Made by a program: the position numbers and the translations under genes
Part shown: in pieces, positions 1-64,000 of the stretch
Position numbering within the stretch: the stretch's first letter is position 1
Layout of the letters: each line of letters begins with the position of its first letter
Assembly (NCBI GenBank): GCA_002269645.1
Contig: NIVC01003858.1
Location: 1-64,000, forward strand
Length of the DNA: 64,000 nucleotides
Direction of reading: 5' to 3'
Source: Macrostomum lignano
Lineage: Eukaryota
Notes under the pieces: model-generated
Databases searched by the model: none
The model's input: the letters and a program-made list of their open reading frames with translations, nothing else
Told to the model about the DNA's origin: nothing

Positions 1-152
1 ATTCTTCAGTTTTATAAATCAACTTATTCGAGTAAAATTATCAAGGACCAACAAAGAATGGAATAATTATTTTAGTCAACTACATATAGCTTCTGACCTC
101 TCAGCCTTGACATCTCAGCAATCCCCCCGTAAATACATCACAAATATTTCAG

Positions 153-452
153 GTTCGTCTGCTCACAGGTTACACAGCCAATCCGGATTTCCTCAAGCAG
201 TTAACCTACATCTGTTTGAATCATCATCCATTAGTACTGGAAATTGATACAGTTCGGGCATTTCACATTGGCAATAATTTCTTAGTCGAAGTGGACATTG
301 TCCTGCCGGAGACGTTGACTCTGCGCGAATCGCACGATATTGGCGAGTCTTTGCAGTGCAAATTGGAGAAACTGGAAGCTGTTGAACGCGCTTTCGTGCA
401 CCTGGACTACGAGTCCAGTCATCATCCGCATAGCGAGCACAAGCAGGTTTAA
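153..452 (+). CDS. Last coding exon of a cation diffusion facilitator (Mn-CDF / metal tolerance protein MTP8-11 type), C-terminal dimerisation domain
   Basis: Acceptor atttcAG at 151-152 opens VRLLTGYTANPDFLKQLTYICLNHHP..IDTVRAFHIGNNFLVEVDIVLP..L.ESHDIGESLQ.KLE.LE.VERAFVHLDYE..H.P.H, the characteristic C-terminus of plant/fungal/nematode MTP proteins. Stop TAA at 450-452. Upstream exons not identified in the window. Confidence 0.88.
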   Translation, partial: VRLLTGYTANPDFLKQLTYICLNHHPLVLEIDTVRAFHIGNNFLVEVDIVLPETLTLRESHDIGESLQCKLEKLEAVERAFVHLDYESSHHPHSEHKQV

Positions 453-646
453 GCGGTCTCTAACAGAAAAATTAATCAACTCATTTTTCATGCTAGATCG
501 AGATGCTACAAAACTTTTCAACCATTTTTTGTCACAATTTTTTTGCAATCCTCGTTTTTCTACATCATTCGACTTCTTTTATAATACGAGCGTGTAGTTT
601 AAAAGCTTTATATTACAAAATCAACCTTTGTTCCGTCTGTTTAACC

Positions 647-790
647 CGGCAGTCGGCTAACTTTGAAACTTCACAATAGCAATTCGGCCCGCTCAAATTT
701 AGTGTCTTCTCTTCTCTCTTTTCTCTCCTCTTCTGGCCCGCAGTCATGCGCTAGATTCTCTATCTGGTCCAAAGATTTTGCCAACCCCTG
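647..790. mobile_element. Degenerate hAT-type MITE
   Basis: Right end TTGCCAACCCCTG (reverse complement CAGGGGTTGGCAA) and decayed left end CGGCAGTCGGCTAAC. Internal GGCCCGC motifs. Flanks gtttaacc / atttaaca resemble an 8-bp TSD (6/8 match). Confidence 0.4.
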
Positions 791-796
791 ATTTAA

Positions 797-1212
797 CACG
801 TTGAAAACGTTATCGTGATCAGAATCGACTGCTGTGACTTTTTAACGTCTCAAACCACTGTAATAGGATAGAGAGATGCCTGTTTAGTGACGAGCGCATC
901 ACGTGAGTTGCATAATCGTAAAATAGTCCCGAAAAAGTCGACCAAGAGTCGTTATGGTAGCACTTAACTTTCTACTGACTCAAGTAGACTGAATAGAGTT
1001 GTTATAAATGCGAGATGCGATTCTAATTCATGGCGCAGATGCGCTTTAGACGCAGCTCAGTGATTCTACAGCTACTCTAGAACGCCTCAGATACCCAAAA
1101 TTATCCTTGGCCACTTTAACCGCGACATATCGTCGTTTTATAGCCTCGCTTTATAGTCTTCTAGAGTCACTTCTTTCTGGTTTTACCTGTGTTACCTGCG
1201 ACGACCCTCAGT
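797..1212 (+). mobile_element. Dispersed ~450-bp MITE-like repeat, copy 1 of 4
   Basis: Shares blocks (cgtgagttgca.aatcgtaa, gttgttataaatgcga, gatgcgctt, gagtcacttcttt, gttacctgc.acgac) with 10330-10790, 31740-32060 and 36222-36690. Confidence 0.7.
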
Positions 1213-1664
1213 AAAATTAGTGTTCTTTGTCGCGAGTGTCTTAATTTAAAATATTAGATTAATAAATCAAATTAAAGTCATTAATTAGCGTGTAGTTGTA
1301 GTTTTTAAAAAGATATTATAAGTATTAAATGCGAATAATTTGGCCTTATGCCCAGTATTACTTGTACCACTTGCTTCCTTTCCTGTCTACCGTAATTTAG
1401 TAGTGATCTATTAATATCTAACTGCCTTGGTAGATTTTAATATATCCGCATAATTTTTTATCATCTAGCTTCATTGCAAGCTTTTCTGCAATCTGTAGTT
1501 TGTGTCTGTCGCAGTTAATTTTTTAATTTCAATTAGTTTTAATTCTTTGTACAGAAAAATAAACTGGAAATATATCACAATGGCGTCATATTTTTTTTGA
1601 CATTCAACCAATGGCGACTTTTACTTACTATTTACGATTTAGATTAAGACTACATATGATTTCC

Positions 1665-2330
1665 TTTACACCCCTTGGCACACCACTTTCACACCTTTTG
1701 GCACACCACTTTCACACTCCTTGGCACACCACTTTCACACCCCTTAGCACGCCACTTTCACACCCCTTGGCACACCCCTTAGCACACCCCTTTCACATCT
1801 CTTAGTGCACCACTTTCCCATCCCCCAGTGCACCACTTTCACACCCCTAGCACACCACTTTCACACCCCCTAGCACACCACTTTCACACCCCTTAGCACA
1901 CCACTTTCGCATCTCTTAGTGCACCACTTTCCCATCCCTCAGTGCACCACTTTCACACCCCCTAGCACACCACTTTCACACCCCCTAGCACACCACGTTC
2001 ACACCCCTTAGCACACCACTTTCGCATCTCTTAGTGCACCACTTTCCCATCCCTCAGTGCACCACTTTCACACCCCTAGCACACCACTTTCACACCCCTT
2101 GGCACACCACTTTCACACGCCCTGGCACACCACTTTCACACCCGTTAGCACACCACTTTCACACCCCTTGGCACACCACTTTCACACCCCTTGGCACACC
2201 CCTTGGCACACCACTTTCACACCTTTTGGCACACCACTTTCACACCCCTTGGCACACCACTTTCACACCCTTGGCACGCCCCTTAGCACACCACTTTCGC
2301 ACCCCTTATCGCACCATTTTTACACCTCTT
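1665..2330. repeat. ~22-bp minisatellite (GCACACCACTTTCACACCCCTTG/A)
   Basis: About 30 tandem degenerate units upstream of RanBP2; it accounts for the HHFHTP ORFs. Confidence 0.95.
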
Positions 2331-2542
2331 AGCTGCTAAGCTCTTCATCAATTAGCTGTAAATAAGGCCTGTATTAGCGTATAATTTTCCTGTTTTAGTA
2401 TATCTGTATGATTAAGTATGATGAATGCTCTTGTCTTGTATAGATTTTTATAGACGTTAATAAAATTGCATGATCAAATTTATACGCAGCAACCGTAAAG
2501 GGAAACAAATAAAATCCAATTATAAAAGGCATCAGCTTGACC

Positions 2543-5500
2543 ATGTTCCGCAGCAAGCAGCAGGTGGACAAGCAGGTGGCTAATATATTAAGCCGATCGC
2601 AAGATCCTCGTGAGCAGCAGACTCGCGGCTATCAGTTTGCTAAGCTGTATTTTGACGTTAAAGATTATCAATCTGCTAAACAACACGTTGAAATCTATTT
2701 GAAAGCTAATCCTGACTCGGCTCAGGCTCACTGTCTTAAAGCTCAAATTGTTGAAGCAATTAAAGACGATTCGGCAGCTTTGTGTGCCTATAAGCAGGCG
2801 TTCGAATTAGATAGAGGTCAGAAATCCTTGCTATTGTCAATCTGTTCCGTACTGACTAGACAGGCCGCCGCCGGCAGTCTTAGCGATACGGAATCGGCCA
2901 GAATGTGGCTAGAGAGAGCCGAAACCAATTTTCCTAGTAGTCCAGTTGTGTTGTCCTTGAAAACTAGACTTCTGGCATCGGCTGGCGATCCTTCATCGGC
3001 AGCTAAAAATAGCAGCTCAGCCACGTCGGCGGCCGTCGATCTGTTCAACGCCGAGGTGGCTAAAAATCCTCGCGACGCTAATCGTCGTATTCAACTAATT
3101 GATCATTTAACTAAACTTGGCCGATTAAATGAAGCTTATAAAAACTGTTTAGACGCCGAATTAGTTGGTTGCCATTTCGATTCAATTGATTGGTATCGGC
3201 GTTATTCTAGTCTGCTAGCAGAGATTGGGCGAGTCACCGACGCCGGTGGCTCGTCTGGTGCGGTTGTTGCAGACTCTGGCAAACTGGCTCTACAACGGTT
3301 GCATTGTCAGCGTAGGCTAGCTTGGCTCTACTTTGCGTCCAGCGCCTCGGTTCCTGAGCTGGCTAATCAGCTTGGCAAACTGGACTCCATGCTGCAGCAG
3401 TATGCTGGCACTGTTAGCGAGGCCTGTCTAGCCGATATGGACGCCGAATTATTCGCTCTATCCGGTTTTTTATTGTGCAAACGGACAACTGTCCGACTGC
3501 TGACGGCTGAATCGGCTCGTAAGCCTTTGATCTACTTGATGCAGGCAGCTTTCACTGATACTAGCGCTGGCGAAGGCGGAACTGCCAACAGTAGTAATAT
3601 TACTAATAATTTGCCTAATTATTCGGCACTTCGTCGCAGCATCGCCGGTCACATGGTTACAGCAATGACGTCATCCTCGGGCGCGTCGCTAGCCGAATCT
3701 GTTGGCACTTTTGCCGAATCGTCCACAGCCCGGCGTAGCGGCATAGCTGATTTAGTTTACTCGGACGCTAAACTTTCCGACGTGATTGCCAGATCGCGTC
3801 TAGCCGAGTCTCGTCTACATCGATCGATTTCTTTGTCAGCGCCAGGCCGAGAGCAGCAGCTGAATTTGGACGCCGAAGGCTGCGCCGCCAATGGCAATTG
3901 GACGGATTTTAATCAGGTAGCTTGGTGCCTTGATCGCTGGCGTTCGCCCGCCGCTGTCCGGTCGCTTGTCCTGGCCGGATTTCCCCGACTGCGCGACTCG
4001 ACAAGCGTGATTTTCAATGAAGATGTCAGCAGTCCCGAGTCGCTTAGCAGAGTCGATATTCGACTGTTTCTATCGGCTGTTTGCCTGCTGTCGCAGGATT
4101 CCACTGGCCAGCAACAGCTGCCTGTGCCGCCTATGCTGCCTTGGAGTCGGCGTTGGTCCGGCTATGACGATTGCGTCACCTTTTGGCGAGCCGCCGTCTG
4201 CCTAGCAACTAATTCGTCGTCTCAACTGGACACTCGCCAGCGTCGTTCTCTGACGCTAGGTTTAGAAGCTTTGCGCAACTGCCTGATGCCGCTGCGCCTG
4301 CTGGCTCGTCTAGCCGATTTCTGGTCTTCTTCATCATCCCCAGCAACTAGCACAGCTGACGAAGCCGATGCTAATGATTTGGCTATCGCTGCCCGTCTGT
4401 GGGAACGCGTAGTTCAAATTGTTCGCTCGGATAGCAGCGGCGGCGCCAGCTCTCGCCCAGCCGCTATGTTCGATATGGGCGGAGGCGTCGGACTGGCCGC
4501 TTGCACTCGGGCGGAGCTGGACGACTGGCTAGCTAACGGCCTGTCGTTTAGGGCCTCGCTAGCCGAGAAGAATGGCGATATTGATACGGCTTTGGAGCTC
4601 TACTCGGAGATGCGAACTGCCGAGGGAGCGTATCACGCTGGGAAACTGTTGCTGAGTGCCGCTTGTGAGTTTTCAAATTGCGTCTGCGCAAATACATGTA
4701 CCAACCGGTATTCTAGTGCTACTGATATTGAATCGCGAATGTCCAAAGGTTCTTTAAGGATATTTAAGTTAGTGAAATCTACAGGGTGCTTAAAGAGTGG
4801 ATCTATAGGGTGCTTAGTGTATGGATTAAAAGGTGCTTATAGAGTGAATCTACAGTAGCTTAAATACTCAATATAAGAATGCTTAAAGATTGAACCAAGA
4901 GATGCTTAAAAGAGTAAATCTAATGTCGCTTAAAGAGGGAAGAATCTAAGAGTGCTAGAAAGAGTGAATCTAAGGTTGCTTAAAAGAGTGAATCTAGAAA
5001 TGCTTAAAAGAGTGAATCTAAGGGTGCTTAAAATAGTGAATCTAAGGTTGCTTAAAGCGAGAAGAATCTAAGAGTGCTAAAAAGAGTGAATCTAAGGTTA
5101 CTTAAAAGAGTGAATCTAAGGTTACTTAAAAGAGTGAATCTAAGGTTACTTAAAAGAGTGAATCTAAGGTTACTTAAAAGAGTGAATCTAAGGTTACTTA
5201 AAAGAGTTAATCTAAGGTTACTTAAAAGAGTTAATCTAAGGTTGCTTAAAATAGTTAATCTAAGGTTACTTAAAATAGTTAATCTAAGGTTACTTAAAAG
5301 AGTTAACCTAAGGTTACTTAAAAGAGTTAATCTAAGGTTGCTTAAAATAGTGAATCTAAGGTTGCTTAAAAGAGTGAATCTAAGGTTGCTTAAAATAGTG
5401 AATCTAAGGTTGCTTTAAAGAGTGAATCTAAGGTTGCTTAAAAGAGTGAATCTAAGGTTGCTTAAAAGAGTGAATCTAAGGTTACTTAAAAGAGTTAATC

Positions 5501-6601
5501 TAAGGTTGCTTAAAATAGTTAATCTAAGGTTACTTAAAAGAGTTAACCTAAGGTTACTTAAAATAGTTAATCTAAGGTTACTTAAAAGAGTTAATCTAAG
5601 GTTGCTTAAAATAGTGAATCTAAGGTTGCTTAAAAGAGTGAATCTAAGGTTGCTTAAAATAGTGAATCTAAGGTTGCTTTAAAGAGTGAATCTAAGGTTG
5701 CTTAAAAGAGTGAATCTAAGGTTGCTTAAAAGAGTGAATCTAAGGTTGCTTAAAAGAGTGAATCTAAGGTTGCTTAAAAGAGTGAATCTAAGGTTACTTA
5801 AAAGAGTGAATCTAAGGTTACTTAAAAGAGTGAATCTAAGGTTGCTTAAAAGAGTGAATCTAAGGTTGCTTAAAAGAGTGAATCTAAGGTTACTTAAAAG
5901 AGTGAATCTAAGGTTGCTTAAAAGAGTGAATCTAAGGTTGCTTAAAAGAGTGAATCTAAGGTTACTTAAAAGAGTGGATATAGAGGTGCTTAAAAGAGTG
6001 AATCTGAGGGTGCTGGGTCAATCTAGAAATTCATATTTTACTAACAAAGGCTAACCAAACGCAATTAACCAATTATTAATAACCTGCAGCGGACCAGACC
6101 GGATCGCCGTCAGATCAGCGAGCTCTGCTAGTAAAATCGCGCGACAAGCTTCGCGAAGCCCTGGACCGCACCTGGAACAGTCAGGCGCATCCGTTGCACG
6201 CTGATATTTGCGCCACGCTAGAAGAGGTTGAGGAACGTCTAGATATTGCTGCCTCGGCCCCCGCTAGCCAGTCTGTGCTTACTAACGGCGTCTCGATGCA
6301 GCAGCAGCAGCAGCAGCAGCAGATTCCTCAGCTGTCAACTCCATTCACTCCAACTGCCCAGCACCACAGATCCTATCAGCCTCGTCTAACGCCAGACCGA
6401 GTGGACTCTGTTGTTAGATCAATTAGCGCAGCTAATGACAAAGTTGTCAACCAGCTAATTGATCAGAATCGTCAACTGATGGAGCAGAATAAACAGTTAA
6501 TGGCTAGTAATCAGGATCTGATTCGTATGATGAGTCAGCAGCGTCAGGAGGCTAATAAAATTGAACAATTAGAGCGCTGCATTGCCGAAATGAGATTGCA
6601 A

Positions 6602-6634
<33 letters not shown>

Positions 6635-9600
6635 ATTCACGCTATGCAGCACCAGTCGCCGGCTATGGCTTTGCACCATCAGCATCAGCCTGCGCCGCCG
6701 CCGCCGCCGCCGCCGCAGTTCTATCTGCAGGGCCCCAACGCTACGGCCGCAGCCGCAGCAGCTGCCACAGCCGCCGCCTATCATCACCAACAGATTGGCG
6801 CCCTGCGGCCTTCTCTGGCTCAACCGCATCCGCAGCCGCTGATTCCGCCGCACACCGCTGCTGCTTCGCTAATGATTGGCCGAACACCCACCGGAGCCAT
6901 CAAGGATATCGCCTACGATGACGACGACGATAATGATGATAAACAAGATGCCGGCGGCGAGATGGACGAGGTCGGCGCCGAGGTGTACAGACAGCAGAAG
7001 CAGCAATCGCAGCTACCGACCGCATCCGCTCAAGGCTTCTTCAGCATCGGCGGTAGCCTCTTTGGCCAGCCGCCAACCGCGGCCGCTGCCGCCGCTGCCG
7101 CTGTTCTGTCGGCTTCAGGCCGGCCGCCAATGCAGCCGCAACAGCAGCCGACTCCGTTTACTCTGTCAGCTAGGCCTGGCCTGCTGCCGACTCCACCAGT
7201 GTTTGGCGTGTCGTCGCCGCGTCAGCCTCCTCCGTCAGCACCTTCGGCGGCTGTTCAACAGTCATCAACGCCGAAGCCTCAGTTAGTCATCAAGCCGGTG
7301 CCGACTTCGGCTACGGCAGCCGTTTCTACCGATTCTGGAGGTAAAGCACCGCCCCAGAATCCGCTGTCGTTTTTTGGTTTCGGTAGCAAAGCAACGCCGC
7401 CGCAGCAACAGCAACAGCAGCAGCAATCGCCATCAATGCAGTCTGGCCTGTCGTTTGGCATTAAGAGCGGTCCCACTGCTGCCGCCGCGACCGCACCGGC
7501 AACTTCCTCATCGGCGGCTGCAGCGGCGGATAAAGACGATTCGGCCGATCATCCGGAGAGTTTCGAACCGTCGATTGAATTTACGCCAGTTGTTAATCTG
7601 CCCGATAAGGTTTGTGTAAACTATTATCTTAGGGGCTGCCATTAAGGCTTACCCCACAAGGTCAGACTATCTATATGACCCGTTGGATTTTGAGTTTTTA
7701 AAGTAGGCACGAAAGGTGAAGAGTTTTGCACCTTCTGCCTCACTTTCGCCTCTCTTATGCCTATTTTGTGCCACTTGTGCACCGCGTGTTCACCTGAGTG
7801 CCTCTGCAGGGTCAAAAGGTGAATTTAAGGCACGAAATAGGCGGTAGGGGCACAGGTGCCATAGGGGAGTTAGGTGAATTAAAGGTGCACAGTGTGCGTT
7901 GAGGCACAAAAGGTGAACAAAGTAGGAATTGGGGGCATTGGTGGAGTGAAAGGTGAAAAAAGGTGCGCTGCGGTGGAGGTGCATAAAAAGTGTACAGTGT
8001 GCACTGGAGGCACGAAAGGTGAATAAAGGGTGCACAGTGGGCACTTTAGGCGTAGAGGCAATGCAAGGGGCGTTTCAACTTGCGAAAGTTCTTTGCTACT
8101 TTTCCTTACTATTCTTTGAACAGATTCAAAACTTTTCCTCACTGATGCAAAACTTTTCACCACTTTTCGGAACTTTTCCTGAGTATTTGAAAGTCATTAA
8201 AACTTATCAGTATAGGAAATGTTTGCTTTCGTGGTTTGTCAGGATCAGGAAGGGGATAGCAGCGATTAGTATAGGTGTAAATAAAGCTTTTCTATGTTCA
8301 ATCTGTGCATGCAATGTACGAGTATGTAACTCTCAGTTAATTTTTTGTTGCTGATTACGCTCGTATTAATGCGTTAATTCGTGCATAGGCATGGAAGGTG
8401 AGCGAGGTGCACAGAAGAGGCACTTTTGGGGTCTATTTCGAGCGTGTTTTGGAAATGCACCTGTATACATATTTACGCCGCACATGTACAACTTATGCAC
8501 CTCTAATTCACCTTTCGTGCACTTTCTGCGCCCCTTCAGCACCTTTCCTGCACCTGCTGTGCCTCGCTTGTGAGCCTGCTGTTCACCTTTTGCGCACCTC
8601 CAGTGCCCCTTATGCACCTTTCCTGCCCCTACCGCCGCAACCAATCAAAATTGAGAATTCACCTACTGCCTGACCACTTCACCGATTGTACACCTTTCAT
8701 GCCTCTTTTCGAAAATATTGGTGACATTTAGGCATAAAAGGTGCACTCAGGTGCATTTCCAAAGCACACACGAAATAGGCCACCAAAGTGCCTCTTTTGT
8801 GCACCTCGCTCACCTTTTATGCCTCTGCAGGTGCATAACTTTTCCAACGGGTGAGGCAGGGGTCGGCCGGCGAAGCCTCTCAATCCGGCCCGCTCATGGT
8901 TTGTCTCTTCTCATCTCTCTTTTCTTGTTTCTCCTCTCCTAAATCTCCTCTCATCCCTCATCTGACCCTAGAGGTAAAAAAATTTTCACCGAACCCTCAA
9001 TCTAAGGTCTCTTTCACAAGCTCGAAACATATGCGAGGCAATAATTGATATTTTCCGGTTTTCTCAAGGTGGAGGTGAAGACTGGCGAGGAGTCGGACGT
9101 GCGGCTGTTCGCGGAGCGGGCCGCCCTCTACCGATTCGTGCAGGGCGAGTGGAAGTCCCGCGGCATCGGCGAGCTGAAGATTCTGCAGAGCGAAGGCGGA
9201 GCCAAATACCGAATTGTGATGCGGCGCGATCAGGTGAAGAAGCTGTGCGCCAATCACTGGATTGATGCGGCAATGAAGCTGAAGGAGGTGCAGAATGTCG
9301 CCAACGCCGTGTCCTGGACTGCCAACGATTTCTCTGACGGCGAGGCCAAGATGGAGATTCTGTGCGCCAGGTTCAAAACGCCTGAGCAGCTGGCTGAGTT
9401 CACCGCCAAGTTCACCGAGAGTCAGAAGGCTCTGCAGTCTGGAAAGCAGGTAGCTCCATCAGCTGCTGCTCCTAGTGATAGCAAGGCCGCTCCAGCGGCT
9501 GCAGCCTCATCAAGCTCAGTTCCCAGCCTCCTGGACCGGCTGAAGCCGCCACCAGGCAGCTGGTCCTGCCCGACATGCGCAGTTCAGAACACGAAGGACC

Positions 9601-11266
9601 AGGCCACGTGTCCCTGCTGCTCCACTGCCAAGCCCGGCGCCCCTGCCGCCTCGGCGAGTCCCGCCACCCACGCCGCTCCGGCCTCGTCAACTGCCACCAC
9701 GGTGTCTTCTGCTCAGCCGCTGTTCTCCTTCGGTGGAATGTCGTTCGGCGGCGGCAGTCAGCAAGTCAGCAAGCCGACGGCGTCCGCCGGTGCGGGCGCC
9801 GCCGCTCCCAGCAGCTCAGCCTCACCCTTTTCCAATTTCTCCTTTGGCTCTTCCGCTAGCAAGCCGGCAGTTTCTACTGCCGCCCCTATTGGCTTGGCCG
9901 CAGCTTCATCATCAGCAGCATCATCAACTGCCGCCGCTCCGGCGCCATTCGCCAGTTTTTCATTCGGCATGCCGCCGAAATCTTCTGCCGCCGCGTCTTC
10001 CACCGCCACTGCCGCTGCTCCCGCCAGTTTTGCCGGCTTCGGCGGCGTCAGCTTTAGCGGGCTGAACTTTGGCTCGTCAAAGTCGCCAGCGGCAACGGCT
10101 ACCGCTGCTGGTGGGCCTCCGTCGCCGGCTGTTGCTGCAGCCGGCGCTGCGTCCGCCTCTGCCGCTGCTGCTGCTGACGATTCAACTGACAATCCTGAGA
10201 GCTTCGAACCGTCTGTTGAATTTGCGCCCGTGGTTAATCTGCCGGATAAGGTTGGTTTATAATACCGCTAACAAATTCCTTAGGGTCAAGATGTCGTTAA
10301 TTCGCAACCGTACCTACAATGAGGGACCCGTTAAGTGCGTTACCGTGACCAGCCAGAATCGCTAAAGAGTAATTGCAAGCAACTCACTAGTGACTCTAGC
10401 GACTCTTTGGCGACTCGTGTGACTTTTTAACAACTCAAACCACTGTTATGCGATAGGGAGGCGACTGTTAAGTTAAAAATGCATCACGTGAGTTGCAGAA
10501 TCGTAAGAGAGTCACAAAAAAGTTGTCCAATAGTCGTTGCGTTGGCGTTTTAACTTTCTACTAACTCAACAACTAGACTAAATAGAGTTGTTATAAATGC
10601 GAAATACGGTTCTAATTTATAAACTGACGCAGATGCGCTTCTAACGCAACTCGGTGATTCTACAGCGATTCTGGCACGCCTCAGGTACGACTCTACGGCC
10701 CCTGTGTCATTAAAGATCGAAGCATCCCAGAATCGTTTAGAGTCACTTCTTTCCTATTTTCATCCCCTGCGTTACCTGCAATGACTCTGGCCCGCTTGTT
10801 CACCCAGTATAAGAGGGGGGGCTCACGTTTTTTATCCATTTTCCTCTCCTCAGTTTGCTAGGGATTAATGAGATAAAATGGGGTTTAGATGATAAAAACT
10901 AAAGTATTTTCGAAGCCATCCATTCCGCATTTAGTTAAACGTATCTTCTCTAATTAAGTATTGAAAATCTGTGAATGACTCGAATCAGCTTACATTATTA
11001 TTTAAAATTCGATCATTTCTCTTAAAGCAGTTAGCTTGTAGAAGCTAAGTATGCTTGCATTCAGTTACTGCCCCTCAGGTTAATTAGTTGTTAGTCATTT
11101 ATTTAGTTAGCTATAGTTAATTAGTTTGTTAGTTAGTTAGTCATTTATTTAGTTAGCTATAGTTAATTAGTTTGTTAGTTAGTTAGTCATTTATTTAGTT
11201 AGCTATAGTTAATTAGTCTGTTAGTTAGTCATTTATTTAGTTAGCTATAGTTAATTAGTCTGTTAC

Positions 11267-11319
<53 letters not shown>

Positions 11320-11336
11320 CAGTTAGTTAGTTAGTC

Positions 11337-11379
<43 letters not shown>

Positions 11380-14300
11380 CAGTTAGTTAGTCCAAACCAA
11401 GGCATTTTGTCGCGAGAAAGTTGGATGCCTTAGCTTTTACCTTGTCTTGCTTCCGGGTGTTTTTTCCTGTCTAAATTGGTCAAGTTTACAGAATCATATT
11501 ATAAACTTGCGCTAACAATATTGATTTTCAATGTCGCCACTCAAGGTGGAGGTGAAGACTGGCGAGGAGTCGGACGTGCGGCTGTTCGCGGAGCGGGCCG
11601 CCCTCTACCGATTCGTGCAGGGCGAGTGGAAGTCCCGCGGCATCGGCGAGCTGAAGATTCTGCAGAGCGAAGGCGGAGCCAAATACCGAATTGTGATGCG
11701 GCGCGATCAGGTGAAGAAGCTGTGCGCCAATCACTGGATTGATGCGGCAATGAAGCTGAAGGAGGTGCAGAATGTCGCCAACGCCGTGTCCTGGACTGCC
11801 AACGATTTCTCTGACGGCGAGGCCAAGATGGAGATTCTGTGCGCCAGGTTCAAAACGCCTGAGCAGCTGGCTGAGTTCACCGCCAAGTTCACCGAGAGTC
11901 AGAAAGCTCTGCAGTCTGGAAAGCAGGTGGCTCCATCAGCTGCTGCTCCTAGTGACAGCAAGGCCGCTCCAGCGGCTGCAGCCTCATCAAGCTCAGTTCC
12001 CAGCCTCCTGGACCGGCTGAAGCCGCCACCAGGCAGCTGGTCCTGCCCGACATGCGCAGTTCAGAACACAAAGGACCAGGCCACGTGTCCCTGCTGCTCC
12101 ACTGCCAAGCCTGACGTCCCTGCCGCCTCGGCGAGTCCCGCCACCCACGCCGCTCCGGCCTCGTCAACTGCCACCACGGTGTCTTCTGCTCAGCCGCTCT
12201 TCTCCTTCGGTGGAATGTCGTTCGGCGGCGGCAGTCAGCAAGTCAGCAAGCCGACGGCCTCCGCCGGTGCGGGCGCCGCCGCTCCCAGCAGCTCAGCCTC
12301 GCCCTCTTCCAATTTCTCCTTTGGCTCTTCCGCCACCGCTGGTGGTGCCGGGACAGCTTCGACAATCAAGTTTGGCTTTGGTGGTTTCGGCTCGACACCA
12401 ACTTCGGCTGACAAGGTGGAACAGGCGCTGTTGTCAGATAAAGACTCGGCTGCCGCGAAGGATTCAAAGGACAAAGACTCGGCCGCCGCGAAGGACTCAA
12501 AGGACAAAGACTCGGCCGACGCGAAGGACTCAAAGGACAAAGACTCTGCCGCCGCGAAGGACTCAAAGGACAAAGACTCTGCCGCCGCGAAGGATTCAAA
12601 AGATAAAGACTCGAACGACTTGGTTCTGGTCGGCTTCGAGCCGTCCGTCACCGACGACCAGATTCGTCGGGCTCGCCGATTGAAGCTGCCGGATTATTTT
12701 TATGCCTACGAGAATCGCGCCAGCGATGACGGACACGAGAGCGACGGCGAGGGTGCCTACTCTGGGACTCGGCAGGTGAGAGAGATACTGCTCACCGTGT
12801 GACCGACTAGCTTGTGCGGGCCACATTAATTTGGGGCTTGCTGGGCGATTCACACGTACGCCTCATGAGAGCCAAACAGTGTACATGCCTGACAATTAGG
12901 AAGTCACAAATGGCTGCTGTACACCCGCTGTACACCCGCTGTACACCCACTGTACACCCTGTGTGAGCGTGTGTACGAAATAACTAAAAAACATTTATTG
13001 CACTGATACTAATACACTCTATTGTGCCTATATAGTGCATATATATAACCCGACACTTCACAGGAGCAGCAGGAGTCCCAGCAACAACAACAGCAACAAC
13101 AGCAGAAACCGTCTCAGCCTCCTAAACAACAGGAAATGTCAATTGGCATATTTGGCGAAAAAGCCAGTAGTATGTTTTCATTTGCTAGTCTGGCCTCCAC
13201 TGCCAACACTGACGCTTCCTCGAATGCGCCAGTCAACTTCTCTTGGTCTGGCGCCGGCTCTGTACTCTTCGGTGGCGGCGCCGCTGCCGCTGATAAAGCC
13301 GCCGACAATCGTCAAGCTGATTCAGCCGATGAAGATGAGGACGAGCACGATCCGCACTATGAGCCAGTGATTGAACTGCCCGAGCTAGTCTCAGTGAAAT
13401 CTGGCGAAGAGGACGAGACCGCGCTGTTCTGTCAGCGGGCCAAGCTGTACAGATGGACCGACGGTCAGTGGAAAGAGCGCGGAGTTGGTCAGATGAAAGT
13501 TCTGCAACAACGCGACGGCGCCGGTAGTCGGCTTGTAATGCGACGTGACCAGGTGCACAAATTGTGCTGCAATCATCGCCTTGGCCCCAATCTGCAATTC
13601 AAACCGATGCCAAACTCTGCCACCAGCGTCTGCTGGTTCTGCGTCGACTTCTCGGACGAAACCGCGCCGGAGGGTCGCAACGAGCAGCTGGCAATCAAGT
13701 TTAAAAATAAGGAAGAGCTAGCCGAGTTCCTGAAAGTCTGCTCTGAGGCTACTGGTGCTGCCGCGAGTCCAGGTTTGTTCTTGTTGGCCCCATCACCTGT
13801 TACTTTAAATCCTTATCTACCTTCAGAATTAGCGCCATAATCTTCAACTTCCTGATCCTTCAGAATTAGCGCCAAATGCTCCTGTTTAGCTTCCCGATCC
13901 TTCAGAATTAGCGCCAAATACCCCTGTTTAGCTTACCAATCCTTCAGAATTAGCGCCAAATACCCCTGTTTAGCTTACCAATCCTTCAGAATTGGCGCCA
14001 AATGCTCCTGTTTAGCTTCCCTATCCTTCAGAATTAGCGCCAAATACCCCTGTTTAGCTTACCAATCCTTCAGAATTAGCGCCAAATACCCCTGTTTAGC
14101 TTACCAATCCTTCAGAATTAGCGCCAAATACCCCTGTTTAGCTTACCAATCCTTCAGAATTAGCGCCAAATACCCCTGTTTAGCTTACCAATCCTTCAGA
14201 ATTGGCGCCAAATGCTCCTGTTTAGCTTCCCTATCCTTCAGAATTAGCGCCAAATACCCCTGTTTAGCTTACCAATCCTTCAGAATTAGCGCCAAATACC

Positions 14301-14482
14301 CCTGTTTAGCTTACCAATCCTTCAGAATTGGCGTCAAATACCCTTTTTTCCTGATCTTTTACGCCTTGTATTTGCTATACTAGCGTACTAAAAGAAATGA
14401 ATAATAATTTATTCTAATTGAATGTGCAGGCAAAGCGAACCAGACGAGCACCAACGGTTCTAATGATGTAATCAGTGACTGA
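2543..14482 (+). CDS. RANBP2: RanBP2/Nup358 nucleoporin, 6 exons, 2271 aa: helical N-terminal domain, coiled coil, RanBD-ZnF, duplicated RanBD-ZnF, IR (SUMO E3-type) motif, third RanBD; no cyclophilin domain
   Basis: Exons 2543-4664, 6090-7609, 9069-10250, 11546-12775, 13064-13772, 14430-14482 with GT-AG ends and consistent phases (1,0,0,0,1); total 6816 nt. N-terminus MFRSKQQVDKQV is Nup358-like. RanBDs VKTGEE..LF..RA.LYR..EWK.RG.G..K.L..R.VMRRDQV.KLC.NH. RanBP2-type ZnF W.CP.C...N......C.CC. IR-like LVGFEPSVTDDQIRRARRLKLPDYFY. FG motifs. AATAAA at 14613. Confidence 0.93.
4880..6010. repeat. 24-bp minisatellite (AAAAGAGTGAATCTAAGGTTGCTT) filling RanBP2 intron 1
   Basis: About 45 tandem units; source of the LKRVNLRL ORFs. 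Confidence 0.97.
7700..8830. mobile_element. Foldback-like element built of degenerate GCACGAAAGGTG-type units in opposed orientation (RanBP2 intron 2)
   Basis: GGCGGTAGGGGCA near 7845 is mirrored by TGCCCCTACCGCC near 8625. AAAGGTG-rich arm ~7840-8060 opposes CACCTTT-rich arm ~8480-8640. Confidence 0.55.
10330..10790 (+). mobile_element. Dispersed ~450-bp MITE-like repeat, copy 2 (RanBP2 intron 3)
   Basis: Same blocks as 797-1212. Left GAGTAATTGCAAGCAAC resembles the reverse complement of right GTTACCTGCAATGACTC (degenerate TIR). Confidence 0.7.
11085..11390. repeat. (TTAG)n microsatellite with ~50-bp compound units
   Basis: Direct reading. Confidence 0.95.
12437..12613 (+). repeat. Coding 33-bp tandem repeat (DKDSAAAKDSK x ~5.4) in RanBP2 exon 4
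   Basis: Direct reading; in frame. Confidence 0.9.
12820..12980 (+). mobile_element. Dispersed repeat family B (core GGCCGCTGTACACCCTGTGTGAGCGTGTG), copy in RanBP2 intron 4
   Basis: Related copies at ~16750-16835 (-), 35620-35750 (+), 53183-53300 (-), 61650-61830 (+) and 62590-62745 (-). Confidence 0.65.
13815..14345. repeat. 42-bp minisatellite (ATCCTTCAGAATTAGCGCCAAATACCCCTGTTTAGCTTACCA) in RanBP2 intron 5
   Basis: About 12 tandem units. Confidence 0.95.
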
Positions 14483-14875
14483 CAACATCTGCCGCTTATC
14501 CCTAAGAGGACTTGACAAAAATATTACTTACTTAATTATACTGTAACTGTTGTAGCTATGCAATTTTATCCCGAAACGTATTGGTACTTGCCTAAATTTA
14601 ACTATTTAAAACAATAAATGTTATACAGTATGCAAATTGGAATCTATATCTAGCTCTTACCACAGATACTGGCGTTAGAATAACTACTAGGTGTCTGCGC
14701 AGCGTCACTTAAATTTAATTGTAGCAGTTAAACTTCCTAATTTCTTCTTTAGGTTTGGTGGCCTCAGGAGTATATGGGGTTATGAATGAACAACAAGCAT
14801 TTAATTCGATGTACGCTAGTGAAAGCAAGACTAACAAAACTTAGTCTAAAAAGGGCAGACCCCGTTCTACTTCTG

Positions 14876-15293
14876 CCAATCAGAGAGCAGTAAGAAGAGA
14901 GGTGAAAGTCAGACGAACGAAACTCAGCCTAGGAGGCAGGCCTAATCTAGCTCAGCCAATGAGAGAGCAGTAAGGAGAGAGGTGAAAGTCAGACGAACGA
15001 AACTCAGCCTAGGAGGCAGGCCTAATCTAGCTCAGAGCCAATGAGAGAGCAGTAAGGAGAGAGGTGAAAGTCAGACGAACGAAACTCAGCCTAGGAGGCA
15101 GGCCTAATCTAGCTCAGCCAATGAGAGAGCAGTAAGGAGAGAGGTGAAAGTCAGACGAACGAAACTCAGCCCAGGAGGCAGGCCTAATCTAGCTCAGCCA
15201 ATGAGAGAGCAGTAAGGAGAGAGGTGAAAGTCAGACGAACGAAACTCAGCCTAGGAGGCAGGCCTAATCTAGCTCAGCCAATGAGAGAGCAGT
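14876..15293. repeat. 80-bp tandem repeat x ~5 (AGCCAATGAGAGAGCAG...CTAATCTAGCTC)
   Basis: Near-identical units between the convergent 3' ends of RanBP2 and the membrane-protein gene. Confidence 0.93.
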
Positions 15294-16299
15294 AGGCTGG
15301 GGCGCCACCACATTTGTATTCCTCTCTATGCGCATTGGATTTGGGTGCAGCTTTGAACAGGATGAAAATGCTAATTTAGTGGGTCTGCTTGTAGACAGCC
15401 TGAGGCAGCTTTGATTTTATACTATTTAAAAGGACAAAAAAGCGCTAATTTTGCTACTAATGACAGAGTAGATGAGCGCATTTTTTACAATTGGCATATA
15501 CCGTAGTAGTTATTCTAGTATTTGTGGCTCGTACTAGACGAAGCTAAGATAAGTTATACCATCGAAAATATTTAACCTATTTTTTCTTTAATAATTAGAC
15601 TTGATCTATTGATATTTTCTTATTATTAAGACTAAGCCCTGTACTACCCAGTGAAATAAAGTTGGTTGTGCGTGTGTCTATATTGTGTTTCATAATTTTG
15701 CTTGTTTGTATGTTTATGACTTGCCTGCCTGCCTGCGCCACACCGTGTGAATGCGTGATATAATATACTTGTAATTTCATATTTGTCAAGTTTAGTAGTG
15801 CTATCAATTCTGATCTTATAATTGTTTCAATAAAACTGATTGATTAGCATTTATGTTGCAAGTCTGTATTGATAGTGTCTGCTGCTCCTTTCCAAACTAA
15901 TATTATTCTCCCGTGGCTTTTGTCTACTTCGTATGCTGTTTCTGGTGTGCTTCAACTTTCTGCTTTTTAATATTTATCCATTGCATATGCGTCCATTTTC
16001 GGGTCTCGTGTTTTTTTCTGATTTCCTAGTAAATAATTTTTATAACAAAATTTAAAAATAATTGTAGTTTGCACTTTAAACTCACTTTACTGTATGTTAT
16101 CTACTAAATTTATTTATAGTAATACTAAAACAATATAAGGTTTCATGTAACTAATAATTTTTTTACAAATATTAATAATAATTCAAATAATATTGCACGC
16201 TCGTATTCTGCGGGTTTAATTAAAATCAAAATAATTGTTGTCATCGATTAAAATGGGTCGTGTTTCTTATATTAAACTTGTAGTTATTATCTGACTAAT

Positions 16300-16443
16300 T
16301 GCCATCCTCAGTGACCATCATCTCCCTGCAGTGCCGCCCTCGGTGACCATCATCTCCCTTCAGTGCCATCCTCAGTGACCATCATCTCCCTTCAGTGCCA
16401 TCCTCAGTGACCATCATCTCCCTTCAGTGCCATCCTCAGTGAC
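16300..16443. repeat. 32-bp tandem repeat x ~4.5
   Basis: GCCATCCTCAGTGACCATCATCTCCCTTCAGT units. Confidence 0.9.
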
Positions 16444-16870
16444 ACTGATGTTGAAACTTCTTGTAAAGCTTCTCTGTATAGCGGCGGAGGTCATAAGAAG
16501 CATACAGACGAATATATTTCGGTGTGCTCTTGAAAACAAAAAACATTAGTTCGAGTAAAATGTTAACAGGTTTGTATTTTTAAACCAAAAACTTATTTTA
16601 AAAGTGCAAACTTTAGTTTTGGGTTAATTTGAAGTGAATTTTATTAGGGCAAAAAATATACCGATTAGGCACACCAACTAAAGGAAACCTAATCTTAACT
16701 TTTTTATTCTATCGATATTATTTTTAATAGATCAACCTGGCTTCTGCCCGTTCAGGTGTATGATACTGTACACACGCTCACACAGGGTGCACCGCGGCCC
16801 TTTGACTTTCTAATCGGTCACTGGTGTTTAATGTACTCATGTTGTAGCTGTCCATCAGCTCAAATCCAGC

Positions 16871-19057
16871 TCAGAGCATCTGTTGATCCGACGAATTCTT
16901 CAACGTCGGCACTCCGTCGTCTTCGCCGACTTCGCTACCGGAAGCTCCGCCGTCCCGATGCTCTCCGTCGTCAGTCAGGTTGCCCTCTGGCGGCTTAAAC
17001 ACAGAGTTGTCCATCAGCATGTCCTCTTCTGCGTCGCCTGTGCGCTTTCTGGTCTTCTGCTTTTTCTGGCCCAGCTGCATCGGCGAGGCGGCGCCGCTGC
17101 GCACCTGGATGATCTCCGACAAGTTGCTGGCCGACTGCTGGCTGACTCCGCTCTGTCGAGCTCGCGGATCGCCTTCGTTCAGCGACTTTTCAAATCTGTG
17201 GTTATAAAAATTCGAGTCGTTTTCTTAGTTTGAACATCTGATCCAATCTTGTGTCAACTTTTGGTTTGGCGAACTTGTTACATATATTAATATGGGTAAA
17301 ATATTCGAAAAGGTTTATTTTAGGCCATTTTTAGATAGTCTCTTGGAGATTGCTCGAACGCAGCGAATCTTCGTGTGCATAGGACTTGGCGCCCGGTTAC
17401 AGGTTTGGCGTCCCCTCCTCGCTACAGGTTTGGCGCCCCCTCCCGCTACAGGTTTGGCGCCCCCTTTTCACAGCAGGTTTGGCGCCCCCTCCTCGCTACA
17501 GGTTTGGCGCCCCCCCCGCTACAGGTTTGGCGCCCCCTTTTCACAGCAGTTTTGGCGCCCCCTCCTCGCTACAGGTTTGGCGCTCCCTCCTCACAGCAGT
17601 TTTGGCGCCCCCTCCCCGCTACAGGTTTGGCGCCCCCTTTTCACAGCAGGTTTGGCGCTCCCTCCTCACAGCAGGTTTGGCGCCCCCTCCCCGCTACAGG
17701 TTTGGCGCCCCCTTTTCACAGCAGGTTTGGCGCTCCCTCCTCACAGCAGGTTTGGCGCCCCCTCCCCGCTACAGGTTTGGCGCCCCCTTTTCACAGCAGG
17801 TTTGGCGCCCCCTCCCCGCTACAGGTTTGGCGCCCCCTTTTCACAGCAGGTTTGGCGCCCCCCCCCCTCACAGCAGGTTTGGCGCCCCCTTCTCACAGCA
17901 GGTTTGGCGACCCCCCTCACAGCAGGTTTAGCGCCCCCTTCTCACAGCAAGTTTGGCGCCCCCTAGCCGCTACAGGTTTGGCGACCCCTTTTCACAGCAG
18001 GTTTGGCGCCCCCTTCTCACAGCAGGTTTGGCGCCCCCCCCCCTCACAGCAGGTTTGGCGCCCCCCCCCTCACAGCAGGTTTGGCGCCCCCTTCTCACAG
18101 CAGGTTTGGCGCCCCCTTCTCACAGCAGGTTTGGCGCCCCCTCCTCACTACAGGTTTGGCGCCCCCTCCTCGCTACAGGTTTGGCGCCCCCCCTCACAGC
18201 AGGTTTGGCGCCCCCTTCTCACAGCAGGTTTGGCGCCCTCCTCACAGCAGGTTTGGCGCCCCCCTCACAGCAGGTTTGGCGAACTTCTCAAAGCAGGTTT
18301 GGCGCCCCCTCACAGCAGGTTTGGCGAACTTCTCAAAGCAGGTTTGGCGCCCCCTCACAGCAGGTTTGGCGCCCCCCCTCACAGCAGGTTTGGCGCCCCC
18401 CCTCACAGCAGGTTTGGCGCCCCCCATCAGAGCAGGTTTGGCGAACTTCTCAAAGCAGGTTTGGCGCCCCCTCACAGCTCACCCAACATTATTGAATTCT
18501 CCCGTTCCGTTGCGACTCCCGGCGACTCCAGCGGCTACGTTATTGCCGCCGCCTCCGCCGCTCCAGTCAATGGCGGCTCCCGCCGACTTTCCCGACTTGC
18601 TTTTCGACTTGTTGGACTTGTTCTTTGACGACTTCTTCTTGTGCCTCTGCTGCTTCTGCTTGCTATCAGATCCGGGCTCAGTGTCCAGAGCCACTTTGTC
18701 CGGCTGCAGCTGCTGCTTCTGCTGCCCTGTGGACAGGTCTCCGGCCTTGAAATCCGCGCCCGAGGCAGCCACTTTGTTATCGCGCGTTGATTGTTCTGAC
18801 TTCCTGCGCTGCCGCATCTCGCTGCTGGCGCTGGCCAGGTTCTTGCGGCGCTGCTTTGTCCTGGAAGAGTAGAAGTGGCAGGTATAGAACCCACTGAGTT
18901 CGTCATCATCATCATCAGTACCAACATTCTTTTCATCGTTATCATTAGCATCATCATCATCGTCATTGTCGTCGTTAAGCATCATTATCTCTATTATCAC
19001 CATCATTATCATCATTACCATCAACATTATCAACATCATCATCATTATCATCACTTT

Positions 19058-19095
<38 letters not shown>

Positions 19096-19196
19096 TATCA
19101 TCATCATCATCATCACTTTATCATTATCATCATCACTTTTATCATCATCATCATCATCATCATCACCATCATCATCATCATTATCATCATCACTTT

Positions 19197-19248
<52 letters not shown>

Positions 19249-22200
19249 CTTTATCATTATCATCATCACTTTTATCATCATCATCACTTTATCATTATCA
19301 TCATCACTTTTATCATCATCATCACTTTATCATTATCATCATCACTTTTATCATCATCATCATCATCATCATAATCACCATCATCATCATCATTATCATA
19401 ATTATCATCATCATCACTATCATCATCATCATTATCGTCACTTTATCAGCATCACCATCAACATCATCATTATCATCACCTTATCATCATCATCACCATC
19501 ATCATCATCATTATCATCATCACTTTATCATCATTATCATTATCATTATCATCACTTTATCATCATCATCACCATCATCATCATCATTATCATCACTTTA
19601 TCATCATCATCACCATCAGCATCATCATCTTTATCATCACTTTATCATCATCACCATCAACATCATCATTATCATCACCTTATCATCATCATCACCATCA
19701 TAGTCATCATTATCATCATTATCATCACTTTATCATCATTATCACCATCATCATCATCATTATCATCACTTTATCATCATCATCACCATCATAATTATCA
19801 TTATCATCATCACTTTATCATCATTATCACCATCATTATCATCACTTTATCATCATCATCACCATCATCATCATCATTCTCATCATTATCATCATCACCA
19901 TCATCATCATCATTCTCATCATTATCATCATCACCGTCATCATCATCATTGTCATCATCATATTTTTCATCTCTAAAAGCATAAATATCACAGAAAGCAT
20001 TATAATATTTTCACAACTCACTGATGATGTCTCAAAGCCAAGGCCACAATAATGAGAACCAGAGTGCCCAGCACGAATATTGGCACAATCACTTTATTGG
20101 CGAGCACTGGCGGTGGTACAGAATAGAAAATGGCGTTGATGTAGACCAGACTGTAGCCCACGGAAGTTGAAACGGATTCGCGTTGTTTCTGGGCAATTTC
20201 TAGGAAATGGAAGGAGAAAAACAAATATACACGCAATCTATCAACTACTTATTTTGCTTAGTGTTCTTGATTTCTAAGAAATCTAAATAAAAAACTTTTC
20301 TCTTTTTGCCAACAGGGTGCCCATTTTCGTATGGCGCTAATTTTGGGGGCACTCATTTTCCTGTGGCGCTCATTTTCCTGTGGCGCTCATTTTCCTGTGA
20401 CGCTCATTTTCCTGTGACGTTCATTTTCCTGTGGCGCTCATTTTCCTGTGGCGCCTATTTTCCTGTGGCGCTCATTTTCCTGTGGCGCTTATTTTCCTGT
20501 GGCGCTAATTTTCCTGTGGCGCTAATTTTCCTGTGGCGCTTATTTTCCTGTGGCGCTAATTTGGGGGTGGCGCTCTTTTCCTGTGGCGCATATTTTCCTG
20601 TGGTGCTAATTTGGGGGTGGCGCCCTTTTCCTGTGGCGCTAATTTGCGGGCGCTCATTTTCTTGTGACGCTCATTTTCCTGTGACGTTCATTTTCCTGTG
20701 GCGCTCATTTTCCTGTGGCGCTTATTTTCCTGTGGCGCTCATTTTCCTGTGGCGCTAATTTTCCTGTGGCGCTAATTTTCCTGTGGCGCTTATTTTCCTG
20801 TGGCGCTAATTTGGGGGTGGCGCTCTTTTCCTGTGGCGCTTATTTTCCTGTGGCGCTAATTTGGGGGTGGCGCCCTTTTCCTGTGGCGCTAATTTGCGGG
20901 CGCTCATTTTCTTGTGACGCTCATTTTCCTGTGACGTTCATTTTCCTGTGGCGCTCATTTTCCTGTGGCGCTTATTTTCCTGTGGCGCTCATTTTCCTGT
21001 GGCGCTTATTTTCCTGTGGCGCTAATTTTCCTGTGGCGCTAATTTTCCTGTGGCGCTTATTTTCCTGTGGCGCTAATTTGGGGGTGGCGCTCTTTTCCTG
21101 TGGCGCTTATTTTCCTGTGGCGCTAATTTGGGGGTGGCGCCCTTTTCCTGTGGCGCTAATTTGCGGGCGCTCATTTTCTTGTGGCGCTAATTTGAGAGCG
21201 CCTATTTTCCTGTGGCGCTATTTGAAGGCGCCCTATTTTCTTTGTGGCGCTCATTTGGATTCGCCAAGTTTTTTGTGGCGCTAATCGGTCCTCGAAAGCT
21301 CCATTTAAGCGCCGTATCCTGATATTAAAATTTTGCAATGCCATGTAGTCTAAAATGACAAGCTGATAATAGAAATTGCCATAAGCAACTTGCCTGCAAC
21401 CGCAGCAGCTGGAAGGCGAACCCGGCTCGATCCAACTGTGAACTCAATGCCAACGCGAACGTTGAGGTAGCGAGATTTGTAATTTACCGGATATCCGGCG
21501 CTAATTACCACCGCTGAAGCTGTGAAACTCCTGAAATTTGGAAAGGAGCAGAAAAAGGTATTGATACGCGTCGTGTACTACTCTCAGCAGCTTAATCTCT
21601 AGGGAGGGTGCCAGATCATGAAGTAAGAGTACCAGATTCTCTAAGAGTGCCAGATTCTCTAAGAGTGCCAGATTCTCTAAGAAGAGGCCAGATTCTCTAA
21701 GAAGAGTGTCAGATTCTCTAAGAGTGCCAGATTCTCTAAGAGTGCCAGATTCTCTAAGAAGAGGCCAGATTCTCTAAGAAGAGTGCCAGATTCTCTAAGA
21801 AGAGGCCAGATTCTCTAAGAAGAGTGTCAGATTCTCTAAGAGTGCCAGATTCTCTAAGAGTGCCAGATTCTCTAAGAAGAGGCCAGATTCTCTAAGAAGA
21901 GTGCCAGATTCTCTAGGAGTGCCAGATTCTCTAGGAAGAGTGCCAGATTCTCTAAGAAGAGGCCAGATTCTCTAAGAAGAGGCCAGATTCTCTAAGAAGA
22001 GTGCCAGATTCTCTAAGAAGAGTGCCAGATTCTCTAGGAAGAGTGCCAGATTCTCTAAGAAGAGGCCAGATTCTCTAAGAAGAGTGCCAGATTCTCTAAG
22101 AGTGCCAGATTCTCTAAGAAGAGGCCAGATTCTCTAAGAAGAGTGTCAGATTCTCTAAGAGTGCCAGATTCTCTAAGAGTGCCAGATTCTCTAAGAAGAG

Positions 22201-22607
22201 GCCAGATTCTCTAAGAAGAGTGTCAGATTCTCTAAGAGTGCCAGATTCTCTAAGAGTGCCAGATTCTCTAAGAAGAGGCCAGATTCTCTAAGAAGAGTGC
22301 CAGATTCTCTAGGAGTGCCAGATTCTCTAGGAAGAGTGCCAGATTCTCTAAGAAGAGGCCAGATTCTAAGAAGAGTGCCAGTTTTTATATATCTAGATAG
22401 AAGGGTTTAGAAATGCATATGGTCGGGGAACTTTCGCGAACGTGGCATACTGGGGCCAATCCTGTTTCAATACACAAGCTAGCTCACTCACACATCCGAT
22501 GTCGAGTTGATGGCGCAGGTGACAAAATTCGCTCTGTTCGAACAGTAGTCCTTTAGTCCGGTCAGCATTGCCGACTGCAGCTTTGTCTGTTGGTTCTCCT
22601 GCTCCCA
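16871..22607 (-). CDS. Uncharacterised single-pass membrane protein (at least 5 exons, 377 aa recovered, 5' end unresolved): Cys-containing SEA-like ectodomain, TM helix, Lys/Ser-rich cytoplasmic tail
   Basis: Minus-strand exons 22607-22492, 21530-21394, 20199-20022, 18860-18483 and 17195-16871 join in one frame (phases 2,1,2,2; 1134 nt). Sequence WEQENQQTKLQSAMLTGLKDYCSNRANFVTC..GYPVNY..; TM VIVPIFVLGTLVLIIVALAL followed by RHHQTKQRRK; stop TGA. One donor is GC (CAG|GCAAGT). Confidence 0.78.
17390..18478. repeat. GGTTTGGCGCCCC-core minisatellite (~21-24 bp) filling an intron
   Basis: More than 40 degenerate units; source of the RFGAP/QVWRP ORFs. Confidence 0.96.
18900..19962. repeat. ~1.06-kb degenerate (ATC)n trinucleotide array, intronic
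   Basis: Direct reading; source of the poly-H/I/S ORFs. Confidence 0.97.
20330..21285. repeat. 17-bp minisatellite (GGCGCTCATTTTCCTGT) with higher-order blocks
   Basis: More than 50 units; a block of about 240 bp is repeated. Confidence 0.96.
21620..22381. repeat. 18/21-bp minisatellite (GATTCTCTAAG[AAG]AGTGCCA)
   Basis: About 37 units of two lengths. Confidence 0.96.
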
Positions 22608-22844
22608 CTGTATTTGTATAGAATTGTTTCTAGTCAATTTGAGCCACAAGTTTCACAGATTACACTACTGATTATAAGTGCGAGTAGCTAGTAAAGATTT
22701 TTTATATTATTTTAAAAACAATAGTGTTCAGTTTACAGAAAAAAAGCCAAATGCTGTGGGTTTGCATGGTTTCCCTGCCTGCATCAGTCAGTCTCACTGT
22801 TGGTCTGAGTTTCTGTCTCCGTACAAGCGTGTCTTAGTGTCGTA

Positions 22845-22861
22845 ATGTCTATCTGTTTTTG

Positions 22862-22892
<31 letters not shown>

Positions 22893-22973
22893 GTGTCTGT
22901 CTGTGTGTCTGTCTGTCTTTGTGTCTGTCTGTCTGTCTGTCTGTGTGTCTGTCTGTCTGTCTGTCTGTCTTTG

Positions 22974-23040
<67 letters not shown>

Positions 23041-23101
23041 ACGTGTGTCTGTCTGTCTGTCTGTCTGTGTGTGTGTCTGTCTGTGTGTCTGTCTGTCTTT
23101 G

Positions 23102-23144
<43 letters not shown>

Positions 23145-23161
23145 GTGTCTGTCTGTCTTTG

Positions 23162-23256
<95 letters not shown>

Positions 23257-23261
23257 ACGTG

Positions 23262-23312
<51 letters not shown>

Positions 23313-23417
23313 GTGTCTGTCTGTCTGTCTATCTGTCTGTGTGTCTGTCTGTGTGTCTGTCTGTCTGTCTATCTGTCTGTCTGTGTGTCTGTCTGTCTGT
23401 CTGTGTGTCTGTCTGTG

Positions 23418-23452
<35 letters not shown>

Positions 23453-23457
23453 ACGTG

Positions 23458-23520
<63 letters not shown>

Positions 23521-23581
23521 ACGTGTGTCTGTCTGTCTGTCTGTCTGTGTGTGTGTCTGTCTGTGTGTCTGTCTGTCTTTG

Positions 23582-23612
<31 letters not shown>

Positions 23613-23641
23613 GTGTCTGTCTGTGTGTCTGTCTGTCTTTG

Positions 23642-23736
<95 letters not shown>

Positions 23737-23741
23737 ACGTG

Positions 23742-23792
<51 letters not shown>

Positions 23793-23897
23793 GTGTCTGT
23801 CTGTCTGTCTATCTGTCTGTGTGTCTGTCTGTGTGTCTGTCTGTCTGTCTATCTGTCTGTCTGTGTGTCTGTCTGTCTGTCTGTGTGTCTGTCTGTG

Positions 23898-23932
<35 letters not shown>

Positions 23933-23937
23933 ACGTG

Positions 23938-23968
<31 letters not shown>

Positions 23969-23973
23969 ACGTG

Positions 23974-24006
<33 letters not shown>

Positions 24007-24018
24007 GCCTGTCTGTCA
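22845..24018. repeat. (TGTC)n microsatellite, ~1.17 kb, with a 480-bp internal duplication
   Basis: The variant pattern at 23041 recurs at 23521. Confidence 0.97.
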
Positions 24019-24654
24019 GACAGTTTGTATGCTTGTATATACTTACCAGTGTCACTTGATTCATGTAGAATTGCAAGAACACATCATTACCAGCACTAAC
24101 AAGTGCAGCTTTTAAGTAAATAACAACAAAAATTTGTAGAATTGTTTGCTTGGTAACATTCATGCTGCAATTTTTTAACTGTTGGAGTAGTCGGTATGTA
24201 AGGATAGTATTCAGAGCTTGCTCAATATACTTCGTATATAAATGTGGATTAGCTGGAGAGAAAATGTTTTTACCTGTATCTTCAGACCAATCACACACAC
24301 ACCTGCGATTGGACTAATCAAGGGACCGCAGTCCTTCTTTTTGTAATGAATAATTTAACAAAACCTGCATTAGGCATTCAATCTGGTGAGATCTGATAGA
24401 TGGCTAAGAATTACCTTTACTTGAATGGGTTGCCCATAGCAACGGAATCTCCCTGGCAACGACCAGTGGTATCCATTGGTATCGTTTGAGTGAAAATATC
24501 ACTTCATTACTTGTTTATGAGAGAACAGAAAAGCTTTATTTTATAGTGTCTTTTACGAGCGTAATTTAGCAAACCAAGGCTGACCCCTGAGCATGCACAA
24601 TGTTACGTCCGCGGGCATATGTTCACATGCGGTGTACGGTACACGTCATTGTAA

Positions 24655-24810
24655 AACGCTTGGGGGGATTGCTGAGATGTCAAGGCTTGGGGGAATTGCT
24701 GAGATGTCAACGCTTAGAGGGTGGGGGATTGCTGAGATGTCAGGCTAACGGGGTGAATTGCTGAGATGTCAGGGCTTACGGGGGAATTGCTCATTTGGCT
24801 GAGAGGTCAG
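24655..24810. repeat. Short array of GGGGAATTGCTGAGATGTCAAGGCTT units (same family as 46245-46742)
   Basis: Direct reading. Confidence 0.85.
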
Positions 24811-25861
24811 AAGCTACCAGTACATATGTAGTTTAATAAAAAACGTTTACTCCATTCTTTATTGCATCCCCAACAATGGGGCGCAGATTTCTACGAGTGG
24901 TTCACATGTAATATTTTCTGGCTAATGAAAGCAAGTCCTAATTTTATTGGCTGTTTAAATTTGTATAAATTCTAGATAAACAGAACTTTCTTTTTTAACT
25001 TTAAAAATTAAATTCTCAATGAAATTTCTGTATTTGAACTCGTATTCGTAGCGATCGTTAGTTGTTTGTCTATCAACTTGCCAGACTATACTAGTAGTAC
25101 AGTAGCATTGTAAAATTGTTCATCATGCATTTCTGTGACCGTGTCTGAAAAGTACTGCGTATATTTAATTAGGATTTTTCATTTGTTGACCATGGGCGCA
25201 CAACGATAATACGAAGCGGCGGTCCGCTGGAGGTTGATCAGTTCGGGCGTGGAACACGAAATGTGACTGGCTAGATTGTCCAATATTCAATTGCTTTCAA
25301 CTTGATCGATCAGCTGCTGTCCTGCGCTGCAGCGATGGGTGCCGGAGAAGGATCAATCTTGTAATTAAATAATTAGAAAACACTGTTTTAAACATCACGC
25401 TGCTGTATCTTTGCGACTTCACCAAGTCGACCATTATTTGCTTTGTGTGAAGCTTTGTGTGCTAATTGTTCAAATGACATTTGAATTTGGAAAATCCTGA
25501 CGGGACAACAAAAATGTTATGAAGGCAGCAGAGAAATTCAGTTCTATTGCCAATCTCTGAGCTGCGTTTCCGACATGCATGTACAGGTGCTGTAAATGTA
25601 GGGTTCAAATTGTCATTAGGCGCAGTTTTATGTAGATATTGCTTCACCGACAGGCGACAGCAGTGATTATATAAGCTATATGAATTTCTTTTATTTGTCT
25701 AGTCTGACTGATTACTGCTGCTGCTGAGTATTGGAAATATCGATGACGTTAACCGGCTATAGTAAAAGGCCACAAGATACATGTTTCAACAAAATCAATA
25801 TTTACTATATACTATACACGTACTTATGTCTTATTCTGAGCATCCTAAGTAGTGATGATGC

Positions 25862-28800
25862 AACAAACAAGCTAAGCTACATGTATATATATTTATTTAA
25901 CAACCTGCAGGCTGCATGGCAGCCAATTGATATGGTGCAAGCTATAGAAATTGAATAGATTAATCGAGTAGTAGATAAGTACGAGAATAGAAGGACTGCA
26001 GCTGCAGATTGTAATGCATTGATGCACGAGTGGCCTTGGCTGACCTTAACAAAATGGACTTAAAATTAAAATAATACCAAAACTTACACATTTATTAAAA
26101 CAAAAATAAACAGTGTAAAGCAAGGTTTTTGCACTCGCATAAAATTAAACTTCTTTATTACAAGCTGTATAAAAATTAATCAAGTTAAGATGAACTATAG
26201 ATAACTATTTGCGAAGGATGTGCTGAGTTGTAAAGATAATAAAATTTAAATAGACATGCACTTATTAGTAGTTAACTTGCAGAAGAAAACGAGAAGCTCC
26301 CTCTGCCCCTCTGGTGCAGACTAGCCACACGGCATAGCCATAGGGCTAGGCTTATACGAAAAAGTAGTAACTAATTAAGTAATTCATTAATTTATTCAAG
26401 CAAGCTAATAATGCTAGGGGCTTAGGGCTAAGCGTTAGGGCCACTAAGCCCTAGGCCTAGGCCGCCTAGGCTAGCCTACCTAGGGGCAGGGCTAAGGCAT
26501 ATTCTATTGACTCTAATTTATACTTAATACTTCATCTCATAATAATTAATTAGTAACTCAAATAAGGTGTGAGCCTCAACCAATCAACTTATTATTATAG
26601 ACCCATCCAAGGCCCCACGGGCAGAGTAGCTTGACTGTAAAAACAGTGTAAAAGTGTTTGCCATTTGACTCTTGCACCACGATGTCGACCCTGGCGGCCT
26701 GGCCCTGGTTTGATTCTGGGTGCTTACATTAAAATGAATTGATTTTGGGGCTTCATGTAGAAAAAATTGGTCTAGGTGGCTAGGTTTCTAAGATTCGACC
26801 CACCCCATGAGAGCCAACCCCACAGAGTGATTTCAATGGACTAGGTGACTTGCACAGCTTGCAGGTGCATCCTATGCCCTAATCTTGCCTGCATCCTTTT
26901 CCCCAACCCAACCAACTGCCAGTAGACCTAATAGGCCAGGTCTAAAACAGTGAATATTCTTGACATTTTACCATGAGAAAGTTTTGAATTTCTATAGCCA
27001 TAGGGCCTATAATTTATGTCACATCATATATAATTTATGTATATCACATGTAGGCCTATGTCATATATATTGTCTAGTCACTCTAGGCCTAGTGTAGGGT
27101 ATAGCCTCAATTATATTAGATTAACAATAGAACTTGCAGTTATACAAATAAATATTTTTGCTTTAAATGTAAAAAACTATATTTATAATCTATAATACTA
27201 TAAAACTAGGTACAATTATCATGGTATTATTATAACATAATATAGCATAGGCCCTAACTATAGCCCATAATGATAATGATATTATCATAATAATGATAGT
27301 CAATGAATAGCAAAAATGAAGAAATATAGTGCGGTATAACAAATTAGCTTTGTAGCCTAGCTTATAACAGTCATATTCTTAAATAAAATAAGTGTTAATA
27401 TAGCTAAGCATACAAAAGTCATTTAATGCTAAAGCTAAATAAATATTCTTAAATAAAAGATGACATGAGCCCATTAGGCCTTTAGTATATAATTGCCAAA
27501 ATATCTATTTATCTTGTGCAATTGTTACATTAAAAAAACTTGTTCTAATAGTCATAGTGCCCATTGTGTACTAAAAGTTTTTATCAAAAGGCCTAGGGCC
27601 TAGGCCTATACTTTGGATCATGTTGAGTGCATGCTAAAATCAAATGTAAGACGAAAAAGCTATTAGACTAGGCAAACTGGCAAAGCCAGAGACAGTATCA
27701 TGGTTTCATTGAATGTCCTTAAAGATATAGGATACCAAAAGTGTAGGATACTAAAGATTTAAAAATATATATAATATATATAATATAAAATGCATTCTAT
27801 TTTAAATAACAAGTAAGCAATATTTATAAGAATATATATTTAAATAAATAAGAGTAGGGCCTATTAAGAATATTTATAAGAGTATAAGAGTCAAAGTGAC
27901 TTTCTTTGGCCACTGGCACTAGAATTAAATATATTATGTATAATGATATGTTATATGTTACGTTATGTTATATTAAATAATGTTTTAAATGGGCTTTTTA
28001 GCCAGATTTAATTATGCACAGCAAAAAAACTTTACATCCAATTTTAATGATATGTGTATTGTATCTGTAGATAAATAAAGGTAAATATCAACATGAAGTA
28101 TTATTTGAGTTGCCGATGCATTTCGTCCATTTGCATTAGGACATCGTCAGGGTCTTTTTATTGAGAAACAATTTGAACGAATATTCAGTATATATAGATA
28201 GTTGAGAGTAACAAGAGTAGTTGAATTGAGTTTTTAATTGATGGTTTAAAACTTGTACATAGTAATCAATTATTAATTATTATTATTATCAATTATTATT
28301 ATTATTATCAATTATATCAATTATCAAAAAAGAAGCAAAAGAAACAAACAAGCTAAGCTACATGTATATATATTTATTTAACAACCTGCAGGCTGCATGG
28401 CAGCCAATTGATATGGTGCAAGCTATAGAAATTGAATAGATTAATCGAGTAGTAGATAAGTACGAGAATAGAAGGACTGCAGCTGCAGATTGTAATGCAT
28501 TGATGCACGAGTGGCCTTGGCTGACCTTAACAAAATGGACTTAAAATTAAAATAATACCAAAACTTACACATTTATTAAAACAAAAATAAACAGTGTAAA
28601 GCAAGGTTTTTGCACTCGCATAAAATTAAACTTCTTTATTACAAGCTGTATAAAAATTAATCAAGTTAAGATGAACTATAGATAACTATTTGCGAAGGAT
28701 GTGCTGAGTTGTAAAGATAATAAAATTTAAATAGACATGCACTTATTAGTAGTTAACTTGCAGAAGAAAACGAGAAGCTCCCTCTGCCCCTCTGGTGCAG

Positions 28801-30814
28801 ACTAGCCACACGGCATAGCCATAGGGCTAGGCTTATACGAAAAAGTAGTAACTAATTAAGTAATTCATTAATTTATTCAAGCAAGCTAATAATGCTAGGG
28901 GCTTAGGGCTAAGCGTTAGGGCCACTAAGCCCTAGGCCTAGGCCGCCTAGGCTAGCCTACCTAGGGGCAGGGCTAAGGCATATTCTATTGACTCTAATTT
29001 ATACTTAATACTTCATCTCATAATAATTAATTAGTAACTCAAATAAGGTGTGAGCCTCAACCAATCAACTTATTATTATAGACCCATCCAAGGCCCCACG
29101 GGCAGAGTAGCTTGACTGTAAAAACAGTGTAAAAGTGTTTGCCATTTGACTCTTGCACCACGATGTCGACCCTGGCGGCCTGGCCCTGGTTTGATTCTGG
29201 GTGCTTACATTAAAATGAATTGATTTTGGGGCTTCATGTAGAAAAAATTGGTCTAGGTGGCTAGGTTTCTAAGATTCGACCCACCCCATGAGAGCCAACC
29301 CCACAGAGTGATTTCAATGGACTAGGTGACTTGCACAGCTTGCAGGTGCATCCTATGCCCTAATCTTGCCTGCATCCTTTTCCCCAACCCAACCAACTGC
29401 CAGTAGACCTAATAGGCCAGGTCTAAAACAGTGAATATTCTTGACATTTTACCATGAGAAAGTTTTGAATTTCTATAGCCATAGGGCCTATAATTTATGT
29501 CACATCATATATAATTTATGTATATCACATGTAGGCCTATGTCATATATATTGTCTAGTCACTCTAGGCCTAGTGTAGGGTATAGCCTCAATTATATTAG
29601 ATTAACAATAGAACTTGCAGTTATACAAATAAATATTTTTGCTTTAAATGTAAAAAACTATATTTATAATCTATAATACTATAAAACTAGGTACAATTAT
29701 CATGGTATTATTATAACATAATATAGCATAGGCCCTAACTATAGCCCATAATGATAATGATATTATCATAATAATGATAGTCAATGAATAGCAAAAATGA
29801 AGAAATATAGTGCGGTATAACAAATTAGCTTTGTAGCCTAGCTTATAACAGTCATATTCTTAAATAAAATAAGTGTTAATATAGCTAAGCATACAAAAGT
29901 CATTTAATGCTAAAGCTAAATAAATATTCTTAAATAAAAGATGACATGAGCCCATTAGGCCTTTAGTATATAATTGCCAAAATATCTATTTATCTTGTGC
30001 AATTGTTACATTAAAAAAACTTGTTCTAATAGTCATAGTGCCCATTGTGTACTAAAAGTTTTTATCAAAAGGCCTAGGGCCTAGGCCTATACTTTGGATC
30101 ATGTTGAGTGCATGCTAAAATCAAATGTAAGACGAAAAAGCTATTAGACTAGGCAAACTGGCAAAGCCAGAGACAGTATCATGGTTTCATTGAATGTCCT
30201 TAAAGATATAGGATACCAAAAGTGTAGGATACTAAAGATTTAAAAATATATATAATATATATAATATAAAATGCATTCTATTTTAAATAACAAGTAAGCA
30301 ATATTTATAAGAATATATATTTAAATAAATAAGAGTAGGGCCTATTAAGAATATTTATAAGAGTATAAGAGTCAAAGTGACTTTCTTTGGCCACTGGCAC
30401 TAGAATTAAATATATTATGTATAATGATATGTTATATGTTACGTTATGTTATATTAAATAATGTTTTAAATGGGCTTTTTAGCCAGATTTAATTATGCAC
30501 AGCAAAAAAACTTTACATCCAATTTTAATGATATGTGTATTGTATCTGTAGATAAATAAAGGTAAATATCAACATGAAGTATTATTTGAGTTGCCGATGC
30601 ATTTCGTCCATTTGCATTAGGACATCGTCAGGGTCTTTTTATTGAGAAACAATTTGAACGAATATTCAGTATATATAGATAGTTGAGAGTAACAAGAGTA
30701 GTTGAATTGAGTTTTTAATTGATGGTTTAAAACTTGTACATAGTAATCAATTATTAATTATTATTATTATCAATTATTATTATTATTATCAATTATATCA
30801 ATTATCAAAAAAGA
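25862..30814. repeat. Direct tandem segmental duplication, period 2481 bp (25862-28333 and 28343-30814) with a 9-bp junction insert
   Basis: The two copies look identical by eye; junction insert AGCAAAAGA at 28334-28342. Confidence 0.95.
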
Positions 30815-30900
30815 CCCTGACGATGTCCTAATGCAAATGGACGAAATGCATCGGCAACTCAAATAATACTTCATGTTGATATTTACCTTTATTTATCTAC
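30548..30900. mobile_element. 353-bp element with 93-bp perfect inverted arms (30548-30640 / 30808-30900) carrying hammerhead motifs; Penelope-like pLTR/retrozyme remnant. A truncated copy lies at 28067-28333
   Basis: Arms are exact reverse complements. Spacer contains an (ATT)n tract. Flanked by TCT on both sides. Confidence 0.7.
30815..30854 (+). ncRNA. Candidate minimal type I hammerhead ribozyme (additional copies on the - strand at 30594-30633 and 28113-28152)
   Basis: CC-CUGACGA-U-GUCC[uaaugcaaau]GGAC-GAAA-UGCA-UC-GG: conserved core, 4-bp stem II, palindromic AUGCAU stem III, UC cleavage site. Stem I has only 2 Watson-Crick pairs. Confidence 0.68.
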
Positions 30901-31462
30901 TCTTCATCAAGCGAGCCACTTTACCTGATTTCTATTGTATCTGTATTTTAATGTTATATATATATATAATGATAGTGGCCTAAAAGAGAGTCACTTAGTT
31001 GATAATCTAGATTATTTTTTTATCTGATATTTTTAACCTAGTCCTAATCATTGGATTTTAAAAGCACATATGTTAGCATATTTATAGTTGCTTTTAGTAC
31101 CAATTTTATTACTCTTTCAATGATGAATATACTATATACTATATTTATAACCATAATTATTGAAATACAACAATTAACTTTTGTATAATAGACTAAGCTA
31201 GACCTAACTACTTTTACTAGTAGAGTTATAGCTTTAAACATGGCTCTGGAAAGGTATAGTGTAGAGGTTTTAAGACAAAACATTTAGATTCAAATATGGT
31301 TAAAGGAATGCATATTTTTTATCTAGTATTATTGGCCACTTAGTAATTAAGACTTGAAGACTTTAAAAGAACAGTAGGAATGGATGAATGTTGCCAGTTT
31401 CAAAGCATTTTGAAAGGACCATATGCACAATTTTGTAAATTGCAGCATTACTGCCAGGCACA

Positions 31463-34412
31463 ATGGCTGGTCGCCCACCCAACAGCGATGATGGCACAGT
31501 GTTCAAGCTTGTTGTAGTGGGAAATGGTGGCGTTGGGAAAAGCGCTTTGACAATTCAGTACTTCCAGAAGATGTTTGTGCAAGATTATGATCCCACGATT
31601 GAGGACTCTTATATCCAGTTTAAGATGATTGATAACGAATGGTACTTGCTTGATGTGCTTGATACAGCAGGTAAGTTCGCTCTGATTTTTTGAAATATCA
31701 ATAGTTTAGTTGATAGTTGGCAAAGGTCACTAAGTGTGCACTGAAAACGTTACTATGATAAAAATCGCTGAAGAGTCATCGCAAACAACTCACTAGTGAC
31801 CTCGATCTAGGAGTCTAGGGACTCTAGGCCGACTCCTGAAGCCTTTTGACGGCTCAAACGACTGCAATGCAACGGGTTGGCAACTGTTGAGTCATGGACA
31901 TGAGCGCATAACGTGAGTTGCAGAATCGTAAAAGGGTTGCTGCAGACGTCCTAAATTGACTTTTGACGACTTGTACCGTGACGTCTCTTCGTTTAGAGCC
32001 GTTAAAAGTCACTTCTTTCCTACGGTATTTTACCTGTGTTACCTGTAACGACTCTGAGGCGATGCAAGTGGCTCTGGGACGCTTCCTGGCCTAGATAGCT
32101 ACCGTTTTCATCGGGCAGTCATTGACTTGATTTGCTGCCACAGCACACGTACTTTTACAATAAAAAATTCAGGGTCACTGTACCAAATTTGCATACTTCG
32201 GGGTTAACTGTCACTTTGTGGTTGTACATGCTGGTCTAAATCTGTTCTAATCTGACATTGAACTCATTATTAATCTGTGATGACAACTTTGATGCCAAAA
32301 ACCTAGGATAATTAGCATTTATATCAACGATTTGCAATGACTTACCTCCAGGACAAGAGGAGTTCTCAGCCATGCGAGAGCAGTACATGCGCAAAGGCGA
32401 CGGCTTTCTGTTAGTCTATTCCGTTACTGATCGAAAAAGTTTCGAAGATATTCGACATTTTCATACGCAAATTTTGCGCGTTAAAGATCGCGATAATTAT
32501 CCAATGATTCTACTGGCTAACAAGGTGGATATCGTGCACCTGAGGCAGGTGTTTGAGGACGAGGGCAAAGCCCTGGCAAGTCAACTTAAAGTGAGTTCGT
32601 TAGATTAAATATTTCCTCATCTTAATTGAATCAGTCTGTGACTGACTGCGTGCCATAGAGAGAAGAGGGAGAGAGGCGAGATGAGAGAAGAGAGAGAAAA
32701 GGGGGAGAGGCGAGATGAGAGAAGAAAGAGGAAGGTGGGGGAGAGGCGAGATAAGAGAAGAAAGAGGAAGGTGGGGGAGAGGCGAGATGAGGGAAGAAAG
32801 AGGAAGGTGGGGGAGAGGCGAGATGAGGGAAGAAAGAGGAAGGTGGGGGAGAGGCGAGATGAGGGAAGAAAGAGGAAGGTGGGGGAGAGGCGAGATGAGG
32901 GAAGAAAGAGAAAGGGGGAGAGGCAAGATAAGAAAGGAAAGAGGAGGGGGTGAGAGACGAGTTGAGTGAGGAAAGGGGGAGAGGATAGGAGAGGCGAGAT
33001 AAGAGAGGAGGAGAAAGAGACAAGAGAGCTGAGAAGAAAAACATTGAGCGGGCGGGGTTGCTATTGTGATGTTTCCCGGACCCGAGGGCCGGATAGAGAG
33101 GCTTTGCGGGCCGCATGTGGCTTGCTGACCTCAAATTTTGACAGAAATAATAGTTAATAGAAGTAGCAGTAGTAATAGTTTACTGGCTCAGAAAAACTTT
33201 TCTGTTCTGCAAGCATAAGTTGATGTATTTGATAGTAGGAATTTTTTCATTTCAACTACGACTATATAGTCTGTCTAAACTGCAGTTTAACCTATCAAAT
33301 GTAATGAGCTAATATTGTTAAACTAATGTGCAAATTATGTTAGAATTTGGCTGCTTGAATTCACTTATCGCTGAGATCAAAGCTACTCGTAACAAATTGT
33401 TTGTGCAGAAGAAATGTTTATTATAAACTGTTGAGTGCTTTTTCGGCAGAAGCCACGCTTTTCTTGGCAAACCGGAAGTTGGCCCTACTAGCTTTTGCGA
33501 AAAGAAAACTTAGATACCTGCAATATAGAAGGATTGGTGCTTGGTCTTGGTGCTTCTTAGCTTTTAATAATCTAGTCAGGAAGGTGTAGTTCAGTTAACT
33601 GAATAACTGGGTTTCCGGCTGACCTGGCTTTCTTGCAACTACTGCATTTAATACAGATAACAGATGTCCTGTAGTGTTAATTATAGTGTTAACTTTTATT
33701 TGAAAATAATGTAAGTCATGTCGGAATAGGAGTGCTGAAATATTTCATACACCACAAAGAATTACCCATCAAGCTAATAAAAATTTCCTATCGAGGCCTT
33801 AACAAACGGCTATTAAACCTCAAAATCGCTCATCAAAGCCACTTAAAATCGCCGATAAAAGCCCCAAGAATCGCCCGTCAAAGCCCCAACAATCGTCCAT
33901 CAAAGCCCCAACAATCGCCCGTCAAAGTCCTAAGAATCGCCAATCAAAGCCCTAAGAATCGCCAATCAAAGTCTCAAAAATTACCCGTCAAAACCCCAAG
34001 AATCGCCAATCAAAGTCTCAAAAATTACCCGTCAAAACCCCAAGAATCGCCAATCAAAGTCTCAAAAATTACCCGTCAAAACCCCAAGAATCGCCAATCA
34101 AAGTCTCGAGAATTACCCGTCAAAACCCCAAGAATCGCCAATCAAAGTCTCGAGAATTACCCGTCAAAGCCCCGAGAATCGCCCGTCAAAGCTCCAACGA
34201 TCGATCATAAAAATCTCAAGAATCGGTTATCGAACCCCCGCCCTCAGATCCAGTACATCGAGACCAGCGCCAAAGATCCGCCATTCAATGTTGATGAAGC
34301 GTTCAACACAATTGTACGAATTGTTCGAAATCAGCCACGCGAGGCGGCACCGGCGAAAGAGAAAAAACGGCGCAGAGGCGCGGGGCGCAAACTCAAATGC
34401 GAGCTCATGTAA
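31463..34412 (+). CDS. MRAS: M-Ras (R-Ras3) GTPase, copy 1, 3 exons, 203 aa
   Basis: Exons 31463-31670, 32352-32590 and 34248-34412 (GT-AG; 612 nt). Motifs [46 protein letters not shown] (M-Ras diagnostic), polybasic tail and CaaX CELM. Confidence 0.95.
31740..32060 (+). mobile_element. Dispersed MITE-like repeat, copy 3 (shortened; MRAS copy 1 intron 1)
   Basis: Shares end blocks with 10330-10790. Confidence 0.65.
32645..33030. repeat. 36-bp purine-rich minisatellite (GGGGGAGAGGCGAGATGAGGGAAGAAAGAGGAAGGT)
   Basis: Direct reading; MRAS copy 1 intron 2. Confidence 0.92.
33800..34240. repeat. Degenerate ~22-bp minisatellite (AAGAATCGCC..TCAAAG..) at the 3' end of MRAS copy 1 intron 2
   Basis: Direct reading. 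Confidence 0.85.
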
Positions 34413-35948
34413 ATCTGGTTGCTAGGCAAAAATATGTGTAAATAAGCCAGTAAATTCACCAGCCTGACAATAACCCTTAATTAGCATTACATTGCGGCTT
34501 TTTGTTGTTTATTTACAGTGAAAAAAGACGTTAAAACCCTATTATTCTACTGCCTACCTTTTAGACAGCGTATCTAACTTTATTAATATTATTGTATTTG
34601 TTAATTTTGTCTAACCTTATTCAATGATATCTGGATAGGTAAATTTGAACTCGAATTTTTTTTAGTTTGTTTGATTTTTAAACTTTTATTTATTTTTGTG
34701 TAGCGTTAAGTGCGCTTTTTTGCCAGTTTATTTTAATCCCATGAATTTTATTAAACTATCTATTGTATTTTAACATGCTCATTTGGTCGCTTTTACCGTT
34801 TTTAGTGGTATTTGGAACTTTTTGGTGCCATAAAAATGCGTGTATTTTTTAACTAATAATGTCACGTAAATAATTTTCGAATTCTGTGTATACTACTTGA
34901 ACCTAGGATGGATATAAGTAGTATGCCAAGAATAATATCTACAAGAAATTGATTAGATTAGCAGCGCCGCCTACTAATATTGACTGCTAAAACTGATTGG
35001 CTTTTCAACCCTGCTTTCCATATTTAAATACCATTGTTTTTAAACGTAACAAGTTTTTTACGTTTGTTTCGTTTGTGTGTGGCTTCCTAAAATTGTCTTA
35101 GTGAATGAATTCAGCTCAATGTTTTCATAGAACAAGTGTTGGTTTTTAATTTAGCTTGTAGCATGGAACTAACGGGTAGCGATTTTATTGCTTGTTCCGT
35201 CTATGTGTTATATTCTTTGCGAGTATATGTGTTTTTAATGTTATTCTCCATGTTGGAATTTGCTCATGGTTATATAGACATCTATTCTGCCAATGTTCTT
35301 ATTTACTCATTAGTAGGCGGGAAGATTATTAAGCTTAAAACTGCAATGTTTAACAGAAGATCGTAAGCCATATTTGACTTCTGCGCAGCAAAGTGACTGT
35401 TTGACATTTATGTGCTCTAATGAAATGCACTAATTAAGGGTAGCAAACTTATTTGTTACAAATTCAGCTTTAAATATAAAAATTATAGATATCTAAATTT
35501 CGTCCAAGCTTTCTGTTGTTGTTGCTTTCTTGTTTATGATATTTGATAAATAAGTTGTAGGATGAATTTTTATTTAATATTCATATTAAGTAGGCTGGGA
35601 AGCGCGACCCCAGCTGGTCGCACCCATGAGAAGGCCCAGGCCCAAGGCACAGAGAGTGTACATGCCTGACGATTAGAAGTCACAAGGCCGCTGTACACCC
35701 TGTGTGAGCGTGTGAACGAGTGCCGTGCCTGCGTACAGTGTTGGCGCGCTTGTTGGCGTGTGGCGTGTTCAGGAGTCAGCCCTCAATCCTCGTGTGATGG
35801 TATATTTTAGAAGTGTAAGATATCCTTTAAAATCCCCTACAGTGTTCCTCATTCTTGGGTCTTTGTAGCATATGCATAGTTGTAGGCAAAACTGAGATAA
35901 TTTCTAAGAATATTCGTCTTCCAAATTGATGCATTACTGCCAGGCGCA

Positions 35949-38900
35949 ATGGCTGGTCGCCCACCCAACAGCGATGATGGCACAGTGTTCAAGCTTGTTG
36001 TAGTGGGAAATGGTGGCGTTGGGAAAAGTGCTTTGACAATTCAGTACTTCCAGAAGATGTTTGTACAAGATTATGATCCCACGATTGAGGACTCTTATAT
36101 CCAGTTTAAGATGATTGATAACGAATGGTACTTGCTTGATGTGCTTGATACAGCAGGTAAGTTCGCTCTGATTATTTGAAATGTCAATAGTTTAGTTAGT
36201 TGGCAAAGGTCACTCAGTGTGCACTGAGAACGTTACTGTGATACGAATCGCTAGAGTAATTGCAAATAACTCACTAGTGACTAACGACTCTATAAACTAC
36301 TCTAGAGGCTTTTAAACTGCTCAAACGACTGCAATGCAACGGAGAGGCGACTTGAGTGATGGTCGCATCAATTGAGCTGTAGATCTGTAGGAGCCACAAA
36401 ATGTCGTCCAATAATCGTGTTAGACCTTTACTTTCTATTAACTTCAATCCACTAAAGTTGTTATAAATGCGAATGAGATTCAAATTCATAAACTGATGCG
36501 GATGCGCTTTAGATGCAACTCGGTGTTTCTAAAGCGACTCTGGCCCCAGAGTCATTAAAGAAACGCCCCAGAGTCGCAGACAATAAAACGTCCCAAATTG
36601 ACTCTTGGTGACATCTCATCGTTTTAGAGTCGTCTAAGAGTCACTTACCTATTTTACCTGTGTAACCTGCAACGACTCTTGGCGACGCAAGTGACTCTGA
36701 GACGCCTCTTGGCCTAGGTACCGTTTTCATTATGCAGTCATTGTTTTGGTTCTCTGGCACAGTACGCACTGTGACTGTGCACCATGTTCGTGCTTAGGGG
36801 TCACCTATGTGATTGTTTATACTGTTCTGTTCTAATCTGAACGTGCCGTTACTACTTTGTTATGTCTTTGCAGGTCAAGATGAGTTCTCTGCCATGCGAG
36901 AGCAGTACATGCGCAAAGGCGACGGCTTTCTGTTAGTCTATTCCGTTACTGATCGAAAAAGTTTCGAAGATATTCGACATTTTCATACGCAAATTTTGCG
37001 CGTTAAAGATCGCGAACATTATCCAATGATTCTACTGGCTAATAAGGTGGATATCGTGCACCTGAGGCAGGTGTTTGAGGACGAGGGCAAAGCCCTGGCA
37101 AGTCAACTTAAAGTGAGTTCGTTGGATTAAATACATTTCATCTTATGAAATTAGCTTATAATTATAGTAAGTTTGGAGTACAGGTTGGCTGTGGTACAGT
37201 ATGTAGTACGCAAGGAAAGGAACGTCGTTAGAATATCTCTGGGAGAATTCTGCTACTACTCTTATTTAAGTACACACGTTTACGAAACAAGGCGCTACAA
37301 ACACACCCTCTGAGAACAAAGTAAAGGAAGTGTGAACAAAACAATGTACGGTAGAGAAAACTGATCAGACAGGTTCAATAATTTTAATCAATGTATGCGC
37401 AGCAAACTAAGCACTGCAACATCAACCGAGTCCGATGCGAGGGTGTAGCTGGTTTTATACGATCGATTGACACCACTGAAGGCTTGCTGTTGGTTTCTAA
37501 CGTGAATTTTGTCTGGTGTCTGTCTAAAGTCATACGTGGGTACATGCATGCAGCCAAAGCAGACGGAAGTTGAAGGACGGAGGCGCGTTCGTGCATAGTT
37601 GGGTGTAAGGAAAAAAACAGCTGGTGCAGGCTTGTAAACAGCTCCTTGGCAGTGGACCAATGACTGTCTCGTCCCCGAAAATATGCATCTCGCGGAGCAC
37701 AACAGGTAGCTGCTGGAGCCAGTCCTTTCTGCGTACTCTCAACCCAACCTTCAGCGTCCGATAGATACTCAGCGATGCCATTCGCTCTCGGATATTTTAG
37801 GTTGGTGCGCGAGTGTAATAAAAAATTCCGAGCAGTATCGTCAAACTCTGCATGAGCTCCGCGCGGAACTGCCAGCCCTGGTCACTCGTCACGACCGTCA
37901 ATGGTGGGCCGAACGGCGAAATCCTGGATTCTAGAAAGTGCGGCTGACTTGGCGACGATGTCGGGTGGCTTCAAATCCAGCGCGAATACGCGTCGACCAT
38001 CGTGAGCAAGTAGCGAGGCCTTGGACTGACATCGGTAGCCGTGACAACCTGTCTTACACTGCTGACATTAGGCCATCAATTTTAGGATATCGACGATAAC
38101 CATGTCCAGACAAAAGAAACGATAAATACAAGCGTAATGAGCCGTTGAGTAGCCTTGCTTCAATGGTGTGCGAACGAATGCAACGAATCGAACACGGCGT
38201 AGGTTTGTCTACTAGACAAAGACGCACCGCAGCGGGCAGTCCTTGATGCCGGCCCATGTCGAAGTTGCTAAAACCACCTGTTTAAGAATCGGTCTCCGGG
38301 CTCTAACTGTGCCCAAGCGACGACTGGCAGGTCCACGCATTGCGGAATGTCAGATTTGAGCCGAACAGTAGCTATTGGTTGGTCCTAGGCGGGGTAGACC
38401 AGCTGTTGTTATAGCGCGTCGGCCACGATGTTGTCTTTGGATAGTTAGAGTTGCTGCCGGTCAGAGAAACACCCTTTCCTATTCTCGAACACTCCGATGA
38501 TGGGTTTGTGATCGCAGAACATGGAGGTCTGTTGATCCTGGATCATGTACTTCTGTCTTGACCGCGGAAAAGTAGGGAGTAGCTCTCAGCCTGCTGCTTC
38601 TGTATTGGATAGCTTGTGTAAGTAGAAAGCCAATAGTGAAGACTGCCCAGCTACTACCTGGTTGAAAGCTTCTTCAATGGCGGTGGCGCTGAAATCTTTT
38701 GTGACTGTAAACGGCTCTTGAGATGCCTTCCAAGCGCCTTCGTATCGACTTGTCTAAATGAAAGAAGCAGTGACGAGCTGTCGTGGCGGGACGGCGTTAT
38801 CGGCATAGTTGGGAATGCGCCGCTGGTAAAAAAAACATTCCGTGGTAGCGTTGCAATGATTGATAATCAGTGGGAAACTCGAGAGTTTTAGCGGCCGAAT

Positions 38901-39492
38901 GCTGTCGGAAGCGACGAGGTTGCCAAGAAACTGCACTGAGTCGCGAAAGAGCTGGCGCGTCGCAGAATCGACGCTTAAACCTTTGTCGCTAAAGTGTCGC
39001 AGCATGCATAGCTTTCACGTGATCTTGGTGCTTTTCTTGCGACTGGCTATATACCAGGATGTTTTAAATGCATTGCGTTACGAACGGAAGCTCGCGGAAG
39101 ATGGAGTCTACGTACCGTTGGAACGTATTAGCAGCGTTTCGGCGGCCGAATTTCATTCGCAGGTATTCAAAAGAATCTAGCCGGTACAAATAGCCGTTTT
39201 GTTTCAATGTCTTTGTCTGCCATCGGGACGAAGTGCTAGGCCTTGTTTAGTGGTAGGCTCTGTCTGTGTTTATCAACCCCCAAGAATCGGTAGTAAAACA
39301 TCTCAATAATCGAACCCCCACCCTCAAATCCAATACATCGAGACCAGCGCTAAAGACCCGCCATTCAATGTTGATGAAGCCTTCAGCGCAATTGTACGAA
39401 TTGTCCGAAATCAGCCACGCGAGGCGGTGCCGGCGAAAGAGAAAAAACGGCGCAGAGGCGCGGGGCGCAAACTCAAATGCGAGCTCATGTAA
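35949..39492 (+). CDS. MRAS: M-Ras copy 2 (tandem paralogue), possibly splice-defective: exon 3 acceptor reads AA instead of AG
   Basis: Exons 35949-36156, 36874-37112 and 39328-39492 are colinear with copy 1 and individually intact. Acceptor is ccctcAA|ATC at 39326-39327 versus ccctcAG|ATC in copy 1. Switch II reads GQDEF. Confidence 0.72.
36222..36690 (+). mobile_element. Dispersed MITE-like repeat, copy 4 (MRAS copy 2 intron 1)
   Basis: Same blocks as the other copies. Confidence 0.7.
37380..39010 (-). mobile_element. Decayed Ty3/Gypsy LTR-retrotransposon pol remnant (RT, RNase H, integrase) in MRAS copy 2 intron 2
   Basis: Minus-strand fragments in Gypsy order: [27 protein letters not shown]; RNase H-like [18 protein letters not shown]; integrase W.QQLP.VL and SIDRIKPA. 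Many stops and frameshifts. Confidence 0.8.
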
Positions 39493-41183
39493 ATCTGGTT
39501 GCTAAGATGGGAAAGATGGGTAAATAATCCAGTAAATTCACCAGCCTGACAAAAAACTTCAATAGGCATTAAATAGCTTTTTTGTCGTTTAGGGGAAAAA
39601 TACGTTAAAACCTCTATTATGCTACTGCCTACCTTTTGGGCAGCGTCTCTACGTTTATATACATTGTTTTTGTCATTGTCGAATTTTATAGCAGGCTTTT
39701 TGCCAGTTTATTGTATCCCATCAATTTTATTAAGTTCTCTATTGTCTTTTAATTTTGCTCATCATACCAAACAATCCTTTTCTCTTTTACAAATTATAAA
39801 AACAGCATATCTGTATTATTTATTCGGAAAATAGTCTAAAATTGACCATCTTTGGACGAGAAAATCCCCATGATCCCAGCCCCAGCTGCAGCGGCAACAG
39901 TAACTTTCGTGATGATGAAGTTCATTTATTGAATTCTGTGTATACTACTTCAGAATATCACTGAATATGAGTAGTATGCTTGGATTAAAATCTACCAGAA
40001 ATCAATTAGAGATTAGCTCTGCCTACTAATAGAATGGAAAAACTGATTGCTGATCATCAAGCCCTGATTTATATATTTAAATACCATTGTAGCTATTTTT
40101 ATGCCGTATTGTTAACATCATCAATGCAAAGATGCACGAATTTTGTCTCAATGCTTTCATAGAAAAAGGGTTGCTTTTTAAAATAGCATGAAGCCAACAG
40201 GTAGTCATGCTATTGTTTGTTCTGTGTCTGTATAGGTGTGATATAATATTTTTTATATTTGTTATATTTTTATTGTCTATATGCAGTTTTGAATTGGCTC
40301 GACTTGGTAAAAAATGCACTAATTAAGGGTACCAAACTTATTCGCTACAAATTCAACTGCAAATATAAATATTTGATAGCTAATTTCGTCCCAGCTTTTT
40401 GCTGTTGTTATTGTTGTTTTCCGAATATGCCTCTGTCTTAAAAATTTGAGAGATTAGTTGTTTTATTGTTCTTATTAAAAGGCTACGAATAGTAGTGCGG
40501 CTACTATATTATAATACATAGTACTCGTATTAGTACAAAGCAATTGTAGTATTTGAGCGTAGTTCATATAGCAGCACAATATACCAATATACATGCCTTA
40601 TTGTATGTATATATGTAACTGCATATCAATTATAGGAAAATCTTACTTATAGGGTTCCTGCGCCTCTGTCCAATAAGTGGAACAATACATGTAGAGCCGC
40701 GAGAGTTCAGAAATTATTTATGAGCAATTGAGCAGTAATCTCATTCTCACACTACACTATACGCATGAACAATATAGCTGGTATGCACCGAAGGTACGAC
40801 AGCGAAACACGAAGAACCTTTTCCTTTTCTTGGGCCTGTTACCATATCATTTATTAGTTCATATGATATAGAAAAATATTGTTTAGAATATCTTCCTTAG
40901 CTAAGCAGATATTTATTGTGCAAAAATTAGTTATTATGTATGAATTCCGTGGTAGAATTTTTATTCTGATATATTCCTGAGCGAAATTCATTACCTATTT
41001 AGGTCTGTAACAGGGTGTAGGTTAGGGTTTAAATTCAGGTTTAGAATACTTTTGTAGGGGTTAATGAAATCGCTGACAGTATTATATATGCTGTCATTAG
41101 GCCTACTTCCAGGTTATAACTTAATCCCTAATTCTTAACTCCTATTCCTAAACCCTTAACGACATGTTTATCATAACTGCCTC

Positions 41184-41410
41184 TTGAGGGGCGCCCCTGT
41201 CTCTTTGGTAGGCACCCCACCGCCCCTGTCTCTTGGTGGGCGCCCCTGTCTCTTGGTGGGCGCCCCTGTTTCTTGGTGGGTGTCCCTATCTCTTAGTTGG
41301 GCGCCCCTGTTTCTTGGTGGGTGTCCCTATCTCTTAGTTGGGCGCCCCTGTTTCTTGGTGGGCGGGGGCCCCCAGCTGTCTCTTAGTTGGGCGCCCCTGT
41401 CTCTTGATGG
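41184..41410. repeat. ~20-bp minisatellite (GGGCGCCCCTGTCTCTTGGT)
   Basis: Direct reading. Confidence 0.88.
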
Positions 41411-42159
41411 GCACACTACCCCGGTGCATGGCTGCCATGTCCAAGGTGAGGCAAAAGTTGAGCTCCTAGCATTCATCGAGCTTTGTTACCTGTTTCATTT
41501 AGTTTTCGGAGGGGCATTGAGGTGGGGTCGCCCCTTCCTCCTGACCCCCTTTGCGTACCGTACGCCACCCAAATAGAACCTTTTTAATAGCTACTGTCTT
41601 TCTAGCCAGCTCTTCAAATGTACACAAAATATTTAGCAAGTGTCTTGCATTTGAATAAGTTTCGTAGTAGGAGACGAAAGAAACTAAACAGAATAATGGC
41701 AGTGTTCAGCTGTTCAGAGCTGTAAGCAAGCATAATTGGAATAGGAGGAGAGAGGGTGTAACTGCAGGTAACCGCTTAAACAACTAAGTGCAAGCATAGC
41801 CGTTGGGTCATTACAAAAGATTGGTCGCTGCAAAAACAGCGACTGGCACAGCGGGCGAGACAAGCTCAGATGCTCTGTGCGCTACCTCGAGTGAGACGGC
41901 GACGAGGGCCTTAGCAACAGAAATGATGAAATCTCGCCAGTCGCCAATGGAGCCGGAGGCGGACAGAGGCGCTTACAATAGTCGGCCATCGACAGGGGCT
42001 GAGTCAGCTGCAACACTGGCCGATTCAACATGTTTCAATTCTGTTGGAGAGGTGCGTGCAGTGATTCTGTGTACTTTTCTTTCGATTTATACTCGTACAG
42101 TACCCAGTAGGTAACTTCTAAAGTTAAATCGCTTTTAAAACTCTGAATGGTTGACTGAC

Positions 42160-42712
42160 TGTCTTTAAAGCTCTGGATGGTTAACTGACTGTCTTAAAGC
42201 TGCCATCAAAGCTCTGGATGGTTAACCACTGAACCACTGGCTTGTACAGCTCTGGATGGTTAACCACTGAACCACTGGCTTGTACAGCTCTGGATGGTTA
42301 ACCACTGGCTTGTACAGCTCGGGATGGTTAACCACTGGCTTGTACAGCTCTGGATGGTTAACCACTGGCTTGTACAAGCTCTGGATGGTTAACCACTGGC
42401 TTGTACAGCTCTGGATGGTTAACCACTGGCTTGTACAGCTCTGGAAGGTTAACCACTGGCTTGTACAGCTCTGGATGGTTAACCACTAGCTTGTACAGCT
42501 CTGGATATTTAACCACTGGCTTGCACAAGCTCTGGATGGTTAACCACTGGCTTGTACAGCTCTGGATGGTTAACCACTGGCTGTTAAAGCTCTGGATGGT
42601 TAACCACTGCTTGTACAGCTCTGGATATTTAACCACTGCTTGTACAAGCTCTGGATGGTTAACCACTGGCTGTTAAAGCTCTGCATGGTTAACCACTGGC
42701 TCTTAAAGCTCT
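42160..42712. repeat. 30-bp minisatellite (CTGGATGGTTAACCACTGGCTTGTACAGCT)
   Basis: About 18 units. Confidence 0.95.
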
Positions 42713-42859
42713 ATAGTGATATCTGTTTTTGTCCATCAATTCGACTGACAGACGTTTATTGGCAAAACCTTGAGCAATTTCGAATCTTACTATCGCATAT
42801 TGCAGTCTAAAATCCTTATTTCCATTCGACTTCTACGTCAATTCCCACAGCGCAAGAAG

Positions 42860-45478
42860 ATGCGCCTATTCATCTGCCACGAAAACGGTCGCAACACGAT
42901 GGACGTGCCCGAAGGAAAAACTGTAGGTGCCATCAAACAGATCATCAAAGGTGAGCACTGACTGTGTACACATCTCTGTGCCTTGGGGTCGTCGGCCCTC
43001 ATCGGTCCTGATCGAAATAGCAAATAACAAAGCCACAAAGCCAAGTGGAACGACAAAAACTACATCATTCGATCAACTAAATGTATGTACTCAGCCTCCC
43101 GATGTACATTAGCATCATCTAATTTTGGTACTCAAGTTGTCCGACACTGCAACACATCAATTGCTACAAAAAAACCTGCTCAAACCAAACTCACGCAGAT
43201 CGATTTAAAATTCGAGTGGATCAAGTCCAACTAGGCGACATCAATTTCGAGCGCAATACGCTCGTGCTGGCGTACGCTGGCGGCGAGCTGGACGACCGCT
43301 GGGTCCTGTCGGACATGGGCATCAAGCCGGGCTCGACGCTGCGAGCCTACGTCAAGGAAGAAACAGATCCCGTGCTGTACCTTCGCCTGTGCTACAACGA
43401 GGAGATGGTTCCCATACTGGACCGGCTCAACCTTACCGGATTCCCCGTGTCCGCTCTCCGCAGCATGGCCTCCAGGCGCAGCGGCCTGCCAGTGGGAATA
43501 TTTCGCCTAGCAACCAGCCAGGGAGTGGAAATGTTCGACTGTCACAGCCTGGACGAGTACTCGGTGAAGCCCGGGGACACTGTCCGAGTTGAGACCTGGG
43601 ACGGCTGGATCGACCTGCTGCGTCTGTCCGCACTGGGTTTCACCAGCCACCTGTTGGAGAAAATTTCGCCAACTGACGAAGTGCTTGCCAAATTCCAGAT
43701 GAAGGTGGCCCTGTACATGGCTGCTCATTTCGGTCAGGTGGAGTTGAGCACTACCCTGACCAGGCAGCACGGAGTTCGAGCCGATGAAGCTGTCGGTCCG
43801 CACCCGCTGAAACAGTGGTGCACAGCCGAGCGACATCCAGACCTGAAGAAGACTCCGATTCACGAGGCTGTCGAGATGGGCCAGCTATCCGTGCTGCGCG
43901 GATTTGTGCACCACAATGTCTGCTCAATCATGGTCCGCGATGGTGCCGGCCTGCAGCCGCTGAATTTGGCTCTGCGCCAGAAGCAGAAATCGTGCGCCAG
44001 CTTTCTGCTAACAAAACAGTGGAGTCGCATCGGCTACGGCAGCGGGACTGTTCCGCTGGCCATCTTTGCCAGGATGAAGAACTGGTCGGAGAAGGCCAAG
44101 GACCGGGTGACCGTGCTGTATGGGCAGGAGAAGTGAGTCTCTGTGAGAAGCACTCTGAAGGGATGGGGCACTCTGAAATGATGGGCCCTATGAGGTTATT
44201 AGCATCTATTGTTACGAGCACTCTGAAAATATGAGCACTCTGAAGATATGAGCCCTCTGATGTTATGAGCACTCTGACGCCATGAGCACTCTGAAGATAT
44301 AGCTCGTAAGAAATCTGATATTACGAGCACTCCGATGTTTTGAGCACTCTAAAGATACATGTATGAGCACTCTGAAGATATGAGCCCTCAGATGTTGTGA
44401 GCGCTCGGCTGTTATAAGCATTTTAAAGATATGAGCACCCCGAAGATACATGTGAGCATTTTGAAAGACCAGACACTTGTGAAAGGAAGTCAAATAAGAT
44501 AAAAAACTGTTTCTGTCAAATATATTAATCATATTTGCTAGCAAGCGTCAAAATTATTTATAATAATGCAATCTAAGCTTTAAATTTGGCATACAGATAT
44601 CACAACCCACCACTGATGCAGATCCTCGCTAAAGAAGAAGCCCATCAAGGGCTATCCCCTGGTTGGCCAGGGTGTCTACGTTGACGGCTTCAGCCAGCAG
44701 CAGCTCAACAGCAGCAACAAACCACCAGCTAACAAGCAAGAAACCGAAGTCACCAGGGCCATCGATCGGTACTATTCCGCCATGTACCGAACTGACCCCG
44801 AGGATCACTTCAAGAAGGTTACTAAACTGATGAAGACGCCAAAACAGAAGGTAAAATTGAATTTTTTGTTTGATATTTGGGATCATAGTTGTTATATATT
44901 GCATTACATTATGGTAATCCTTTTTATTACACCTGCCCAAATTGGGCCACGTGTGCAACCGACAGCTCAGCCGCAGCTATCGCGCGGTGCATCTGAAAGC
45001 TGCGTACGGCTGTTCAGTCCAAGGACTGGGGGGGTCGCCACACACACCCTCAATTACCCCAGCTAATGCTGGCACCCATTTTACAGCTGAGTAAACTGAA
45101 GCAATGCAGAGTTAAGTGTCCTGCTCAAGGACACAAATTGCTCCGAGTGGGATCGGGAATCGAACCCCCGACCTTCAAGTCTTGAGTCCGACGCTCAACT
45201 CCCTTTGAACAATCTTTATATACAATCTAGGTTATTCCTGCTTTGACTCGCAAGAAATTGGTAAGAGAACTATTGGCAATTGTTAGAAAGTTTTACTATT
45301 GTTATGCACCTTCAATTCTTGATAAGATGCAAGTACAATGGATAAGGCCAACACTTCAGTGATTTCTATTAATTAAACTTTTACACATTTTACCATTAAT
45401 ACTATTTAGTAGCTACTAATTAGTAGTGCGGATCAATTAAAAAAGCACTACTAGCATATTTATACCAATGTCGACAAC

Positions 45479-45571
<93 letters not shown>

Positions 45572-45696
45572 GTCTTTCTGTGTCTGTCTGTCTGTCTGTC
45601 TGTCTGTCTTTCTGTCTGTCTGTCTGTCTGTCTTTCTGTTTCTGTCTTGTGTCTGTCTGTCTTTCTGTTTCTGTCTTGTGTCTGTCTGTCTGTCTT

Positions 45697-45789
<93 letters not shown>

Positions 45790-48098
45790 GTCTGTCTCTG
45801 TCTTGTGTCTGTCTTGTGTCTGTCTGTCTGTCTGTCTATTGTGTCTGTCTGTCATATCTGCCATAATATCTGTCAATCAGCAAGCACCTAAACACTTTGA
45901 TCATTGCAGAGCAAGTGGGCAAAGATGGCTGGCGCAGGCGGCAACCGTGGGGACCAGGATGCAGCCGCCCCGATGGCCCGCATCGACTCCGCGTCAACAA
46001 CTCCGCCTCAGACTCAGCAGCAGCAACAGGCACCCGGCGGAGTGAAGCTACCACCGCTGCAACAGTCATCTGGTAGCGCGGTGTACATTGAGACTGGCAA
46101 GCAGGCGGCCAAGAAGCAGCCGCAGAAGCAGCTGCAACAGAAATCGCAGGCCACAACAAGCAGTTTACAGCTAACAAAAGCCAAAGGCAACGATGGGGCA
46201 ATTCCGCTTCCTCTGCACAGCGTTGAGGTGATTCTACTAAAATATCTGTTGCTGAGATGTCAAGGCTTATTGGGGGAATTGCTGAGATGTCAAGGCTGAC
46301 GGGGGAATTGCTGAGATGTCAAGGCTTATTGGGGGAATTGCTGAGATGTCAAGGCTTACAGCTGGGGGAATTACTGAGATGGCAAGGCTTACTGGGGAAT
46401 TGCTGAGATGTCAAGGCTTATAGCTGGGGGAATTGCTGAGATGTCAAGGCTTATAGCTGGGGGAATTGCTGAGATGTCAAGGCTTATAGCTGGGGGAATT
46501 GCTGAGATGTCAAGGCTTACAGCTGGGGGAATTGCTGAGATGTCAAGGCTTACAGCTGGGGGAATTGCTGAGATGTCAAGGCTTACAGCTGGGGGAATTG
46601 CTGAGATGTCAAGGCTTATAGCTGGGGGAATTGCTGAGATATCAAAGCTGACGGGGGAATTGCTGAGATGTCAAGGCTTATTGGGGGAATTGATGAGATG
46701 TCAAAGCTTATTGGGGGAATTGCTGAGATGTCAAGGCTTAGGTCAGAATCTATCTACATGTACTTTTAATTTTTAAAAAAATTCCATTATTGCTGCTTCC
46801 CCAACGTTTCTCAAGGGTCATTCCCGACAAGTTTATAGCGGCCCTGACTATCTCATGCTTGCGTGGCGTGACTGTAAAATATTGCCCAACCATTTTTGCA
46901 CATTTCGATCAATTTTTAACAAATATTACCATGCAGGAGTCTCCTCCTCAAGTAAAATAGCCAACTTTCCAAGATGCTATACTACATGCAGCTAAATGTA
47001 GTTCGCATATCGCTAGTGCATCTTTTTATTAGTAAGTATAAACTTTAGAGAACGTATATCGCTGAATCAATTTTTTTTCCATAGGCAATGTCGGTCGCAA
47101 AAGAAACCACGCTAGAAAAATCCGCTACATTTGAAGAAAACTCGTACAAGCAGTGACCTCGTTTCTTAGAAATCATTTTAAAGTATGGTTTAGCCGAAAA
47201 ATACTAGCGTGCACTTATCGAAATATTTATAATTAATTATTTGATATAATCATAATATTCGAGCGTACAGGTTTATTTCAAAACTATTTTCAAAAACGTC
47301 ATTGAAAAGTATGACTAGCTATGCACCTTTTGTATAGATAAATATAGATATAAATATCTAGAGAAAAAAACAAAAAAGAAAACTATATAAAAATGAATAA
47401 AGCGAATAATGTAAAGGCAAACTATAGCTTCTTATAGATTTGAACTTTATTCTTTATAATTTCATTAAAAACTACCCCTAAACTTATGTCGAATAAATAA
47501 AAAAGTTTAGAAAACAAATGATTTCTAAAAAACAAATAATTTCTAAGAAACAAATAATTTCTAAGAAACAAATAATGTCTAAGAAACAAATAATTTCTAA
47601 GAAACAAATGATTTCTAAGAAGCAAATGATTTCTAAGAAACAAATAATTATAGAAAATATAATTTCTAAGAAACAAATAATTTCTATAAAACAAATAATT
47701 TCTAAGAAACAAATGATTTCTAAGAAACAAATGATTTCTAAGAAACAAATAAAAAAACAAATAATTTCTAAGAAACCAATAATTTCTAAGAAACAAATAA
47801 TTTCTTCTGCCCTCGTTTAAGTAGTTTTTGTGTTCTGTGCTAATTGCAGGACACACCGCGGCCGTTCCTGCACCTGAGGAAAGGTCAAACAAACGAAGTT
47901 CAGCAGGTGCTGGATCTGTACTATCGGCAGAGAGGCGTTCCAGCCCGGGAGTACGCCATCCAGTGTCTGAGTGCGGCGCAGAGCTTCAAAGACAAGCCGT
48001 GGCTTCATCAAGTCCGGCTGGCGATGAGCTTCACGGAGACTGGAGTGCGAAAAATGACTAATAAGAACAGCCATAATCTGTTTGGCACGAACCAATAG
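42860..48098 (+). CDS. ANKUB1: Ankyrin repeat and ubiquitin domain-containing protein 1, 5 coding exons, 606 aa from the conserved Met; possible extra upstream exon ending at 42051
   Basis: Exons 42860-42950, 43199-44132, 44622-44850, 45910-46227 and 47850-48098 (GT-AG; 1821 nt). MRLFI.. start, [24 protein letters not shown] ubiquitin-like fold, SGLPV..FRL..G.EMFDC..L, WDGW..L, VALY.AA..G, EAVG.HP...WC, PIHEA, and C-terminal A..CL..A..FK.K.WL.Q match ANKUB1 from memory. Confidence 0.9.
44140..44470. repeat. Degenerate GAGCACTCTGAAGATAT-type minisatellite (ANKUB1 intron)
   Basis: Direct reading. Confidence 0.8.
44935..45203 (-). mobile_element. tRNA-derived SINE with a CORE (MIR-like) domain
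   Basis: Minus strand has B box GGTTCGATTCCC. Plus strand CCCATTTTACAGCTGAGTAAACTGA..GAGTTAAGTGTCCTGCTCAAGGACACA resembles the MIR core CCCATTTTACAGATGAGGAAACTGAG..GGTTAAGT.ACTTGCCCAAGGTCACA. Confidence 0.75.
45480..45852. repeat. (TGTC)n microsatellite
   Basis: Direct reading. Confidence 0.97.
46245..46742. repeat. 33-bp minisatellite (GCTGAGATGTCAAGGCTTATAGCTGGGGGAATT)
   Basis: About 15 units. Confidence 0.95.
47510..47805. repeat. 18-bp minisatellite (AATTTCTAAGAAACAAAT)
   Basis: About 16 units. Confidence 0.94.
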
Positions 48099-49229
48099 GC
48101 TATTGACACTGGCTGTTTATAAAAAAAACTATTAAATTTCATATTGCTGATTTGACTCAACTCGAATACTCTAAGATAATGTTGTACTTGATCACAAGGT
48201 AATTGGTCAACTCAATCACTTCTTATCTGTTTAACCGCGTCAATGTGTCAAATAAAGTTCAGCTGTGAAATATCCAAGGACTACTCCAAGTAGAAGGACT
48301 GGGAAACTGAGGTTTTAACGAAGAAATATAATTTGGAGAACGAAGGTTGTATTTTTCAGCGCAAAAATTGTTCATCTTTTGATATGTCTTGCCTTTCTGC
48401 CTATCTGTCTGTTGATATTCATAAAGCTTCTCGTTTAGGAAATTAGGATTTTACATGTACATTAATTTTATATCCTATGTACAGGTCCTGTGCCAAAAAG
48501 GTCATAAAAGTTGACTCATTGATTTTATGAACCTATCTAACAAAATCTAACAGCTAGAATAGCCCGCGCTAATTTTTAGTTCCAGGTTCGAAATTAAGCC
48601 TAGGAATTATTGAGCACAAACCTCCAATCAAGCGGCACTGGGCTACAATTAGTGAAGAAATGCCACTTTGAAAAGAGGTATTATATTCCCATCGACTGTG
48701 GCCTCAAAGAGAAGACTCACTCACCTGGGCCACCTGCAATTTAATGTCCTGAATCTAGCATTCGAATTTTTCTGCTAATTTCCCAAATCAAAGTGTCCAT
48801 GCAGCTTTGCAAGTCATACATGTAATTATGAGTCTCTATCTCAAAGTAAAACGTCTGCAAGACTTAGGCTCTTCCTTTCCTCACAGTAATTTCTACCGGT
48901 AATTGCCGGCCTGCACATTCTGCTTGATATCTTGTCGATGATAATAAAACCCGGAAAAAAGTAGACATTCCCCCCCCCCTGACTTCGGGATTCTGAGTGC
49001 GTGTTATTAATTTGGATTCGGCCAGCTCAGCACTTGACCTAGAACTGGCGCTTGACTGCTGAGGACCCCCAGCTGTTCCCGAGATCGCATCGGACAGAGT
49101 GCAGCAGTGTGTGACAAATTTCTTCGAGGGTAAGGGCGGCTAGCTGCTCATCCGGGATTTCATGCCTCTCACCTCTAGCCTTGCGTGGGCTGGGTGTGAT
49201 TAAGGCTGGTACGGTTCCTGCACTGATGA

Positions 49230-49285
49230 AGACAGACAGATAGGCAGACAGACAGACAAACAGACAGACAGACAAACAGACAGGC

Positions 49286-49327
<42 letters not shown>

Positions 49328-49356
49328 GCAGACAGACACACGGACACACAGACAGC

Positions 49357-49387
<31 letters not shown>

Positions 49388-49419
49388 GCAGACAGACAGA
49401 CAGACAGACACACGGACAC

Positions 49420-49458
<39 letters not shown>

Positions 49459-49486
49459 CACGGACACACAGACAGACAAATAATAC
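49230..49486. repeat. (GACA)n microsatellite
   Basis: Direct reading. Confidence 0.96.
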
Positions 49487-49669
49487 ATGCAGCCATGTCC
49501 ACCCAAGCGAGACAGTGGAGTAAAGACTCAGCCAGGGCAGATAAAGCAGAATGCATGATAATAAATAATGATTTGTTGCATTTGCAACTCCCCAGAGAAG
49601 TCAGGCAGCTTGTTTTGCGCAAAATCAAGCCAATTTGAACATCACGCTGCATTTGTGCCGGTGTTATGT

Positions 49670-49975
49670 TTTAGGATCTCCGGGGGTCCGGTCAGTTTCG
49701 GGTGTCCGGGGCGGAGACCCTAAACGGTTTAGGATCTCCGCCCGGAGACCCTAAACCGTTTAGGATCTCCCCTGGAGACTTCTAACGGTTATGGGTCTCC
49801 GGGGTAGGAGATCTGAAACCGTTTAAGGGTCTCCGGGGCATTTTCAGGTCTCCGCACCCGGAGATCTTAAACCAGTTTCTGATCTCCCCCAGGAGACTCT
49901 AAACCAGTTTCAGCTCTCCGTCAGGGCCGCAAAAACAAAGTCCTGGTTTAGGATCTCCGGTTTCCGATCTCCCCC
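49670..49975. repeat. Array of ~27-bp imperfect palindromes (GGAGACCCTAAACCGTTTAGGATCTCC)
   Basis: About 7-8 units with short GC spacers; best unit at 49744-49770. Confidence 0.8.
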
Positions 49976-50142
49976 CCCATTTGTGTAAAACCAATGGTCA
50001 TGGTATTGAACGCGTACATGTATAAGAAGTGGAAAGGCATTTTTATCATCAACGTAGCATTAGTTTTATATGTATTTGCTCGCACAACTGTGTATTTAAA
50101 TGGAAAACTGTTTACTGTTAAAGTAATGAAGTAAATGTCCGC

Positions 50143-50902
50143 TTAGTGAAAAACCGGTGATGCACTTTCAGCCGGTGCTTGGAGGAAGCATTTCTTGAGG
50201 TGTTTCCCATTGACACACCTGGTTAGTCCTCCTAGCCTGTACACGTTTTGACCAAGACACCTGGTCACGATGTAGACTTGCTGACTCCAAGTGTATCGCA
50301 TCTTACCACCCTTCCGATCGTCCCTGCGAAGATTGCGAAGCCTAACTCTGTCCCCTCGCTTCAGATCCTGAACCCCAGCTGCTCCCACGGTGTGACGCTT
50401 TCGCATCATTTCCTGGGCCTGCTTGATCCTGCTGGAGATTAGCTTTCGCACTGCCGCTCGCTTCTTGTCTTTGACTGCAACAGAACGCCTATTGATTGCA
50501 GTGGGCTCAGGAACATCAGTTAGCGTTGCGGCATGCTCGCCAAGCAAAGGCTCAAAGCCAAAGGCGGCTCTGCAAAATGGCATGGCGCCTGCTTATATTC
50601 TACGGCATAAACTTGCTGTTGACACCCACGTGACTTCCTTGCGAGTGAAGGCTGCGGATCTTATCCCGTACCTCTTCCTCTGTGAAAAGTACTCTGCGAT
50701 GGTCTTCAGGCCGCATTCGCTGACTGTCGTCCTTATTAGTCACCCTGTAGTAAAGCGCTCCGTCATGGATGGAGAAACGCTTGCTCTTTTCTCTAATACG
50801 TCTTTTTAAGTTCGCCTTATCTTTGGCGTCCAATCTGGCTGGTACCTGCGTATATTCATTGTTTAGGACGTAGAAAAATATTTGATTGAGCGAAGCCATC
50901 AA
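50143..50902 (-). mobile_element. Internally deleted Ginger/Gypsy-type integrase (transposase) gene
   Basis: N-terminal piece K.NLKRRIR.K..RF.I.DG.LYY..IR.LH...SHVGVN (first half of the H2C2 zinc finger). It is followed directly by PF..AFG.EP and a C-terminal GD.VRLRN.R...RKGGK...W...Y.V...LG.NVY.L...VNG.HLK domain. DDE core absent. Confidence 0.7.
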
Positions 50903-50940
50903 GCTTTGAAATGCAGAAATCGACGAAAATCACACAGCAC

Positions 50941-51175
50941 AAGGAAAAGTCACGGGAAGGATAAGTCACTGGAAGGAAAAGTCACGGGAAGGATAAGTCA
51001 CTGGAAGGAAAAGTCACGGGAAGGATAAGTCACTGGAAGGAAAAGTCACAGGAAGTAAAAGTCACGGGAAGTAAAAGGAAAAGTCACAGGAAGGAAAAAG
51101 TCTCAAAGAACGACAAGTCACGGAATGGGAAGTCTCAGGAAAGGACAAGTCACGGGAAGAGAAAAGTCTCTGGGA
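50941..51175. repeat. GGAAAAGTCACGGGAA-type short tandem repeats upstream of the integrase ORF
   Basis: Direct reading. Confidence 0.8.
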
Positions 51176-51369
51176 AGAAAATGACGGGTGGCGGACAAAA
51201 CTGTTAAAGAAACAAATCCTTTGCAAAGCAAGTGTAGGTCATGCTTGAGTACCCTTGAAAACCCTCAGACCAATGAGCAGCGACTAAACGAATCCAATCG
51301 CCTTATAAATATCAAACATGCGACACCGAATAATGCCGAAAAAACAAACTCAGAAAGGAAAACAAGGTT

Positions 51370-53008
<1,639 letters not shown>

Positions 53009-54097
53009 AGGATCTGTTTTAAGGCCATAGATTTAATTCAATGTGAAACATAGAAAGACGTGTGAAAGATGCGCGGATCTTTCACAGATCAATGTGAAAG
53101 ATAAAGTGAAAGATAAAATTGAATGTAAAAGATAGAAATTTAATGTGAAAAAATATTATATAAAATATGTGTGTATCCTGCTGCACTTTAATTAAGCGAC
53201 ATTGTCACACAACCGGCGAGAGGCATCACTGCCCATTCCGCAGATTTCCCTGAGCAGGCCGCACACAAGCGCGCGGATGTACACTGCAGTATGCTGCGTA
53301 CTGAATATAGTCTATACCTGTTGTCTCATGTTTTATCAACAAGAAATCTGTCTGTTTTTAGTTTGTACTGTTATCAGACCAGAAGGCGGTCGACCTCGTG
53401 TAAGAAATTATTTTAAGAAAGAGGAATGATTTCTTTGTTGTTACCGACCACTTAATTAACTTTTTCTTTTCGTCCTCACCTTCAGTTAATTACAATAGCA
53501 ACAGCAAAAATCCAACATCTCAAAATGTCTGTAATCGTGAAATTATTGCAATTTAACCCTTGCACACAAGTTTGTAACCAAACCATGTATAATGTATACC
53601 AGTACAGCAAATTGATTACATTATTAATTACTTATTACATTATCTTGTGAGACATTCAGTCATTTTAATGGTCTCTCTAATTAGACGATAAGTTTAATTG
53701 TACTTTTTTCAACTCGAAATATACTATTAAACATTTTGAAGAATCGTTCAGAAGGACTCGTATTAAAGGCGAAACCAATGCTATATTTTCCCTGCAGTCT
53801 ATGTACTTTATTGTCAAAGGACACGATTGCCTTGAATAGGATTACTTTTACTTGCTCCGTAATCCATCATACAGGAAACAAATTTATCAATTGCAGTTAC
53901 GAGCATAAAAGTAACGGTGCAAAAAGCTAATCTACTTTTGTTAAGGCGATTATATAAATAAATGGCTTACTCTGCGACCGCAACTCCCGTGCAATTTACC
54001 TGTAGTGCTAGGCCACTTTATACGAGTCGTAATTTGATACCTAGTACGCTGATAACTCCTAGTTAGCTTTGTACATTAATACCCAAAGAGGACATAA

Positions 54098-54160
54098 CCC
54101 AATGGTCTAGTGGGGCGCTCTGATGTGCCAGCGGCCCAGGCTCGATTCCCAGTGTAGTCA
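54098..54160 (+). mobile_element. tRNA-derived SINE head
   Basis: A box TGGTCTAGTGG (54103) and B box GGCTCGATTCC (54139); no convincing cloverleaf. Confidence 0.5.
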
Positions 54161-55155
54161 CATTAATCCTATCCTCTTAATACTAAAAGTGGTGCGATGT
54201 TTGTTTGTGTGTTGCAATTTTTCTCCTAAACTACTGGCAAGTCAGCGTTGAAACTTATATGGGAAAACTGCAAATTTTCCGGATTGGGTTTATAGCTATT
54301 TTAATCTTTCATTTTTACATTTTAAGATCCCTAAAAAAGCAGAAAACTGTTTTTTTAACCCTCAATAACCTTCTTTGGCCACTCTGCCTGGGGCTGCTGC
54401 CAGTTTGTAAAAATAGCCACCCCAACCTCCGCCCGCGGGCCGCCGTGTATTGAGGGGTGGTGGGTGCGCGTGTTCCGCGTTCAATGCAAATAACCCCCCC
54501 GCGTGTTGGGGGGTTCAATTAAATTTAACGATTCCCCCGGAATGGGAGGGGGTTGGGCTTGGGCTGAGTGTACATAGCAGTTGTACAGTGTAAGGAGATA
54601 GCTAGGACTGTGTCGAGATTTAATTGGTTTTATTATCGGCGGCATTCAATAGGCAGCCATGTGTATTTGCTGGGCAGTAAAATTTAATGAATAAACTTGC
54701 GAGCCTCTTTAGCAGGCTGTGAACGTACACTCGATACTTTAATGCTTTAAATCAGGAAATTTCAAGCGCTAACTGTTCCTCGAGTTTTAAACTTTCAGAG
54801 GAGAGACTTATATTACTGGAAAGATCTTGCAATACTGAGTTCGGGGATATAAGTTATTTGCTTTAAATGTGAAAACAAAAAGCACAGCATTTAAAAAACG
54901 ATTTCCATACTTTTAACTTTCGGCAGTGTACTCATTTTGGAGTTCAATGATGGTTCGACCAACCCCCAACAGTTGGTGGGAGGGGGGGTTCAACTTTTAA
55001 TTGCCACTGCGTATTGGAAGGGGGTCAGTCGCTGTGTATTGGAGGGTTGATTTAGTTTGCGCAATATTTTTGTTAACTTTTACCGAGACTGATACTGACT
55101 GACTGTGAAATCGGTTGCGCATTCAATTAATTCAACACGCTGCTGCGTTGTAGCT

Positions 55156-55185
55156 CTAACCCTAACCCTAACCCTAACCCTAACC
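55156..55185. repeat. Interstitial telomere-type repeat (CTAACC)5 = (TTAGGG)5 on the - strand
   Basis: Direct reading. Confidence 0.9.
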
Positions 55186-55199
55186 ACTAAATCCTGAGA

Positions 55200-55680
55200 G
55201 TTGATTCTTTTTTACGGAGAAAATTTCGATTCAGTCCAGTTTAATGGAGAGAATTTCTGTTTCGCGGAGACGATTTTGATGGATGTCAGTTTCACGGAGA
55301 GGATTTCCATGGAGTCCAGTTTCACGGAGAGGATTTCTGTTTCTCGGAGGGGATTTTGATGAATGTCAGTTTCACGGAGAGGATTTCCATGGAGTCCAGT
55401 TTCACGGAGAGGATTTCCATGGAGTCCAGTTTCACGGAGAGGATTTCTGTTTCTCGGAGGGGATTTTGATGAATGTCAGTTTCACGGAGAGGATTTCCAT
55501 GGAGTCCAGTTTCACGGAGAGGATTTCTATTTCTCGGAGGGGATTTTGATGAATGTCAGTTTCACGGAGAGGTGTTTGATGGAGTTCTCTTTTACGGAGA
55601 AGATTTCGATGATGTTCAGTTTCGCGGAGAGGAGTTGGATGATGGGATTCAGGGAATGGCATTTCAGGGAATGGAGTACC
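55200..55680. repeat. ~30-bp compound minisatellite (TTTCACGGAGAGGATTTCCATGGAGTCCAG)
   Basis: Direct reading. Confidence 0.88.
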
Positions 55681-55726
55681 GGTAATGGGAATTCTTCCCC
55701 TTTCTCCTCCAGAGGAGGAGTTGGCC

Positions 55727-58305
55727 TCGTATATACTAAAAATGAGTTGTCTGTATGTATCTATCTAGCTATGCGATAGATTTCAGAAAAAATGGCTCAA
55801 CCGATTTTCTTCAAACTTGCACCATTCGATCAGAAATTTTCCTGGGACGGTACATGCATCTTGGCTAAGAAATTGCTCAGTATTAAAGGGATTAAATATT
55901 CGAAAAACAAGCTTTTTGAAAAGGTCAAGCAAACTTTTCGACTTGAAATGCATTGTAAGAATGCTAGATAAAAACCTGACTGACTGAATTTCAATTCTGA
56001 TAAAGATTGCATCACAACAAGTTGAAAACAGTGCCGAAGAAATGCACACACAACTTGATTGAAATTGCGTAACCATATTGCTAACTTAAATTGAGACTGA
56101 TACTGGCTGACTGAGAAATTGATTATGTCATAACTTTTTACTCTAACCGACTTGCTGTAAGAATTGAATTATAAGGGCCACAATTCATGTTCTCCAATTG
56201 ACAAGAGATAGTCTAGATGCGAACAGACTGGACTGCTAATGCAGCGACCTGGGTTCGAATCATAGTAGTGCAAAAAGATTATTTTATTAAAACACCTTAA
56301 AAACAAAATGCTAAACACAAAAAAGCACAATTTCAAACATTAAAGAGCCACCATGTCGAACATATACGTGACTCCATGTCTAACATAAAAGAGCCACCAT
56401 GTTTAACATTAAAGAGCCACCATGTTGAACATTAAAGAGCCACCATGTCTAACATTAAAGAGCCATCATGTCGAACATTAGACCCACCATGTCGAACATT
56501 AAAGAGCAACCATGTCTAACATTATAGAGCCACCATTTCTAACATTAAAGAGCCACCATGTCGAACATTAAAGAGCCACCATGTCAAAGATTAAAGAGCC
56601 ACCATGTCAAATATAAAAGAGCCACCATTTCAAACATTAAAGAGCCATCATTACATTAAGGTGCCACCAGGTCAAACATTAAAGAGCCACCATGTCTAAC
56701 ATTAACGAGTCACCATGTCAAGTATATTCGTGACTCCATGTCAAACATAAAAGAGCCAACACGTCAAACATTAAAGAGCCACCATTTCTTACATTAAGGA
56801 GCCACCATGTCGAACATTAAAGAGCCACCATGTCCAACATTAAAGAGCCACCATGTCCAACATATATGTGACTTTATGTCAAACATTAAAGAGCCACCAT
56901 GTCGAACATTATAGAGCCACCATGTCGAACATTAAAGAGTTACCATGTCGAACATTATAGAGCCACCATGTCGAACATTAAAGAGCCATCATTACAGACA
57001 TTAAGGTGCCACCAGGTCAAACATTAAAGAGCCACCATGTCTACCATTAACGAGTCACCATGTCAAGTATATTTGTGACTCCATGTCAAACATCCAAGAG
57101 CCATCATGCCAAACATTAAAGAGCCACCATGTCGAAAATAAAAAAGCCACCATGTAGAACATTAAAGAGCCATCATGTCAAACATAAAAGAGCCACCCTG
57201 TCCAAAATTAAAGAGCCACCATGTCAAACATAAAAGGACCAACTTGTCAAACATTAAAGAGCCACCATGTCAAGCATAAAAGGACCAACATGTCGAACAT
57301 TAAAGAGCCACCATGTCAAAAATTAAAGAGCCACCATGTCAAACATTAAAGAGCCACCATGTCAAATATTAAAGAGCCACCATTTCAAACATTAAAGAGC
57401 CATCATTACATTAAGGTGCCACCAGGCCAAACATTAAAGAGCCAGTATGTCTAACATTAACGAGTCACCATGTCAAGTATATTCGTGACTCCATGTCGAA
57501 CATCAAAGAGCCATCATGTCAAACATAAAAGAGCCACCATGTCGAACATATATGTGGCTCCATGTCAAACAGTAAAGAGCCACCATGTCAAGCATAAAAG
57601 AGCCACCATGTCGAACATTAAAGAGCCACCATGTCAAACATTAAAGAGCCACCATGTCAAACATTAAAGAGCCACCATGTCAAACACTCAAGAGCCACCA
57701 TGCCAAACGTAAAAGAGCCACCATGTAGAACATAAAAGAGCCACCATGTCAAACATTAAAGAGCCACCATGTCAAACATTAAAGAGCCACCATGTCAAAC
57801 ATTAAAGAGCCACCATGTCAAACATAAAAGATACACAATTTCAAAAGTAAAAGTAAGCGTCATGCCAATTTTAAAGGAGCCACTATAGAGCTAAGAAAAT
57901 TGTTGCACTAGCTACTTATTGTCTGGTGGGTGCTTACTATTTGGGGATGCTTGCTATCTGGGGGATGCTTGCTATCTGGGAGGGGGATGCTTGCTGTCTG
58001 GGGGTGCTTGCTATTTGAGGGATGCTTGCTATCGGGAGGATGCTTGCTATCTGGGGGATGCTTGCTATTTGGGGGATGCTTGCTATTTGGGGGATGCTTG
58101 CTATCTGGGGGATGCTTGCTATCTGGGGGATGTTTGCTATCTGGGGGATGCTTGCTGTCTTGGGATGATTTCTTTTTGCATTGCACTTTATTTGAGCAGT
58201 TTGTCTGTTGTCTTTGTGAAGGCTTTATTTGGCTGTCTTTTTGTGACTTGTAGAGAACAGAGATTCTATCTAGATGTCCCCCAACGGGGGGGCGAAGATT
58301 GCTAG
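55727..58305 (+). mobile_element. Non-autonomous Helitron, unit A (2579 bp), containing 23-bp and 18-bp minisatellites and a tRNA-like segment
   Basis: 5' TCGTATATACTAAAA; subterminal GGCTCAACCGATTTT; 3' hairpin CCCCC-AAC-GGGGG followed by CGAAGATTG-CTAG. Confidence 0.82.
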
Positions 58306-61300
58306 TCCTATATACTAAAAATGAGTTGTCTGTGGGTAGGTAGGTATGCGATAGATTTCAGAAAAAATGGCTCAACCGATTTTCTTCAAACTTGCACCAT
58401 TCAATCAGAAATTTTCCTGGGACGGTACATGCATCTTGGCTAAGAAATTGCTCAATATTAAAGGGATTAAATATTCGAAAAACATGCTTTTTTGCAAAGG
58501 TCAAGCAAACTTTTCGACTTGAAATGCATTGTAAGAATGCTAGATAAAAACCTGACTGACTGAATTTCAATTCTGATAAAGATTGCATCACAACAAGTTG
58601 AAAACAGTGCCGAAGAAATGCACACACAACTTGATTGAAATTGCGTAACAATATTGCTAACTTAAATTGACACTGATACTGGCTGACTGAGAAATTGATT
58701 ATGTCATAACTTTTTACACTAACCGACTTGCTGTAAGTATTGAATTATAAGGGCCACAATTCATGTTCTCCAATTGATAAGAGATAGTCTAGATGCGAAC
58801 AGACTGGACTGCTAATGTAGCGACCTGGGTTCGAATCTTAGTAGTGCAAAAAGATTATTTTATTAAAACACCTAAACAACACAAAATGCTAAACACAAAA
58901 AAAGCACAATGTCAAACATTAAAGAGCCACCATGTCGAACATATATGTGACTCCATGTCGAACATTAAAGAGCCACCATGTCGAACATATATGTGACTCC
59001 ATGTTGAACATTAAAGAGCCATCATGTCCAACATTAAAGAGCCACCATGTCAAACATTAAAGAGCCACCATGTCGAACACACAAGAGCCACCTTGTCAAA
59101 CATAAAAGAGCCACCATATCGAACATAAAAGAGTTACCATGTCAAACATTAAAGAGCCACCATGTCAAACATTAAAGAGCCACAATTTCGAACATTAAAA
59201 AAGCCACCATGTAGAATATTAAAGAGCCACTATGTCGAACATTAAAAAGCCACCATGTCCAACATTAAAGAGCCACCTTGTCAAATATTAGAGAGCCACC
59301 ATTTCAAACCTAAAAGAGCCACCATGTCGAACATACAAGAGCCACCATGTAGAACATAAAAGAGTCACCATGTCAAACATTAAAGAGCCACAATGTCAAA
59401 CATTAAAGAGCCACCATGTCAAACATAAAAAGCCACCATGTCAAACATAAAAGAGCCACCATGAAAAACATTAAAGAGCCACCATGTCGAACATTAAAGA
59501 GCTAGCATGTAGAACATAAAGGAGTCACCATGTCAAACATTAAAGAGCCACAATGTCAAACATTAAAGAGCCACCATGTCCAACATAAAAAGCCACCATG
59601 TCAAACATAAAAGAGCCACCATGAAGAACATTAGAGAGCCACCATGTCGTACATTAAAGAGCCACCATGTCGAACATTAAAAAACCACCATGTCAAGCAT
59701 AAAAGAGCCACCATGTCGAACATAAAAGAGCCACCATGTCGAAAATTAGAGCCACCATTTCAAACATTAAAGAGGCACAATGTCGAACATTAAAGAGCCA
59801 CCATGTCGAACATATATGGGACTCCATGTCAAACAGTAAAGAGCCACCATGTCCAACATAAAAGAACCACCATGTCAAACATAAAAGAGCCACAATGTCA
59901 AACATAAAAGAGCCACCATGTCAAACATTAAAGAGCCACCATGTCAAACATTAAAGAGCCACCATGTCAAACATAAAAGAGCCACCATGTCGAACATTAA
60001 AGCGACCCCATGCCAGACATAAAAAACCCGAATCAAACATAAAAGAGCTACCATGTAGAACATAAAAGAGCCACGATGTCAACATAAAAGAGCCACCATG
60101 TCCAACATAAAAGAGCCACCATGTCAAACATTAAAGAGCCACAATGTCAAACATTAAAGAGGCACCATGTAGAACATAAAAGAACCACCATGTCCAACAT
60201 AAAAGAGCCACCATGTCAAACATTAAAGAGCCACAATGTCAAACATTAAAGAGGCACCATGTAGAACATAAAAGAACCACCATGTCAAACATTAAATAGC
60301 CACCATGTCAAACATTAAAGCGCCACTATGTCAAACATTAAAGAGCCACCATGTCGAACATTAAAGAGTCACTATGTCAAACACTAAAGAGCCACCCTGT
60401 CAAACATAAAAGAGCCACCATGTAGAACATAAAAAGCCACCATGTCAAACATTAAAGAGCCACCATGTCAAACATAAAAGAGCCACCCTGTCGAACATAA
60501 AAGAGCCACCATGCTAAACGTAAAAGAGCCACCATATAGAACGTAAAAGAGCCACCATGTCAAACATTAAAGAGCCACCATGTCAAACATAAAAGATACA
60601 CAATTTCAAACGTAAAAGTAAGCGTCAAGCCAATTTTAAAGGAGCCAGTATAGAGCTAAGAAAATTGTTGCACTAGCTACTTATTGTCTAGTGGATGCTT
60701 ACTATTTGGGGATGCTTGCTATCTGGGGGATGCTTGCTATCTGGGAGTGGGGATGCTTGCTATCTGGGGGATGCTTGCTATCTGGGGGATGCTTGCTATC
60801 TGGGGAAATATTAAAGAGCCACTATGTCGAACATTAAAGAGCCACCATGTCGAACATAAAAGAGCCACCATGCCAAACATAAAAGAGCCCCCATGTCGAA
60901 CATTAAAGAGCCAGCATGCCAAACATAGAAGAGCCACCATGTCGAACATAAAAGAGCCACCATGCCAAACATAAAAGAGCCACCATGTCATACATAAAAG
61001 AGCCACCACGCCAAACATAAAAGAGCCACCATGTCGAACATTAAAGAGCCACCATGCCAAACATAAAAGAGCTACCCTGTCGAACATAAAAGAGCCACCA
61101 TGCCAAACGTAAAAGAGCCACTATGTAGAACATAAAATAGCCACAATGTCAAACATTAAAGAGCCACCATGTAGAACATAAAAGAGCCACCATGTCAAAC
61201 ATAAAAGATACACAATTTAAAACGTATAAGTAAGCGTCATGCCAATTTTAAAGGAGCCACTATAGAGCTAAGGAAATTGTTGCATTAGCTACTTATTGTC

Positions 61301-61586
61301 TGGTGGATGCTTGCTATTTGGGGATGCTTGCTATCTGGGGGATGCTTGCTATCTGGGGGATGCTTGCAATCTGGGGGATGCTTGCAATCTGGGGGATGCT
61401 TGCTATCTGGGGGATGCTTGCTATCTGGGGATGCTTGCTGTCTTGGGATGATTTCTTTTTGCATTGCACTTTATTTGAGCAGTTTGTCTGTTGTCTTTGT
61501 GAAGGCTTTATTTGGCTGTCTTTTTGTTACTTGTAGATAACAGAGATTCTATCCAGATGTCCCCCAACGGGGGCGAAGATTGCTAG
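58306..61586 (+). mobile_element. Non-autonomous Helitron, unit B (3281 bp), joined head-to-tail to unit A
   Basis: Junction CTAG|TCCTATATACTAAAA; same 3' hairpin and CTAG followed by T at 61587; internal duplication of the array/spacer block. Confidence 0.82.
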
Positions 61587-61920
61587 TTTGGGGCTAAATT
61601 GGAATCTCGGCTTGGCTCTGCTCGTGCAATTATAGTCCAGCTTGAGGGTCAACCCCCAAGGCACAAGGCATTAAGTTAGGGCCACTGTAACACTCCTGTG
61701 TGAGTGTGTGCCTGTGCGTATGACTGCGTACGTACATGTATCCGCACGCTTGTGTGCCTGCTCAGGGGAGTCGGCGGAATGGGCAGCAATGCCTCTCGCC
61801 GGTTGTGCGACAATGTCGCTTAAAGTGCGCCAGGGTGCACACAGTCTTCCTGCATCTAACAAAAAAATACATAAGAGGTACGTCAATATTCAATATCCAT
61901 TTCAATGGCTTTGACCTATA

Positions 61921-62537
61921 CTCAGCAACAGTCAAAAGTTCCACCCCACTAAGCGAGATGATTTTTTCACTTATTGCGAGTGACGCAACCTACGGCATGC
62001 GCAAAGCTTATTGCCGCTTGGGGGTGACTTGGGTCTGCTTAATGGTCCAAGGCCTGCATGGGCATTAAGCAGACCCAAGCCCAGGAACAACGCCCCGCCA
62101 CACCAAGCCGATGCAGTTAGTCAACTGAAGGAACAGCTACAGCTGCGCACTCTGCGCTGGCCTTCCCGGTCCCCAGACATGAATCCCATCGAGCATGTCT
62201 GGGACTTCCTAGAACGTACCATTCGAAAAGAGAATCCACCATAGAATGTTGCGGAGAGCTCTGCGTCATGCCATTGAAAACGCTTCGGAGCGGCTTTACC
62301 AGGACTTTCTGCTCCGCATCATCATTGGGATGCCCCGCAGAATCGTCGCACTTCTGCGTGCGAGGGGATCCCACACGCATCGCGATTCTAACTGAATATT
62401 GCATAAAAAATTTATGATTTTACTGATAGTCAATCAACTTTCCCTTCCTCGCGGCGGCTTAGTTGCGTAACTTGAGGGTGAATTGTGAGTGTGAAGTTTT
62501 CGCAATTTGGAGGGAGGAACTTTTGACTGTTGCTGAG
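61921..62537 (+). mobile_element. Internally deleted Tc1/mariner element (~620 bp) retaining the transposase C-terminus
   Basis: 22-bp perfect TIRs CTCAGCAACAGTCAAAAGTTCC / GGAACTTTTGACTGTTGCTGAG flanked by TA. Encodes NAPPH..WPSRSPDMNPIEHVWD, the Tc1 DD34E C-terminal motif. Confidence 0.92.
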
Positions 62538-64000
62538 TATATACCTATTGTTGTTGCTATCTAAACAAGATCAGCTCACAGTATTCAGCATAGCGTGTTC
62601 ACCTGAGCGCCAAAACTGCACGCACTCATACACACACTCACACAGGGTGTACAGCGGCCCTTTAGCATGTACACTCTGTAACGGGGTTGGGCCTCTTCAT
62701 GGCTTGTGAAATTTTGAGTACACAAGCCCCAAATTAGTGTGTTTACGCACAGAATCGAACCTGCTGGGGTCGTGACGAAAGAGTCAGAATGGTTTTGCCG
62801 CCGAACTGCGCTGCCATTATATATTAAAAAACCTCATCAGAGAGAGACCGAAGTTTAGTCGAAATCACACAGATAATTAGCTCGTAGTTACATCTCTCAA
62901 AGTCACGGTTAAGCAAAAAAAGACAATAGAAATGGAGAAAAAAACTATCAAAGCAGGAATTTAGCATACTTTCTAAGCAACTCACATGCAATCATTAGAA
63001 GTTCATCATCAACACTAGTACTGAAGCACTTGTGTCAAAACACTTCGGTATCATCAACCTAGATAGAAACAAAATTATTTTGAAATAAATCAAACAGAAA
63101 AAACAGATTCAAATTAAATTAAACAAAAAACACCAACAACGATGTTGTAAGAAAATTTTTCTATTTCGAATTTATTGGAAATTGAAAAATTACAATATCT
63201 CATATGCAGATACTACTCGTATCATAGTAGTAGTGCAAATTATTTCATTTGAAATAAAAAACTATAAAAATATTCTTTATTGTTTGCCAAAATATACAAA
63301 TGTGTGCGTATATAATACTATTAGTAATGATATATACTGAATTTTAAGTACAATGGAATACGAAACTTTAAACCAAAAGCCTGATTAAGAATGCATGCAT
63401 ACACGATAATTAATAATTAAAAATATTCTTCGGCACACTAATAATTGATTTATGTAAGTCACATTCCAGAAAGTAATGAGTACTACTAATAGTAATGCTG
63501 CAGATAATAAACACAATTTGAAATAATTACATATTCTGATTTTACTGAATATAACTGACCAGAATTTTTCTGAGAAAATGAGGAATCAGTAGTGCGGCTA
63601 TTTGAGCAAAATATGAATTTAAAACAAAACATGTTCACTCTAGAAAGGTTTCGAAATTGAGATCATTAACAAAATAAGTAGTATAAAAATTGTTTTATTT
63701 TATTAGGAAAGACACAATCAATTAACACATACAGAAGTGAATTTTTGTCTAATACAAATATACATCGAATACTATGTACTGATTACTAATAGTAAGATGT
63801 CAGGTAATTTCCGATATTATGGACTATTCCATAGCTTGTAAAGATTTCTACCACCCACTTTTTTACTTTTATACTACTAAGAAGGCAATTTATTTATTAT
63901 GGTTGTACATAATGAAGACCTAGTTAAGTTTCTTTCTATCGTCTAGTCTGTGACAGTGCAGCTTAGAGTGACGAGCTGTCTATTTGATTGACACTTTCTA

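What the first reader, a model, noticed from the sequence alone, without database searches (positions are those of the whole stretch)
30815..30854. Minimal hammerhead ribozyme motifs arranged tail-outward in a perfect inverted repeat (Penelope/retrozyme-like)
Seen: CUGACGA-U-GUCC-(10 nt)-GGAC-GAAA-UGCA-UC|GG, with predicted cleavage after 30852. It is present on + here, on - in the opposite arm (30594-30633) and on - in the duplicated segment (28113-28152). An AATAAA and an (ATT)n tract lie directly upstream of the motifs. Known: Penelope-like elements and metazoan retrozymes carry minimal type I hammerheads with an extra nucleotide after CUGANGA and a palindromic stem III (here AUGCAU) that cleave as dimers, and their pLTRs are often inverted. 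Inference: a non-autonomous ribozyme-bearing retroelement in which transcripts from either strand would carry a ribozyme and a 93-bp dsRNA stem. Caveat: stem I has only 2 Watson-Crick pairs, so this copy may be decayed or may need a trans/dimer partner.
Basis: partly seen in the sequence, partly recalled or inferred. Interest (0 to 1): 0.8.

Follow-up and report, generated by a model that had tools for sequence, protein, structure and literature searches.

The report
Hammerhead-like motif in a recent inverted duplication
A 40-base sequence with every conserved letter of a hammerhead self-cutting RNA really is there in three identical copies, but they are one sequence copied by a very recent local rearrangement, most likely a dead leftover of a Penelope-type jumping gene, an ordinary feature of invertebrate genomes.

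Summary
CCCUGACGA-U-GUCC-(10 nt)-GGAC-GAAA-UGCA-UC|GG lies at 30815-30854 (+), and identically on (-) at 30594-30633 and 28113-28152. The first two sit in a perfect 93-nt inverted repeat with a 167-nt spacer.

The third copy is not independent. It belongs to a 100% identical 2,472-bp tandem duplication, and the duplication junction and the inversion junction share one breakpoint, with 7 nt of microhomology. So there is a single sequence and no covariation to test.

The motif has the full hammerhead core plus three hallmarks published for Penelope-like-element (PLE) and "dimeric" type I hammerheads:
- an extra U after A9
- a G10.1-C11.1 pair
- a one-pair helix III capped by the palindromic tetraloop UGCA

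Such a match is rare by chance (about 0.001 per window). However, helix I has only 2 pairs and no Rfam hammerhead model matches. A model built from six published animal hammerheads finds exactly these sites, but only at E≈0.2.

The window contains no short tandem (retrozyme) array, no RT or GIY-YIG remnant, and no other copy of the arm.

Best reading: an inactive relic of a PLE-type hammerhead, multiplied by a recent rearrangement. A chance motif remains a serious rival. Interest is low.

The parts
30815..30854 (+). Hammerhead-like motif, plus-strand copy. CC / CUGACGA / U / GUCC-loop10-GGAC / GAAA / UGCA / UC^GG. Predicted cut after 30852.
   Evidence: CM R2, built from six published animal hammerheads, hits exactly these coordinates: 11.6 bits, E=0.19, all pairs standard.
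30594..30633 (-). Identical motif on the minus strand, in the left arm of the inverted repeat. Predicted cut after 30596.
28113..28152 (-). Identical motif on the minus strand. This is the copy carried by the first unit of the 2.48-kb tandem duplication, so it is not an independent occurrence.
30548..30640 (.). Left arm of the perfect 93-nt inverted repeat. The outer end lies 48 nt beyond the minus-strand cut site.
   Evidence: (pair I2).
30808..30900 (.). Right arm of the inverted repeat. The outer end lies 48 nt beyond the plus-strand cut site. The first 7 nt (30808-30814, AAAAAGA) overlap the end of the duplicated unit, which is microhomology at the inversion junction.
30641..30807 (.). 167-nt AT-rich spacer. 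It contains the (ATT)n/ATCAATT tract 30740-30806 and, on the minus strand, AATAAA at 30643-30638.
   Evidence: (family D3).
25862..28333 (.). Tandem duplication, unit 1. 2,472 bp, non-coding, about 33-36% G+C.
   Evidence: 100% identity over 2,472 bp; no ORF of 120 aa or more, no Pfam domain.
28334..28342 (.). 9-nt filler AGCAAAAGA at the tandem junction. It resembles the preceding CAAAAAAGA.
28343..30814 (.). Tandem duplication, unit 2. It ends at the same nucleotide of the unit as unit 1 (...CAAAAAAGA^).

Best explanation
The motif is most likely a degenerate, catalytically weak or dead hammerhead of the Penelope-like-element / 'dimeric type I' kind. It would be a relic of a non-autonomous or 5'-truncated PLE-derived insertion in the AT-rich intergenic DNA about 560 bp upstream of an M-Ras-like gene.

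Its three copies come from very recent local events, not from three insertions:
1. A head-to-head pair, 3' ends outward, of a roughly 260-nt copy and a 93-nt copy. This arose either by priming on both target strands, as the Anolis PLE protein does in vitro, or by snap-back copying at a 7-nt microhomology.
2. A 2,472-bp tandem duplication whose right breakpoint sits at the base of that hairpin.

What is shown: the sequence, the perfect repeat, the shared breakpoint, and the motif's agreement with published PLE and dimeric hammerhead features.

What is inferred: descent from a PLE, the order of events, and inactivity. If transcribed, the dominant RNA structure would be the 93-bp hairpin (a possible small-RNA source), not the ribozyme.
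For: Motif features:
- Complete core C3-A9, G12-A15.1, U16.1, C17.
- Extra U after A9, G10.1-C11.1, and a palindromic UGCA between A15.1 and U16.1. These are the features PMC4209133 gives as arguing against randomness.
- The same helix III design as axolotl Ax330, GAAA-CAUG-UC.
- A9-U-G10.1 reads AUG, as in the active Anolis PLE PAc. There the cut is 26 nt after the start codon; here it is 27 nt.
- PAc and the Drosophila virilis PLE have helix I of about 3 and 2 pairs.

Statistics:
- Chance rate about 0.001 per window for the feature set.
- CM R2, built only from published hammerheads, lands on exactly the three sites, with the whole core aligned and no non-standard pair.

Geometry:
- Two copies with 3' ends outward meet at their truncated 5' ends. 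This is the pattern described for PLE insertions.
- It fits PAc nicking and extending both strands.
- Dual opposite-strand motifs 100-700 bp apart are reported in Schistosoma mansoni.
- Most published PLE hammerheads are solitary, without an ORF.
Against: - No Rfam hammerhead hit at any threshold tried.
- R2 gives only E=0.19, and a spurious hit scores higher. The N79-only model gives 4 bits.
- Helix I is 2 pairs and helix II is 4 pairs, against 4-5 and 6-8 in typical PLE motifs. Those are the minimum values a chance hit would show.
- The hammerhead fold is not the MFE, and the predicted dimer does not form helix III.
- No RT/EN remnant, no second family member, and no target-site duplication beyond TCT.
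- The inverted copy and the tandem copy share one breakpoint with microhomology and a filler. A replication or repair template switch in unique DNA explains this without any transposon.
- The array is exactly two units minus 9 nt. That fits a segmental duplication, not reverse transcription with random ends.
Confidence: 0.5

Rival explanations
1. The motif is a chance match in unique AT-rich intergenic DNA. A single recent replication or repair accident produced both the tandem duplication and the 93-nt inverted templated copy. The accident would be fork stalling at the (ATT)n/A-run, followed by microhomology-mediated template switching or snap-back synthesis. That accident turned one fortuitous hammerhead-like string into three.
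For: - Both novel junctions start after the same nucleotide (...CAAAAAAGA^).
- There is a 7-nt AAAAAGA overlap at the inversion junction.
- The 9-nt filler resembles the adjacent sequence.
- All copies are 100% identical.
- No other copy in the window or in the searched collections.
- No Rfam hit, and CM R2 gives E=0.19 amid noise hits.
- Helices I and II are at the minimum lengths.
- At 0.001 per window, about ten chance hits are expected per Gb.
Against: - Three non-core PLE/dimeric hallmarks coincide (extra U, G10.1-C11.1, palindromic tetraloop). The tetraloop version appeared 0 times in 3000 shuffles.
- Animal genomes with PLEs carry thousands of real motifs, which would outnumber chance hits.
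- The motif sits 48 nt from the arm ends, with its 3' side outward on both arms, as PLE termini would.
Confidence: 0.3
2. One reading: an active non-autonomous ribozyme-bearing retroelement (retrozyme-like). Its transcripts would self-cleave after 30852, probably as dimers through the AUGCAU helix III, and would circulate as RNA. The 2,481-nt spacing of the two minus-strand motifs would define a unit.
For: - The core is intact in all copies.
- A palindromic helix III is suited to dimerisation.
- Two sense motifs lie 2,481 nt apart on the minus strand.
- 100% identity implies a very recent origin.
- Retrozymes are thought to derive from PLE pLTRs.
Against: - There is no 150-450-bp tandem array with the motif.
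- Helix I has 2 pairs, and no loop 1-loop 2 contact is possible.
- The array length (two units minus 9 nt) indicates a DNA-level duplication.
- One of the two minus-strand motifs would be locked in the 93-bp hairpin.
- There are no family members.
- Published minimal PLE hammerheads cleave poorly even as dimers.
Confidence: 0.08
3. The 353-bp structure (30548-30900) is a foldback/MITE-type DNA transposon with 93-bp terminal inverted repeats. The hammerhead-like string would be incidental to its arms.
For: - Perfect long terminal inverted repeats and a short AT-rich interior.
- TCT on both flanks, a possible 3-bp duplication.
- A Tc1/mariner-type DDE remnant elsewhere in the window shows DNA transposons are present.
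Against: - A TCT match is expected by chance about 1 time in 64.
- There is no second copy in 64 kb.
- The arms are far longer than typical MITE repeats.
- The microhomology shared with the duplication breakpoint is unexplained by this model.
Confidence: 0.07
4. The perfect tandem duplication, the perfect inverted copy, or both are assembly artefacts. The real locus would hold one motif.
For: - 100% identity over 2,472 bp and 93 bp in a very repeat-rich region.
- PLE-type tandem/inverted structures are known to trouble assemblies.
Against: - The junctions have a filler and microhomology typical of real events.
- This cannot be checked without reads.
Confidence: 0.05

Closest known systems
Minimal hammerheads of Penelope-like elements (Cervera & De la Pena 2014, PMC4209133). 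Example with shown cleavage: Poseidon_Ac of Anolis carolinensis (PAc; PMC11167929).
   Same: - Type I order of elements and a full core.
- An unpaired nucleotide between A9 and G10.1. Here, as in PAc, A9-U-G10.1 reads AUG.
- A G10.1-C11.1 pair.
- Palindromic 15.2-16.2/loop 3.
- A very short helix I (PAc about 3 pairs, Drosophila virilis 2 pairs).
- The cut is 27 nt after the AUG (PAc 26 nt).
- Occurrence as opposite-strand pairs 100-700 bp apart.
- Tail-outward inverted truncated copies.
   Different: - Helix II is 4 pairs with a 10-nt loop, not 6-8 pairs.
- The AUG is followed by UCC UAA, so no ORF.
- No RT/GIY-YIG ORF or remnant nearby.
- No demonstrated family and no covariation.
Dimer-dependent type I hammerhead of amphibian satellite/retrozyme repeats (axolotl HHR_Amex1 / Ax330; PMC7229834).
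   Same: - Helix III is a single A15.1-U16.1 pair capped by a palindromic tetraloop (CAUG there, UGCA here).
- Helix II has 4 pairs.
- The host DNA has low G+C.
   Different: - Ax330 has a 6-pair helix I and loop 1-loop 2 contacts, and sits in 330-bp head-to-tail arrays of tens of thousands of copies.
- Here helix I has 2 pairs, loop 2 is enlarged, there is an extra U, and there is no short tandem array.
Schistosoma mansoni Sm1 hammerhead (the N79 derivative, sequence in PMC12550524).
   Same: - The same helix II, GUCC/GGAC.
- CAAAU in loop 2 next to GGAC.
- The same core.
   Different: - A covariance model of N79 alone gives the window motif only 4 bits.
- Helices I and III are unlike.
- Other animal hammerheads use other helix II sequences, so the shared GUCC/GGAC is weak evidence.
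Microhomology-mediated template-switch rearrangements (snap-back / fold-back inverted duplications with templated fillers). From general knowledge, not tested against a database.
   Same: - A shared breakpoint for two junctions.
- 7-nt microhomology.
- A 9-nt filler resembling neighbouring sequence.
- Perfect identity of all copies.
   Different: This describes how the copies arose, not what the motif is. It is compatible with either a relic or a chance motif.

Membership tests
Hammerhead ribozyme (any type) | Conserved core: C3-U4-G5-A6-N7-G8-A9, G12-A13-A14, A15.1-U16.1, H17 | tested here: met
   CUGACGA 30817-23, GAAA 30843-46, U 30851, C 30852.
Hammerhead ribozyme (any type) | Helix II closed by a loop, with a G10.1-C11.1 base pair | tested here: met
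   GUCC/GGAC gives 4 Watson-Crick pairs, with G30825-C30842. The hairpin is part of the MFE fold.
Hammerhead ribozyme (any type) | Helix I able to hold the substrate strand (usually 4-6 pairs or more) | tested here: not met
   Only CC/GG pairs. The next positions are A.C and G.A, in both the plus and minus contexts.
Hammerhead ribozyme (any type) | Recognised by curated covariance models (Rfam Hammerhead_1, _3, _II, HH9, HH10) | tested here: not met
   No hit at gathering score. None at E<=10 on 4 kb or on 121 nt. Minimal PLE variants are probably outside these models.
Hammerhead ribozyme (any type) | Similarity to published animal hammerheads in sequence plus structure | tested here: inconclusive
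   CM R2 (coral, mussel, two axolotl, N79, Poseidon_Ac) hits exactly the three sites over model positions 9-44 of 52, with no non-standard pair. The score is only 11.6 bits, E=0.19 per window, and one spurious hit ranks higher.
Hammerhead ribozyme (any type) | Compensatory changes in helices among relatives | tested here: inconclusive
   The three copies are 100% identical products of one rearrangement. No relative was found in the window, metagenome or viral collections.
Hammerhead ribozyme (any type) | Site-specific self-cleavage | not testable with these tools
   Needs in vitro transcription. Predicted energetics are unfavourable: hammerhead fold +1.4 against MFE -6.1 kcal/mol, and the cofold does not form helix III.
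PLE minimal hammerhead (PMC4209133) | [quoted passage not shown] | tested here: met
   U30824. Also present in Poseidon_Ac.
PLE minimal hammerhead (PMC4209133) | Palindromic 15.2-16.2 and loop 3 | tested here: met
   A-UGCA-U, that is AUGCAU.
PLE minimal hammerhead (PMC4209133) | Long helix II (6-8 pairs) and helix I of 4-5 pairs | tested here: not met
   Helix II has 4 pairs and helix I has 2. The D. virilis variant has a 2-pair helix I.
PLE minimal hammerhead (PMC4209133) | Located in the pseudo-LTR of an element with an RT + GIY-YIG ORF, or in a genome-wide consensus family derived from one | tested here: not met
   No ORF of 120 aa or more in 24.3-32.6 kb. No Pfam RT/GIY-YIG in stop-to-stop segments of 24.3-28.4, 30.8-31.5 and 34.5-64 kb. 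Genome-wide families are not testable here.
PLE complex insertion (PMC8557442) | Inverted 5'-truncated copy abutting the 5' end of a direct copy, so that 3' ends face outward | tested here: inconclusive
   The geometry fits: arms meet at 30807/30808, and both end 48 nt after the cut. A snap-back copy at the 7-nt microhomology gives the same picture.
PLE complex insertion (PMC8557442) | Partial tandem (truncated copy + full copy) forming a pseudo-LTR | tested here: not met
   The tandem is two equal 2,472-bp units with a 9-nt filler, which is a whole-segment duplication.
Metazoan non-LTR retrozyme (PMC7229834) | Head-to-tail tandem repeats of about 150-450 bp, each with a type I hammerhead | tested here: not met
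   None of the many tandem arrays in the window contains a hammerhead descriptor hit. The motifs are 2,481 nt apart or inverted.
Metazoan non-LTR retrozyme (PMC7229834) | Canonical helix I (6 pairs) with loop 1-loop 2 tertiary contacts | tested here: not met
   Helix I has 2 pairs and no loop 1.
Metazoan non-LTR retrozyme (PMC7229834) | Expression as linear and circular RNAs | not testable with these tools
   No transcript data.
MITE / foldback DNA transposon | Terminal inverted repeats flanked by a target-site duplication, and many copies | tested here: inconclusive
   The 93-bp repeats are present. Only TCT is shared by the flanks. No other copy in 64 kb.

The most novel reading that the evidence does not exclude
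A young, still mobile non-autonomous PLE derivative whose hammerhead is placed in both arms of a perfect hairpin. Duplex formation (and Dicer-type processing) would compete with ribozyme folding on the same RNA, giving a ribozyme gated by its own antisense copy, next to the promoter region of an M-Ras-like gene. A variant of this reading: the 2.48-kb unit bounded by two sense hammerheads is an unusually large retrozyme-like unit.
Probability: 0.04. Interest if true: 0.55.

Novelty: new member of a known kind. Interest (0 to 1): 0.2.

Why it matters
If it is real, it adds one more solitary PLE-type hammerhead to the thousands already described in animal genomes, so it matters little by itself.

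Two points are mildly useful. First, the locus shows how a single recent rearrangement can make one motif look like a three-copy 'family'. Second, its A9-U-G10.1 = AUG arrangement parallels the one PLE hammerhead with shown activity.

The perfect 93-bp hairpin about 560 bp upstream of an M-Ras-like gene could be a source of small RNAs or a fragile site. That is a question about the inverted repeat, independent of the ribozyme.

Tried and rejected
- **Rfam.** Searched at gathering score on the window, and at E<=10 on 4 kb and on 121 nt. No hammerhead hit.
- **Single-sequence CM of N79/Sm1.** The motif was not among hits in the window and scored 4 bits locally. The model is dominated by N79's long helices I and III, so this was a poor test.
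- **MAFFT alignments of 5 or 4 published hammerheads.** N79 or Ax330 were misaligned, so I did not use them. I used the 6-sequence alignment A2 instead, accepting that Poseidon_Ac is one column out of register in helix II.
- **Argument from the Sm1-type helix II GUCC/GGAC.** The analytic chance is 6e-5 per window. I downgraded it because coral, mussel and axolotl hammerheads use other helix II sequences, which makes the argument post hoc.
- **Searches for relatives.**
  - Two metagenome scans and one viral scan with motif and arm patterns found 0.
  - Sensitive blastn of the arm, the element and the unit against the rest of the window found only noise.
  - A literature full-text search for the motif strings found only unrelated primers.
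- **Locating the source genome.** An exact look-up of the GPCR ORF found nothing on record. The ANKUB1-like protein has no hit above 53% identity (Capitella, Dimorphilus, Apostichopus). The organism is therefore an unsampled bilaterian invertebrate, and no further DNA from it could be fetched.
- **Type III or type II topology.** Rejected by eye: there is no G-rich partner upstream to close a helix I hairpin.
- **PLE rolling or 'more-than-unit' reverse transcription as the origin of the 2.48-kb tandem.** Rejected. The array is exactly two units minus 9 nt, and the inverted piece is internal to the unit rather than its 3' end.
- **tRNA/SINE origin.** No tRNA-like sequence in the window.
- **Supplements.** Those of PMC4209133 and PMC8557442 are not held as text.

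Full report
**1. The observation**

The sequence is exactly as described. On the plus strand:
- CC at 30815-16
- CUGACGA at 30817-23
- an extra U at 30824
- GUCC at 30825-28, a 10-nt loop UAAUGCAAAU at 30829-38, then GGAC at 30839-42
- GAAA at 30843-46
- UGCA at 30847-50
- UC at 30851-52
- GG at 30853-54

By the hammerhead rule the cut would fall after C17 (30852). Identical strings lie on the minus strand at 30633-30594 and 28152-28113.

The first two sit in a perfect inverted repeat: arms 30548-30640 and 30808-30900, 93 nt, 100% complementary, with a 167-nt spacer. The motif's 3' side faces outward on both arms, and each arm ends 48 nt after the cut.

The (ATT)n-rich tract 30740-30806 precedes the plus copy. 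A minus-strand AATAAA (30643-30638) lies 8 nt before the minus copy.

**2. The three copies are one sequence**

A self-comparison shows that 25862-28333 and 28343-30814 are 100% identical over 2,472 bp, separated by a 9-nt filler AGCAAAAGA. The 28113-28152 motif is simply the copy carried in unit 1.

Both new junctions start after the same nucleotide of the unit:
- unit 1: ...ATCAAAAAAGA | AGCAAAAGA | AACAAAC...
- unit 2: ...ATCAAAAAAGA | CCCTGACG...

The last 7 nt of the unit (AAAAAGA, 30808-30814) are also the first 7 nt of the inverted arm. That is microhomology at the inversion junction. The filler resembles the preceding CAAAAAAGA.

The array is two whole units minus 9 nt. This is what a DNA-level segmental duplication gives, and it would be a coincidence of less than 1% for reverse transcription with random ends. 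Everything is 100% identical, so the events are very recent, or in the worst case assembly errors. The window therefore offers no sequence variation with which to test base pairing.

**3. Is the motif more than chance?**

I wrote a descriptor scan and ran it on dinucleotide-preserving shuffles of the window, both strands.

| Descriptor | Hits per shuffled window |
|---|---|
| Relaxed: core, helix II >=3, U16.1-H17 | 1.1-1.3 |
| Plus helix II >=4, G10.1-C11.1, palindromic interior of helix III | 0.007 |
| Plus helix I >=2 | 0.0013 |
| Plus the extra nucleotide | 0.001 |
| Tetraloop version | 0 in 3000 |

The real window has only this one independent hit under the relaxed descriptor. The full feature set is thus unlikely in a given window, but about ten chance examples would be expected in a 1-Gb genome. 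Statistics alone do not settle it.

**4. Model-based tests**

Rfam 15 gives no hammerhead match. This holds at gathering score on the window, at E<=10 on 4 kb, and at E<=10 on 121 nt.

A covariance model of the Schistosoma-derived N79 ribozyme alone (sequence from PMC12550524) does not rank the motif in the window. Locally it gives 4 bits.

I then built a second model (R2) from six published animal hammerheads:
- coral Amil224, mussel Mg353, and axolotl Ax353 and Ax330 (PMC7229834 supplement)
- N79
- Poseidon_Ac, the PLE of the lizard Anolis carolinensis, called PAc below (PMC11167929 supplement)

R2 lands on exactly 30815-30854 (+), 30594-30633 (-) and 28113-28152 (-). It aligns the whole core, helix II, helix III and the inner two pairs of helix I, with no non-standard pair. 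However, the score is only 11.6 bits, E=0.19 for the window, and a spurious match at 16423-16449 scores 12.8 bits. The result is consistent with a hammerhead but not significant.

**5. Comparison with the literature**

Cervera & De la Pena 2014 (PMC4209133) list features that emerged among PLE hammerheads beyond their search descriptor:
- a conserved G10.1-C11.1 pair
- palindromic 15.2-16.2 and loop 3

All three are present here. The same paper reports pairs of motifs 100-700 bp apart on opposite strands in Schistosoma mansoni. It also reports that most motifs are solitary, and that the D. virilis variant has a 2-pair helix I.

The axolotl Ax330 hammerhead has the same helix III design, GAAA-CAUG-UC, a single pair with a palindromic tetraloop. 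It needs a dimer to cleave well.

In PAc the hammerhead spans the tandem junction as ...CCU CUGAGGA U GCCUGC...GUGGGC GAAA CG UC^AGG. Several PAc features bear on this locus:
- A9-U-G10.1 is the ORF start codon.
- The cut is 26 nt after it.
- Helix I is about 3 pairs.
- C3G and G8C mutants abolish cleavage.

In the window, A9-U-G10.1 also reads AUG (30823-25) and the cut is 27 nt after it. But the next codons are UCC UAA, so there is no ORF.

Against membership, helix II has 4 pairs rather than 6-8, and helix I has 2 rather than 4-5. Those are the minimum values a chance hit would also show.

**6. Surroundings**

The host is a bilaterian invertebrate with no close relative in the protein collection. 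An ANKUB1-like protein at 43216-44136 has its best hit at 53% identity, to Capitella.

The locus lies in a 7-kb AT-rich (33-36% G+C), non-coding block. That block sits between a RanBP2-like nucleoporin gene (about 2.5-14 kb) and an M-Ras-like GTPase gene whose first coding exon starts at 31463. The inverted repeat ends 562 bp upstream of that ATG.

Tests for a link to a known element were negative:
- No RT or GIY-YIG remnant was found in stop-to-stop segments of 24.3-28.4, 30.8-31.5 or 34.5-64 kb.
- No tRNA-like sequence.
- No other copy of the arm, the 353-bp structure or the 2.47-kb unit elsewhere in the window.
- None of the many tandem arrays carries a hammerhead descriptor hit, so the defining arrangement of animal retrozymes is absent.

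**7. Folding**

The helix II hairpin forms in the MFE structure. The full monomer hammerhead fold costs +1.4 kcal/mol, against an MFE of -6.1.

The predicted homodimer pairs the helix II strands and the UGCA of loop 2 between molecules, rather than forming the AUGCAU helix III.

The plus-strand transcript of 30540-30910 folds into the 93-bp hairpin at -186 kcal/mol. With the hammerhead helices enforced, no extension of helix I appears in either strand context.

On either strand, any transcript crossing the repeat would lock one sense motif against its antisense copy.

**8. Interpretation**

Two processes can produce the tail-outward inverted pair.

(a) PLE-type insertion. PLE insertions are described as partial tandems, often with an inverted 5'-truncated copy at the 5' end (PMC8557442). 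The PAc protein nicks and extends both target strands and starts reverse transcription tens of nucleotides downstream of the hammerhead. This would give two truncated copies with the same 3' end facing outward, as seen here.

(b) Snap-back or template-switch copying. A 3' end ...AAAAAGA pairs with TCTTTTT (30634-30640) 167 nt upstream and copies 86 nt. The same fragile end also seeds the tandem duplication.

The shared breakpoint, the microhomology and the filler fit (b) directly. They also fit (a) followed by breakage at the base of the hairpin. I cannot separate the two without other copies or an empty allele.

My best estimate is that the motif descends from a PLE-type hammerhead (about 0.5-0.6). 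This rests on three points. Real motifs outnumber chance ones in PLE-bearing animal genomes. Three non-core hallmarks coincide. The geometry fits. I judge it not to be a working ribozyme in this context.

A chance motif multiplied by a rearrangement remains a serious rival (about 0.3). The active-retrozyme reading is unlikely (about 0.08).

**9. Verdict**

If real, this is an unremarkable new member of a known kind. Interest is low.

The decisive tests are a genome-wide search with the 93-nt arm, long-read validation of the junctions, and a cleavage assay with C3G/G8C controls.

Noticed in passing
window 31437-35037 and 35923-40090: The M-Ras-like GTPase gene (Pfam Ras exons at 31463-31693 and 32372-32608) is present twice in tandem. 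The second copy has exons at about 35901-36176 and 36813-37127, and DNA identity between copies is 74-96%. Homology starts at 31437, only 26 nt before the ATG, so the hairpin-bearing upstream region is not part of this older duplication.
   Followed up: partly
window 2537-13840: A RanBP2-like nucleoporin gene. It has an N-terminal TPR exon (2537-4858), three RanBP1 domains and RanBP2-type zinc fingers. Two large exons (9045-10262 and 11531-12802) are near-identical for about 250 codons, which suggests a recent internal exon duplication.
   Followed up: partly
window 61984-62241 (+): A remnant of a Tc1/mariner-type transposase (Pfam DDE_3, E=3.6e-7). It shows DNA transposons in this genome.
   Followed up: no
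window 50146-50592 (-): A 149-aa open frame (…GDRVRLRNLRRDDRKGGKMRYTWSQQVYIV…) that looks by eye like the C-terminal part of a retroelement integrase. It gave no Pfam hit.
   Followed up: partly
window 28780-28990 (and its duplicate 26299-26510): A G+C-rich island inside the AT-rich duplicated unit. It is made of CCTAGG/GGCCTAGGCC palindromes and TTAGGG-like units (GGCTTAGGGCTAAGCGTTAGGGCC...) and can fold back on itself. Its origin is unknown.
   Followed up: no
window 1664-2333, 4771-6014, 13855-15294, 17400-24017, 42232-42712, 45478-46740, 55251-61260: The density of minisatellite arrays is extraordinary. Examples are a 23-nt unit over about 4.5 kb at 56.3-61.2 kb in two blocks, 24-nt x52, 25-nt x44, (TGTC)n over 1.2 kb, and (TCA)n over 1 kb. 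Many create long spurious ORFs.
   Followed up: no
window 43216-44136 (+) and 51370-52452 (+): An ANKUB1-like ubiquitin-plus-ankyrin protein, with best hits of only about 53% identity to annelid and echinoderm proteins. Also an intronless rhodopsin-family GPCR ending in an (RE)n tail. The source organism appears unsampled in the protein collection.
   Followed up: partly
window 30829-30838 versus 30846-30851: Loop 2 of the motif contains AUGCA, and helix III is AUGCAU. The self-complementary UGCA therefore occurs twice within 20 nt and offers competing intra- and intermolecular pairings. The predicted dimer uses the loop 2 copy.
   Followed up: partly
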